A stretch of DNA of 63,478 nt, the filler included, from Diploschistes diacapsis (taxonomy: Eukaryota): assembly GCA_023645945.1 (NCBI GenBank). It is 11 parts of 11 records of this genome, joined end to end, with 100 filler letters (N's around TTAATTAATTAA, not from the genome) between each part and the next. Parts side by side here need not be neighbours in the genome. Positions count along the whole stretch, not along the records: positions 1 to 23,434 come from JALAIB010000266.1; 10 more parts are not named here. The stretch is one strand, 5' to 3'. Both the position numbers and the translations under genes were made by a program. Under the pieces are notes generated by a model. The model saw nothing but the letters and a program-made list of their open reading frames with translations. It ran no database searches and had not been told where the DNA came from. Position 1 is the stretch's first letter, and the number at the start of each line of letters is the position of its first letter. Below, piece after piece: positions 1 to 63,478 of the stretch.

Positions 1-446
1 CTTGCCTTCCTTCGGCCCGACCGCGTTGGCATTGCCGCTGGCGCTGCCGCGAGCGTTCCTGCCGGCCATCGTGGGCGAGAAGCGCCCCGGGCCCGCGGGG
101 TCGGACAGCACGAACTGGTTGTGGACGGAGGAGAAGGCGGAGGGGCAGGAGAGGCGGTGGTGGTGGCGGTACGCGTGGAGGAAGGACGTTGGGAGGGTCG
201 ACCAGGGGATCTTTTGTGCCGTGGGGCGTTGGTCGGTTAGTTCAGGGGTGTGAATAATTTAGGGGGAAGGAGAGAGATATGGGATGGAAACGGGGTGCAG
301 GGAAGAGAAACAAGGGGGATAAAACCGCACCCCACTTCCGCCCTGCTCGCCCGCGCCTAGACTTGTAGGCAGATGGAGGCTGTTGCTGTTGCTGTTGCTG
401 TTGGACGCTTCTCCGCCTGTTGCGCCGCCGCCGGTACTGCCTGTGT

Positions 447-486
<40 letters not shown>

Positions 487-696
487 TCCTCCTCCTGCTG
501 CTGTCGTCGATGCAGCCCCAGATATGTCCCTGTGTGCACCTGTCTTCCTGCCCCTCGAGATGGCCGGATTCAGCGTCGTGCTGCTGCGGTCTTTGGCATG
601 GCTCGTGTGTGCCTGACTGTGCCCGGTGTTGTGTGGCGCGGAAGCTTCGGAGCGCGCGTCTTCCGGGAGGGGGTGCCGCGGGCGCGAGGGCGCCAT
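1..696 (-). CDS. Probable SAP30/Sin3-binding-domain protein (histone deacetylase complex subunit); 3' end runs off the window
   Basis: Exon 1 is 696-331 (MAPSRPRHPLPEDARSEAS..., with a poly-Ala tract). Intron 330-211 reads GTGCGG...CTAAC...AAG. Exon 2 reads IPWSTLPTSFLHAYRHHHRLSCPSAFSS...GRFSPTMAG. The 'D.RSEAS' start and 'WSxLPxxxLHAYRxxxxLxCPSAF' motif match my recollection of Pezizomycotina SAP30-like proteins. The Sin3-binding domain itself would lie outside the window. Confidence 0.6.
438..502. repeat. (GCT)n/(CCT)n microsatellite encoding a poly-Gly/poly-Ala tract in the SAP30-like exon 1
   Basis: About 12 perfect GCT units followed by CCT units, seen directly. Confidence 0.9.
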
Positions 697-1199
697 TGGC
701 TATGATGATGGCGTGGAGATGGTGGGGATTGAGGGCTGGAGGATTGGGGATTTCGGGAATGCAGGGGGGTGGGTTTGCTGGCTGCAGAAAGGGTTGTGGA
801 TGTGTGATTGCAGTAGCGAAGCTGGAGCCGAAGGACGTGGAATGCTAAGGCCTTGGATGGTAGAGGTACATCGGGAAGGGGGCACGCGTCTGGGCTGCAC
901 TGGCCATATCCACGTCATTTTTAAGGTTTGGCTTGAGTTGCCAAGCGAGCGTGAGTGCACGAGCTAGCAACAGATGGGGAAGTTTTGCTTTGTTAGGGGC
1001 TCAGGGGTTCTTGGGCTTGGCTTACGCTCGGGAGATGGGGGAAGAACTTGTTCAGCGCGCATGATGCCGATATTGTGAGAATTATGAATGTGTTTAATTA
1101 CATGCAATGTTCGTTCTTTCGACTGTCTGGCAAAGCATCTCAGCCTCTAGTTAGATCCTAAGCAGGGAATAATGGAGCAGACCACAACGTGCTTACCAA

Positions 1200-2500
1200 G
1201 CACAAATGAGACTGCCCTCGGCCGCTTTCAAGGCGTCTCAGCAGATTATATAGCCACGAAAGCTGCATGTAACCCTGGTGCCCATCTTCCCGAAAACATA
1301 ACTGTAGGTTCACAGCTGTAGTTAAGTAGACCGTATCCGATACGCTCCAAGGCGGTCCAGCAGTCTAGAGGCTCTGAGGGTGACTGTTTCGTAGACGTAC
1401 ATTTGGAGCGATATGGGATGGTACCTAGCCAGCGCTGAAGCACTTCAGCAGGCTAATAGTTTTGTAGCTTCCACCATCCTCCTCAATCGTATTTGATCTA
1501 GCAAAATCACATGTAGGTATTCGGTTTCTGCTTGAAACGGGCTTCAGCTGGTGCTTCGGCGCTTCCACGATCCTTAAAGCCACTCATACCGTAGTCAAAC
1601 CAGGCGTTCAGTCACAGCCTAGGCAGTCCTGGGCTCGAGGTAAGACACTTTATCAACCTAGAATCCATCTTCCTCTTTGCATCCGCTCACCGCCCCGGCT
1701 GATTTAGGGTGCTCCACTATTCCAGGGACCATCTTTTTATTGGGAAGTTAACCCGCTGCTGAGACTATCGTTGATTAGCATCAAGTCGCTTCAGTGATCT
1801 AGAACTAGTCTTATCCTCGGTGCTCATTAGCCGCTGAGACTATTCCTGACCGGCTTTGAAGCGCTCATCAACCTAGGGCCCATCTGCCTTGTGAGATCAG
1901 GCCACCGCTGAGACTGTGTCTAGCTGGTTCCCATATTCCTCATTGCTTCAGGGTTCTTTGTCGCTCTTCAGAACATGGCGTCTTTGAAACCGTTGTAGAT
2001 GATTCTAGAGTGCTTCGCTGATCTAGAGCCTGTCTCGCTTTCGGAACCAGGCCGCCACTGGGACATACCACAATCAGACTTAAGTCGCTTTGATCGTTTG
2101 AGGCATGCCTTGCTTTTTGACGTTATGTCTTCGCTAATACCATCTCGAGCTGATCGTAAGGCGCTCCATTGGTCTTCGGCTCGCCATTCTTTTGGTAGGT
2201 GTTCCATTGTCCTCCTCTTCATACATCCTCGTAGTCCGCTCCGTCGTACTCATTCGCTGCTGAGACTGTCGCTGACTGATTCAGAGGCGTTACATTAATA
2301 TGAGGCCCCTCAAACTCCTAATATCAATCCTCTGCTGAGATTAGCCATGGCTGATCCCGAGGCATTTTACCGACCCGAACCTTCTCATTCTCGTAAAATT
2401 CATCTGCTGCTGATACTATCCTGGCGAGCCTCAAGGCGCTTCAAAGACCCAGGGCTCCTCTTACGTTTCGCACTCGGTAGGTGCCAAGACTGGTTCTCGC
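1200..2500. repeat. Degenerate tandem array A, ~75 bp period
   Basis: Core GCTGAGACT, or a one-mismatch variant, at 1758, 1833, 1907, 2259, 2334 and 2409, most followed ~20-25 nt later by an AGGCGCTTC-like motif. Weaker copies lie near 1208 and 1996-2170. Confidence 0.75.
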
Positions 2501-3619
2501 TAACCGAGTCAGACCCGTGACGAGCCCGTAACCTGTCCGAGGCTCAGATATGAACACCTGCCTGTGTCCAAGCTCCGCAACCTCCTATTGCCCCCTTTTC
2601 CACAAATTCATCGGCGGAGAGCTCGCTCACCTTCAGCATCCACGGCTCGTGATGGTGATGGGCGCCGCAACAATCACTATTCATTCGGTCACTTTTTCTT
2701 TGTTTTCTCACCGTTTCAGACCTGATAGTCCACCTTTCCTTCGCGCTAAGGCCAGGTAGCAAGCATATGCATTCATCCATCCACCTGAATCTGTCTGATT
2801 GGCCCGCGCAGGGTCCGAGATTGACCTATGCTTGCTATAATTGCAAAACTTGAATAGCCGTGCTTGCTAAAAACCATCATTATAGCAAGCACATACGTAA
2901 AACGGAGGCTAGAGTGGGAGAAATATGACTCAGGTGCTGTCCCCCTCATGCTGCCAGCATACAGGTAGACTGGGTTCATATGGATAGAGCTTCAAGGGTA
3001 GGCAGGTAGAGACAGAGTAGCATCATCTCAGACCTCAAGCTCTCTCCGTAGTGTCTTCCTTCCGCCCAAGGACTGTAACAACTCCCAGTAGTCGCCTGTA
3101 GAGCCCAATCACCCTGCCTGCATGGACATCAGTACGTACTCTCCCTGTAGGATGAACTCACCTCTACCCGCTCGTATCCGATAGGCTGAGCCTGTTTGCA
3201 TGCCTTCCTATTCATCCTTTTTGCCTGTTTGTCTGTCCAATAGTCCCTATGATCTGCAGAAATGACTCAGGCTGTGATAAAAAGTATATAAAGCCCTTCA
3301 CCTCCCACCTCTTCACTTCTTTCTTTCTTTGTCCTACTCACTCATCACCTCTGAGCTCCATCTGTTATCCTACCTTGAGCTATCACATCATACTCTTCCT
3401 CCTCTTTATATGTATCGGCACTCACACAGACAAGCAAGAATATATGATCACATATATAACTTCATCCTATCAGACTTTTCTTCCACTACGTCGGTACATC
3501 CACACATTCAGCTTCTTACCCAGGCTCTTTCAGTATGTATACACGTCTAAGCACATGAGTAACTGTATAGTGTATGTGTCAGATGTTGAGTGACACCGAT
3601 GTATTAGGACAAAACCTTA

Positions 3620-4070
3620 AGCATCATGAGCGCATCAGAGGCGCTTCGGTGCTTTGTTCTCTCTCTTAGAGGAAACATTGTTGACCTTGTCTAAGGACGG
3701 CAGGGGCGCTTCGGCGCTTCGAGCTCTACCTTGCATGAAATTATGGTTGAGCCTGCTCAAGCGCAGGAGAGGTGCTTCAGCACTTTGTTCTCCTTCTCAA
3801 ATGGAACGTCTTCGGCCCTGTCTGAGCGTATCAAAGGCGTCTCAGCAATTTGAGCTCTTTCTCACAAGAAATTGGTTGTTTCTGTTAAGGACAGAAGAGG
3901 CGCTCCGCCATTTTGAGCTCACTCTCAGACGAATGGGTACTGAGCTTGCTTAAGTGCATAAGAGGCGCTCCAAGAAGCTGAGCTTAGTCTTGGATGGTAT
4001 GTTGCTTATCATGATTGAGCAGTCGAGGTGCCTTGGGGGTTTCAGCTCCATCCCAAACCAAAGGTACTGC
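3620..4070. repeat. Degenerate tandem array B, ~65 bp period, 7 units
   Basis: GAGGCGCTTC-like core at 3638, 3703, 3769, 3834, 3897, 3962 and 4025, each followed by a TT(T/C)G(A/T)(G/T)CTC-like motif. Confidence 0.8.
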
Positions 4071-7000
4071 TTCAACGACTTAATCACTCGAAGCCAAGGG
4101 ATTAGGATTGGCTTCTCCAATATTTCTTCTAGAACTCTCATTCCTCGAGGTGACCGAAAGTGCCCTGGGCATCAGAATTGATAGATATAACCCCATACAA
4201 GAAGCTAGGAATGCCTATAACATATAAGTCACTATATAAAGAGGCCCAGGACCCACGGGAATAGTTAGAAGAGATTCAAGAAGGGTTGTTGCCCGCTATC
4301 TATACGGCCAGATCTTCATAGGATTTTCGCGACAACCACTTGGCTGGCCTCGCAGTGTCGGCGCATCTGTGAGAAGAGTAGGGCGAATAGCAGTTGCATT
4401 CCATTGTTGGGGAATAAGTATATACGCATCAACCTGAAACGCGATAACGGCCTGAGGGAAACCCCAAAACATTCTCGAGAAGGGCCGCTGTTCGCTAAAA
4501 GTTGCCGAAACGTGCCCCAGAGATCTTTGCACGTTGCGCCATGCAACCAGGTTCTTCGCGAATTTTACCCAACCGAATCTTGCAGGACCTATGAGCGACT
4601 TAATCCTGAATTGCATACGATGCAGATCCTACCTCTGTACTCTGTTATAGATACCGTCGAAAGCCAAGAAGAATCATAACAGGTGCTGAGAAGATCGAGA
4701 GTCGATCCCGGAAAATAGTGAGGATGGTGTTTGCAAACGACAGGAATTCTCAGCGGAAGGTAGCGGCAGGGAAGGCCGCGAAGAGCAAGATATATGAGCG
4801 CTGCTAACTTCGTCCCCGAATCTTTACTATCGAATCAATAGGATTGTCTTGAGAACTAGTTGCATATTAAGAACAGCCTGTATACCGCGCTGGGAATGCC
4901 TGAGCACTCACATTTGTATAACCAGGATGTCTGTCTACTAATCCTGTGCGTTGCAAAATACCGCAGTTTAACGAATAATGGCTCGAGGAAACTCCAGCCA
5001 GTTCACATAGCCAGACGTGATCGAGTGGTATATGATCTGCATTTGTCTCCCAGGACCTCGAATATGTTATAACCACTATGGCTAGGATTGCTGCTGTGTT
5101 TGCTTACCTGATTGTTCAGTCTTGAAGCAAGGTCTCGGAGCGGCATGAAGAGTATTACACGATGAAGTAGGGGATCTAAACCTTCTTCCGCCATCCATAC
5201 GTGGCTAGGCGTTGGGGAAAAGCGGTCGAAGAAACTGCAACTTAGATCATAGGATTGATGTTTCTCAGTATTCTGGACAGGAAATAACCAAAGAAGCCTA
5301 TGAGAAATTATGAGAGAAGATGTTCGCCCTTCTTCAGGATCAGGTGTATGTTAGGTTCCATATCGTCTCTTCAGAGCGGCGGGTGTCTCCAAGGTCTTAT
5401 CATTTCCGCAGGATATTCCAGGATCCATGCGGAGCTCGGCAGCATTGAAGTTAGACTTTGAGAGAATCACTAAAATACTATTATCATTAGAGGTTAGAAA
5501 TAAGGGGACATATTGAGGAGGAAGACGTGTGTCATTTACCAATAACACTCGAGGACCCACTCTGTATTTTCATTGCAGGGTGAAGTTGGACACCCTCTTA
5601 CAAGTATGCCTTTTGCAGTGCCTTCGGAACAAATCCGAGGTCCCAACGCCACGGTGATGGAAAGATCGAGCATCACAGTCAGTCCTAGCAAAGGGAAAGA
5701 CGAGCGGGAAGCACTGGGTTAGGTATGCGTGGGTAGGAGATCGTTTTTCTTTGAACACCAAAGATCCTCGAATGATGTCCAACCAATGCGGACAGGATCC
5801 CGGAGTTGTGTGCATTTCTCCAAATGCCTCGCATGTCATTTGCGTTGGAAAAGCACAATATGATACAAGGAAGAGCCTTCTTCAAGAAATCACACCTGCG
5901 AAAGGTAAAACTCTCAATATAACACCGAGTGAAGGTTGATAACTAATACCGTTGACTGCTTCATCATGGCACTCGTTGTCAAACGAGGATTGCCAACTGG
6001 AGGCTTCAGAATGTATCCGAGGCTGAGACGATCGAGAGGCTGTTCAAAGGCAGGTTTTGAGTTCATCAGCAAGTGCCGGTTCCAGGATGTCCGAACGTGT
6101 TCAATGACCGTCTAGAGACCGTCAAAAGACGGCCCGACACCCTAACAGAGATAGTCTTAGGAGTCGTTCTCTTTTTACTCAAAGAACGTCAAGAAACAAA
6201 TATTCTCAATCTCTACAAAGAATAGCCACAATATCAAAGGACAGCTTCTCCTCTGACTTCCATAGCATCATTCTTCATCTGCAAAGAAGCGGCCAGGAGA
6301 GTAAAAGTGGTAGTCAAACACTGTCTTTCTCTATTCAGTACACGCGACCGTCGAACTCGTGGAAAGAACCATCATTCACCCTCTCAGGACCATTGTGCTT
6401 TGTCTTCTTGTGAGATGGCGCACCTGGAGAGGCCGGAGTGCAGCTAGAGAAGAAGTGTAGGGAATAACAACCGGTGTCCCTAGTGCTCGGCGAAATCCCA
6501 CAACTCATCAAACTAAACGGTGCAACTAGAACCTGTCTACCTCTGCCTGAGACTTTAAACATCCTAGCAGGATCACTGCACCTTCTGTCCCTGCCTTGAA
6601 AAATGCTTCAGCGAAAGGAGACAAAAATGAGATCTCAACTCAGCTCGAGCACTGTTCGCTTGTCCCTATATACAGCAACTTGGCATTACATGAGTGGGTT
6701 TTTGCAAAGGCTCAGCGTCGCTGCGCTGCCTATTCTTGGAAGTGAAAAACTGAAACCCCATTATAGAATATGATCGAGGCAAAGCAGGGCTTTCTCCGGT
6801 TTTGCCCTTCGTTCTTCGAAATCTTAGTCAACTGCAGGGTCCTACTGCATGTTTCCTGCGCCAAATGCTCTTGTGACCTGGCTTAGGCAGCCAGAAAAGA
6901 AACCGAGACCGGCGTACAGAAAAGAAATAAGAGAAAAAGAACAAACGAGGTGTGGTTGGGCTCGTCTGGCACACAGGACCTAGTTCAGTGCTTATGATGA

Positions 7001-7149
7001 GTTTGGACACGATGAGCTCTCAGGATCACAACCAGCAACCCGCAACAGGTCGGCGGGCAACAAATAATGGGAGAGGAACAACCAATCATCTCCGCAAAAA
7101 CGAGTGAGGATCAAAAACTCTTTCTCGGGAGTTATGCCAAGAAGGACCT

Positions 7150-7850
7150 TTCAAATTCGACGAAACTACAGTTGATAAGCTCAGGAGTCCTTCGAAACTA
7201 CTATTTACGAAGACAGAGGGTACATTACACATATCAAAATTCAAAGTTGCATATAGCCCAGCAGTTTCACTATCTAGCTGAACCTGTGCTAGCGATCACG
7301 AATAGGTTGTCGGCCGTTTCTGCGCATTGACGAAGGATCGAGTGAAGAATATAGTCACTAGCACCAAGTCCGGAAGGGCTCCTCGAAGAATTGTTAAATA
7401 GCAGGTTCATTACTGGAAATACAGTCCATCAGGACAACACGCCTCCCACTCTCGTAGACGAATTCTCTAGCGATGAAGTCCAACCAATATAGGCAGGTAT
7501 TGGTCACTCGTCTCGGCGTCAATGATCAGGCGAGGATCAACCCAGCTACCGACACCTAGCCCCGAAGGGCTCTTGGCTTGCGGACTCTCAAGATAGCAGG
7601 GACATTACTGTACACATGGCCCAAAGAGAAACCAACCCTCCTACTCCTGGAAAGGAACACTTCGGGAATGAAACCCAAAGATCATGGCGAAGTAGCGATC
7701 GCTTCTCTCTTCCTTCTGGTGTCAGGCGAGGAACACTCCACCTATACCAAGTCCCAAAAGGCGAGTGCCTAAATATGAAGACAATAGGTACATTATACAT
7801 ATCACAACACGAAGAAGCACAAAGATCTAAGGGAGTTTCTTCTTTTAGAT
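7150..7850. repeat. Degenerate tandem array C, ~190 bp period, ~4 units
   Basis: GAAGACAGAGGGTACATTACACATATCA (7209) and GAAGACAATAGGTACATTATACATATCA (7777) differ at 4 of 28 positions. CATTA(C/T) anchors lie at ~7223, 7408, 7603 and 7791. TCAGGCGAGGA occurs at ~7527 and ~7721. Confidence 0.65.
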
Positions 7851-8039
7851 CACCCTGGCCAAGCGAACATGGACCATCGTAGGTGGTTCTTTTTCATTGA
7901 CAAAGCCGAAAAGGATTTTCCGTTCTCTCAATGCGAGTATAATCACATCTGTTATGAATAACATATCACAACTCTCACTGGATTCCATTGAAGAGGTTAT
8001 CGAGAGGTTATCGATCGCCGTATCTACAAGGCGCAACTA

Positions 8040-9180
8040 GATTCCTGAATAGCAGATTAGAGGCACTATTGCACTGGATTCCTTCGTCTAGGCAAACTTC
8101 GTGCTGGCAGAGTACTTGCAGGCGCTAATCCATTTCAATCCAAAATGCGGTACAGTTTTTGCAAGCTTGCTTCTAGAATTCTGGCTGGATCAGGGCCTGG
8201 ATGCAGAGATCAAGAGATAGGGATAGTATCCATATCAACTCCCCAAGGATTTGCAGGGAATGTTTTCTGGAGACATCCAACTATGAATCGACGAGCCTGA
8301 ACCAGGCTACCAGGCTTTGTGTTGGCAGAGTACCTTACAGATACCATGCTACCTCCCTACAGTCTGAACGGATACATAGTTCCAGGCTTGCTTCTGAGTG
8401 TGACTGCCCAGTGGCTGGAAGTTTGAGAAGCGAGAAGAAAAAGAGATAGGTACAGTACACACAAGCAAATCGTCAATGCTGGCAGGAGAGCCTCGGAAGT
8501 TGTTGTTAACCGCCATCTTCGCACCAGGCAAATTTCGTGCTGGGGGAGTGCTTAGAGGCTCTGTTCTACCTCCATATAAAACGGAGGGAACACTATCTGC
8601 AGGCTTGATTTGACCTGTGACTAGGCGTGAGCTCGATTCTGGACCCCAGATAGGTTCAGTATCTGAGCGAAGTGCTACAAACCAGGAAGTTTGTCTGGGA
8701 GAGATTCAAATGTCGCCATCTTCGGACGAGGGGGATAGATTACGTGCTGGCAGACTACAGGCATTGATTACCTCCATACAGGACCCAGTCTTTATCCAGG
8801 CTTGCTTGCACTACGCAGTCGATGGGTGTCGATATGCCAAAAGACATCTAGGTATAGTACATCAACCGAATCTCCAATGATGACAGGAAATTTCTCTGGA
8901 GAGATTCTATTGCAACACCTGTCTTCGGACCAGGCAGACAAAACAGCATGCTCGTTCATTATATCCATAGACAGCTTCCTTATAGGACCAAGCTTTACCA
9001 AGCTTGCTTGCGAATTTTGAATAAAGCGGTTATCGAATGCGAAAACAGGGAGATGGAGAGGCGTACCTCATATAGCTACAACACCACCAGCATTTCCCAG
9101 CAAATCAGTGAAACCCTGTGGAGTGGCGCCAATTATCAGCTGTCAACTCCAGACCAGGCAAACTCCGTGCCGATATGTCA
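8040..9180. repeat. Degenerate tandem array D, ~200-220 bp period, ~5 units
   Basis: GTG(C/T)TGG anchor at 8101, 8319, 8537 and 8744, with a variant at 9167. CA(A/G)GCTTG(C/A)TT occurs at ~8162, 8383, 8600, 8797 and 8999. Confidence 0.7.
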
Positions 9181-11450
9181 CACAAATCGTTCCATAACAG
9201 GTACCCATACACAGCAGCAGATTACACGGGTTTGGGATTTGCCAAGGGATCTCTGTAGGGAAATCTTCAATCCATATACCTTAAACAGGCAGCCATGCTT
9301 TGTGCCGACAGACGATAGGAACTTCTCCCGAGATAGGTACATACCTATATATGACGACAGCCCTGAGAATTCCGGGTGTCTTATAGGCAACTCCTTTGAA
9401 GCAACACCAACCGCGACGCTCGTGATTAGGCCTCGACTCAACACATTAAAAGAATCTTCCGATATACTTTGTGCACTCGCACTCTGCAAAACAATCCCAA
9501 CAATTTCTGGTGCCTTATAGGAGGAACCTTCTCTGAAAAGCTTAACAACATTCAATTCCGATGAGGTTTCGCACTGGTAGAGTGCAAGAACTCCTCCGGA
9601 ACATGCTGGCACCTACACTATACCAAACAGCTTCAAGAGTTTCCGGTGTCTTATAGGGCGTTCTTGTGAAGTAATAGCAACGAATAGTCGCCGTACCAAG
9701 CGTGAGGTAACCAGACAGTGTGTCTTTAAACTACAGATACCCTTGATGACAGGCAGACGACCTACATACGACATTACAGCTGTCGAGGTTTCCTGGTGTC
9801 TTATAGTGGCTCTCTGTGGAGTAAGGCCAATTTTCAACTGTCAACGCTGGCCTAGGTAGACTGCGTGACAGCAGCTAACATGCACTCGCCAGACATAGGC
9901 ATCATTTACCAAAATACGAGGGTTATCTATCCAATGGGTTTCCAACAGCATACAGGGGTCTCTTGTATAGCAAGGCCAAGTACAAATTGGCAACGCAGTG
10001 CCGGTAGCTAGTATTCGCATGTCTGACACAGGTGCCGTCTATCTATATACAATTTCCGACAATCTCGTTAATTTCCAGCAGCTAACAGGCAGTCCCTGCT
10101 CAGGAAGGCCAACCATTTATTGTCAACTCTGGTATAGGTAGACTGCGTGCGCAACCCTTCAGAATTTCCGGTATCTTATAGGCAACCTTTGTGGTACAAT
10201 ATGAACCGCCATATCCAGCTAGGCTTCGTGCAGACACATTACATACTACTATCCTACCCATCATAGGTATCTACCTACCTATGCACAGCACCCCCGAGAA
10301 GTCCCGGTATCTTATAGGCAACCTCTGCGAAATCAATCGATCTGCCATGTTCACCCAGGCTTCGTGCTGGCAGACTATAAGTACACCGAGGAACGGTTAC
10401 ATTACCTATACACAAGCGTTGAGAATTTCCGGCGTCTTATAGGCAATCTCTGGGGAAGCGACCAAAACGTCAGTTCCTGCGAGGCTTCGTGCCGGCGAAT
10501 GATAGATACTCTCAAGCACAGGCAGACCACCTCTATACGACCATGCAGCCTCAAGAATTCCTGGTGTCATGTAAGAAACTTTCTGTGGAGCGATAGCAAA
10601 CCGCCAGGGCTTCACAATATCAAAATCAATCCACAGCAGCACATTCAATTCCCGGCCACTCAAAGGGGGGACGAAAAGCTCATTTTTTCGCCAGGGAAGC
10701 GGCACGAGCTCTCACCCCAGCAGAGGTCAAGGCTCTTTGCAACTTCCTTGGGAAACCAGGCGCAACAGGGCAACCAAAATCAAAAATCGCTGCAAATTCT
10801 CACTTAGGCTTCGTGCTAGCCGCGTATGGATACTCTGGAGCACCGATAGATTACCTATACACAATCTCATAGCCTTGGGATCTTTCGGTGTCTTATAGGA
10901 ACCCCCCCCCTGGAACAACAAAATCAACCCATATCTTCAAGAACAGACAAGGCTTCGTGCCGGCACATTCCTGATACTTTCCAACGTCCAGGTAGCTTTC
11001 GCTTCGTGCTGGCAGACTACCAAGAAAGGTAGCTGCCCATGTACAACAGCAGTCTTAACTACCACCGGCGTATTGACAGGAGGATTCTGTGCAGCAACCC
11101 AAGGCATCAACCGCCAAAGGTATCTGCATATTTACAGTCGCTGCCTTGAGGATTCCCGGTATCTTATAGGTAGTTCCCGCGGAAAGAATCTCGGCTGTCA
11201 AGATTGCAACAGGGAGACAGAACCCCCCGGGTGGAAAGATGACCCAGAAAGGTATCGACCGATATACAACAGAGACATATCTGCTCGCACTCACCATCAG
11301 GGAGCTCCTGTGGAGAAAACGCAACCCGACGATCTTGAACAGGCGTCGTGGAGGAGTCGTAGTAAAAAGACCAGCAACTGAGGTACTTACTTACAACAAC
11401 AGCGCTCTCCCAAATTCAGGGTTTTCCGTTTAGGGAACTTCCGTGGCAAG
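9180..11450. repeat. Degenerate tandem array E, ~125-150 bp period, with conserved motif GAATTTCCGGT(G/A)TCTTATAGGCAAC
   Basis: CTTATAG core at 9380, 9514, 9650, 9800, 10175, 10311, 10436, 10892 and 11163, with weaker copies near 9252, 9962, 10568, 11070 and 11428. A second motif, AGGCTTCGTGC, occurs at ~10221, 10357, 10482, 10806 and 10950. Confidence 0.85.
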
Positions 11451-13100
11451 AAATTTGAGACACAAAAACTTGACCAGGCGTCGTGGCATTACACTGCCTT
11501 GGTGTCGTGGTGACTTGATAAGCGAACTACAAACCATGCACACCGTGAGGTTTCCCCAAAAAAAACCCCCCCCCCCGAAACCGAAAAAGAAGGGTGTGCC
11601 GTCAATTTCACCGAGGAGCAGGAGCTTGCGCGCATTGACTGGGTTTCAATTAGGAGTCAGGAGATCGGAGAGATGTGTAGGTACCTACAGAGCTGGATAC
11701 TTGCGGAGGTATATACCACAACTGGAAGTGTTTCAAGTATACCAGTGAATTCCTGCGGCAGGTAACGCGGTCTGTCTGAAGATATGGAATAGGCGTCGCG
11801 GCGTCTTCGTGATTTGGTATTGGTGAAGGGACACAAGATACGAGAGATAAGGGTGTTCCGAGAGAACCTCTACAGACCCAGGAACTTGCGGGCTTTGAAG
11901 GTTTTCAACAGGAGCCTGATTGTGCGGTTGAGGCCTTGGTGCCTGCAAAGGAGATCGATATCATAGTTCTATCATTTTCCAGGAACTTCCTTTGGAGAGA
12001 ACATGGCCCGACCATTTTGGAGAAGCGTTGTACTGTATTACTGTCTTGGTGGGCCTGCAACAAAAGTAAAGACTTGGAGGTGTGGTAGTTTGCTGCGAGA
12101 CCCTCGAGGAGCAGGAGTCCGCGAGTTCTAGTCAGATCAATATGGAAGTTTGACTGTGCCGCTAGAGACGAGTACCATCTACGAAGATATATACCGCAAT
12201 TGCGAGTACTAAGAGTATCCCAGGGGGCTCTTGCGGAGAGATCGTGGTCCAACAAGCTTGGATCAGCCTTGATAGGTGCAATCATACCGTTGTTGCTGTG
12301 GATGTGATCGTGGTGGGAGAATAAGAAGCAAGCAGACATGGAGGCGTGAACGAGTCTCAGGTCATTTTCCGAGGTCGTGGTATCCTCGTAGCCTGGTGTC
12401 GCGGTGAAAGACCAAAAGATACGCAAGAGAAAAGCGATCCGACAATTTCACCGAGGAGCAGGAGTGTGCGGGCCCTAGGTAGGACAGAAAAGGACTTTGA
12501 GTGCGCAGATAGAGCCTAGGACTTACGTAGGAGGTATACCACCCACCACACTTTGGATGCCCTCCAAAGACGTGAGGGGGTTCCTCTGGCGAGAACCTGT
12601 GTGGGCGATATGGAAAGGCCTCGTGGTGAGAGGACGATAATTCCCAGGGTGGGATTGTATCGAGAAGCTTTTGGAGGTCGTGGTGTCGCGGTGGAGGAAT
12701 AATAGGTACGGGAGATAAAGGTGTGCCGAGACAATCTCTGAATGGTTTCCAAACCTTGGCCAGATCCAAAGAAGAACTAGACGGAAAGATCGATGTGGCT
12801 GTCTCCTGCGGATGTGTATACCACACCACAACCGTTCCAAGGGTTTGAGGTTTTCCAGGGAGACCCTGTGGAGAGAGCGTTGCGAGTCGTTTTCGTCAGT
12901 ATCGTACCGTGTAGTGGTGAGGAAGAATAATAATATAGATAAGATGACAGATGTGACTGTGGTGGGGGATTTCGGTGTTGTGATGTCTTGGTCCAAGAAC
13001 GCAAAAAGAATGTGTGTCGAGAGACTCCTCGAGGTCGCGGGTCATGGTATCGCGGTGATAGAACGACGGCTACGTAGGGGTGAAGTTGTTTCAGGAGAAG
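11330..13100. repeat. Degenerate repeat tract F with an apparent ~850 bp higher-order duplication
   Basis: Exact 22-mer CAATTTCACCGAGGAGCAGGAG at 11603 and 12443. GAGATAAGGGTGTTCCGAGAGAACCTCT (~11844) resembles GAGATAAAGGTGTGCCGAGACAATCTCT (~12712). AGGCGTCG(T/C)GG and GAGGTCG(T/C)GG motifs recur at ~11341, 11476, 11791, 12371, 12674 and 13031. Confidence 0.7.
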
Positions 13101-13630
13101 TCGAGGGCCAGCAGGCTTTTATTAGATATTTTATATGTACAGCACGTCTCCCGTCCTCATCATTCCCAAAATTCCACCTAAACATTAGGAAGAAGGGAGG
13201 TAGTGAAGTAATTTTACAGTTGTTATGATAATTAGAACTTAATCTCATGTCCTCGTATCTAAAATGCCAGAAGCAAGCACAAGCGCCGCGCGCCGGGGTA
13301 TCATCGCCTTCTCAAGAGCGAGTAGCTGCAAGAAATATACAAAGCATCCAAACCATGTTCTCATATACTCCATTCTTTGACCTTGTCACCTTAAAGTTGA
13401 TCGATTCACTCTCGTAGCCTGCAGCAGCCTACAGTAGGGCCGACTCTTCCATATTGTTCACCAATATCGTTAGCAGAGGTGTCCCTCGTAGCATTTCCTC
13501 ATATCATTTGCAAACTGGTCGGGCTTGAGTCGCCGTCTTTCGGCTTGGCTAGGTTATTGAGAAGTACCGACCATTTGTGATAGGTTCATGGCAACCTGTA
13601 TCTTTAAATTTCTCAGGATCCTCCTCCCGT

Positions 13631-16600
13631 TCACTGCCCCCTCAGCATCTCTACACAGTTTCCCAGCAGAATTGCCGCCTCGTGCATCAACTCCCATCTA
13701 CAGTTCTCAAACTGTGTCCTCAGGAACATCAGCATTCCTGCGCAATGATTGCGATCTTCCAGCTTCTCCAAGTCATCCGGCTTTTTGACACCGCCTACGC
13801 GCTGCATGAACGCCCGCATGTCGCTCACCTGGTCCTCCTTCGTTTCAACAGACGGAAATTTCTCCGTTCCAAGTGGGCCGTCGAGCGCGTAACCGTAGCT
13901 CCAGATGACGAGCGAGGCAAAGTAAAGCACCCATGGTCGATTGAGCAGATAGTCGTCGCGGGGGTAGTATTCACCTGATCCGGTACGGAAAGGAGGAGGC
14001 TTTTGGACACATGGTGTGATATCCGGAGTCAAGACCTGGCCCAGGAACTTGAGGGAATAGAAGACGGCGTCGCGGGCAGAGGCCTTAGGGGCCCATACTT
14101 CGCGCATGCGGCGTGCAGTTGAACCGTAGTCCGACGGCGTAATGGTTCGACCTAGGAGTCGTTTGGCTTTGGCATAGATCTGGCATTGAACTATATCAAC
14201 ATGCATCCCCATGTGAGCAAGGTGGTGCAAGACAACGCGCGACTCGAAGAGCTGTTCCTCATCGACTTGGGAAGAGGAGTACGAGGAAGTAGATGCGTCG
14301 CGATTGTGACGGTTGGATTGCAGGGATGTCAAAGGCGGATCGGGGGTCCAGTCCGCCTCCCAAATGTCGAAAGCTTTCGTAAGCGAACCTCGCCAAACGT
14401 CCTTCCCACCAAAAGCACCAAGAGAGCGAACCTGAAGGTCCCGTTGACGGAGATGAAATCCGACGTTAAGAAGTCCTGCCATCAGCGCGGTACGGCCGAA
14501 GCGGTTCGTTCGTACTGGCTTGCCATTCAAGGTCCACTTCAGGCCGTCCAGGAAGCTGATAGCTTTCACGTCATCCGCACGATGGTTGGTTTCGATCCGT
14601 CCGACTTCCATGCCGCTACTCGCTGTCCACAGCGACTCGTCGCATGGAAGAGGCAGTCGCATTTCGTGCGCTAGCATGACAGCGGTATGCGAGAACATAG
14701 TCGCGTGAATGGAGTCAATGATGAAAGCTGCGTATGCTATTCGCTTTGTCGCCTCGTTTGTGATCCAGTGGTTCCACCAAGGATCCGGCGTGTCTGCAAT
14801 GGAGGGCTTCTCCAGCTCGGTATCAGGGGGCGAGTCCATGGCGGAGCGCCCAAGTAAAGCGCTTCCGCGCCGCAGTAGCGATATCGTGGTTGCATGGTGT
14901 ATCTGCGATCGTTCATGTAGTACTCTCGAGCTATAAAGCTTCTCGTAACACTCAACTAGTATAAGAGATTGGAGCACCCAGAGCTTGGTCGGTGGAGGGA
15001 AGTCTTTGTCCATGAAAAGCTCACCTCTCAGATGCCAGGCTAGGAAGTTCGCAAAGTCAGCACTAAAATTCGTGACCTCTTCACCATACATTCGATCCAG
15101 GTTGGCCGCGCCGATCGCCAGTATGGCAATCAGCAACAAGGGCTGAGCTTTGTTGGCCGAGAAGGTCGGTCTGTGTAAGATCGGCATCTGGTCATGGAAG
15201 TGATACCAATAGGAGCCAATATAGGTCTGAAGAGACTTGAGACTGAGGACGTGGCTGTCATGATCCCGATTGCCTGCCAGCAACTGCTCTTTCTGCTTGA
15301 CGACTGGGCTGTGGTTGGTTTCGTTGAATCGACTCTGGATGAGGTCTATGATCTGTTGTCTCTTTGCTTCGGATAAGATTGTTAGCTTAGTAGCCGGCTC
15401 GAGCAGACTTGTCACGGCCATTGAGGTTTGAGGAGGCATCGTCGGCATTGTACCGCTAAAAGGTAATCGAAGCGAGGGATCGAGATTGGCATTATCGTTT
15501 TGATGCTGACCGCTGATAGTGGATGTGTTGAAGAGCCAAGCGGCAAAATTATCTGCCATTACCACCGGAGACCTGGTGTAACCCTCTCCATCAAATACCG
15601 GCAGAGTTCCTTCGGCCAGGGGAGATTCAGTAGACATGACACCAGTCATCTCATCTAAGGTGCTGCGCATCTCACTTGCGTCACCCGGCCACTGTTCTGG
15701 CGGGAACGTCCCAGACTGTGGAACGTTGGGATACCCCGGCGGTGGGAGAGCCGACATTGCAGGAAAGCTTTGCTGATGAACGTAGCTGTTGAAGCCATTG
15801 GGATGCATCATCGAACCTTGAGAATTGCCCTGCTGTGGCCGCGGGTCCGCTTGCCACTGCATCGAGCCTTCCCCAGATCCTACAGCGCTAACTTCCTGCA
15901 GATTCTTGGTCGTGGGTCTGTGGAAACTTGCCGAGCTCATAGGGCCGAAGCTCGAGTGCCGGTGCGGCTGGAAGCTGGAGGAGCCTTCCCGGCCCGGGTA
16001 GGATGGCTGGTGTAGCCCGCCGCTTGTGTCACCAAAGTATTGACTATCGCTATTGGACCGATGAAGTCCGGAGGAGTTGATATTGCTGGAGCTGGGCGGT
16101 GATTGGAAAGTGTTGAATGCGCGAAATTTATCGGGGGGGTGCATCTGGTCCGATGAATGCGGATTCCCAGGAAGTGCCTGCTCAGCTGGGGGCGATTGCA
16201 GGACACCTGATTGAAATTCGTAGGATTGCTGATTGAAAGGGCCAGCATGGACGGAGAGATCCCCGGAAGGCATGGATGGAACAAGCCTATCGCTGGATGG
16301 GTGAGGTTGGGATAGGGCGCCATGCTGCTCGGGATTGACAAAGTAGTTATCCTTCCGTTGGAGGTGTGACCCTCGGGTGGAGTGCCTTTCGCGATGGCGG
16401 GCGCAAAGATCTTGTCTGACAAAAGAGCGGAGACAGTCGGGATAGTCACATTGGTAAATCTGCTTTGGGGTGTCTGAAACTCAGCATTAGCGATGTCTCG
16501 GATGCCAGCTGCAGTGTCACGCCCACGGTTAAGTTGATGCCGATATAGGTGCTCTGCCCTGGAATAGCTCTTGCCGCACCCTTCTTGAGGACAGAGATAT

Positions 16601-16818
16601 TTCTTGTCGAGGCCCTTCCGACTTCTCTTGCGCTTGCGTTCTCCCTTTCCCTTCCCAGCTGTTTCTTTTTGCTCATCTTCGCTGTGCACATCACCTGTTT
16701 TGTCCACTTCGCTGCCTTCCCGAACTTGATTCCGTCCCCGCTCATCTTGGTCTTCATGCTTAACGCTGGTTGAGGTTGACGACGTTGAATGTTTTCTAGC
16801 ATCCTCGGTCTTTATCAT
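13631..16818 (-). CDS. Transcription factor with two C2H2 zinc fingers and a fungal-specific transcription factor (Fungal_trans) domain; Klf1/Zas1/Ypr022c-like
   Basis: Exon 1 ends ...KKYLCPQEGCGKSYSRAEHLYRHQLN. A 53-nt intron at 16526-16474 (GTGGGC...CTAAT...CAG) joins to HTPKQIYQCDYPDCLRSFVRQDLCARHRERH, which is in frame with the 880-aa ORF. That ORF contains YWYHFHDQMPILHRPTF and LPLPCDESLW. The start codon could lie further upstream. Confidence 0.88.
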
Positions 16819-18117
16819 CTTGGATGACTTCGGTGGGAAAGTAGGGGTGGTTCATGAGACGCCTTACGCCTAATGTGGTAGTTCCAACTCGTTACTGATC
16901 AGTGCTGCAGGAATAGAAGAGGGTGATGTGTGGCACCACCCATGATAGGATGAGCGCTATTAGATGGTTGATGGTTGAAGGTCGGCCTAGATATTCTTTT
17001 CTAGTGTGAGCAATCGCCAGGTTAAGGAAGGTCTCGACCAGTGGTGTTTTAGAGAGGGAAACGAGGTCTTTTTTGGGGGGGTAAAGACGTGCGGGATGAG
17101 CTTAGAGCAAAAGATTTCATAAACTCTGAAGCTATCGAGAACGCAGATAACATCAAAGCTCGTAGCCTGACTTGAGGCCTCAACGACTGGGCGAAACTTG
17201 GTGGATTAGACGGTGGTGGAGGATGTGCAAGTTGTATCACGCAAAGTGATGCGTTCGAAGGCATGGATGGGTAAAGCATTTATTTTAACGGAAAGCCAAA
17301 GCTACTGGTAGACCAAACGTTTTGGCCTCTTTACTGCTTGGATTCCCGCCACTAGAACCACCACGTCGTCCATTCTCGCTATAATACTCCACACACACTT
17401 CAAGTTGTTGTTGCCCTGCCTTCAAAGAGGCCCGGAGTGAGCCCTTCCTTTGGAACGGGCATGGGCTAACCAGAGAAGCCGAAAGAGGGACGGAGGGGTA
17501 GTGAGAACTTGGAGCTCCAAGGACCACGTCAAGAGGAAGGAGGATAGATAGCTTTAAGCGATGCGGGCCTAATTGCTAAAAGCCCCCCCCCCGGCACAGT
17601 ACTACTACTGCTGCTACTGCTGCTGCTGCTGCTTGGTGCCACTGCTGCCACACTGTGGCTTGACTAAGCTGCTTCAGTGCCAAGAATTCATCATCTCATG
17701 ATTCTCACTACAACCTAACTAAGATGGATGGGAAAACCAGCCCAACCCAAAACGGGCAAAGATGCAAAGTGTTCTTGGCGACAAGCTTAAGATCAAGGAA
17801 TAATAGTCTCGCACAAAGTACACAGATACGTACGGCACCTCCACCCTGGGCCCCCACGTCCCCCACTTCGCTTGCAGCTTGTTCCTGCGTTATTGACTCA
17901 TTGGTACGAGAGAGAGGTGAAGTGTGCTCAAGGTGTGGAAATTGATAAGGGTATTCTTAGTATCCTAGCCATGTGCGTATATACAGATCGTATAGCAGGA
18001 CACCTGAAAGGGGTATCGATAGAAGCGAAAGAGAGCAAAACGATCCGTCCACCAGATTTCCCCGCACCCAGCAACTCCGCCCAATGCAATGATCCGTCCG
18101 TGATCCATATCGTGCCA

Positions 18118-20716
18118 TCATGTCTGTGCCCCTCCCAAGCCAGCGGCAAGGGTAAGATACCACGTTAGACTGGCCCCGCCATCGAGCCAGCTTGAGTTGA
18201 AGCTCGGTTGGTTGAAGAAGTTCCAGCTCGAGGCGGGGTCGTAGAGCGCCAGGTTTGCGTAGAGGATGCCCTTCCAGCCGCCGTCCACGTTGCTGGCCGG
18301 GCCGATCGCCCCGTCGGCGAAGAAGGCTTCCCACTCCTGTTGGACAAAAGAGGCAGGGCGTATGTAAGCAGATGAGGGCTCGAGGGGGATCATGTGGATG
18401 GCTTGGATGAATTCGAGGTTGGCGCCAAAGTAAGTGGTATGGTCGATCTTGTTCTCGAACAGAATGCCGGAGACCTTGTTTCCGACGAAGTTCGAAGGCT
18501 CGATGTCGTTACCGTCCGAATACAGGAAGTAGCTGTTCAGCGAACGAGCAAGGACGGCGAGCATCAGGTTACCCTGGGCCTCCATGGCAGCGTTCCCTGT
18601 GGCGTGGCCCCACATTTTCAGCCCGTAAGCGAACATGACATCCTCCGATGAGGACTCCTCGTTCTTGGAGTCACCAGCTTCGAAGAGGCCCGCAGCCCAG
18701 GAGTGACCGTGGTACCAATCGAACATACGGAAGACGGGGAAGGTGCTATCGGCCGAACTTGGGTTGTTGGCATCGCGGGCCAGCATGTTGACCCAATCGC
18801 CGTTGGTTGATACCCAGCTCGGATCGAGGTAGGCAATGATGGAAGCAGCGTGGAGGAAGTAGCCATAGTGGAAGTGGTGGTCGTTGTAGCAAGTGTTGCC
18901 AAAGTCTGCGCCGGTGTCGTTGGTAACATAGGTCGCCGAAGAGACGGCACCGTTCCAAACGGTATCGTAGACGAGAGGGAACTGTTGCTGGTTGGTTGCG
19001 AAGAGAGCAAAGGCAGTTTGGAGCTGAGCAAGTCCTTGGGCAGCGAGATTGTTGTCGCCAAGAACATTGTGAATAACATAGACAATCGATGCAAACTTGC
19101 TCAGGGCCTTGCCAGAATAGTACATGCTGTTCAAGTTACTTTGCGCGCCCATGTCCTCGGCAATCTCGGCGGAAGCTGCGGCGGCAATGGCCGAGAGCGC
19201 GGCCGAAGAGTACCGTGTTGTAGCCGTACCGGTTTTCACGTTGAACGGCTCGAATCCAATGTTAATTGGAAGGTTCGATTCGGTCAAGGTCCATGAGTCC
19301 GCTGACACGGCTGTAGCATTCCCTTTGGTTGTAGTGCTGAGACTGAGGCCCGACTGTACGCTCCTGCTAGTAACACCGTCGAAAGCAGCCAAATGATGGG
19401 GTAGCGCGAACATGAGTAAGTTTTGGCTAGTGACAAGCCCAGACTTGGTCCAGGAGAGCGTGTAAGACCCGCTGTGCCCGTTGACGCTGGCAGAGATGCT
19501 GCCGGCCGAGGGATATGCCCCAGCAGCAGCATCATAGAGGCTCTCGCCTGCAGATCCCGCAGGATTCTTGGCTATTTGAATAAAGCCAGACCACCCGGAA
19601 GGTCCTGCGATGGACGTGCTTGAGGCCAAGGTGAGCTTCGGGTCGCTTCCATCAGAGGGTACAGCATAGAGGAGCCACGATGATCCATCGTCCAGTTGAA
19701 CTTGATATTTGTAGATTCCAGTAGCGACCGTATTGTCTGAGACCAAACTCGAGAAGAAGGTGCCGCTCTGAATGTTTGGCGTCAAGTTTGTGTAGATGCC
19801 AGTCACGAAACCCATGCCCTGTACGACAGGGATGACAAGGGTAGAGGAGTTGCTAGATGCATCGGGTGTGAGGATCGCGTTAGCGGAGAAGGTGTCTAGA
19901 TCCGAAGTCGAAAGAACCGTAGAGGCACCAAGTTCGGAGGCAGATAGAATCATATGCTGGATTCCAAGAGGGTTGATAAAGTAGTCCACTGGGGAGCCGG
20001 GCTCATCATTGGTGGGGCCAAAAGCCTTTGCACTATTGTCAAGCTGGGTGATTGCCATGCCCCAGCTGTTGGCGTTTCCGTTACCCTTTGACCAGGTTAC
20101 GGTATATGGGTGCGTAAAGGTTCCCGAACCTTGTGACCCTAGGTAAAAGTTCGCATAGAACTTGTTGGTGTGGTAGGGACTGGATTGTTCAATCTATAAT
20201 GCGTAAGCCGAGCAGATTCTCCGACAACTCTGTGGATATACTTACAACATTGAGGCGTGGAATGGGATGGTCCCCTCTCGCTGTGACCTGACTCGGGTAA
20301 GGGCCGGTGGCGAAGGGTTGAAATGGGTCTACAGCATCCTCGCTAGCCAGAGGCCCAGCTTCCTTAGCAGTCACTGTTGCATTCGATGACAAGGTTGTTG
20401 GATAGGTTGGCAAAGCCGATTTTAAGGAAGGCGTAGTTTCTGTGATAGTTTGTGTAGCGAAAGGGAACGACGTTACAACCCCTCCCATCTCAAGGGAGGT
20501 AAACAAAGTCTGCAAGGTCGTCAGTGGCGTGTGTGGGAGCTTGTGAGTGACACTTACACCAATGGTTCCGGGAGCACGGTGGATGGTCGTAGAGGGGACC
20601 TGTGTCGTTGTTCCGTTTGCATGGCTATCAGCTACAGGCAGGGCCTGTACGCCATGGGAGGATATCAACGATAAGGACAGCACAAGACCGGCGACAACGC
20701 CCTTGGAGAACCCCAT
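18118..20716 (-). CDS. Endo-1,3(4)-beta-glucanase, glycoside hydrolase family 81 (Eng1/Acf2-like), secreted
   Basis: Signal-peptide-like N-terminus (MGFSKGVVAGLVLSLSLISSHGVQA) and a Ser/Thr-rich linker. A 52-nt intron at 20245-20194 leads to IEQSSPYHTNKFYANFYLG. GH81 motifs present: YYSGKAL, DFGNTCYNDHHFHYGY, FDWYHGHSWAAG, NEESSSED, GILFENKIDHTTYFG. Confidence 0.93.
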
Positions 20717-21470
20717 GGTCACGAAACGGAAAACTAAGAAAACAAGTGCTATGTGATAGCTTGTGATGCGTGCGATAAAGTCCAGAGTTGGCGGGATCGG
20801 GAAGAGGGTACAGCAAGACGCGAAGTCCTTGATATAATCTTCTCGAAGCTATCAAACTTCAAAGAGAGCCGCTAGAGGTTCATCGGCAGACCGGGGTCAT
20901 GAGAAGTAAGCTGAGGCTCACGCTTTCGGACATTGAGGTCATGGGTGTGGGCGCCAGCGGAATAGCATGGGCATGGATGGTCCCCGAGCTCAGGAGCGAA
21001 TAGCATGAGGCTACTAGTGTAGTAAATGAAGATCTGGAAGACCGAGTGTAGTAGGAAAAGATCCTCCTTCGGAGCGACTCTGATATAGAGAAACATTGTG
21101 ATTCTGACTCCTTGAAATCTTGACTTACAGAAAGAATTCAAAGAGGCTGGACATGACATCCAAAGGGATTCTCACGATTGCGTTGCGTACGCGCTGCTGT
21201 CTCTCCCTAGGGATGAAAGCCATACCTTGAAGATGATTCAAAGAACATTCCATAAAGTGGCGCGCATCCCGCACCAGCATAGACCAAGCGAAAAATCGTT
21301 GCACAACACCGATCCACAGGTCAGAAGGTTTACAGGGAAGGAATCACAAATGAACAGAGGATGAAAAGACAGCATAGCATAATCCCTTCCTGCTCCCTCT
21401 TTACCAATTGCGATTCAATCGCAGTACAATAATGGTGGAGCATTATTGTAGTCAGGCAGACTGCGCTTTC

Positions 21471-21548
21471 GCTTTGGCTTTTGGCTTTGGCTTTTGGCTT
21501 TGGCTTTGGCTTTGGCTTTGGCTTTGGCTTTGGCTTTGGCTTTGGCTT
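21471..21548. repeat. (GCTTTG)n hexanucleotide microsatellite, ~13 units
   Basis: Directly visible run in the GH81/ERG28 divergent intergenic region. Confidence 0.95.
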
Positions 21549-22900
21549 CGGCGCAGATGACAGGGTGACCGATTCATCGCTTATTGACTAGGCACAACGA
21601 TGGCCATGGAAGTAAACGGAGATGGTGTGGAAAAGCAGAATAGTGCGTGCAGTTTGATGAGCAGGTGAGTAGAAGGCATATGAGGTGGCCAGGTACAAGG
21701 ACGTCTAATTTCGATACCTCATCGGAGGGAGAGGCTGTGTTGATGCGGATGTATCAGGTATGTTCCTGGGACATTATTTTAGTCTCTTACTGCAAATCTG
21801 CGTGGTCAAGCTTTGTACCTTTCTTGTGCGGGTTTTTGCTCTCAATCTGCACATTCCTCTACTTTATCCCACCAGCACACTCGCCATGGCTCTTGGTCAT
21901 CTGCAGCAATCAGGACATTGATAAAAGTTAGTTGCGGCTTGTAGCAGCAAATTCTAGTCTCTGGAGGGCTGGTGGTGACGATGGATGACCTGCATGGAAG
22001 GGATAAGGCATAAGGGATGCGGTGGGAAACGGCGTTATGCACTAAAAAAACACTAACGCCGCTAATCAGTCATCACAGTTATCATCAGTCCTTATAATTG
22101 GTGCTTCAGAGGCAAATAAGCTTTCGAAACGGCGCCAGAACACTTCTCTTGCGTGATCTGCAGGCCTTACTCTTTCTAGACGATCTCCGAGATCCCAAGT
22201 ACCTCATGGCCGGTCTTTGTGTGCAGAGTCAGCTGTCGAAGAGGTTGGCTTGCGCATGCATTTTCTACCGTGCCCTATATCCGACTCGACTCGAGCGCCT
22301 CATGAACGACCGACAAAACAGAATTCCAATCCTCGTGTTAACGTGCGTTTCAGCCACTCACAGACCCAAGCTGTGACATTGCATGCTGATGGGCCGACCT
22401 TCGAGTATGTGTGACTGCGTGCCACGATTTACCGGATCACAAAGGGCCAGGCTATGTGTCGAGAGCTCGAAGAAATACCAAGTATACAAAAACCGGCGAG
22501 CAAAGCTCACGTGGACCACTGCACCACTGCCGGCCACACTCGGCCACAGTAGGTTATCCATGGATCTGGTCAGAGGTGCTTTGAGCAGACAAGAAACCGT
22601 TCTTGCAACACAGGGATGCATTCCGGTACAAGCCAAATGCTCATTATCAAGCAAAATCTGGGGTAATGTTGCGCGACCACGCATAGCTAGTGGTAGTGGG
22701 GGAGGTTGCAAGCCACATGGGATTTCATCAAAATTATTCACCGAAGCGAGCGCACGACGCTACGTTCATAAGTCATCCAAGTGACTGCACGGAATTCAGC
22801 TTGGGTACCACAATTGTAGCCACACTCGGAGGAGACATTCTCGGATACCGCGGTGTACATGCCACATAGAGGTAGAATACTAGTTAGAGAATGCTTCCAC

Positions 22901-22937
22901 CTCCAAGCTTCTCCAAGCTTCTCCAAGCTTCTCCAAG
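22901..22937. repeat. (CTCCAAGCTT) decamer tandem repeat, ~3.7 units
   Basis: Directly visible, ~250 bp upstream of the ERG28 ATG. Confidence 0.9.
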
Positions 22938-23185
22938 ACTTTAATCGCTCAACTCATAATAAAATTTATTCAAATATGTCTTCTTAGAAAGTATGATATC
23001 TATCATCATGAGCGCTAGGAAGTGCCCTAAGAGTAACTGAGGCTTCTTTTAAACTCGCTACCAAAGTCGTTAACATAGCCGCTTACGGCTAGTCCAATAT
23101 TGATTTTTCGAAGACTCTGAGATGTAAACATTTTGCCGGCCATTTTTGGCTCACTTGCGTCAATTGCTGCTCGTACAACACCGCC

Positions 23186-23248
23186 ATGGCGTCTCTTGAG
23201 TCATATCTGCCTTCTCAGCCAGGCCTACTGCCGAAATGGATGCTCTTT
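23186..23248 (+). CDS. ERG28: Exon 1 of ergosterol biosynthesis scaffold protein Erg28 (remainder lost at the contig end)
   Basis: MASLESYLPSQPGLLPKWMLF followed by donor GTAAGG at 23249. It matches the remembered filamentous-fungal Erg28 N-terminus (LPxxxGLLPKWLLF). Only 21 codons are available. Confidence 0.65.
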
Positions 23249-23434
23249 GTAAGGCCAATGCCGCAACTCCCCTACCCCCGCCCTGGAGAAAAAGAAGAAC
23301 CTCCCTTTCAAAGCTCCAATATACGCCCTTTGCCGCGCTCTGCTCAACACTCACCACCACACCTCCCCAACCTTTCCCCCACACCTAAACTCATCCCTTC
23401 CCAGCCCGACCCCAAACCACCACCCCACTAACCC

Positions 23435-23534
23435 NNNNNNNNNNNNNNNNNNNNNNNNNNNNNNNNNNNNNNNNNNNNTTAATTAATTAANNNNNNNNNN
23501 NNNNNNNNNNNNNNNNNNNNNNNNNNNNNNNNNN
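23435..23534. other. Artificial contig-joining spacer (N44-TTAATTAATTAA-N44); same spacer at 25285-25384, 27134-27233, 28983-29082, 30829-30928, 32674-32773, 34519-34618, 57950-58049, 59794-59893 and 61638-61737
   Basis: The identical 100-nt structure occurs ten times, and TTAATTAATTAA gives stop codons in all six frames. Confidence 0.98.
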
Positions 23535-24292
23535 ATATAATATTTTAAAAATGATTATAGGCGGTAATATTTCGTTAATAATTAAAATATATTCGATCGT
23601 AGTTATTTATTTTTATTTATTTTTAATAATTTTTTAATTCGAGTCTATTCTACTCGAAACGAAGGTTTTAAATAAAAATATTATTAATATTAAAATCTGA
23701 TTAGTTTATATTATAGATATATTCGGGCGCGTATTGTTTTTTATTATATTAAACTATTATTATATCGAATTATCGTTATATAGTCTCGTAATTTATCGTA
23801 TTAAATTTATTCGATTCGATTTATCTCGTTTAATATTAATAATTTTAGGAAATCGTTTGCGAAATCGCGATACTTAATTTTTATCGATAGGTTAAAGATT
23901 TGCGATCGTGATTTCTAAACTTTAAACCGAATCGGATCCTTTCGCGTCGAATTTCTTTAATTATTTCTATTATTAACGTAGGCGATGTAGGAAAGCCGGT
24001 TTATATAAGACGTGTAATCTATCGTATTAATGTTTTTCTTTTAGATTCAAGAAGATTTAAGTCGATTCATAATGGTCGATCGAGGTATTTTAAATGCGCG
24101 GGCGGTCGCTCGAATGCTGGTATATTCTTAAGAATTTAGAGCATATAGACAGTCATTAATGTCCGATTTTAATAATATCGAGTCGTTTCGATGCGAAGCG
24201 GCCATTGTCGAGAAAAACCGAAAGAATGGTGAATATCGCAATGTGAGGTGGCCCAGATGGGGGGGTGGCCCAGATGACCGTGAAACACGTTA
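23535..24292 (-). mobile_element. RIP-degenerated Pot2/Fot1-like (pogo, Tc1/mariner) DNA transposon, 5' end with TIR
   Basis: TIR at 24247-24290 reads TA|ACGTGTTTCACGGTCATCTGGGCCACCCCCCCATCTGGGCCACC on the - strand, with an internal direct repeat and TA target. From 24205 the decayed transposase reads MAASH...YTSIRATARAFKIPRSTIMNRL, then EKTLIR*ITRL..GFPTSP (HTH regions) with many stops. Confidence 0.85.
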
Positions 24293-25284
24293 TAAAAATC
24301 TATCTAGTAAAATTGGCTATAAGATACCGTAATAGTTAAAAAGGATGTCGAAATTTTTGTTTTAAATTTAAAATTATAATCCGAAATCTTTTTAAGTAGG
24401 ATATCCTTTTCGGTCGAGAGACGGTTACTATCTTTATCTATAGATTATCGGAAAAAGAAGTTTAAAAGCTATTGTATAAGTATCCGGTTTTAAAGCATAA
24501 TTTTAGGTCTTATGACTTTAAAGCGATCATTAAGTGTGTACGAGGATAGTATAATGAAAATCTTAACTTCCGTATCTTTCGATTTTAAGGAGATACTGGA
24601 TTTATATAAGATATTCTCGATAAGTAATATAACTTGAAGAGACACGCGCTTCCTCAAGATAAAAAAAATAAGATTAATAATATGAAACTTAAGGGAAATT
24701 TAAAAGACTTCTCGAAAGATCTTATAGACAAATTTATAAAGAAGAATAAGGATATGTAAAAAAAAAAGAAGAAAAGAATAATAAGAGAATTTAATAACAT
24801 GGTTTTGGGAGCATGAATTAATCACGTATTTCTTATTAATAGTCTATATCGGCCTTTTATTCTTAACGCGTCTTATTCAGCTTCTATTAAGTCTTAATAA
24901 TTTTAAGTAGCTCGTCTTCCGTCAACTTAAATTAATCAAAATAGATTATTTTAGGGTATTATATTTAATTGAGGCCCTATAATCTATTACTTTTATTAAA
25001 AGGATGGTTATTATAAGATACGTTATTTATTATTACAGCCGCTTTTTCAAAATAAGGACATCTATATGAAAAAAACAAGAGTTTCGTTGATTCTAATGGT
25101 TATCCGTAAACGTAATAGGCCAATCTTTCTAAGTAGAGCACGATGATTAAAAAACTTATATCTTAGGTTAATAATTGGAAAAAGACGTATAAGAATAAAG
25201 CCTCTTCGAATTCTCGTTTTCCATAATAGGTCCAGATTAGGTCTTTATTCCAATTACAAATTTATAATATGGTTAATACTCGAT
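24293..25284. mobile_element. Unidentified AT-rich RIP-type repeat remnant hosting the pogo insertion
   Basis: AT-rich and TpA-rich with no ORF; family not recognised. Confidence 0.35.
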
Positions 25285-25384
25285 NNNNNNNNNNNNNNNN
25301 NNNNNNNNNNNNNNNNNNNNNNNNNNNNTTAATTAATTAANNNNNNNNNNNNNNNNNNNNNNNNNNNNNNNNNNNNNNNNNNNN

Positions 25385-26199
25385 CCTCCTCCTCCGCAAC
25401 CGTCCCCCCGCCCGTCGCCGGCGCCGCTCCGGGCGGCGGCGCCTCCGTCCCCCACGGCGCGCACGCGGGTGTGGGCGGCTACTTCGACCAGGCGGGCAAC
25501 CCGGTTGGGCTGAAGGAGCGCAGCACGGTGGGGTCGGCGAGCGCGACGGGGTCGGCGGGCGGGCGCACGACGTGGGCGTCCGGGTCCGGCAGCGACGCGT
25601 ACGAGGCGGACAAGATGAGCGAGGGGGACAACGACGGGGTGAGCAGCGTGGGCGGGCTCAGCGACGAGGGCAACGCGAGCCTCGTCGGCTTCGGCGAGGG
25701 CGCGAACAGCACCGTCGAGGGGCCCGTGTCGAGTCTGCCGCTGCCGGGGGCGGGCGCGAATGCCGCGCGGATGGCGGGCAAGGGTGGTGCGGGAGGCGTC
25801 GGTGGCGTTGCGGGCGAGAGGGCGAAGATGATCGATGGGGTGACGTATGATAAGGGGGTTGTGGATACGGCGGGGCGGAGCCCGTTGCCTGCTGCGAATT
25901 CTGCTGTTGCTGCTGCTGCTGCTGCTGCGGCGGCGGCGGCGGGGGTGAGCGGATCGAGTGCAGGCGGATCCGGAATGGGCGTGGGCGTGGGCGCAGGCGG
26001 TATCGTCATGGGCACACCGGGCAGCAACCAGGGCACGCCGGCGCCACGCCACGCAGGGCTCAGCGGGACGGAGACGGCGGAGCGGATCGTGCAGGAGAGG
26101 CTGGACCACGGCGGGCGCGCGGACGGGGACGGGGACGTGCAGATGGGCGAGGCGGGGGAGCAGGCGCCGGGACTGGGGCGGTTCGGTTTCGAGAAGTAG
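25385..26199 (+). CDS. 3' part of a Gly/Ala/Ser-rich hypothetical protein (5' truncated by the contig start)
   Basis: Open GC3-rich frame running from the contig start to TAG at 26197-26199. It contains DKMSEGDNDGVSSVGGLSDEGNASLVGFGEGANST and AKMIDGVTYD, which resemble a conserved uncharacterised Pezizomycotina protein. Confidence 0.7.
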
Positions 26200-26813
26200 C
26201 TATTCTAGGGGCCGGCCGATGCGGTTTCCTTTGATCGCTCGGACTGATGTGTATCTGGGCTCAAGGGGGGAATGAATGCAATGAGCTTTCAGCCGCAGGC
26301 TCCATCTTGATGCCGTCGCTCCCTACCTACCCATCAGGATGCAGTGGGTTTCTTGGTTGGGGCCGGTTGGGAGCGCGGGCGTTTAACCGTGTACTTGTAT
26401 TTTTTGGGTTGCATGGGGGTGAATACGAGTTTGAGGTTGATACGAGTTAGTTTATGCTTTGGACAGTTTACCAGCGCTGTTCGAGACCCCATGTGCGGTG
26501 TTGTGGCCCTAATGTCATCATCGCCTTGCTATATCATTAGGTAAAGTCCAGGCTTGACCTACGCGTGTGAACGGGCATCATATTCTCAAAGTTCCACGAA
26601 AGCATACCAACGGGTCGGCTCACTCTCTCTCCCTTTTCATACACTTGGGATCATCCATCCATTTCAATTTTATTAGTAAACCAAACCAAAGTGGAGTAAG
26701 ACTCCCTCCTTTTCACGTTCTGCTTAGTCCAAATCACCCATCCCGCCTCAACCCCTACCGCTCCCCCCAAACCCATATCCATCCTCATCCCAGAACAAAA
26801 GCCCCAGCACGAA

Positions 26814-27077
26814 TCAATGCGTGAACCGAAAATCCAACCTTTTGTTCCCACCCCCCACTACTCCCTTATCGCCTCTATCCCCGCCGCCCCTCGCGAACCC
26901 GCTCAAATAGCCCTCCCTCTCCGCGCTCGACATGGCCTGCCACTTCCTCTCCCGCACGCGGTTGCGCCACGAGTAGTAGCATTTTGCGCCGACGATGAGC
27001 GCGATGTTCCACGCCGTCACGCCAAGCAGGATTTTGTTGCCCGTGTAGTAGTACGGGCCATCGGCGGTGCGGTAGAT
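26814..27077 (-). CDS. Last exon of an MFS transporter, allantoate permease (Dal5/ACS) family
   Basis: After a CAG acceptor it reads IYRTADGPYYYTGNKILLG...YYSWRNRVRERKW...GNKRLDFRFTH*, the typical C-terminus of this family. Confidence 0.8.
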   Translation of the reverse strand: MYRTADGPYYYTGNKILLGVTAWNIALIVGAKCYYSWRNRVRERKWQAMSSAEREGYLSGFARGGGDRGDKGVVGGGNKRLDFRFTH

Positions 27078-27233
27078 CTGGGGTGTTTTTGAGTTAAAGG
27101 GACAAACGAAGAGAGTGGGAGGAAGAGAATATTNNNNNNNNNNNNNNNNNNNNNNNNNNNNNNNNNNNNNNNNNNNNTTAATTAATTAANNNNNNNNNNN
27201 NNNNNNNNNNNNNNNNNNNNNNNNNNNNNNNNN

Positions 27234-27311
27234 CATCACGTGACCCCTGGTCCCGTGACTGACCTATATATAAAGCTGGGACGTGCCAAGTCTGGTACTT
27301 GGATCGTAACA
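27234..27311 (-). mobile_element. End of a Gypsy-like LTR (TGTTACGATCCA family)
   Basis: The reverse complement starts TGTTACGATCCAAG...TATATATAG...GGGTCACGTGA, related to the LTRs at 60278-60735, 61906-62359 and 63108-63478. Confidence 0.6.
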
Positions 27312-28439
27312 AACATCTTCTCGATATATATTTCTTGATCTAGAATTAATTTAACTAAACTTATTGAACCTGAACCTGAACCTAAACTACGCTATCGTTG
27401 AATTCTTATGCCTAAGAGCTTTTTAATCTTTTTTAGATCTTTAATTTTATAGCGTTTAGCCAGTGCTTTTTTAAATTAGTATACATCATGCAGGTCCGGC
27501 GTTGCTATGATAATATCGTTCACGTAAATGTTACTCACTAGCTTTTAGTTTCGCAAAATGAAAACGTAGAAATTAGCATTAAATCGAACGAATCTTAAGT
27601 TTAAAATTATAATGCCGTATTTTTTATATTAATATTTAGCTGTCTATTTTAGGCTATATAAGCTTTTATTAATTTTAAATACGGTGCCTTTTGAGATGCT
27701 ATATTCTTTTAATACGGTTATATAGATTTAATGCGTTAATAATGTTTCGGTAAAGGCGTTATTAACGTCCATTTAATAATATTTTAAATCTTTAGTTATT
27801 ATAATTATTAATAGGATCCGTAGCGAATTGGCTCGAATAATAAAAACAAATGTCATATCGAAATCGATCTCTTATCTTTACGAGAACCCTTTTGCGACTA
27901 ATCTGGCCCTGAACCCCTCGATGTCCTTATTAAATTATACTTTTCGATATTAATGGGTTCAGATGGTTCAGATAATTCAGTCTAGGTCTAATTCAGTAAT
28001 AAAAAGTCGATTTTTCTTTTTACTACTACTTCCCATTCTTACCCGAAAATTGGATCATTCACGGCCTGCCTATAATTCCTTAAAATACTAACACGCGTCG
28101 ATTTTAAATTAACGTGGCTCGTTATCTTCTATTCATTAACTATAAACGTCATATAACTTCTTAATATTTTAATTGATAAGAATTACTCGACATCTCGCTA
28201 TCGTTTATTAATAATAATATTCGTGTTATATAACTTTTTAATGCCTTAAACATTTATAATCATTAAAACGTCGTTCGTGTTATTTATTACTTAAGAATCC
28301 TATGTGCTAAACGTTATTAATATAACGTTGATAAATATTGCATACGTAATTAAATTGTCAATAACGTGTTTAATACTCGTTATTAACGTAAGAAGCTTTA
28401 ATAATATATTCGGTTCTATAAATTCAGATTCAGATTTAG

Positions 28440-28610
28440 TGTAACAGCGGGGGTAGTGCCTAATAGGTAGCAACTATCCCACTGAGCCACAAGACTGAAC
28501 ACAATGCTTTCAGGAACCCCGAAGCACTGTTTCCCTATTACACTATATGTAGGTGCGTGGCTGTGGCAGCAGGGGGACCTGAACCCCAGGGCGCACCTTT
28601 GGGCGTTACA
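28440..28610. mobile_element. 171-bp solo LTR with a 5-bp target-site duplication
   Basis: Termini TGTAAC...GTTACA form a perfect 6-bp inverted repeat. TTTAG flanks both sides (28435-28439, 28611-28615). It is much more GC-rich than its surroundings. Confidence 0.85.
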
Positions 28611-29082
28611 TTTAGATTCACGTATTACTCTTTTTCTAAAAACCTCGACTTATAAGAATCTCCTTATTAACTGTTGGAATATAAACATGAACTGCTGCTA
28701 GCGAAGTGGTGCGCATCTTTTGGCGTAGTGGTTTAGTTCAACATTAACCGTCGGCCATCCTTATCTAATTCGGGTTAATCATAGGGAACGAAAGCAGAAG
28801 CTTTTAGGATATTATAATCTACCGTAAGTCTAGATAATAAAGGTTTAATATCGTTTAACTAAATCTTTACTTTTATCGTTATTACGTTTTTAACGCCTTC
28901 GATACTAAATACTTATATTATTTATCGGTGTTAATATATCCAATTTAATATATCCAATTATTATATTTAGTCTCGCCCTATCNNNNNNNNNNNNNNNNNN
29001 NNNNNNNNNNNNNNNNNNNNNNNNNNTTAATTAATTAANNNNNNNNNNNNNNNNNNNNNNNNNNNNNNNNNNNNNNNNNNNN

Positions 29083-29648
29083 ATATTAGTTATCTTAATC
29101 TTATAGGACTATTTTTATATATTATTAATTTATTCGGTAATAAAATTGGTTTTTTAAATCTGATAAAACACTCGAGAATTAATGATCGTTTAAAACACGT
29201 CGATATTATTTATTATTATATACGAGATCTTGTTAAGTAAGAACCTATTAGGATATTTTATGTTTTTATCGATAAAATGATTATTGACGGGCTTATAAAG
29301 TTATTAAATTATTTAAAACACGACGTTTTTATTAAGGAACTCGGCCTAATTTAAAAGATATTTAATTAGATTATATAGATATATTAGACGATTCCGTTTG
29401 TAGGGGAATGTTGAATAAATAAATAGAAGGTATGGCTGAGAATTCGATTAAATTTTAGTCGGGAGTTCAGTTCGGTTGAATTCCGAGGTTCAGTTTAATT
29501 AAACCTTCTGGGACTCTGACTAGACCGATCAGGAATAATGTTAATAATAAGATTTAGCGGAACCTGTAGGGTATAAAAGTCTGCGTAGTAGGATATCTTT
29601 ATAGGATAAGACCTCTAAACTTCAATATATCCATTACGTTGCTAAACA
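29083..29648 (+). mobile_element. 3' end of a RIP-degenerated Ty1/Copia retrotransposon: RNase H end, PPT and 240-bp 3' LTR (29409-29648)
   Basis: DRLKHVDIIYYYIRDLV...KMIIDGLIKLL...ELGLI* fits the Copia RNase H consensus KHIDIxYHxIRD...MxADGLTKPL. Polypurine AGGGGAA precedes TGTTGA...AAACA. Confidence 0.85.
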
Positions 29649-29821
29649 AGAAGGAATAATCTATATACAAGCTCTTATACTAATAGGATCTATTAAGCCC
29701 TATAGATTTGCACTACTCCCGATTAGGATTAACAGGAACCCCAGTAGGTTCAGCTGAACTGAACCTGAACCTGAGGTTCAGCTGAACTTCCCAGCCATGC
29801 ATTCTGCCTGCCTGCTCAACA
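29649..29821 (-). mobile_element. Truncated related Copia LTR (starts TGTTGAGCAGGCAGGCAGAATGCATGGCTGGG)
   Basis: Its terminus is nearly identical to that at 30342 and to the RIP-mutated terminus at 29409. Confidence 0.7.
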
Positions 29822-30342
29822 TATATAAATAAAGATTTAGATCCAAGTACTTCTTATTTAAGCCTACTTTTGGCCAGCGTAATAAGGTCCCGCGATCTTT
29901 TATAATAATATATTTTTTATTTTTGAATCGGCTTACTTTAAGATCTTATAATTTAGATCCTAGGCTTTCGGATCTCTTCGATTTAATTTACGTTAAATAA
30001 CGTAATCGGTACTCGCGTTCATGTCCGTATTAATTACCGGGAGACGTAATTTTAATAAACGATTAAACGTAATAAAATAAATATAAATCCGGGCTCATAA
30101 TCTATTTAATAACGTAATAGATATATTAAAGTCTAGAAATCTTATTCTATAAAGATATCCTATTATACAGACTTTTATATCCTACAGGTTCCGTTAAGCC
30201 TTATTATTAATATTATTCTCGATCGATCTAATTAGAGTTTTAAAAAATTCAGCTAAACTGAACCTCGGAGTTCAGCTAAACTGAACCACCGACTGGAACT
30301 CAGTCGAACTCCCAGCCATGCCTTCTGCCTGTCTGCTCAACA
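29822..30342 (-). mobile_element. Copia 5' LTR (30342-30103) with primer-binding site and start of the internal region
   Basis: Reverse complement of the 29409-29648 LTR, followed by GATTATGAGCCC (30102-30091). This is one transition from the GGTTATGAGCCC tRNA-iMet half-molecule PBS of fungal Copia elements. Confidence 0.8.
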
Positions 30343-30699
30343 TTAAGTATAATTAATTAACTTATCTATTTAGATATTAGATTCTTATTCGAAGTCGACG
30401 AATTAAAATCGAAAGAAAAATACTTTATTTAAATATTAAACCTTATCATTTAGAATCTTCGATAGATTATAATATTTTAAAAGTTTTTACTTTTTATGAT
30501 CGTCCTGAACCAGATGATGATGGTCGACGATTAATAAAATAAAAGAACGTTTTTAGATTTTAATATTCTACGTTTAAGATATATTATATTCCTTTTTTTT
30601 CTATATTGTCGGAGTAAAAGGTTATGTAAAATAAGGTTTACGAAATAATCGTTAACGGCATTACGACGCTTAGGACAGCGTTGTTATATTACGAAATAT

Positions 30700-30828
30700 A
30701 ACGTCTTTATTAAAGATAATCGGTTTTAATCGAAAAGATATTTAAATAAATTAATATGCTGGATAATTCCGTCTATAGGAAAATGTTGAATAAATAGACG
30801 GAAGGTATAGCTGTAAAGTCGGCTTATT
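30700..30828 (+). mobile_element. Another 3' end (PPT plus LTR start at 30784) of the same Copia family
   Basis: ATTCCGTCTATAGGAAAA-TGTTGAATAAATAGACGGAAGGTATAGCTG parallels 29391-29438. Confidence 0.7.
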
Positions 30829-30928
30829 NNNNNNNNNNNNNNNNNNNNNNNNNNNNNNNNNNNNNNNNNNNNTTAATTAATTAANNNNNNNNNNNNNNNN
30901 NNNNNNNNNNNNNNNNNNNNNNNNNNNN

Positions 30929-31270
30929 TATTAATAATTCTCGTAGGAATAAAATAACGGTATCAGTTAGATTTACGATTACTACCGATCTTCTAATATC
31001 TCTAAATATAATCGCGGCCTTTCGTTTTTTTCCCGTTATTTTACCGGACCATCATTTTATTAAAAAAAGAAAATTTAGAATTATAAAGGATAAAATATAA
31101 TAATATAATAATATAATATTCATACTTATAATATTCATAAACTAATCTTTAGAAAAGAAAAGATGAGATCTTTTTATAAAAACTCCTCTTATATGGACCT
31201 ACGGACTTAGCGCGGCGCTAGGGCTGAGTTCCTCCGCTCGCCCGGAGGACTGTCACAGTTATCTGTTACA
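30929..31270. mobile_element. Probable LTR remnant interrupting the adjacent pogo element
   Basis: A GC-rich end ...CTGTCACAGTTATCTGTTACA abuts the point where homology to the 23535-24292 pogo copy begins. The other terminus was not identified. Confidence 0.45.
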
Positions 31271-31747
31271 GTTTGCGAAATCGCGATACCTAATTTTTGT
31301 CGATAGATTAAAGATTCGCGATCGTGATTTCTAGATTTAAATCGAATTAAATTCTTTCGCGTTGAATCTTTTCGGTCATTTCTATTATTAACGTAGGCGA
31401 TGTAAGAAAATTAGTTTATATAAAACGTATAATCTATCGTATTAATATCGTTTTTTTTAATTTAAAAGAATTTGAATCGTTTCGTGGTTACTAAAGCGAG
31501 ATTAAGTTTTATTGAATCGATTTAAAATAACCGATCGAGATATTTTAAATACACGGGCAGTTGCTCGAATGTTAATATATTATTAAAATTTTAGGGTTTA
31601 TAACTAGTCGTTGATATTAGATTTTATTAAAATTGAATTATTACTATACGAGGTAATCATTGTTAAAAAAGATCGAATATAAGATGAAAATAGTGATTTA
31701 AGGTGGCCGGAATCGGGGGGTGGCCGGAATCCCCGTGAAACACGTTA
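31271..31747 (-). mobile_element. Second copy (5' end with TIR) of the Pot2/Fot1-like element seen at 23855-24292
   Basis: Alignable with 23855-24290 (GTTTGCGAAATCGCGATAC...). TIR at 31702-31745 ends CCGTGAAACACGT|TA. Confidence 0.85.
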
Positions 31748-32673
31748 TATAAAGTTCCTCGTACGACGCTTATTACTCGACGCGATGATCGTACTTCAAG
31801 ACACCATATCTTAGCCAACTCAATGAATTTAACCGTGTTAAAAGAAGAGACGATTCTTAAACGTACGATTAATCTAATCGAATATAATTTTCCGCCGCAA
31901 TAGGACGACATACGCGACATAAGCAACTTAATGCACGTAGCTCGAAATACGCGGCCGGTCGGACCACGATAAGCATAAGATTTCGTACGAAGACAAGAAA
32001 TGCTTAAAATGCGATTTTATCGTAAAATCGATTATTAAAAAGCATTAATAACAACTGAAACACTTTCAGAATTATTCAAACCTTATACGATGAATAAATA
32101 TCGTTTATTAATCCTTGATGGTCATAATAAGCATCGTACGATCCATTTTATTAACTATTATAAGGATAATAACATTAATCCGCTATATATATCTCTTTAT
32201 TTATCCTATATTTTTTAATTTTTTAATATCGGATGTTTTAAACCGCTTAAGATTGCGTACGGTAAGGAAATCAAGCAAATAATGCGTACGTAAATTACGT
32301 ATATTATTAAAAACGACTTCTTTTTTACATTTAAACGGGTATTTTATGTAACTATAGGCCCAAAAAACATACGAATAGATTTTAAAGCCACTAAACTTAT
32401 TCCGTATGATATAAAAAAGGTAATTAATAATCTAGATTTTAAACTTCGTATATCTACGCCTTCGAACTCTCGTTCGACGAGTTCGGCATCTATTAACCTA
32501 AACACGCCCCGTACGGCGAAAGATGCTTTACGAGATTCTATAAATCTAAAATCTAGAATTATTAAATATTAAAACAGTTCTTTTATTTATTTATACGATT
32601 TAATTAATATATAAATTAAAGATATTTTTAAATAAACGTATAAAGTAATAATTTTTAAAATCGAGGTTAAGAC
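31748..32673 (+). mobile_element. Different RIP-degenerated Fot1/Pot2-like transposase pseudogene with an internal deletion
   Basis: Reads YKVPRTTL...EETIL...FPP...PVGPR*A*DFVRRQEMLKMRFYRKIDY*KAL, then almost immediately KYRLLILDGHNKH...GCFKPLKIAYG (DDE_1 motif RLLILDGH). Confidence 0.85.
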
Positions 32674-33441
32674 NNNNNNNNNNNNNNNNNNNNNNNNNNN
32701 NNNNNNNNNNNNNNNNNTTAATTAATTAANNNNNNNNNNNNNNNNNNNNNNNNNNNNNNNNNNNNNNNNNNNNAAACAAATGTGGCTGGGGAGGGGGATG
32801 ACTCCACAGGTACTTGTGGCTGCAGACAAATTTGGGTGATTGAGAAAGTATCTGTAGAACCATGGTACTCATCTTGTAATTTATGTGTACAGTAGGCAGA
32901 ATAGCACTTGCCGTAACGACGGACAAGGCCTCCAAAGTGGAAATGACTGTGACTGCATCTTTCCGCACTCGCTCCCCCTTTCACTTTTCTCCTATTACAC
33001 CAAACGAACCTAGTCTATCTCCGTTTGCTGAAGAATTGCTCAACCTAACTTAAGAAGGCGTTTCCGGTTGCTTACCTAGAAACTTGTATGGAAGGTGGGA
33101 ACTGTAGCATTGATGGAGCAAAGTCTTTTTTTTTTTTTTTTTGAATTGCTCTGTTCAATTTCTACTCTACAAGGCCATCCCAAGATCTATGAGACCGTGA
33201 AAGATCGAGTCGCCGTGGTTCTCATGGCCTCGTCATTCTTGTAAATATCTCCTCCAGTGCAAGATCTGCTGCCTGGCGCCTTCGTCCTCCCGAGTACATG
33301 GCAATATCTTATTGGTTGTAGCTGGTTGATTGGCTCCATCAATTTCAGCCACACACACACTGAATCCTTCCTTGCCTAGTTATACAGGCTAATGTTTTTT
33401 TTAAATCACCATCCACCTCCTTTTCCGTTCCACCACTCCCA

Positions 33442-34467
33442 CTAATCTCCCCGCCCGTCGAGCTCCGCAGCATAAGCCTTCTTCGTACCCCTGTTATTCC
33501 TCCTAGGGGGACTACCCAACCCTGGTGGGTTTGCCGCACTCATGCTTTCTTTCTGCTGGGCCGCCGTCCCTGTTGTCCGCAACGGCGAAGGGTATGTCGA
33601 GCTCGACGTTACCGGCGCAGACGGTAACTGCGCGCTCCGGCTCGGTGGGCTAGTGGGTGGCGGATAGTCGTACTTTGGCGCGGCCGTGACATACGGATTG
33701 TAGGTCGCTCCGAATCCGCCATTGGCCCCTTCACCAGGCCGGGAGTTGGACCCACCCTCTCCGCGAAGTGGTGAATACTGTTTCGAAAGTTGGGGACTGA
33801 CTTGATAGTCTTGATAATTGGATGAAGTGGTTGGCATGTCCGGTTCCTCGATTATGGGGATGGCGTTGCCAGCGGCGCTGTTCCTCTCGCTGGGGCCGTG
33901 AACTCGAGAGTAGGATTCGCGACGCTTTCCCCTTGTGCTGGCGCGGCGTAGGAGACCGTACACCTCGTCAATGTCTTGGTTTCGTTGCAGGTCGCTTGGG
34001 GCCGCGAGATGGGGAGAGTTGAGTTTTGAGCTGGGTGTTCGATTGATGGGGGAGGAATTGTCCGATTGCCAATCCTGGGCCAAGTCGGCTGCAGGGGAAC
34101 GAGAATTGAGCTCATTCAGGGCGTTGGTTTCGCTAACGGGGCCGATCTGATAGGAGCGACTGCGCAGTGCTGCGTCTGGATTGCTACCCGTCTGTGCTCC
34201 GGTTGATGCACCGAGGTCGTTCCAGGATTTCGACGAGGCCTTAGTAGTCTTCATGCGCTGCTCGGATTTAGCCTTGGCAAATTTCTCGCGAGCTGCCGCC
34301 GCCGCTTCGTCGCTGATAGCAACGGAATAGGAGGGTTGATCGGCCGAGCCTAGTGCAGCTCCTCCCCCTCCTGGCGCAAAGATCGGAACCTTACGAAGGG
34401 CCAGAACAAGGGCGCACATGAATTTGGACCGGCGAGCGGCGGCTACCGCACCGTTGGACCAGTTCGC
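33442..34467 (-). CDS. Last exon of an MscS-like mechanosensitive ion channel (Msy1/Msy2 family)
   Basis: After CTGAC...CAG it reads ANWSNGAVAAARRSKFMCALVLALRKVPIFAPGGG, the conserved end of the fungal MscS-like domain, followed by a long disordered tail. Confidence 0.8.
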   Translation of the reverse strand, partial: ANWSNGAVAAARRSKFMCALVLALRKVPIFAPGGGGAALGSADQPSYSVAISDEAAAAAREKFAKAKSEQRMKTTKASSKSWNDLGASTGAQTGSNPDAALRSRSYQIGPVSETNALNELNSRSPAADLAQDWQSDNSSPINRTPSSKLNSPHLAAPSDLQRNQDIDEVYGLLRRASTRGKRRESYSRVHGPSERNSAAGNAIPIIEEPDMPTTSSNYQDYQVSPQLSKQYSPLRGEGGSNSRPGEGANGGFGATYNPYVTAAPKYDYPPPTSPPSRSAQLPSAPVTSSSTYPSPLRTTGTAAQQKESMSAANPPGLGSPPRRNNRGTKKAYAAELDGRGD

Positions 34468-34618
34468 CTGCGGTTGAGGTCAGTAAGATATATCTTTTCG
34501 GGGGGGGGGGGGGGGGGGNNNNNNNNNNNNNNNNNNNNNNNNNNNNNNNNNNNNNNNNNNNNTTAATTAATTAANNNNNNNNNNNNNNNNNNNNNNNNNN
34601 NNNNNNNNNNNNNNNNNN

Positions 34619-35937
34619 CCCCTAGTCGCCATCCACAACACCTCCTCGACCCCCAACTTCAACCGGTCCCTCTCCGCCTCCTCGCCTCCCCCATCCCTAA
34701 ACCCCGGCGCAGTCCGCATCCGACTCGCGCCCATGGCCTCCCGCGCCGCCACCAAGACGCTGGGACTGTAGCCGCCGCTCACGTCCGTGCCCAGGCCCAC
34801 ATTGATGCCCTGGTCCAACAGCTCGCGCACCGGACAGATGCCCGAGCCCAGATACGCGTTGCTGGCGGGACAGTGCGCCACGGCCGCGCCGCGGCTCCGG
34901 ATCAGCGCCGTCTCCGCGCGGGAGAGGTGGATGGCGTGCGCGAGCACCGTGCGCGGGCCCAGGAGGCCCGCGCTGTCGTAGAGCGCCGCGTACGAGGCGT
35001 GCTCGGGGAACAGCTCGCGGACGAGGGCCAGCTCGCCTTCGTTCTCGGAGATGTGCGTCTGCACGGAGAGGCTCCGCTGGCGCGCGAGCGCGCCGAGGCC
35101 CTGGAGCAGGGCGGTGGTGCAGGACGGGCCGAAGCGGGGGGTGAGGATCGGGGCGATCAGGTCGTGCGCCGGGTCGAGGGACGCGATGTGCTGGATGCAG
35201 GATTCTGTTGCGGCGAGCGCGGCCGCCGCGGAGGCGTCGCGGTAGTATGCGGGCTGTAGGTGCGAGTCCATGGCGCAGCGGCCGATGAAGGCGCGTTGGC
35301 CGGCGGCGTGGGCGAGGGTGGCGAGGAGGTTGGTCGCGGGGACGTCGACCGTGGCGTAGTAGGCGGCTGTCGTGGTGCCGTGGCGGAGGGTGGAGGCGAT
35401 GCAGCGGGTGTAGACTGAGCGGGCTTTGGGGAGGGAGGAGAGGGAGGATTCGAGGGGGAAGGTGTATTTGTGCAGCCAGGTTAGGAGGGTGGTTTTGCCG
35501 AAGATGCCGGTGTTTGGGTATTGGGAGGCGTGGATGTGGGTGTCTGAAGAGGGGTGAGCTTGGGTTTGGAAGGAGAGGGATCGAGAGAGTATTCCTGACG
35601 CGAAGATAATGGGGGAAAGATGACCAGCATGAGAAATATGCCTGAAGACACCAAAGCCTAATCACTCTGGCACAACCGCTTCATACCACTACCACATACC
35701 AATGAAACCAGGAGCCCAAAACGCCACTCTCCCTTCGGGTGCCTTCACAGTGTTCCACGTTTCCCACCCCTGGGACTTGATCTTGCCATCCAGTGTCTTG
35801 TCTGCCAGCTCAACAAGCCTGATGACACCGTTGCCGTCAACACCAACAGCATGATTTTCAAGTATGCACAAATCTGTCAACGAGATGCAATGGACAAAAT
35901 CTCCAATATAAACTATTCCAGATTCCGAAGATGCCAT
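34619..35937 (-). CDS. GUD1: Guanine deaminase (amidohydrolase), 3' truncated by the contig end
   Basis: Exon 1 is 35937-35700. Intron 35699-35544 (GTATGT...CAG) restores PGFIDTHIHASQY. Other motifs: WLHKYTFPLE, PILTPRFGPSC, QTHISEN, VLAHAIHL, HCPASN, VGLGTDVSGGYSPS. Confidence 0.92.
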
Positions 35938-36463
35938 CTTAGGAAGCAAACGCAGCGAATATAAGGTAGCAGTAGTGCCTTGAGGCTAGTAAAGATGATT
36001 GTATAGCTGTAATTGAAGGAAATGAGGTGGAAATAGCAAGATTTGTCTCTCGGCTCTTCATAATTCAATATCATGTCCAGCGTCTTGATTAAGTATAAGA
36101 CATGCCTTCATTGGTAATAATTATCAGCTATATTCAGGATGAGCCATATAGTCTCTTTGATGCTAGCATTGACGATGCCATAGAGGAAACCAGAGGCTCA
36201 TTAGACCTCTTGGGGCCCATAACATGTCAATGGAGTTGAAAGAAATGGGTAATAGGTTCAATTTTAATGCTTGTCTGCAGTGACTTGCAATATATTTTCT
36301 CCGGTCTTATAGCTCTCTAGTAAGACAAGCTCCGTCAGCCCAAGATAATATTGATACAATATTGATTTGCAATCTTTCAGTATGGTCATTGCACTTTCCT
36401 TAACATTAGGTTATAGTTCTACAGGACCGCATGTTGGGGTATCATATATGTAACAACGCCAAA

Positions 36464-39400
36464 TCAAATGCTCGCTCTCCTGGGTGCCATCGTTCTCCGT
36501 AACTTTTTCTTCTCCTCTGACTCTTCCATGGAAGGAAGGACTCCCTGTTCTCTTAGCTCCGCCAAAAATTCCATTCCATACTTGTACCCAACTTCATAGA
36601 TTTCATCGAACTTGCTAAAGTCTAGTGTACCAAAGGCGTCGATAGGGGGCCTCATGTAAAGACAGCCGGGCGTGGTTTTCGCTCGCTCTAGGGCATCGAC
36701 ACTGCTCACATAGGCCAGACGAGCCTGAATCTCGGACAGGGTTGGTGGATTTGGGTACCCTGAGAACGGGTTCCAGCGGTTGAAAAGGGCCCACATTCCG
36801 GAGAGGGTGTCACCATATGTTTGGGGCGTATCATCGTCGAGAGCACCAACATCGACAGCGAAAACCGTATCAGCTCCGAGAGACTTCATGTGGGCAACAG
36901 TAAGATTGTCCACATAACCACCATCAAGAAGCAGGGAGCCATTCTCGCAGATTGGGGGAATGAGACCTGCTAGGCTCATTGAAGCGCGTACATAGCGCCA
37001 GACATAGCCCGATGTATGAATCTCTGATCGGGATTTGGTGATGTTGGTCGTGTTGCAGTAGAACTCGAGCCAGAAATCTTCGATCTGAGAGTCCCCGAAC
37101 GTCTTGAAGATGCCACGGTTGAACTCGTGGCCTGTAGTATACGACGCCGAAGGGTAGGTCAAGTCGAGAGCAAAGCGCCACATGCTGCCCATGCGTCCCG
37201 CGAACTTCTTTGCTCTTCCGTACATTGGTACAAGATCCGCCTCCCGCGCGTAAAGAGCACCAATAAATGACCCAATAGAGGTGCCGCCGATAATGTCAAT
37301 CGGTATCCCGGCTTCCTCAAGAGCTCTAATCACACCCACGTGAGAGATACCGCGAGCTCCACCACCACCGAGGACCAATCCAACAGCCTTGCCACAAAGC
37401 CTACGAGCTAGCCTATGGAAGTCACCCTTGAATGGAGTCTCCGCAGAATACAACGGGGTTTGCCGAACCCTTCTTGAAGTATATTTCTGGATTTCTGCCT
37501 GGACTCGTTGCTTAATAGCGGTACCGATGCGTTTGATCTGAGGGTGGGCAGGTTCGGGCTCAGTGCGAAAGGCCATTTGGATGTGGTAGTGCCCCCCATT
37601 GATCCATGGCCTACTCTGTAACCACCTCCTGGTAAGGCCTGGCGGCGAATATCTCTCCACGTGAAGCAGAACGAGGTCCTTTCGTGCAGTGGACTTAGCC
37701 CCTAGCATAAATCGCTCGTAGTCTCCAATACTCGCGGAGGCCTCTGCAAGTCCCACGAGGAGAATGCAGTCGGCCTGGGTGACGCAAGTCTTCGTCCATG
37801 GTGCACTTACAGGAGTATCTGCAACGTACAGTAACATCCCATATCTCTCTTCCAGGTCGGCCAGATACTGAGACAACTTGAGTTTGCCCATGCGGGAGAA
37901 GGCGTGGCGGCCTAAGTGATTCAGTATAGCAGTTTGGGTGAGTGACGTTACTCCGTTGACGATGCCTATCTGGCCTAAGGCGTGTAACAGTCGATTGCTA
38001 AATTCGACGACAGGTACGTTAGATGCGATGGGTAGTATGGCAATTGTTCTAAGATTGAGCGAAGATGTTACCGGTTTCGCTACGGCAGCCGTTTTCTTTT
38101 CTCTGCCCTGCTCAAATATAGGGTCGCCCAGAAGTGCTCCCATCCGCTGAGCAATGATCTTGCTCACTTTAATGGTGATACCCGGATGCTCTAGGGCGAG
38201 GCTGTTGAATAAACTTTTGGGCAGTTTTGCGAGCTCGGTATCCCGAATGGCATGCATCGTGGCTGGCCTTGCAGTCTCGGTCATAACTTCAAGCTCACCA
38301 ACACTCTCACCTTGGCCGTATTCACCCATTACGCGCTTCTGCCCATCACCCTTTTCGGAAATTGCTCGCAATCGTCCGTTGAGGACAATGTATATGGCAT
38401 CACTTTCGTCGCCCTGGTGGTGCATTAAATCACCGGCATCTATTTGGACCCACTCGAGCGCAAAGTCGATATGGAGTATCAACCTCGGTAAGATGGTTGT
38501 CATTCTCTTCGCCATTGTCAGAAGAACTACAGGATACTTCTCTACCACTCGTTCTAGGGAATCTCGAGGAAGGAAGCCGACGTAAACATCCGTTTTTGCT
38601 CGGACATCAATGAAAGATCTGTAACCGGATAGTGAGCCAATGTAGCCTGCAAGACCTCCAGGTTTCACTAAGAACAGGCTTTCTCTAGGAGGCGATTTCT
38701 TCTTTCCCCTTGTTGGGTTACCGGCAATGGAGTAAGAATGTATAGAAGTCAAGTCCATTCTGTTCGTCGGCTTTTCGTCTCGAAAGCGGCCAAAGGAGTC
38801 AATTCTAGTAGCACGTGCAGATGCACTTGATTCTTCAAAGAAGGTTCCGACGTCAAGAAAACCATCAATAACATAGTATAGCCCAGGGTTGCGTTCTCCC
38901 TCTTCCACAAGGACAGCGCCTTGGGGAAAAAAGACTATTTCGATATCGTCTAGCAACTCGTCGCCAGCATTTACGGGATAGCCCAGTGAAGGAGAGGCAT
39001 TGGCTGTGGACATGGCAGATTCGGTCTCGCCGTCGTGAGAGCCGTCGAAAGATCCGATGAAACCAAAAGCATTTGCAAACATCGCTTGTTGGCGACGAGC
39101 GTCATATGATACAAGCCTCGGCGAGTGGTCCGCAGACTCAGCGTCCATAGTCATCATGCCGCTCTTGACATCTGTCAACCCGATTGCCTTGGTCATGCAA
39201 GCCAGGATCGATCGCCTGAACTGTTCATCCTCGTCATAAGATTGTTGACGCTGGAGTGCCATGCCCGGAGCTCGATCAAGATTGGGATGCCCAAGGCGAG
39301 CCAAGGGACGTATCTCCTTCGCGCCAAGAGGCGATGCGAGCTGCTCTCTGTCCTTTACTGGGGACACAGCTGAGAGACGCTTAGGGAATCTCGAAGTCTG

Positions 39401-41026
39401 AATCGTTGCCAATAGGTCCCCGGGACTGACGTTGAATTGGCTATTTCCAGCATCCACACTGTCAGTCGCACTCATACCTGCAGAGGTAATGTTCCTAATG
39501 CGCTTCATCTGCATCGGCCCAAGAAGATCGCTTCGTACTGCACTCATTGACCGTCTATGACGCCCAATATGCGGGTTGTGGAGCGCAATACCTTTTGTAC
39601 CATCATCTTCCGGTTTCAGCCGCTCCTGTTCCTTTTGGAATTTATCTTTCAATCTGTCCAGCGCTTGCCCACGCAAATGGTTTGGCAGGTCATAATTCGT
39701 AAACCTGTCCATTAACTTTTCGACCTCGAGTACCTCTGCAGTGAGACCTAGATAGGATTTTGCCGTGGCGAGTGTAACCCTTTGGAGCCGAGACAAAATG
39801 ATCTGCACAATATGCGCTGTAGCTCGCGGATACACTCTTGTCAATCGGCGAAATGCGGTTGCGGGTATGATTGCAATCATAGTATCTACAGTGGCCCTTG
39901 CAACAATATCGGGATGTACGGACTTCCTTGGCATGCGCTTGTGGCTCGAGTGATTTCTCCCATGGGGCGCGTTCTCATCCAGAGACAGAGGTGGGATAGC
40001 TGGCGGTCTAGCTTTGAGGTCGAAATAACTAGGCTCTTGTGCTTCTTGTTCGGGCAGAGAACGGGGTGTCCGGGCTGGGCTTTCTGATGGCAGGTCAGGG
40101 ATTCTACTGGCACCGAAAGGCGGACTAAATCTGCCATGTAGACCGTTGGCGCTATCGGCGTCATGCCTAAGTTTGACGTCTTCCGTGAAGAGCGATAAAA
40201 CCGAGAATAAAGACGACATGGGCGCGCCATTCTTGACCTCTGTAAGAAGCTGGTAGCCCTGGCGGTCTTCACGAGGTTCGTCCTCTCTATTCACTTGGTC
40301 CTGGCTAGTAGTCCGCTGTACACCGTCATTCAACCGAGGAGTCTGGTTTGACTTGACGAAGATCTGTACTAAGCCATCCACAACCAGACAGAATCCCTTC
40401 TCTTCCTCGAGAAGCAGTGTTTCTCCGGCGATAAGCTTTCTCGTTTGCATAGTCCTCGTCAGCTCGTGGAAGACGGGCCTCTCAAGGTAGCCGAACACCT
40501 TAATGGCGCTCAAGAACTCGTCTAGGTAATTCGACATGCCGGGTCTCGTCCCGCTTTCTTCTTGCGTATCCGGTACCAAGTCGATATGGGGCTCTTTGCG
40601 CTGGGGTTCAGGAGGCAGACGGGCGTACATATTGAGATAGCGGTATCGGACGACCCAGCTGACGGCCGAGCCGAAAGCAGCAAATATGAACAGGCTAGAG
40701 CAACCCAACTTAGCACATATGGTACTATTGAAGGATTAAGCTTACACGGTAGTCAAGTTCAGCGTTAGTGTCCAGCTCTTTGAGCCAAGCTCGAATAGCC
40801 ATGTTGGGAGGGTGATTGTAAGAAAAGTGATTACCCAGTATAAGAGGTTCAATATGGCACGGAAGATTTCGACAAGGAGGGCGGTCAAGAGGCTGTCATC
40901 AGGTGGTTTCGAAGCAGCCATGACAAAGGCCGATGTTGCGGAAGCCGTCACACTGCTTGGTCCTGAAGTCGTGGTTGTAGCGGCAGAGACTCCTCCTATA
41001 GCGGAGCTGATGATATGCTGCTCCAT
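36464..41026 (-). CDS. NTE1: Lysophospholipase NTE1 (cNMP-binding domains plus patatin domain)
   Basis: Exon 1 is 41026-40746, with a 51-nt intron at 40745-40695. Motifs: [43 protein letters not shown] and C-terminal RRASI. Confidence 0.95.
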
Positions 41027-41600
41027 GTATCCTGCCGGTAGGTTGCATTCTGTTCCACGGGGACGCTTCAATGACCCTTCGTACTACTATGAGAACAATC
41101 GGAGCACAAGCATCATTCCGGAGCCAACATTACACCGACCTACAAAGTAAGTAGTAGAAAGTAGATATTAACCATTATAGGTCTGACTTATGTATCCGCG
41201 CGGCCTCTAACGGCCACGAGTGTCGGCATTGGTGCCGATTGGCTAAATCTCGGCAATTGCCGAAGGCGGTCAGGGACTTCTTTCACTCTACCGAATAGGG
41301 TTAGCGTAGGGCCATCGCGGTATCTGTCTTTCTTTCTGGCAGTCGAGATGCCTATTGAACTTATCTGCAGTACTGGTGGCAAGCTTCTTGCACATACTGG
41401 AACCTCTTTCTGAGATCTCTGCTATTAGGGCTGTTGTATCAGACAAAAACCGTTTGACTACGCCTGCGACATAGTTCGATGCATCCTAGTCTTACTAACT
41501 GTGCTTCTTGTCGTCGTTTGAGTGAATAGTGCAGAGAGCAAGAACAGAGAAAGTGCCTGCTGGGACTGGCCAGCCAGGCTCCGGGCGATAAAACTCGGGG

Positions 41601-42783
41601 ATGGCCATATCACGATCATTACGACGGACGAATCCGATAACAGTCATTCTTGCATCTCTCTTGGCGTTTGGCTTCCTATACTTCATCTTCTCATCACCCT
41701 CATCTACAGCTGCGCCGCCAATACGGAAAGGCAAGCACAACTCACCCGCGACAAACCCCCTATCTCCACCAACGGCGCCCTTTCAAAAGCAATCGTCGTC
41801 CGGCGGCCGACCCAAACCGCCTCCAGTTGTCCACTACCCCCTGAACAATGTCACCACCTCCGCCAACCCCGAAGCCAACCTCGAAACCATCCTCATCCTC
41901 ACCCCACTTGCCCGCTTCTACCAGGAATACTGGGATAATCTTCTACGACTCTCCTACCCACACCACCTCATCTCGCTCGGATTTATCATACCCAAAAACA
42001 AGGAGGGCAATGCCGCCACCTCCGCACTGCAGGAAGCCGTTCAAAGAACCCAAACCGGCTCCAAAGCCAGCCGCTTCGCCAGCGTAACCATCCTGCGGCA
42101 AGACTTCGAGGTCCCCACTGCCCAAGACGAAACCACACGGCATAAGCTCGAGAATCAAAAGGTGCGGCGCGCCGCCATGTCGCGCGCGCGCAACTCGCTC
42201 CTTTTCACCACAATGGGCCCCTTCACCGCCTGGGTGCTGTGGATGGACTCGGACATCGTTGAAACGCCATCCACGCTCATCCAAGACCTCGCTTCGCACG
42301 ACAAGCCCATTATAGTGCCCAACTGCATGCAGCGCTACCTCAACGAAGAAGGCCAGCCCGACATCCGGCCGTACGACTTCAACACGTGGCAGGACAGCGC
42401 CGCGGCACTGGAGCTGGCGAAGAGCATGGGCCCGGACGAAATCATCGTTGAAGGGTACGCAGAACTGGCGACCTACAGGACGCTGATGTCGAAGATCGCG
42501 GACCCGGACCCGAAGAGGGACCCGCGGCGGATACTGCAGGTCGACGGCGTGGGCGGCACGGCGCTGATGGTCAAGGCGGAGGTGCACCGAGACGGGGCCA
42601 TGTTCCCGCCGTTTCCCTTCTACCACCTGATCGAGACGGAAGGATTCGCGAAGATGGCAAGGAGGCTGGGCTGGAGCTGCTGGGGCCTGCCGAATTACTT
42701 TGTGAGTGCCCGTTCGTCCTGCTTGTCGCTACTTACCCTTGCTGACCGAAATCCTTCCCCAGGTTTACCACTACAACGAGTAA
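41601..42783 (+). CDS. MNN9: Golgi mannan polymerase subunit Mnn9 (Anp1/GT62 family)
   Basis: Type II N-terminal TM segment; motifs ILILTPLARF, RRAAMSRARNSLL, WVLWMDSDI, DGVGGT, HLIETEGFAKMA. Intron 42702-42762 (GTGAGT...CTGAC...CAG) gives the terminal GLPNYF|VYHYNE*. The 478-aa ORF in the track reads through this intron. Confidence 0.92.
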
Positions 42784-43406
42784 TTCGCGTGTCTTCTACC
42801 CTTGTCGTTTTTCTCTACGCTGTTTCGGAGTTGCGGCATAGCAAAAGAAAAGGAGGTCATGTAGCGACGCCAGTCCTTTACAAGAGGTTGACGGCTTGGG
42901 GCTATGAGACGAGCAGGCGCACGGCCTTTCTCTACTTTCTGTATCATACATTTATCTCGAAGGCATTCGGGAGGATGAGGACCGATTCACCATGTTTTCA
43001 GGACATTGACGAAATTGTTCCCCTTGCGTGTGTCTAGTACCCCCTCGTCTTCCTACCAAAGTGCCCGCGTGCAGTATGCTTGGGTCGCAAAGTGAATGTA
43101 GTACAAGATCCATTATTATGAACTCTGCTCTGGGTGCTGCTGGTTGGCTTATCGACTGACTCACGTCAAACTAAACCGCAATGGTTTATCGAGGCGCAGG
43201 AGCTCGGAAACGAGCCCCCTCATTGAAGGACCTTTGCCTCGAGTTGCCACAAGCGAATCGACATGCCGATCCCGACGGCAATGATATTCATCGTTTGGTG
43301 CTATGATCGCTCTACATCTATCTATGCTACAGAATTCTACATGTGCAAAGTACCGCAGCGCCATGTCAAAACGCTATCTTCTACAAATAAATCCAATCCG
43401 AGTCCT

Positions 43407-46400
43407 TCAAGTAGCTTGTGCCACCCCCCTCACAGCTTCCTCCCTGTCCCCATCCTCCTGATACCTATCCCAATTCGCCAACACGTTTGCGATCCGTGGA
43501 CTGTTCGTCAGCTTATACACCTCCTCGAAATACTCCTTCGTGAGCGCAAACGGCTTGGCCGTGACGTTGGGAATGTACTTGCCAACCAGCTTGCTCGGGT
43601 CGATTGTCGTCCTGTTGATCTTCTTCAGCAAGAAACTTCGGAACGGCTTGACGCCGGACCGGAGGAAAGTGCTGTGAAACGGCACATCGATGCCCTTGAG
43701 CGGGATGGTGGCAAACCCGCGCTGCAGATCGAGAGGCTTCGGCTTGGCCTCTGTTTGCTTGACGCATTCGCGAATAATCTCGACGAGGTGGGCTTTGACC
43801 TCCTCGAGAGACATGGACTGCATGAGCGACTGGATATCGATGTTCTGGGCCTTGAGGTAGTTGGTCACGTTGGTCAGGGTATCGAGAGCCCGAAGCTGGT
43901 ACTGTCATTAGCGAGGTTCAACTCGGAGCGTACAGGAGGTACTTACATCGCCAGCACAAACGTATTGCGTGTTGGCAACATTGAAGTTGACAATCTCGAT
44001 AAGCCATCCAGTAACTTCTGAAATGTTCTCGACAACGTATTGCAGAGCCTGCTCGTTGAACGACTTGTTGATTCTGCTCGGATTCACAGCCACCATTGAG
44101 TAATTTGATCGGCCGGCAGCATCTCGCTCAACGGCCACTTGCATAGTAAGACCGCGATAGAAACAGACGGCTACCAAACTTTCAATGGGCATAACTTCTG
44201 CCAAGGCCGCAAGAGCGGAATACTCTCCCAGGGAATGGCCTGCAAAACTGCTGTCTCGCTGAACAAGCCCCTTCGCGCGCATATCTTCGAAGCTTGCCTT
44301 CTCCATGAGAGTCAAAGCTGGTTGAGTAAACTGTGTCGCCGACAATAGACCGGTTGGCGACCTGTAGGTATACGATGTAGTATTTTCGTCAATCTCTTTG
44401 AAAATCTTTTCGCTTCGAATTGAACCATCTGCGTCAACGGTCTCGAAGGTCATGGACATATAGTTTTGCCGGATTGTTTTCCCACGGGGACCTCCAAAAT
44501 GGATCGTCAATTCCTTTGGATTGTTCTTCACAATGTCGGTGATCGAGAAACCATAATTCTCCATGAAATGAGCATCGGCACGGTCCCAAACTTCCTTGGC
44601 GACTGAACTGCTGTTGTATAGCTCCATGCCCATTCCCTGTTCCTGCGAGCCTTGACCAGTGAATACGTAGGCCGATACGGGTTGCTCCACCTCAGCCTCT
44701 CCAAGAAGTACTTTTTCTTCCGTCTCTTTGTTGCTAGCCTCAACCTTGATGATCTTGCGACCAGCAACCATACCGACATGCTGAAGCTTTACCTCTATGT
44801 CATCATTTGGAAGCACCATGCCGATCAAGGAAGCGTGGAAGGATCGCACTCGTCCAACGTGGTTCTCCGCAGCCCATATCTCTACCAGGCTCCGGACTGC
44901 CGCGCTAGAATACATGCCATGCGTGATCGTTCCTGGAAGACTGGCATAGCTTGCAAACACGCGTGAGACGTGTATAGGATTGAAATCGCCAGACACTCGC
45001 GCGTAAGTTTCGTTTGACGCTGGTGCCCTTAATATAAGCGGTGTCTTGCCACTCAGCGGTATTGGGTTCTCAAAGTTGATAGGCTGCTCAATTGATTTGC
45101 CATACCGCTGAAGATAGTCAATCACCGGGTTGCCGTGGGAAGTGCCGGCAGTATAGTCGACCGAAGCAACTTGAATGATCTCTTTTGTTGGTAGTTCAAG
45201 CAGGACTTGACCGATGGTCGCGACTGAGCTGAAGACTGTTTTGTTCTTGAACCGGTTCAATGTCTGAAGACGGAACGTCAATGTCTGATTCAATAGGTCC
45301 GCATCAGACTCGTCCATTTGGAACCATTCCTTGGACCGCAGGACGGCGACATCCTTGGTGGAAGCCAGATGAACTTGCATGGGTGTTTCTTCTTTCCGCT
45401 GAAAGGTCTTATCGAAGTCGTTGTAGGTTCCGCGATAGAGAAACTGGCTAACGACTTCCATTACTGGTTTTCCTGCCCGAGTAATCGTACCGCAAACCTC
45501 CACCATCTTGCCCGAATCTTGGTTCATAACAGCATTGATCCGTGCCGTGGTGTCTAGAACATCGCCCTTTCTCAGAGGTTCCGCACCGGGCAGCATTCTA
45601 AAGCCATTGGACAGGTGGACAAGTTTCAGGAGGTCTCCGTCTATGGCTCTGGGGAAGATGGGTTTCGTTATTGCCTTCCAGCCCACGACGATCGCAAAGT
45701 CCATTGGTGCCATTATGTCCTTGCCTGGACGCTCAACAAAGGCCTCCCCTGTGTTACCAACAGCGTGTACAAAATCTGCAATGGCCTGACTTGTCACAGT
45801 CGCCCGGCCTCCTTGGAACGTACTTTCCGGTGGCACTTCAAAGGGACACTCTTCGTTGCCGAACCATATGTTGTAATAGAATCCTTTGATACGGTCATTA
45901 CGCCCTGCCATGATCTCCTTGATGGGCGCATAGCCTGTCTCTGGATGGTAGGTAAACTTTAGAGGTAGCACAGCTGCCTTACCAGTCGCCGTTCGCTCTT
46001 CGATCAAGTCCACCTGCAAGTTGCTTTTACCAGTCATTCTGATCTCGACCGTTTGTACAAGCTTGCCGGACTGAGAGGGTTCCTTTAGCGATATGACAGT
46101 CCTGGAAGGGTGTTTCGGCTGGAATATCTCGACCAGCATACCATGGGTCGGCGAAAATATGCGGCGGAGAGGATTCGTTTGGAAGCGCTGGCCTTGTACA
46201 AAGACCTCAGTCGTGAACATCGCGTATCTCCAGGAGTAAGCTTTCCCAGCTAGCATGTGCATCCACGCGTCGACGTTAGGTAGGGCTGTATTCGGCGCTG
46301 AAGATAATCTGTATGTGATTTTTTCCTCGTCTTGTGATATTACCAAGCCATCGATCTCCAGCATATCCGCCACCTCCCCCAGTACCTGACCCCCAAAATA

Positions 46401-49400
46401 TTCGATGGTTGGGATCGAACCTTCGTCTCCGCCGTAAAACTCTTTGCTGAGCTTTTCTATATGTTGCTCATGGATACCATCCAGAATGGTTTTGATAGGC
46501 TCATCCACCTGCGTTGAAAACCTGGCAGCTGTAGGACCCTGGAGGATGCACGTCCTGCCAACGTCTTGGTCGACTACGGCTTCAAGATCTTCGGATTGCC
46601 ACAACGAGTCTTTTTTGAAGAAGAGTTCAAAATTTTCGTCCAAGACAGGTACGAACGGGACAGGCTTTTGGCCCCTGCGCTGACAGAGTAGCAAAAAGTG
46701 CTGAACATCTTGTGCGCTAATTAGCTGATTTTCAGCTTCCGGGTAAGCCTTTCGTAATTTCACAAGGACCGCAAAAGGTTGATCCAGGTCAGAGTAAGCG
46801 TGCAGGATAGGGGACTGGCCAGCACCCTTTGCAAAACGCTCTTCGACACGCTGGATGAAATCTGCTGTAAGTCGAGACAGCGAGGAGTCGATCCACCGTG
46901 ACTCGTGCTTAACGTACATTAGATCCACCATTCGACTTGCAACCTCGTAGTAGGTCATGTCTTCCAGATCCACGACTTGGCCATCCGAATCGCGGCCGAA
47001 CCAGACCTTTTGAAAATCGTCGTTCAACTTCTTGATGATATAATCACGCTGTTTCTTGAGCTCAGGCAATCGCTTCGCCTTATCAAGGCTGAATATCTTT
47101 TGGTCCATTTCTGCCCAGAAGAGGACTCCACGAGTGGCAAGCTTGTGGATAGGCTCTCCCATCTCGGAGCGAACTGTGATTACCCCCCCAGCTGGGCCCT
47201 TGTACGTCTTCTCCCATTCCGAGTCGTCGATACCCTGGGCATCTACAATGGCCTTTTTGGCGTTTTTCGATGTATGAGCCTCTTTCGCTGTCATCATTCG
47301 GCTGCCGAACAGACAGCCATCATATGGCATCGGGGGATAACCGAACTTCGTGGACCATGCGCCTGTCAAATAGGGATAAGTATCGTCGGCACCACCGAAA
47401 CCGCTGCCAGCCACCAGTATAATGTTGGCACATCTTCTTATCCTTCCATACATGAGGAGGATTGGTTGATGAAAATCCTCGTACGAGTGATGGCCACCTC
47501 CACGTCCGCCAGTCCACTGCAGCATGACAGGGAATAGAGGATTAGCTTTCGCAACGTTGATGACCTGCTGGATGGCCTCAACAGAACCAGGCTTGAACGC
47601 AATGTGTTTGATACCGAGAGTTGTTATGTACTCGTTAGCAACCTCAATCGATGGAACACCAGCTCCAATGGTAAGCCCTTCAATCGGGACACCATTGGCT
47701 CGTAACTGCCCGATCAAGGGTATCTGCCATTGCATGGCGCGAGGATTTACGTAGATAAGATTGACCGTGATTCCCCGTCCGGCTGGAATGGCGTTTTCTA
47801 TCTTCGCCAGGGCTTCGGTCATTGATTTGCTGTTGTAGTATCCACCTCCGGCGAGCTCAATATGGTAGCCGGCATTCATAGTGGCAGCGACAAAATCCCA
47901 GGGGACGGTACAAGGCGTCATGCCGGCAACCATTACGGGAGGTACACCCAACAAGCGACTCATCTTGGTGTCCACGTACACCTGGCCCATTGACGTTCGC
48001 ACCAGTTTCGGTCCATGCTCCTTGACCCAGTTTGCGGCATATTTCACGGCATGCTCTTCGTCCCTGTCCAAAAGCTCTGGCTTGTAGCCGACTTCGGTAT
48101 TCGTGCCATCCATTGCTCCAGCGAGTATAACGCGCACCCCAGTGCCGTCCTTGTTACGGTTTGTCAAGACGCCAAGGCCGGATATCCCGCCTGGGCCAAA
48201 ATCAAGGACATGCGTTGCATTCGGGAAAGTTGTGGCCGTTTCCCATTGAACTATATCCAAAGTGATTAATCTGACCAAGAGGGGAACTAAGTCCGTGTCT
48301 CCTTGTGAGCGCATATCTTCGCCATTGTTTGTGCTGTAGACTGGAATCGTAAGACTAGACGCAGGGACCTTGATGTCGCTTAAGTCCTCTGCTAGATGGT
48401 GGCGGGCATCTCGCAAGTACGGGCTGTGGAAAGGTGCAGTAATGGGCAGGAAACGGTTGACAAAACGTATCTTGCGTTGGGTAAACGGTATTCTTGTTTG
48501 ATCGAGTCCGGTCGGGGCTTTCACTTTGCGCAGCCTCAGGTTCAGTCCATATAGCGACAATGGCGGACCTGTGACAACAAAGTTTCTAGCCGAGTTCACG
48601 AGTGAAATAGCAATGTGGCGATCTTCAGGAAGATGCTGGTTTGTAGCATCAATGTGCTCCTGAACTGCCGTACGAGGAAGATCTCGAATAGACAACATGG
48701 GAGTCGGCATCCCTTCACCACTTTCCGAGGAATCTTGAAGGGTTGAAGGAGCAAGTGACGTTCTTGGATATGCTTGCTGACTCCTGCAACCGATCCAGAA
48801 AAGGATGGTCAAGGCTTGCTTGGCCGCTTGATCGAAGGATTCCCACGAATCTGCCGTTGCTATCAATGCGGCAGTCACTATCCCCTGCGAATGGCCCGTG
48901 GTTCCTGACAAGCGCTCGCAAACCTCGCCCGGCGTGAGACCCAAGGACCTGCAGACAATAGCATAATGGGCCAACTGAACCAAGCCAATCAGAGGGAGAC
49001 TGACGGGAGCCGAGATCAAGTAGTCTGTATCAGGCTGCGAGTCCTTGTTGCCAAGCCACCTCATGACATCAAAGCCTTTCGAATATAGCTTGTTGATTCC
49101 CGCGTCTCGCGATAGGGTTAACAGCAGTTGAGCCGAGTCTGCGATGAAGGTTTCAACGAATGAGGGATAAGTGGTGTAAACCTCCCGAAGCTCTTCAAAG
49201 TACTCCTCGATGTTCCCTTGGCCGCCGTAGATGGTGTAAATTCTAGCCTCTTCGTCTTGTGCAGCCCGCAGCAAGGCGGATTGATGTGGCCGTATAGGTC
49301 GTTTCGCAACCGCGCGAGCCGCATAGTAGGCTCTCACAACTATAAGCTTCTTTTGCACGATGCCGGGAAGTGAGGCTGCGAGGGTGTGCACATCGTTGCC

Positions 49401-49778
49401 GCGAAGGAAAGCTCGCTCAAACTCATTGAGCATGAGTTTCAATACGTCTGCATAGGACCCAGAAGTATCGTACTCCTCATCCACCAGCGCCGCGATGTAA
49501 CCAATAAATCGTGCAACAAGCTCGGGCGCGGAAGAAGGCTCTTCATCCTGAGCCAATTCATCCGTAGGCTCTGGTAAGGTAGAAAGGAAGGCGTCCCGAA
49601 GTTGATTTGCATGGTAATGTGAAGAGGTCTGTACTAGCACAGTGTATTCTAGCGATCCATGGGATAAAGAGAGAGGTCGGAGAGAGGTCGAAGAACGAGG
49701 AGTGGTCACGCCGGTGTGAGGGCCTGTACCGAAGTGCACCGTGGGCGTCTGGACATGGAGACTTCCACGGGGAGACAT
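43407..49778 (-). CDS. FAS1: Fatty acid synthase beta subunit
   Basis: Motifs: [65 protein letters not shown] 51-nt intron at 43946-43896 joins YVCAGD|LRALD. The first in-frame ATG is at 49778. Confidence 0.97.
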
Positions 49779-50799
49779 CGCACCTGAAGGCACCGGAGGA
49801 GGTAGCAGCGTAGATGCAGAAGCTTCACAGCGAGCAATACCGCTCTGATGGTATTTAAAGTAGGCCGCAAATAGAAGGAAAACACCCACGGGACTCTAGG
49901 AGTACGCATTCATACAATACTCAATACTGGGCAAAGCTGCAGCAGCCGGGCAAAAAGGTTCCTGGTCCAAGCTCACGGCCTTAACCGCACATTTTATTGC
50001 CGAGAGAGGGTTTTTTTTGTTTTCCCACACCCAACAAGCTTGCAAGAACGTTGAGAGAAGAAAAAAAGAAAAAAAGAAAAAAAAACCCCAAAAATCAGCG
50101 CCAAGGAAAACAAAGCCGGCTGCCTAGCAATACTCTGCAGCTAATTAACTCAAATCAAATGCCGATACAGAGAAAGGAACAGTATATGTATATATATATG
50201 TGTATATATATGTGTATATATATGTATATCTATCTATCAAGAACCATAATTAACAAAGTTAATAATAACAGGTGCACGGAGTAAACTGGGTCTCGGATGC
50301 TATTTGTTTTTCTACGTTAGATATGTTGAATTGTTATAATCGGCTTGAAGCTTAGGCTGACCGGAATCTGGGGTAAGCTTCAATGGGTTAAGCCACAAAG
50401 GGTATAGCTGGCGTTCAACAAATGCTGCACTGCACAACTGCACTGTGACTCTAGGATCTAGGATGCACACACACCAACCTTCTGTACCTGTACCTGTACC
50501 GTACGGAGTACTAGCACAAAGTAGTCCCTACATAATTAATTTTCTGCCTTTTCTCCCCCGTCCAGTTCTGCCCGCTACAGAAGCTTAACTGTTTGGAAGC
50601 TGTGCTGTTGTTGTTGAACTGCTGCTTTCTATCCGCCCAACATCTCCCAGTCCTCCACTCGGGAGGCACTCATTGCTTTTCTCTTCCGTAACCTATCATG
50701 TGCTGACGATACCAGCTCCTCCACTGACCTGCATCGTTCTCGGTTGAGCCCACCTCTCCTAATCCACCTACCTTTCCTGTTTTGTTCCACTTTTCGACC
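49779..50799. promoter_or_regulatory. Bidirectional FAS1/FAS2 promoter region with A-tracts and a (TA/TG)n microsatellite (~50182-50230)
   Basis: About 1 kb between two divergent start codons. No specific transcription-factor site can be assigned. Confidence 0.7.
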
Positions 50800-53700
50800 A
50801 TGCGTCCCGAAGTCGAGCAGGAGCTCGCACACACTCTGTTGGTAGAGCTTCTGGCATATCAGTTCGCTTCACCCGTCCGATGGATCGAGACGCAGGATGT
50901 TATCTTGGCGGAGAGGAATACAGAGCGCATTGTCGAGGTCGGACCGGCAGATACCTTGGGGAACATGGCCAAGAGGACCCTGGCGTCCAAGTATGAGGCA
51001 TACGATGCTGCTCTTTCGCTCCAGCGCCAAATACTCTGCTACAACAAAGATTCGAAAGAGATATACTACGACGTCGATCCCGTGGAAGAAGAGCCTGCTA
51101 CTCCGGCTGGTGGTGCAAGCTCGGGTTCGGCTCCCGCAGCCGCAGCGTCACTACCCACCGCCTCTGCTCCCACCCAGTCCGCTGCTCCGGTTGCGCCCCC
51201 GGGCAATGGACAGCCTGCGGCAGCAGTGGAGGACGTACCGGTCGCCGCGGTTGACATCGTGAGGGTGTTGGTTGCTCAAAAGCTCAAAAAACCTCTCGCG
51301 GAAATACCGCCTAGCAAAGCCATCAAGGATCTAGTTGGAGGTAATCGTTTACTCTGATCCTTCCAACACCCTTCACTGACACCTTCGCTAGGCAAATCTA
51401 CCCTCCAAAACGAGCTACTGGGCGATTTGGGCAAAGAATTTGGCTCTACGCCTGAGAAACCGGAGGACACAGCATTGGATGAGTTGGGAGCAGCAATGCA
51501 GGCCACATTCAATGGACAGCTGGGAAAGCAATCCTCCTCCTTGATCGCCAGGCTCGTGTCCTCGAAAATGCCTGGTGGATTCAATATCACAGCTGTTCGC
51601 AAATACCTGGAGAGTAGGTGGGGCCTCGGGTCAGGTAGACAAGATGGCGTTCTATTGCTTTCGCTTACAATGGAGCCCGCCTCGCGTCTGGCGTCGGAAG
51701 GCGAAGCAAAGGCCTTCCTGGACGATGTCTCAAACAAGTACGCCGCACAGGCTGGGATCAGTCTTTCCACCGCAGCGGCTGGGGCCGACGGGGCTAACGG
51801 TGGAGGCGGCATGATGATGGATCCTGCGGCACTAGACGCCCTGACAAAGGACCAACGAGCTTTGTTCAAGCAGCAGCTGGAGTTGTTTGCAAGATATCTG
51901 AAAATGGACCTTCGAGCTGGCGACAAAGCTTTCGTTGGCTCGCAAAACTCTCAAAAAGTCCTTCAGGCGCAGCTTGATCTCTGGCATACGGAACATGGCG
52001 ACTTCTACGCTGGTGGCATTGAGCCTGCATTCAGCCCCTTGAAGGCCCGTGTTTATGATTCCGCCTGGAACTGGGCGCGACAAGATGCTCTTTCCATGTA
52101 CTTCGACATTATCTTCGGTCGTCTCAAAGCTGTCGACCGTGAGATCGTGAGCCAATGCATCCGCATCATGAACCGGTCCAACCCTACCCTGCTCGAATTC
52201 ATGCAATATCATATCGATAACTGTCCGACGGAGCGTGGCGAGACGTACGCTCTTGCGAAAGAGCTGGGCGAGCAGCTCATAGAGAATTGCAAGGAAGTCC
52301 TCAATGTTTCACCAGTATATAAAGACGTTGCTGTTCCTACAGGGCCTCACACCTCCGTGGACAACAAAGGCAATCTGAAATATTCTGAAATCCAAAGACC
52401 AGCAGTGCGCAAGCTGGAGCAATATGTGCGGGAGATGGCCGAGGGTGGCAAGATTACGGAGTACAACAATCGTGCCAGAGTACAAAATGATCTGGATCGC
52501 TGGTTCAAGCTTGTTAAGAGGCAACAGAAACTACCCCGTTCATCTCAACGCAAAATGAAGATGTACTATGAGAACGTGCTTCGATCGCTCGCAATGCATG
52601 AAGGGCAAATCGTGCCGATAGAGAATGGAAAATCCATGAACGGTCATGCAAAGAAAGGAGGCAAGAATGGAGCCAAACCCCCCCAAAACGGCCGACCCAA
52701 GCCTGGAAAGGTCGAAAATATCCCGTTCCTTCACTTGAAGAAAAAGGACATCCACGGATGGGAGTATAGCAAGAAGCTCACCGGATACTACATCGAGGCT
52801 CTCACACAGGCCGCGAAGGACGGCGTTAGCTACCAAGGCAAATATGCTTTAATGACTGGCGCAAGTGCTGGCTCAATCGCAGCAGAAGTCATGCAAGGCC
52901 TTATCAGCGGTGGAGCGAAGGTAGTCGTGACGACCAGTAGGTACTCTCGGGAAGTGACGGAGTATTATCAGTCCATGTATGCTCGGTTTGGGTCCAACGG
53001 GTCTCAACTCGTTGTTGTGCCGTTCAATCAAGGGAGCAAGCAAGATGTTGAGGCACTCATCGACTATATCTACGATCCAAAGAATGGCCTTGGGTGGGAC
53101 CTTGACTTCATCGTGCCTTTCGCGGCCATTCCCGAGAATGGTCGAGAGATCGATGGTATCGACTCCAGATCAGAGTTGGCCCACCGCATCATGCTCACCA
53201 ACTTAATCAGAATGCTTGGTTACATCAAAATGCAAAAGCAGCAACGAGGCTTTGAGACTCGACCTGCCCAGGTCATGCTGCCGCTTTCGCCAAATCACGG
53301 AACATTCGGCAACGATGGTCTCTATTCGGAATCGAAGCTTGCACTCGAGACACTTTTCAATCGCTGGTTCGCTGAAAGCTGGGCTAACTACCTTACCATA
53401 TGTGGTGCCGTGATTGGGTGGACGCGTGGTACTGGGCTCATGAGCGCGAATAACATTGTGGCCGAAGGATTGGAAAGCTATGGTGTTCGGACATTCTCGC
53501 AGCAAGAAATGGCCTTCAATATCCTTGGCCTGATGTCTCCGGTGGTAGTGAATCTCTGCCAGAATGAACCTGTGTGGGCCGATCTGAACGGCGGATTCCA
53601 GTTCCTTCCGAACGTGAAAGACATAATGACGGATTTGAGGAAGGACATAATGGAGAAGAGCGAAATCAGAAACGCTGTCTCTCGAGAGACAGCCCTTGAA

Positions 53701-56521
53701 AACAAGATTGTCAATGGGGAGTCAAGCGAGATTTTGTATAAGAAACCTACAGTTGAGCCGCGGGCCAACATCCAATTTGAGTTCCCCCAACTGCCTGATT
53801 GGAAGTCCGATATCGAGCCTTTGAACGGAAACCTGAAAGGCATGGTAGACCTCGACAAGGTCGTGGTTGTAACAGGGTTTTCAGAGATTGGACCTTGGGG
53901 CAACGCACGTACGCGGTGGGAAATGGAAGCATATGGCAAATTCTCGCTCGAGGGTTGCATCGAAATGGCCTGGATGATGGGCTTGATCAAGAATCACAAT
54001 GGTCCTCTCAAAGGTAAATCATATGCTGGCTGGGTAGACGTAAAAACGGGCGATCCAGTTGATGACAAAGACGTCAAGCCGAGATATGAGAAGCATATAT
54101 TGGAGCACAGCGGCATTCGGCTAATCGAGCCTGAGCTCTTCAAAGGGTACGACCCTAACAAAAAAGGCTTGTTGCAAGAAGTCGTGATCGAAGAAGACCT
54201 GGAACCATTCGAGTCTTCAAAGGAAACGGCTGAAGAGTTCAAACGGGCGCACGGCGACAGAGTCGAGATCTTCGAGGTTCCGGAATCGGGCGAATATACC
54301 GTCCGTGTCAGGAAGGGCGCGACACTCATGATACCAAAAGCTCTTCGATTCGACCGCCTCGTTGCCGGTCAAATCCCGACCGGCTGGGACGCGAAGCGGT
54401 ATGGCGTTCCTGATGACATTGTCTCCCAGGTCGATCCTGTTACGCTCTTCGTGTTGGTCTGTACCGCAGAAGCTCTACTTTCTGCCGGAATCACAGACCC
54501 TTACGAGTTCTATCAATACGTCCATCTTTCGGAAGTTGGCAACTGCGTGGGTTCCGGCATTGGTGGTACAAGTGCTCTGCGCGGCATGTACAAGGATCGT
54601 TACTTGGATAGACCTCTGCAGAAAGACATTCTACAAGAGTCATTCATCAACACGATGAGCGCTTGGGTGAACATGCTCCTCCTCTCCTCGACCGGTCCTA
54701 TCAAAACCCCCGTGGGAGCATGTGCCACGGCCGTGGAGTCTATTGATATCGGATACGAGACAATCGTGGAGGGGAAGGCGAGAATTTGTTTCGTTGGAGG
54801 TTTCGATGATTTCCAAGAAGAAGGCTCGTATGAATTCGCCAATATGAAGGCCACGAGTAACGCAGAGGACGAGCTGGCGCACGGAAGGACGCCAAAGGAG
54901 ATGTCCCGTCCCACAACCACCACTCGCAATGGCTTCATGGAGTCTCAAGGCTGTGGCATGCAGGTCATTATGAGTGCTCAGCTGGCTCTTGACATGGGTG
55001 TGCCTGTTTACGGCGTTATTGGGCTGACTGCCACCGCCACGGATAAGATTGGCCGATCCGTTCCTGCACCAGGCCAGGGCGTCCTTACTACAGCGAGAGA
55101 AAAAGCCACGAGTTTTCCATCCCCTCTACTAGATATCGGATATAGGAAGCGCCAGCTAGACCTTCGGAAGAAGCAAATCAAAGAATGGCAAGAATCCGAG
55201 CTGATTTACCTGCAGAATGAGATTGCCGCCATGAAGTCGCAAGGCACCGAATTCAACGAGACGGAGTACCTGCAAGAACGGGCTGCGCACATTGCGAAAG
55301 ACGCGCAGCGTCAGGAGAAGGAAGCAATGAATAGCTTCGGAAACTCCTTCTGGAAACGCGACCCGCAGATTGCGCCTTTGCGAGGAGCCCTTGCTACCTG
55401 GGGCTTGACTATCGACGACTTGGGAGTGGCATCTTTCCACGGTACATCGACGGTGGCCAACGACAAGAACGAGTCGGACGTCATCAACAAGCAGATGAAG
55501 CACCTCGGGAGGAGGAAGGGGAATGCTCTGCTCGGTATTTTTCAGAAGTATCTCACTGGCCATCCAAAGGGAGCCGCGGGTGCCTGGATGTTCAATGGCT
55601 GCTTGCAGGTCTTGAACAGCGGCCTCATCCCTGGCAACCGCAACGCCGACAATGTTGACAAGGTTATGGAGAAATTCGACTACATTGTCTACCCAAGCCG
55701 CAGCCTTCAGACAGACGGGATCAAAGCTTTCTCGGTGACCTCCTTCGGCTTTGGTCAAAAGGGTGCTCAAGCTATCGGTATCCACCCGAAGTACTTGTTT
55801 GCAACGCTCGATCAGGCACAGTACCAAGCATATGTCCAGAAGCTTCAAGCCCGTCAGAAGCGCGCGTACCGCTTCTTCCATAATGGCCTGATCAACAATT
55901 CTCTCTTCGTTGCAAAGACCGATCCACCCTACCTTGCAGATGACGAGAGCAAGATCCTTCTCAATCCGAGCGCTCGCGTGATGCCTGATAAGAAGACATC
56001 CAAACTTCAATATCCATCCCAGTCTCCCAAGAAGGCTGAGGATAAGAAAAAGAATTCAACAACGCGGATAGTAGAGTCATTGGCAAAAGCAACGGCATCC
56101 CAAAATTCGAAGGTCGGGGTGGATGTCGAGAGCTTCGAGTCGATAAATGTAGAGAACGATACCTTTGTGGAGAGGAACTACACGACGCAGGAACAGGCAT
56201 ACTGCCGCAAGGCATCCGATCCGCGCGCGAGCTTCACGGGACGATGGAGTGCCAAGGAGGCCGTATTCAAGAGTCTTGGGGTGCAAAGCAAGGGTGCCGG
56301 GGCAGCTCTGAAGGACATTGAGATTTCGAACGATGCTAACGGCGCTCCTTCTGTTACTGTGAGTTTGACAAAACCTCGACGTTATGTTTCGATGACTTAC
56401 AGATGTGTAGCTCTATGGTGAAGCCAAGGCGGCCGCCGATAAGGCGGGTGTGCGGAAAGTCGAGGTCAGCATCAGCCACGATGACACTCAAGCAGTCGCA
56501 GTTGCAATTTCGAGTTTTTGA
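50800..56521 (+). CDS. FAS2: Fatty acid synthase alpha subunit (ACP, KR, KS, PPTase)
   Basis: Starts [28 protein letters not shown]. Intron 51341-51391 restores the ACP motif [45 protein letters not shown]; PPTase VGVDVE...WSAKEA. Intron 56359-56410 gives LYGEAK...VSISHDD...SSF*. Confidence 0.97.
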
Positions 56522-56998
56522 GAAGCCGGTTGGATGTACGGAGCAGTGGAATGGAGGCATTGAGTAGTTCGCTTCTTGTACAGCACTTTGCTATTTCCGA
56601 CGAATTTTGAAACATACGGGCGGCGACGTGCTCAGCGGTGGTTGCTTTGGTCTATAGAGCTTATCGATGGCAGCATCACTGTGTTTCAAGTAGGCAATAT
56701 AGATTGTGTTGGAAACTTTGTTTTCCTAATAGCCTATGAGCTCTTTAATCACTATTCTCTATCATGTATTAGGACAATAGGCTCGGGCTACCATTTCCAT
56801 AGAGTAAACAATCCCATCACAGTGAGTGAGGATATCAAGGTTCCGTTCCTTTAAGGGATCAGAGTCCCATAACCTGCTTAGGAAAGCGATTCTGGTTTTC
56901 CACGCTGGCCTTTCTCGGCGCCCGAGCTTCTTATCTCAGGTGGTATACTTCATTGCACAGCCTCGATAAAGGTTCATCCCTTTTAATCTTCTCGTCTT

Positions 56999-57891
56999 TC
57001 ACGAGGCCGCTACCCTGGGCGCGTATTTCTTCGCCGCCTCATCGAACAGATTCCCCTTCTCCTCCAAATCCTGCAACAGCGGATGGCCCGGCATCCTGCC
57101 CCTCAGTTCCGCAAGCAACGCCTCTGCCTCCGCTCCCTTCCCCGCCAGCGTCTGCACGACCGCCAGATTCGCCAGCGCATGCGCCCTCATCCCCTCGGAG
57201 CTCCCGTCCCCACCACCACCATCCTCCTCCCCCTTCCCATCCACCACCTGCCTCAGCGTCGTCTCCGCCTCCGGCAGCCGGCCCAGATGCGTCTCGGCAA
57301 CGCTCTGCGCCACCGGCATCTCCTCGAACTCGTAGAAGGCCTGCTGGTACCGGTCGCCACCCAGGCGCAGCCCGACCCAGGACTCGGCAATGTTGACCAG
57401 CAGGCTGTCCTGCGCCCACTTCTTGGCGGCCGCGACCTCCCGGAGCGCCAGGTCCGCGCGGTTGAGCGCCAGGTGGATCTGCGCCGCCACCGCCACCGCC
57501 TCCAGGCTGCCCTGGTGCCGCGCCAGCAGGGCCAGCGCGTCCTCGCTCCGGCCGTGCGCCTGCAGGATCGTGCCGGCCAGGACCTGCACCGTCGCGTTGT
57601 CCGGGTGCGCCGAGGCCAGGGATTCGGCGCCGGCGAGCGCGGCCGCGGAGGAGCCCAGCGCGTGCTGGGCCAGGGCTTGCACGGCGGCCAGGTCGGGCGA
57701 CAACGACGACGACGACGAGGCTTCGCTGGAGAGGCGCGAGAGGACGTCGCTGGCGCCGCCGGTGGCGATGCGGGCGCGCAGCTGCAGGATGCGCGCGGGG
57801 AGCTGGGCCGCGGCGGAGACGGAGGCGGGGTCGAAGGAGAGGACCTTGTGGTAGGCGGCGTGGTGGAAGTCGTTGTGGAGGGTCACGAGCT
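56999..57891 (-). CDS. SEC28: Coatomer epsilon subunit (COPE/Sec28); exon 1 missing at the contig end
   Basis: After CTAAC...CAG it reads ELVTLHNDFH...HQGSLEAVA...QIHLALNRADLA...WAQDSLLVNIAESWVGLRLGGDRYQQAFY...HPLLQDLEEKGNLFDEAAKKY. Confidence 0.88.
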
Positions 57892-58049
57892 CTGGGGAGA
57901 TGCTGTTAGCGGGTGATCGTCGATTGGGGATGCCGGAAGGGAGGGGGGGNNNNNNNNNNNNNNNNNNNNNNNNNNNNNNNNNNNNNNNNNNNNTTAATTA
58001 ATTAANNNNNNNNNNNNNNNNNNNNNNNNNNNNNNNNNNNNNNNNNNNN

Positions 58050-59186
58050 ATTTATAACTAAGACCTTCTCGAATATTTATCGAAAACTAAAATAAATTTA
58101 ATAATTTATATAAGAAAAAACGTCCCCCGTTATTATTCTCCGTAACTAGATTCGTAGGCTCTCGTTAATTACGAAATTCTTCGATTATTATTCGTAAATC
58201 TATATTTTCGTTTATTAAACGAGTCCGGGTCTTTTATTCTTTATTTAATAATTATTTTAATTCGTTCCGTTTAATTAAATCTTTCACAAATTATTATTAG
58301 AACCGTTAAATCTTTCGTTCGTTTCGTTAATTTATTTTACGACCGTTACCACGTAAATACGTATTAATTTAATAAGCTTCGTTAATTCTTCTTCGGTTCG
58401 ATAATAGATCTCTTTTGCTTATTTTTACGATTATAATTTCATCACGTTCTCGATAACGTTATCTTACTTAACTCTTATTTCATCGAGTCTTTAAACGAAG
58501 ATATTCTTCGTTTAAGTTCGTCTCGGGAGCCCTTTTAAGATCTTTCCCGTACTGATTCTTCGCTAGTATTAAATCCTTCGAAAATCCATGACATAAATAA
58601 CTGCCGTAACGCGGGATATCTTATAAATCATTTCTTAACTGTCGATTCGTCTTCTAAATCGTACTTTTCAACCGTTGGGATCTCGGTTAATTCTTCAAAA
58701 ATCAGAGATACTATAAATTCTCTCCTTCTTTTTGAATCCTTTTTATCAGCGGGGGTTATTATTTACAATAATTCGGCGGGTATTACTTTCGAGTTCGGTT
58801 ATTATAAATACTCGAATACTTAATTCGGTTAACGTTTTAAATTCTCGTCACGAATGCGAAGGTAAAGCGAGCTTTTCGAATCTAAAACGCCAGCGTAAAA
58901 ATAGGATACTACATTATCGGAAACTGGGCCTGATCCGAAAGAATTACGTATAACTAGATATCTATAAATAAAAGATCTCGATTCGAAAAGCTAGAAAAGA
59001 AACTATCTAAATAAAAGGGTGGCACAAATAAATAATATAAATACCAGCCCCACAGGGTTCGGGCACTACCCGCCTACACAGCCACCCCCTAACATCCTTA
59101 GTACGGCTGGCAGCGGCTATACGCGGTGGGACCCGTCATGTGACCCTGCCGTGGCTTGGCAGGCCCCTGGGCTGATTTGTCTCACA
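58050..59186 (-). mobile_element. Probable RIP-degenerated LTR retrotransposon 5' region; LTR ~58949-59186
   Basis: A GC-rich segment ends ...GTCTCACA (TGTGAG on the - strand) with a TATA-like tract. The adjacent sequence is AT-rich with no ORF and no recognised protein motif. Confidence 0.45.
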
Positions 59187-59893
59187 ATCGATCAAATAAA
59201 TTCCTTTTAATTCAATCGTAGGTTCAATATTAGATTCCGTTTCTAAAAAATACGCGCAAAGTTCCGGCTTAAATAACATTATATTTTCGTCCAATCCCGG
59301 ATCGATTTTCGAATCTTTAAATCTTCGGTTTTTCGAATTAGAACATCGGTTAATACGTTTTCTTTATTTAATCGATAATAGATCTTAAAATCGAAAATCG
59401 ATATTAATTTACTTTAACGAGCGTATCTATACAACAGCGTTTATTTCGTTATAAAATAAATAAACGTATCGTGATTCGTTTTCATTTAAATAGATTCTAT
59501 TTAAGATCCTCCCAATCCAGCCTGGATTTTTTGAATACTTATATAATTATTAAAATCTTTTAATTTAGAATAATATAATTTTGTGGAACCGCGGCCATCG
59601 TCTTCGAATAATACATCACGGATAATCAATCATTTTCATATTTTTATAACATAATCCCGCCTAGTATTCCGTTATTTAACTTAATTTTTAAACGAATGTC
59701 TCGATAAAAGTCGTAATTTTATAATAAAAACGCGTTCGTTAAAATTAATTTCAATAGTTTAAATAATTCTATATAGTCGTTATTAAAATTCTANNNNNNN
59801 NNNNNNNNNNNNNNNNNNNNNNNNNNNNNNNNNNNNNTTAATTAATTAANNNNNNNNNNNNNNNNNNNNNNNNNNNNNNNNNNNNNNNNNNNN

Positions 59894-60110
59894 ATATATA
59901 AGAAATGGCTGGGACGTGTTAAGTTTAATATTTAAATGGTAATATTATTCTTTTTTTTAGTCTTATCGGCTCGACAAGTTCCGAAAAATAAATATAAGTA
60001 TTAAATAAAAAAGAATCCTAAATCGTAGGACAGCGATTTCTTCTTTATTTTCGAAATAAAAAAATCGTTTAAATTCTATTATCCGTTTTCGAGGTTTTCT
60101 AGATACACTA
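59894..60110 (-). mobile_element. 3' internal end plus LTR start of the Gypsy-like family also at 61738-61930
   Basis: Reverse-complement similarity to 61790-61915 (e.g. CCTAAATCGTAGGACAGCGATTTCTTCTTTAT versus ATAAAGAAAACATCGCTATTCTACGATTTAG). Confidence 0.65.
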
Positions 60111-60277
60111 TTTTATAATCATTATTTATTTACTCACGACTGCATCAGAATGCCTTCAGTTTTTATTAAATATGCTCGCTGTGCTAAATCGGGTAGAAAG
60201 GATTGCGTGTCTATTACCTAAGAAGTAGTTGAACGGACTATCCTTTCGAAACGAGACGAAATCGAGGAGGAAAAAAA

Positions 60278-60735
60278 TGTTATGAACTCTATCTCTATAA
60301 GGTAGACACAAGGTACAGATCAAGGTAGGTTTGGTCTCGGTTGGAGAGGAGTATTAATAAAAAAAGAAGATAGAACTATTATAGATCTAAGACTGTTTGT
60401 TAAAGGAAAGTTCTAATAATAAATAACGAATATAAATTAATCTCGAATAATAATTAAAGATATTTATAAAAATAAATATATAAAATATAAATAATTTTAA
60501 TACGAGAATTATATATCGAAGCCTTCGATAGAACATTAATATTAATTTCCTTTACTTTTAAGAAGCGTAGGGAGCGCTAACGGTGGTTCCTACGAAACAG
60601 AGGAAGCGCTGCCTATTGCTCCCAAGCAGCGCATGGAGCGGCGCCGCTCGCTCCAGCAGCTCACGTGACACGAACGTCAGTGAGTCCTTTAGTGAATGGC
60701 TGGGACGTGACAGGTTAGCTACCTGGATCGTAACA
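60278..60735 (-). mobile_element. ~458-bp Gypsy-like LTR
   Basis: Termini TGTTATGA...GGATCGTAACA. GATCAAGGTAGGTTTGGTCTC is the reverse complement of GAGACCAAACCTACCTTGATC in the LTR at 61906-62359. No TSD is visible. Confidence 0.7.
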
Positions 60736-61262
60736 CAGAGATATCTGCGTAAGAACATCATCCCGGCTTTTTATTACGAGTGATATAACTATTTTAATGG
60801 AAACCAAGGCATTATACAAAACATCTAATCGATCACACTTTAAAAATATCGATTTGAGATAATTTATTTACCTTTTAGACCCATATAGTTTCTTATAGCT
60901 TCTTATATAGTAGAACTGGGCATAACTGCGGCTATATTTATAATAACTCGTTCTCGATTTTTTATTCAAAGTTAACCGAAAGCGATAATAATATCTATAT
61001 CTTTTTTTGATCTACATAATAAGTAGCTGTAGTGTCTTTAATTACGCAAAAGTACGCCAACCAGGCTTGTCGACCAGCGTTTAGGAAAACGGACTCGGTC
61101 GTTGTTGCATCAGATTCTTTGGCCTTTTCAAACGATGTATTGAAGTGTTTGGGTCTTCTTGGAGCCGTCCATTCAGATTGAAGGTACTTGCGAAATATTT
61201 TTGCTGCAGCTTCACATATGTTTTGAATTTCGGAAATCTCGAAAAAGTTCATAGCATCACAC

Positions 61263-61637
61263 TAGGCTGGCCGTCACTGATACTGACACGGCCGTGTCAG
61301 TGTCCGTGTTTTAGATTTTTTAGCTGCGGTATCCGTGTCCGTGGATTCACGGAAGTGCAGTGTCCGTATTAATATTAATGTTTTAAATTTTTTAATTATA
61401 ATGTCCGTGTTAATGTCCGTATCGAAAATTTTTTTATTATAATATCCGTGTCCGTGTTTTTATCGAAATATTTTTAAATATTTTTTTAATTTTAATAATT
61501 TTAAAATTATTACGTTTATTTCTTACGTTTTTATTTTTTTTAAAAAAATTATATTATAATATTTCCGTGAATTTATTATAATATCGTATTCGTGTTAATA
61601 TTAATAGTTTATATTTCTTAATTACGATATCCGTGTT
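61263..61637 (+). mobile_element. Possible hAT-like DNA transposon terminus with subterminal TCCGTGT repeats
   Basis: Starts TAGGCTGGCC at a sharp composition boundary, with ~10 copies of TCCGT(G/A), a 20-bp palindrome at 61282-61301, and increasing AT content inward. No transposase is present in the contig. Confidence 0.5.
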
Positions 61638-61737
61638 NNNNNNNNNNNNNNNNNNNNNNNNNNNNNNNNNNNNNNNNNNNNTTAATTAATTAANNNNNNN
61701 NNNNNNNNNNNNNNNNNNNNNNNNNNNNNNNNNNNNN

Positions 61738-62359
61738 ATAATATATCTAGAAAACTTTAAAGACGAATAATAAAGTTTAAACGTTTCTTTTATATCGAAG
61801 ATAAAGAAAACATCGCTATTCTACGATTTAGAATTTTCTTTTATTTAGTATTTATATTAACCCTTCGGTGCTTATCGGGCCGACAAAACTAAAGAAAGGA
61901 GATAATATTACGATCCAAATTACTAGTCGGTAGTACTTAGCACGCAATAACTAGTCGGGCACTTTCCAATTATTCCTTATATATAATCCAATTAGGGTGA
62001 CACGGGTCACGTGATAAGTAAAAGGTCTAAAAGACCATTCTACCTAGTCGTGAATAGAAAGAAAGAACGGTAATTTTATTTATTTATTTATTTATTTTAT
62101 TAAGGGAGCTGCTAACTATATAAAAACGTCGCTATAGCTTTTATAAATCTAAAGCGTATTTAATTTTATAAATATCTTAAATTATTATTCGGGATTAATC
62201 TATATTCGTTATTTCTATCATCTTAGAGCCTTCTTTCCAGAGACAGTTTAAGACCTATGACTGTTCTATCTTTTTCTCCTGCCACACTCCTCTTCTAACA
62301 GAGACCAAACCTACCTTGATCCTACTCGTGTATACCTTGTATAGATAGAGATCATAACA
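61738..62359 (+). mobile_element. 3' end of a Gypsy-like retrotransposon: PPT and 454-bp LTR (61906-62359)
   Basis: AAAGAAAGGAGATAA precedes TATTACGATCC (RIP form of TGTTACGATCC), and the LTR ends GATCATAACA. A second copy starts at 63108. Confidence 0.8.
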
Positions 62360-63107
62360 ATACGTTTAGGAATCTTCTAACCTATATAATATCCCTAAGA
62401 ATAGGCCAATCCATTATTTTTAAGACCTTCTTTACTTCTAGAGAGCGTCCTTCGGGGGTGTAAAGATAGCTTATTATCTTTACCTTTTTAACGCACTATT
62501 GTGTTTTTCTTTTTAAAGTAACGGCACCGGCTATTTCTATCGCATATAAAATCTGATCGATATTTTAAATGTGTTTAAGTATATATCTCCGTATATTAGG
62601 CAAAACTTCCTCTCTATTATAAATATGCTTAAAACCTTTAATTCCAAAATCGTTAAAAAAAGGTTAAACGATATAAAAAAGACCGACAAAGATAGCCATT
62701 ATTATTCGTATAAACTGCCCGACCGAATTAATGCCTCCTTAAGATAAGATAATACTCCTCAATAAACCTAAAGGAATGGCGAAAGCCGTAAAATTGCGAG
62801 ACCTTTCATAGAAGATGCATTAATCGTATTTTAAAAACATGTCTATTAAAAAACCTACGGCCTGTGTTACGAAGGATTCTACAAAATTATCCGTACTAGA
62901 AAGTAAATTGACGTCCCGACGAATTATTTTGTTAATATATATCGCCGTTTTCACTATCCTATACTTCCTAAAATCAGTTTTGACCATTAAAAACCATAGA
63001 TTTCGATACGATCTTTAATAGTATTTTAATATTCTAACATCGATTCTTTCTTGAAGTATATTGATTATTACCGGCTCTAAAGTTTTTAAAATATAAAAGA
63101 ACTTTAT

Positions 63108-63478
63108 TGTTACGATCCAAGGTACTAGGCGGTAGTACTTAGCACGCAACAGCTAGTCGGGCACTTCCCAACCATTCCTTATATATAGTCCAATTAGGGT
63201 AACACGGGTCACGTGACGAGTAAAAGGTCTAGAAGATTATTCTACCTAGTCGTAAGTAGAAAAAAAGAACGGTAATTTTATTCATTTATTTATTTACTTT
63301 ATTAAAAGAACTGTTAATTATATAAGAACGTTATTATAACCTTTATAAATTCAGGGCGTGTTTATTTTTATAAATATCCTTAATTATTATTCGGGATTAA
63401 TTTATATTCGTTATTTCTATTATTAGAGAGCCTTTTTTTAAAAAATAGCTTAAGACTTATAACTGCTTTACCTTCTTC
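63108..63478 (+). mobile_element. Second copy of the same LTR, running off the window
   Basis: Colinear with 61906-62280; differences are mostly C/T and G/A transitions. Confidence 0.85.

What the first reader, a model, noticed from the sequence alone, without database searches (positions are those of the whole stretch)
1000..13300. 12-kb gene-free tract built largely from successive, highly diverged tandem-repeat arrays with no RIP signature
Seen: between the SAP30-like promoter and the 3' end of the C2H2 factor there is no credible protein ORF for ~12 kb, while intergenic gaps on contig 8 are ~0.5-1 kb. The tract has balanced base composition and abundant CpA/TpG, unlike the AT-rich repeat contigs. 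It resolves into at least six arrays (75, 65, ~190, ~215, ~135 bp periods and a larger irregular one). Neighbouring arrays share motifs: AGGCGCTTC in A and B, CTTCGTGCTGGCAGA in D and E. Known: RIP needs long high-identity duplications, so short units diverged this far are poor substrates. Inference: the locus grew by repeated local amplification and may be a modular lncRNA, a chromatin or protein-binding array, or neutral ancient minisatellite. I recognise no TE or protein that explains it.
Basis: partly seen in the sequence, partly recalled or inferred. Interest (0 to 1): 0.7.

Follow-up and report, generated by a model that had tools for sequence, protein, structure and literature searches.

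The report
Old non-coding tandem-repeat tract, fungal
A 12-kb stretch without genes in a fungal (probably lichen-type) genome was built by repeated local duplication of short non-coding segments; most of it has decayed, but two short words are kept almost unchanged in many copies, which hints at a protein-binding role that remains untested.

Summary
Window 1000-13300 has no credible gene. All copies are direct and on the + strand, far beyond chance. The arrays span about half of the tract; 2.5-3.6 kb and 4.1-7.2 kb show no repeats. They form two founder families (A+B; D+E, with weaker links to C and F). Units are old (48-61% identity, ts/tv 0.9-1.5) and show no RIP signature. Coding, TE, known-RNA and structured-RNA readings were tested and failed. 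Decay is not uniform. In array E a 17-nt core (TTyCyGGTrTCTTATAGG) stays at 0.82 pairwise identity against 0.45 for the rest, and a second core (AGGCTTCGTGC / CGTGCTGGCAG) is shared by D and E. My best reading is an old non-coding spacer made by serial tandem duplication, mostly drifting, with at least one array kept as a cluster of sequence-specific binding sites. Whether those sites act on DNA or on an RNA is open. Transcription and cross-species conservation could not be tested: nearest relatives are 73-81% identical in the flanking protein, and no DNA of them could be fetched. Moderate interest.

The parts
1000..13300 (.). ORF-poor non-coding tract between a left-hand minus-strand gene fragment and the 3' end of a C2H2/Fungal_trans factor gene
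   Evidence: flanks
1626..2467 (+). Array A: 7 units of ~75 bp (partly interspersed), with the best-kept block GCTGAGACTATC and AAGGCGCTTCA
3283..3410 (+). TATA-like box (GTATATAAAG) followed by a ~110-nt pyrimidine-rich stretch. This is a possible Pol II core promoter pointing into array B. It was read from the sequence only and is inferred, not tested.
   Evidence: sequence reading
3628..4013 (+). Array B: 6 units of 63-66 bp, with the best-kept block AGAGGCGCTTCG. It is weakly related to A.
4100..7200 (.). Segment with no detectable self-similarity, no Pfam hit and A>T skew on the + strand. Its nature is unknown.
7201..7905 (+). Array C: about four ~190-bp units (7201-7335 resembles 7769-7905; 7362-7551 resembles 7553-7744)
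8094..8935 (+). Array D: 4 units at a ~218-bp period carrying the core CGTGCTGGCAG. The E-unit profile also hits here (8251, 8684, 8884).
9107..11495 (+). Array E: 15 profile hits of ~125-150 bp, plus two more diverged units at 9865-10127
9371..11170 (+). Nine copies of the protected core M1, TTyCyGGTrTCTTATAGG (starts 9371, 9505, 9641, 9791, 10166, 10302, 10427, 10883, 11154). On the minus strand it reads CCTATAAGA..., with CTATAAG in 9 of 9 aligned units.
8095..11016 (+). Nine copies of core M2, GGCTTCGTGCTGGCAGA, with up to 3 mismatches (starts 8095, 8313, 8738, 10222, 10358, 10483, 10807, 10951, 11000). None is on the minus strand.
11582..13099 (+). Array F: irregular units (offsets 287, 347, 840-868), with the best-kept block TGGTATCGCGGT. 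It is weakly related to E through the ...CTGTGGAGAGA segment.

Best explanation
The tract is non-coding spacer DNA that grew by serial local tandem duplication of two unrelated founder segments. One founder gave arrays A and B. The other gave D and E, and probably C and F. The duplications are old, and most of the sequence now drifts.

In array E, and across D and E for the second word, two short words have been kept while the rest of each unit decayed to near-random similarity. These are M1 (TTyCyGGTrTCTTATAGG) and M2 (AGGCTTCGTGC / CGTGCTGGCAG). The simplest reading is purifying selection on about nine to ten copies of a sequence-specific binding site spaced about 135 bp apart. That would make it a homotypic cluster of protein-binding sites. 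I think these sites more likely act on the DNA (regulatory, promoter-like or chromatin element) than in an RNA.

SHOWN: the tract is non-coding; it arose by tandem duplication; the arrays are old; there is no RIP; conservation is non-uniform.

INFERRED: selection, protein binding, and DNA-level action.
For: TANDEM ORIGIN. 29 direct and 0 inverted self-matches lie inside the tract, against 0 in 3 Markov controls. All profile hits are on the + strand, and there are 0 hits in 5 shuffled windows. Cross-array profile hits: E to D at E 1e-7 to 1e-8, D to E, E to F 0 of 100 shuffles, A to B 0 of 100, B to A 1 of 100.

NON-CODING. 0 of 71 ORFs pass Pfam. The consensus of every array has stops in all six frames. 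No repeat peptide appears in any frame of A or B. Codon-phase signal is weak.

OLD, NOT RIP. Mean unit identity is 0.48-0.61 and ts/tv is 0.89-1.51. RIP indices are 0.85 and 1.22.

NON-UNIFORM DECAY. The best 17-column block of E has pairwise identity 0.82 against 0.45 for the rest; 0 of 20000 column shuffles reach it. The 12-column block GGTGTCTTATAG scores 0.92 against 0.46; 0 of 5000. An alignment-free count gives TCTTATAGG 7 times and GCTTCGTGC 6 times on the + strand with 0 reverse complements, against at most 4 in 50 Markov-2 controls. AGGCTTCGTGC occurs 5 times against at most 3.

AGAINST AN RNA-FOLD ROLE. There are 0 consensus pairs for E on either strand. Fold z-scores range from -0.81 to +1.32 in 8 of 8 unit folds.
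Against: There is no evidence that any protein binds M1 or M2. I recognise no known factor site. The resemblance of the minus-strand CTATAAG to a TATA box is recalled knowledge, not a test.

Only array E is clearly non-uniform. The block tests for the other arrays are F 42, C 160, D 188, A 250 and B 1302 of 5000 shuffles, so most of the tract looks like uniform decay.

The units for the E alignment were chosen around the motif, which inflates the contrast somewhat. The k-mer count does not share this weakness.

Conservation in other species could not be examined. Short-tract gene conversion limited to the core is not excluded.

Short palindromes, which would have suggested dimeric DNA-binding factors, are not enriched (z 0.6-1.0).

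Strict + strand orientation and A>T skew over 4-12 kb would also suit a transcript.
Confidence: 0.45

Rival explanations
1. Modular long non-coding RNA. A Pol II transcript starts near the TATA-like box and pyrimidine-rich leader at ~3286-3410 and runs rightwards through the arrays. The repeated M1/M2 words would then be binding sites for an RNA-binding protein, so the RNA acts as a multivalent platform or sponge in the manner of NORAD.
For: - All arrays and all motif copies are on the + strand.
- A>T skew on the + strand is sustained over 4-12 kb, including the non-repeat part.
- A TATA-like box plus CT-rich stretch points the right way (sequence reading only).
- The architecture of diverged units keeping short words matches NORAD, which has twelve ~300-nt units that keep Pumilio elements (passages read, 10.1101/033423).
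Against: - Direct orientation follows from tandem duplication and needs no transcript.
- There is no conserved fold and no excess stability on either strand.
- There is no Rfam match in the tract.
- M1 is not a Pumilio element as given: the G of its UGU is A in 4 of 10 copies.
- Transcription is untested.
Confidence: 0.2
2. Purely neutral relic. These are old minisatellites left to decay in a region where deletions happened not to remove them. The better-kept words would then reflect chance, local mutation-rate differences or short conversion tracts.
For: - Five of six arrays show nearly uniform decay.
- No fold, no known RNA and no coding signal were found.
- Earlier notes of this scan list several old intergenic tandem arrays in other fungal windows. 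These are unchecked leads, not evidence.
Against: - The M1 block has sharp edges: column identity falls from 0.80-1.00 to 0.22-0.49 within one or two columns.
- 0 of 20000 column shuffles reach the observed block.
- Exact 9-mers recur 6-7 times, against at most 4 in 50 controls, in units whose overall identity is about 0.5.
- A 12-kb neutral spacer is an outlier beside gaps of 0.04-3.2 kb.
Confidence: 0.27
3. Decayed repeat-protein gene (for example a Kex2-processed repeat peptide or pheromone precursor) or a decayed transposable element with internal tandem repeats.
For: - Periods of 75, ~129 and ~183 bp are multiples of three.
- Array B's unit spacings of 63-66 bp are near 63 or 66, and it lies just downstream of a promoter-like stretch.
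- Several frames of 170-220 codons are open.
Against: - The consensus of every array has stops in all six frames, at least one per unit where the period is a multiple of three.
- No coherent peptide repeat appears in any frame. The two CaaX-like short ORFs are, by my rough estimate, at chance level.
- 0 of 71 ORFs pass Pfam.
- The 194-aa ORF has no homologue.
- The 220-aa ORF matches only itself and two translated satellites. Their single stretches score 27-36 bits, and the two satellites match different parts of the query.
- There are no inverted repeats.
- Nothing like the tract lies in the other 50 kb of the window: 0 blastn hits, and 0 tblastn hits for 183 ORFs.
Confidence: 0.04
4. Chromosomal element such as a small regional centromere or a facultative-heterochromatin domain marked by the repeats.
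For: It is a gene-free ~12 kb tract with balanced base composition and tandem repeats.
Against: Nothing specific supports it. The repeats are short, old and heterogeneous rather than a homogenised satellite. No test is possible with sequence alone.
Confidence: 0.04

Closest known systems
Diverged intergenic minisatellites / old tandem duplications in fungal non-coding DNA
   Same: Head-to-tail direct copies of 65-350 bp, non-coding, decayed to 48-61% identity.
   Different: There are six successive arrays from two founder families filling about half of a 12-kb gene-free tract, where such arrays are usually single and a few hundred bases long. Two short words are kept far better than the rest.
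NORAD lncRNA of mammals (10.1101/033423, passages read)
   Same: Its central region consists of about a dozen diverged repeat units that keep short protein-binding words. The self-dot-plot pattern is similar.
   Different: NORAD is known to be transcribed, is conserved across mammals and keeps stem-loops. Here transcription and conservation are untested and no conserved stem-loop exists. M1 is not the Pumilio word.
Sub-repeat arrays of ribosomal DNA intergenic spacers (10.1101/2023.02.20.529178; only the start of the abstract was seen, in the listing)
   Same: Successive arrays of different short periods in one long non-coding spacer.
   Different: No rRNA gene or any other Rfam family lies in 1-23434. 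The flanks are Pol II protein-coding genes.
Tandemly multiplied promoter or enhancer segments in filamentous fungi, for example the 126-bp repeats upstream of CYP51 in Penicillium digitatum (recalled; one search lists papers that hold these terms, none read)
   Same: Tandem copies of a ~100-200-bp non-coding unit that multiply a binding site.
   Different: Those are young, near-identical copies that sit directly upstream of the regulated gene. Here the units are old, and array E lies 2-4.5 kb beyond the 3' end of one gene and more than 8 kb upstream of the other.

Membership tests
Minisatellite / tandem-duplication array | Head-to-tail direct copies beyond chance | tested here: met
   29 direct and 0 inverted pairs in the tract against 0 in 3 Markov controls. 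HMM hits are all on the + strand, with 0 hits in 5 shuffled windows.
Minisatellite / tandem-duplication array | Non-coding units | tested here: met
   There are stops in all six frames of every array consensus, and 0 of 71 ORFs pass Pfam.
Minisatellite / tandem-duplication array | Copy-number variation between individuals | not testable with these tools
   ORF calls from the tract are singletons from one contig. No other assembly of this organism was reachable.
Modular lncRNA (NORAD-like) | Transcribed as one RNA | not testable with these tools
   No read data could be laid on the tract (see Tried and rejected).
Modular lncRNA (NORAD-like) | Repeat units keep short words better than the rest | tested here: met
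   This holds for array E only: 0.82 against 0.45, 0 of 20000 shuffles, with k-mer counts. The other arrays are marginal or do not show it.
Modular lncRNA (NORAD-like) | Conserved stem-loops in the units | tested here: not met
   There are 0 consensus pairs on either strand of E. B is weak, with 1 of 12 pairs compensatory and a covariation term of +1. Fold z-scores run from -0.81 to +1.32.
Repeat-protein gene (Kex2-processed repeats, pheromone precursor), decayed | Open frame in the unit consensus, with a period that is a multiple of 3 | tested here: not met
   All six frames are closed in all six arrays. Periods of 65, 212 and 284 are not multiples of 3. No repeat peptide was found.
Repeat-protein gene or any protein family | Profile or sequence homology | tested here: not met
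   Pfam gives 0 of 71. The 194-aa ORF has no hit. The 220-aa ORF matches only itself plus spurious satellite translations.
Transposable element | TE protein domains, terminal repeats, dispersed copies | tested here: not met
   There are no domains, no inverted repeats and no copy in the other 50 kb of the window. A whole-genome copy count was not possible because no genome is held.
RIP-mutated repeat | High TpA/ApT, low (CpA+TpG)/(ApC+GpT), and transition-dominated differences | tested here: not met
   The tract scores 0.85 and 1.22, against 1.00-1.09 and 0.53-0.62 in the AT-rich pieces. ts/tv is 0.89-1.51. The usual cut-offs (about 0.89 and 1.03) are recalled.
rDNA intergenic spacer sub-repeats | Lies between rRNA genes | tested here: not met
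   The Rfam scan of 1-23434 found no rRNA. The flanks are protein-coding genes.
Known RNA families / tRNA-derived repeats | Match to an Rfam model or a tRNA | tested here: not met
   There is one match at E 0.89 at 22027, outside the tract, and 0 tRNAs.
Regional centromere | CENP-A occupancy | not testable with these tools
   Sequence alone cannot show this.

The most novel reading that the evidence does not exclude
The tract is a functional multivalent platform in a lichen-type ascomycete. It could be a long non-coding RNA started at the promoter-like stretch near 3.3 kb, or a DNA element. Either way, its tandem modules present about ten copies each of two selected words (M1, M2) to a sequence-specific protein. 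That would be a fungal counterpart of repeat-built regulators such as NORAD, assembled by serial tandem duplication.
Probability: 0.2. Interest if true: 0.7.

Novelty: new member of a known kind. Interest (0 to 1): 0.38.

Why it matters
Compact ascomycete genomes rarely keep 12 kb without a gene. If the protected words M1 and M2 prove to be bound and conserved, the locus would show how serial tandem duplication builds a multivalent regulatory element (DNA or RNA) in a fungus. It would also give a concrete motif to test. If they do not, the locus is simply a well-preserved record of minisatellite birth and decay that escaped RIP because its units were short and soon diverged.

Tried and rejected
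- WHOLE GENOME: none is held, so there is no genome-wide copy count and no scan for similar deserts.
- RNA EVIDENCE: the look-up of sequencing runs listed no RNA holder. None was listed, which is not evidence either way, so read laying could not be used.
- EARLIER NOTES: none for this genome, and none by sequence.
- METAGENOME SCANS (both blank): the two-motif pattern found 0 loci. The flanking factor as a synteny anchor gave 8 pattern matches, none confirmed.
- PROTEIN-LEVEL RELATIVES OF ARRAY ORFs: the 194-aa ORF gave none. The 220-aa ORF gave its own call (P0001) plus P0002 and P0003. I reject those two as translated satellites: single stretches score 27-36 bits, the library E-values come from summing near-identical copies, and the two match different parts of the query.
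- CLUSTER LOOK-UP: 2 of 7 ATG-ORFs are in the collection, both as singletons from one 21,056-bp contig.
- CALIBRATION: the flanking factor's nearest relatives are 73-81% identical. Named ones are lichen-forming Lecanoromycetes at about 50%. The blanks above therefore say nothing about conservation of non-coding DNA.
- PALINDROME IDEA (M2 and an AGGTA..TACCT word looked palindromic): not enriched, z 0.6-1.0; AGGTA-n-TACCT occurs only twice. Dropped.
- PUMILIO-LIKE READING OF M1: dropped.
- PHEROMONE OR Kex2-REPEAT READING OF ARRAY B: dropped.
- STRUCTURED-RNA READING: dropped.
- LITERATURE: one search for repeat-built non-coding loci in filamentous fungi listed nothing comparable among the 15 of 99 papers shown. 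This is one search, so it does not show the topic is absent from print.


Full report
SETTING. The window is a composite of pieces separated by runs of N. The tract lies in the first piece, 1-23434. No whole genome is held for it.

The right-hand neighbour (13631-16851, minus strand) carries a C2H2 finger and a Fungal_trans domain at E 8.9e-59. The next gene is a GH81 glucanase. The factor's look-alikes are ascomycete. Its nearest relatives are 73-81% identical proteins from unnamed assemblies. The nearest named ones are lichen-forming Lecanoromycetes at about 50%. The DNA is therefore from an ascomycete, probably of that group.

The left-hand neighbour runs off the window. The fragment present gives no Pfam hit, so the label 'SAP30-like' is unverified.

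IS THE TRACT GENE-FREE? The longest stop-free frame between 1000 and 13300 is 220 codons. Of 71 stop-to-stop ORFs of 70 aa or more, 64 have no Pfam hit and 7 have weak hits at E 0.02-0.097. All are well under the curated cut-offs.

Codon-phase GC asymmetry stays at or below 0.135. It is 0.13-0.35 over most of the two flanking genes, although parts of those genes fall as low as 0.07, so this measure is supportive rather than decisive. The translations look like noise.

The gap without an ORF of 230 aa or more is 13.6 kb. Elsewhere in the two long pieces the gaps are 0.04-1.5 kb, plus 1.3 and 3.2 kb.

Two ORFs of the tract (P0001, P0004) and the factor (P0007) are each recorded on a single contig of the same length, 21,056 bp, in an independent assembly. 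This suggests, but does not prove, that the tract is not an assembly artefact.

ARE THE ARRAYS REAL? Tandem Repeats Finder reports nothing with a period above 13, because the copies are too diverged. The seed-and-extend repeat finder gives 30 direct families.

Stringent self-blastn gives 13 direct and 0 inverted pairs in the tract, against 0-1 in three control regions and 0 direct pairs in three shuffles. A scoring tuned to about 65% identity gives 35 direct pairs in piece 1. Of these, 29 lie within 1728-12739 and 6 are a CTG microsatellite. There are 0 inverted pairs, 0 pairs in three Markov controls and 1 in the other long piece.

Iterated profile HMMs define the arrays:
- A: 7 units of 75 bp, 1626-2467
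- B: 6 units of 63-66 bp, 3628-4013
- C: 7201-7905, offsets 191 and 568
- D: 4 units at ~218 bp, 8094-8807
- E: 15 hits of ~125-150 bp, 9107-11495
- F: 4 units, 11817-13099

Every hit is on the + strand. The E profile finds nothing in five shuffled windows and nothing elsewhere in the 63 kb.

By span the arrays make up about 6.7 of 12.3 kb. About 2500-3600 and about 4100-7200 show no self-similarity.

HOW ARE THE ARRAYS RELATED? The E profile hits D units at E 1e-7 to 1e-8, and the D profile hits E. E reaches F weakly but in phase with F units: 4 + strand hits, with 0 of 100 shuffles as good. A reaches B (0 of 100) and B reaches A (1 of 100). C2 reaches D marginally (3 of 100). There is no link between A/B and D/E.

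The tract therefore descends from two founder segments that were re-amplified several times with changed unit length.

AGE AND RIP. Mean pairwise identity within arrays is 0.48-0.61. The transition/transversion ratio is 0.89-1.51, which indicates old, partly saturated divergence rather than RIP-type C-to-T damage.

The RIP indices of the tract are 0.85 (TpA/ApT) and 1.22 ((CpA+TpG)/(ApC+GpT)), like the genic flanks. Three AT-rich pieces of the same window give 1.00-1.09 and 0.53-0.62.

CODING, TE AND KNOWN-RNA RIVALS. The majority consensus of each array, read as a trimer, has stops in all six frames. Where the period is a multiple of three (A 75, C 183, E 129) there is at least one stop per unit in every frame.

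No frame of A or B shows a repeated peptide. The two CaaX-like short ORFs are, by my rough estimate, what chance gives.

The 194-aa ORF across array E has no homologue. The 220-aa ORF, scored against 1.84 billion representatives, finds its own ORF call and two proteins that are translated high-copy satellites. Their single stretches score only 27-36 bits. The two proteins match different parts of the query, and the library E-values come from summing near-identical copies. I reject them.

There are no inverted repeats. Nothing in the other 50 kb of the window resembles the tract: 0 blastn hits, and 0 tblastn hits for 183 ORFs. Rfam gives no match in the tract, and there is no tRNA.

IS DECAY UNIFORM? 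It is not in array E. In an alignment of ten units, the columns of TTyCyGGTrTCTTATAGG (M1) have mean pairwise identity 0.82 against 0.45 for the rest. The edges are sharp, and 0 of 20000 column shuffles reach this value. With nine units, the block GGTGTCTTATAG scores 0.92 against 0.46, with 0 of 5000 shuffles.

Because the units were picked around the motif, I added an alignment-free count. TCTTATAGG occurs 7 times and GCTTCGTGC 6 times on the + strand, with no reverse complement in the tract, against at most 4 in 50 Markov-2 controls. AGGCTTCGTGC occurs 5 times and CGTGCTGGCAG 4 times, against at most 3, and CGTGCTGGCAG is shared by arrays D and E more than 2 kb apart. Allowing mismatches, M1 has 9 + strand copies and 1 minus-strand copy in the whole window. 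M2 has 9 and 0.

The other arrays are marginal or uniform: F 42, C 160, D 188, A 250 and B 1302 of 5000 shuffles.

RNA OR DNA? RNAalifold predicts no pair for the E units on either strand. For B it predicts a weak fold without real covariation: 1 of 12 pairs compensatory, covariation term +1. Eight single-unit folds have z-scores from -0.81 to +1.32. A structured RNA is not supported. An unstructured protein-binding RNA is not excluded.

M1 is not the Pumilio word given in the NORAD paper, because the G of its UGU is A in 4 of 10 copies. On the minus strand the invariant core reads CTATAAG in 9 of 9 units. This resembles a TATA-type box, but that is recalled knowledge, not a test.

My idea that M2 and a third word were palindromic sites for dimeric factors failed: short inverted repeats are at background, z 0.6-1.0.

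A TATA-like box with a ~110-nt pyrimidine-rich stretch at ~3283-3410 points into array B. The + strand is A-rich relative to T over 4-12 kb. Both fit a rightward transcript, but neither shows one.

WHAT COULD NOT BE TESTED. Transcription could not be tested because no runs were listed (no evidence either way). Conservation could not be tested because both metagenome scans were blank, the tool that would fetch the relatives' contigs is closed, and the nearest relatives are too distant for non-coding alignment. Genome-wide copy number also could not be tested.

Earlier notes of this scan list several old intergenic tandem arrays with kept cores in other fungal windows. These are unchecked leads. 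They suggest the kind is common and that this locus is an unusually large composite example.

VERDICT. The tract is non-coding, old and free of RIP. Most of it looks like drift. Array E, and D for M2, keeps two short words in a way that uniform decay does not explain.

I commit to a cluster of selected protein-binding sites, with a DNA-level role somewhat more likely than an RNA one, at 0.45. The rivals are a repeat-built lncRNA at 0.20, a purely neutral relic at 0.27, a decayed gene or TE at 0.04 and a chromosomal element at 0.04.

It is a large member of a known kind (old intergenic tandem arrays with kept cores) and of moderate interest until expression, binding or conservation is shown.

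Noticed in passing
window 23435-34618 and 57950-63478: The window is a composite. Short pieces of ~1.8 kb are separated by paired 44-base N runs. They are AT-rich (GC 0.30-0.32) with RIP-like indices (TpA/ApT 1.00-1.09; (CpA+TpG)/(ApC+GpT) 0.53-0.62) and CpG observed/expected of 1.8-2.7.
   Followed up: partly
window 448-503 and 17602-17646: A (CTG)n microsatellite in the left-hand gene fragment matches a similar run near 17.6 kb. This accounts for the only self-matches of piece 1 outside the tract.
   Followed up: no
window 10902-10910, 11558-11576, 17583-17592: There are homopolymer runs (C9; A8 followed by C11; C10), two of them inside arrays E/F. They could be real or could be assembly or sequencing artefacts.
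   Followed up: no
window 20194-23434: A second stretch of 3.2 kb, upstream of the GH81 gene and running to the end of the piece, has no ORF of 230 aa or more. No self-similarity was detected there.
   Followed up: no
window 13301-23434: Inverted repeats with 6-bp stems are enriched in the genic flank (25 observed against 13.0 expected, z 3.0) but not in the tract.
   Followed up: no
proteins P0002 and P0003 (protein library): The library holds long 'proteins' (1302 and 572 aa) that are translations of near-identical tandem satellites. They reach library E-values of 1e-5 to 1e-6 against noise ORFs by summing many copies. This is a trap for homology searches with repeat-derived queries.
   Followed up: yes
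window 4727-4753: There is a single weak + strand hit of the E-unit profile in the otherwise non-repeat segment (4.2 bits; 0 of 100 shuffles as good). It may be a last trace of older units there.
   Followed up: no
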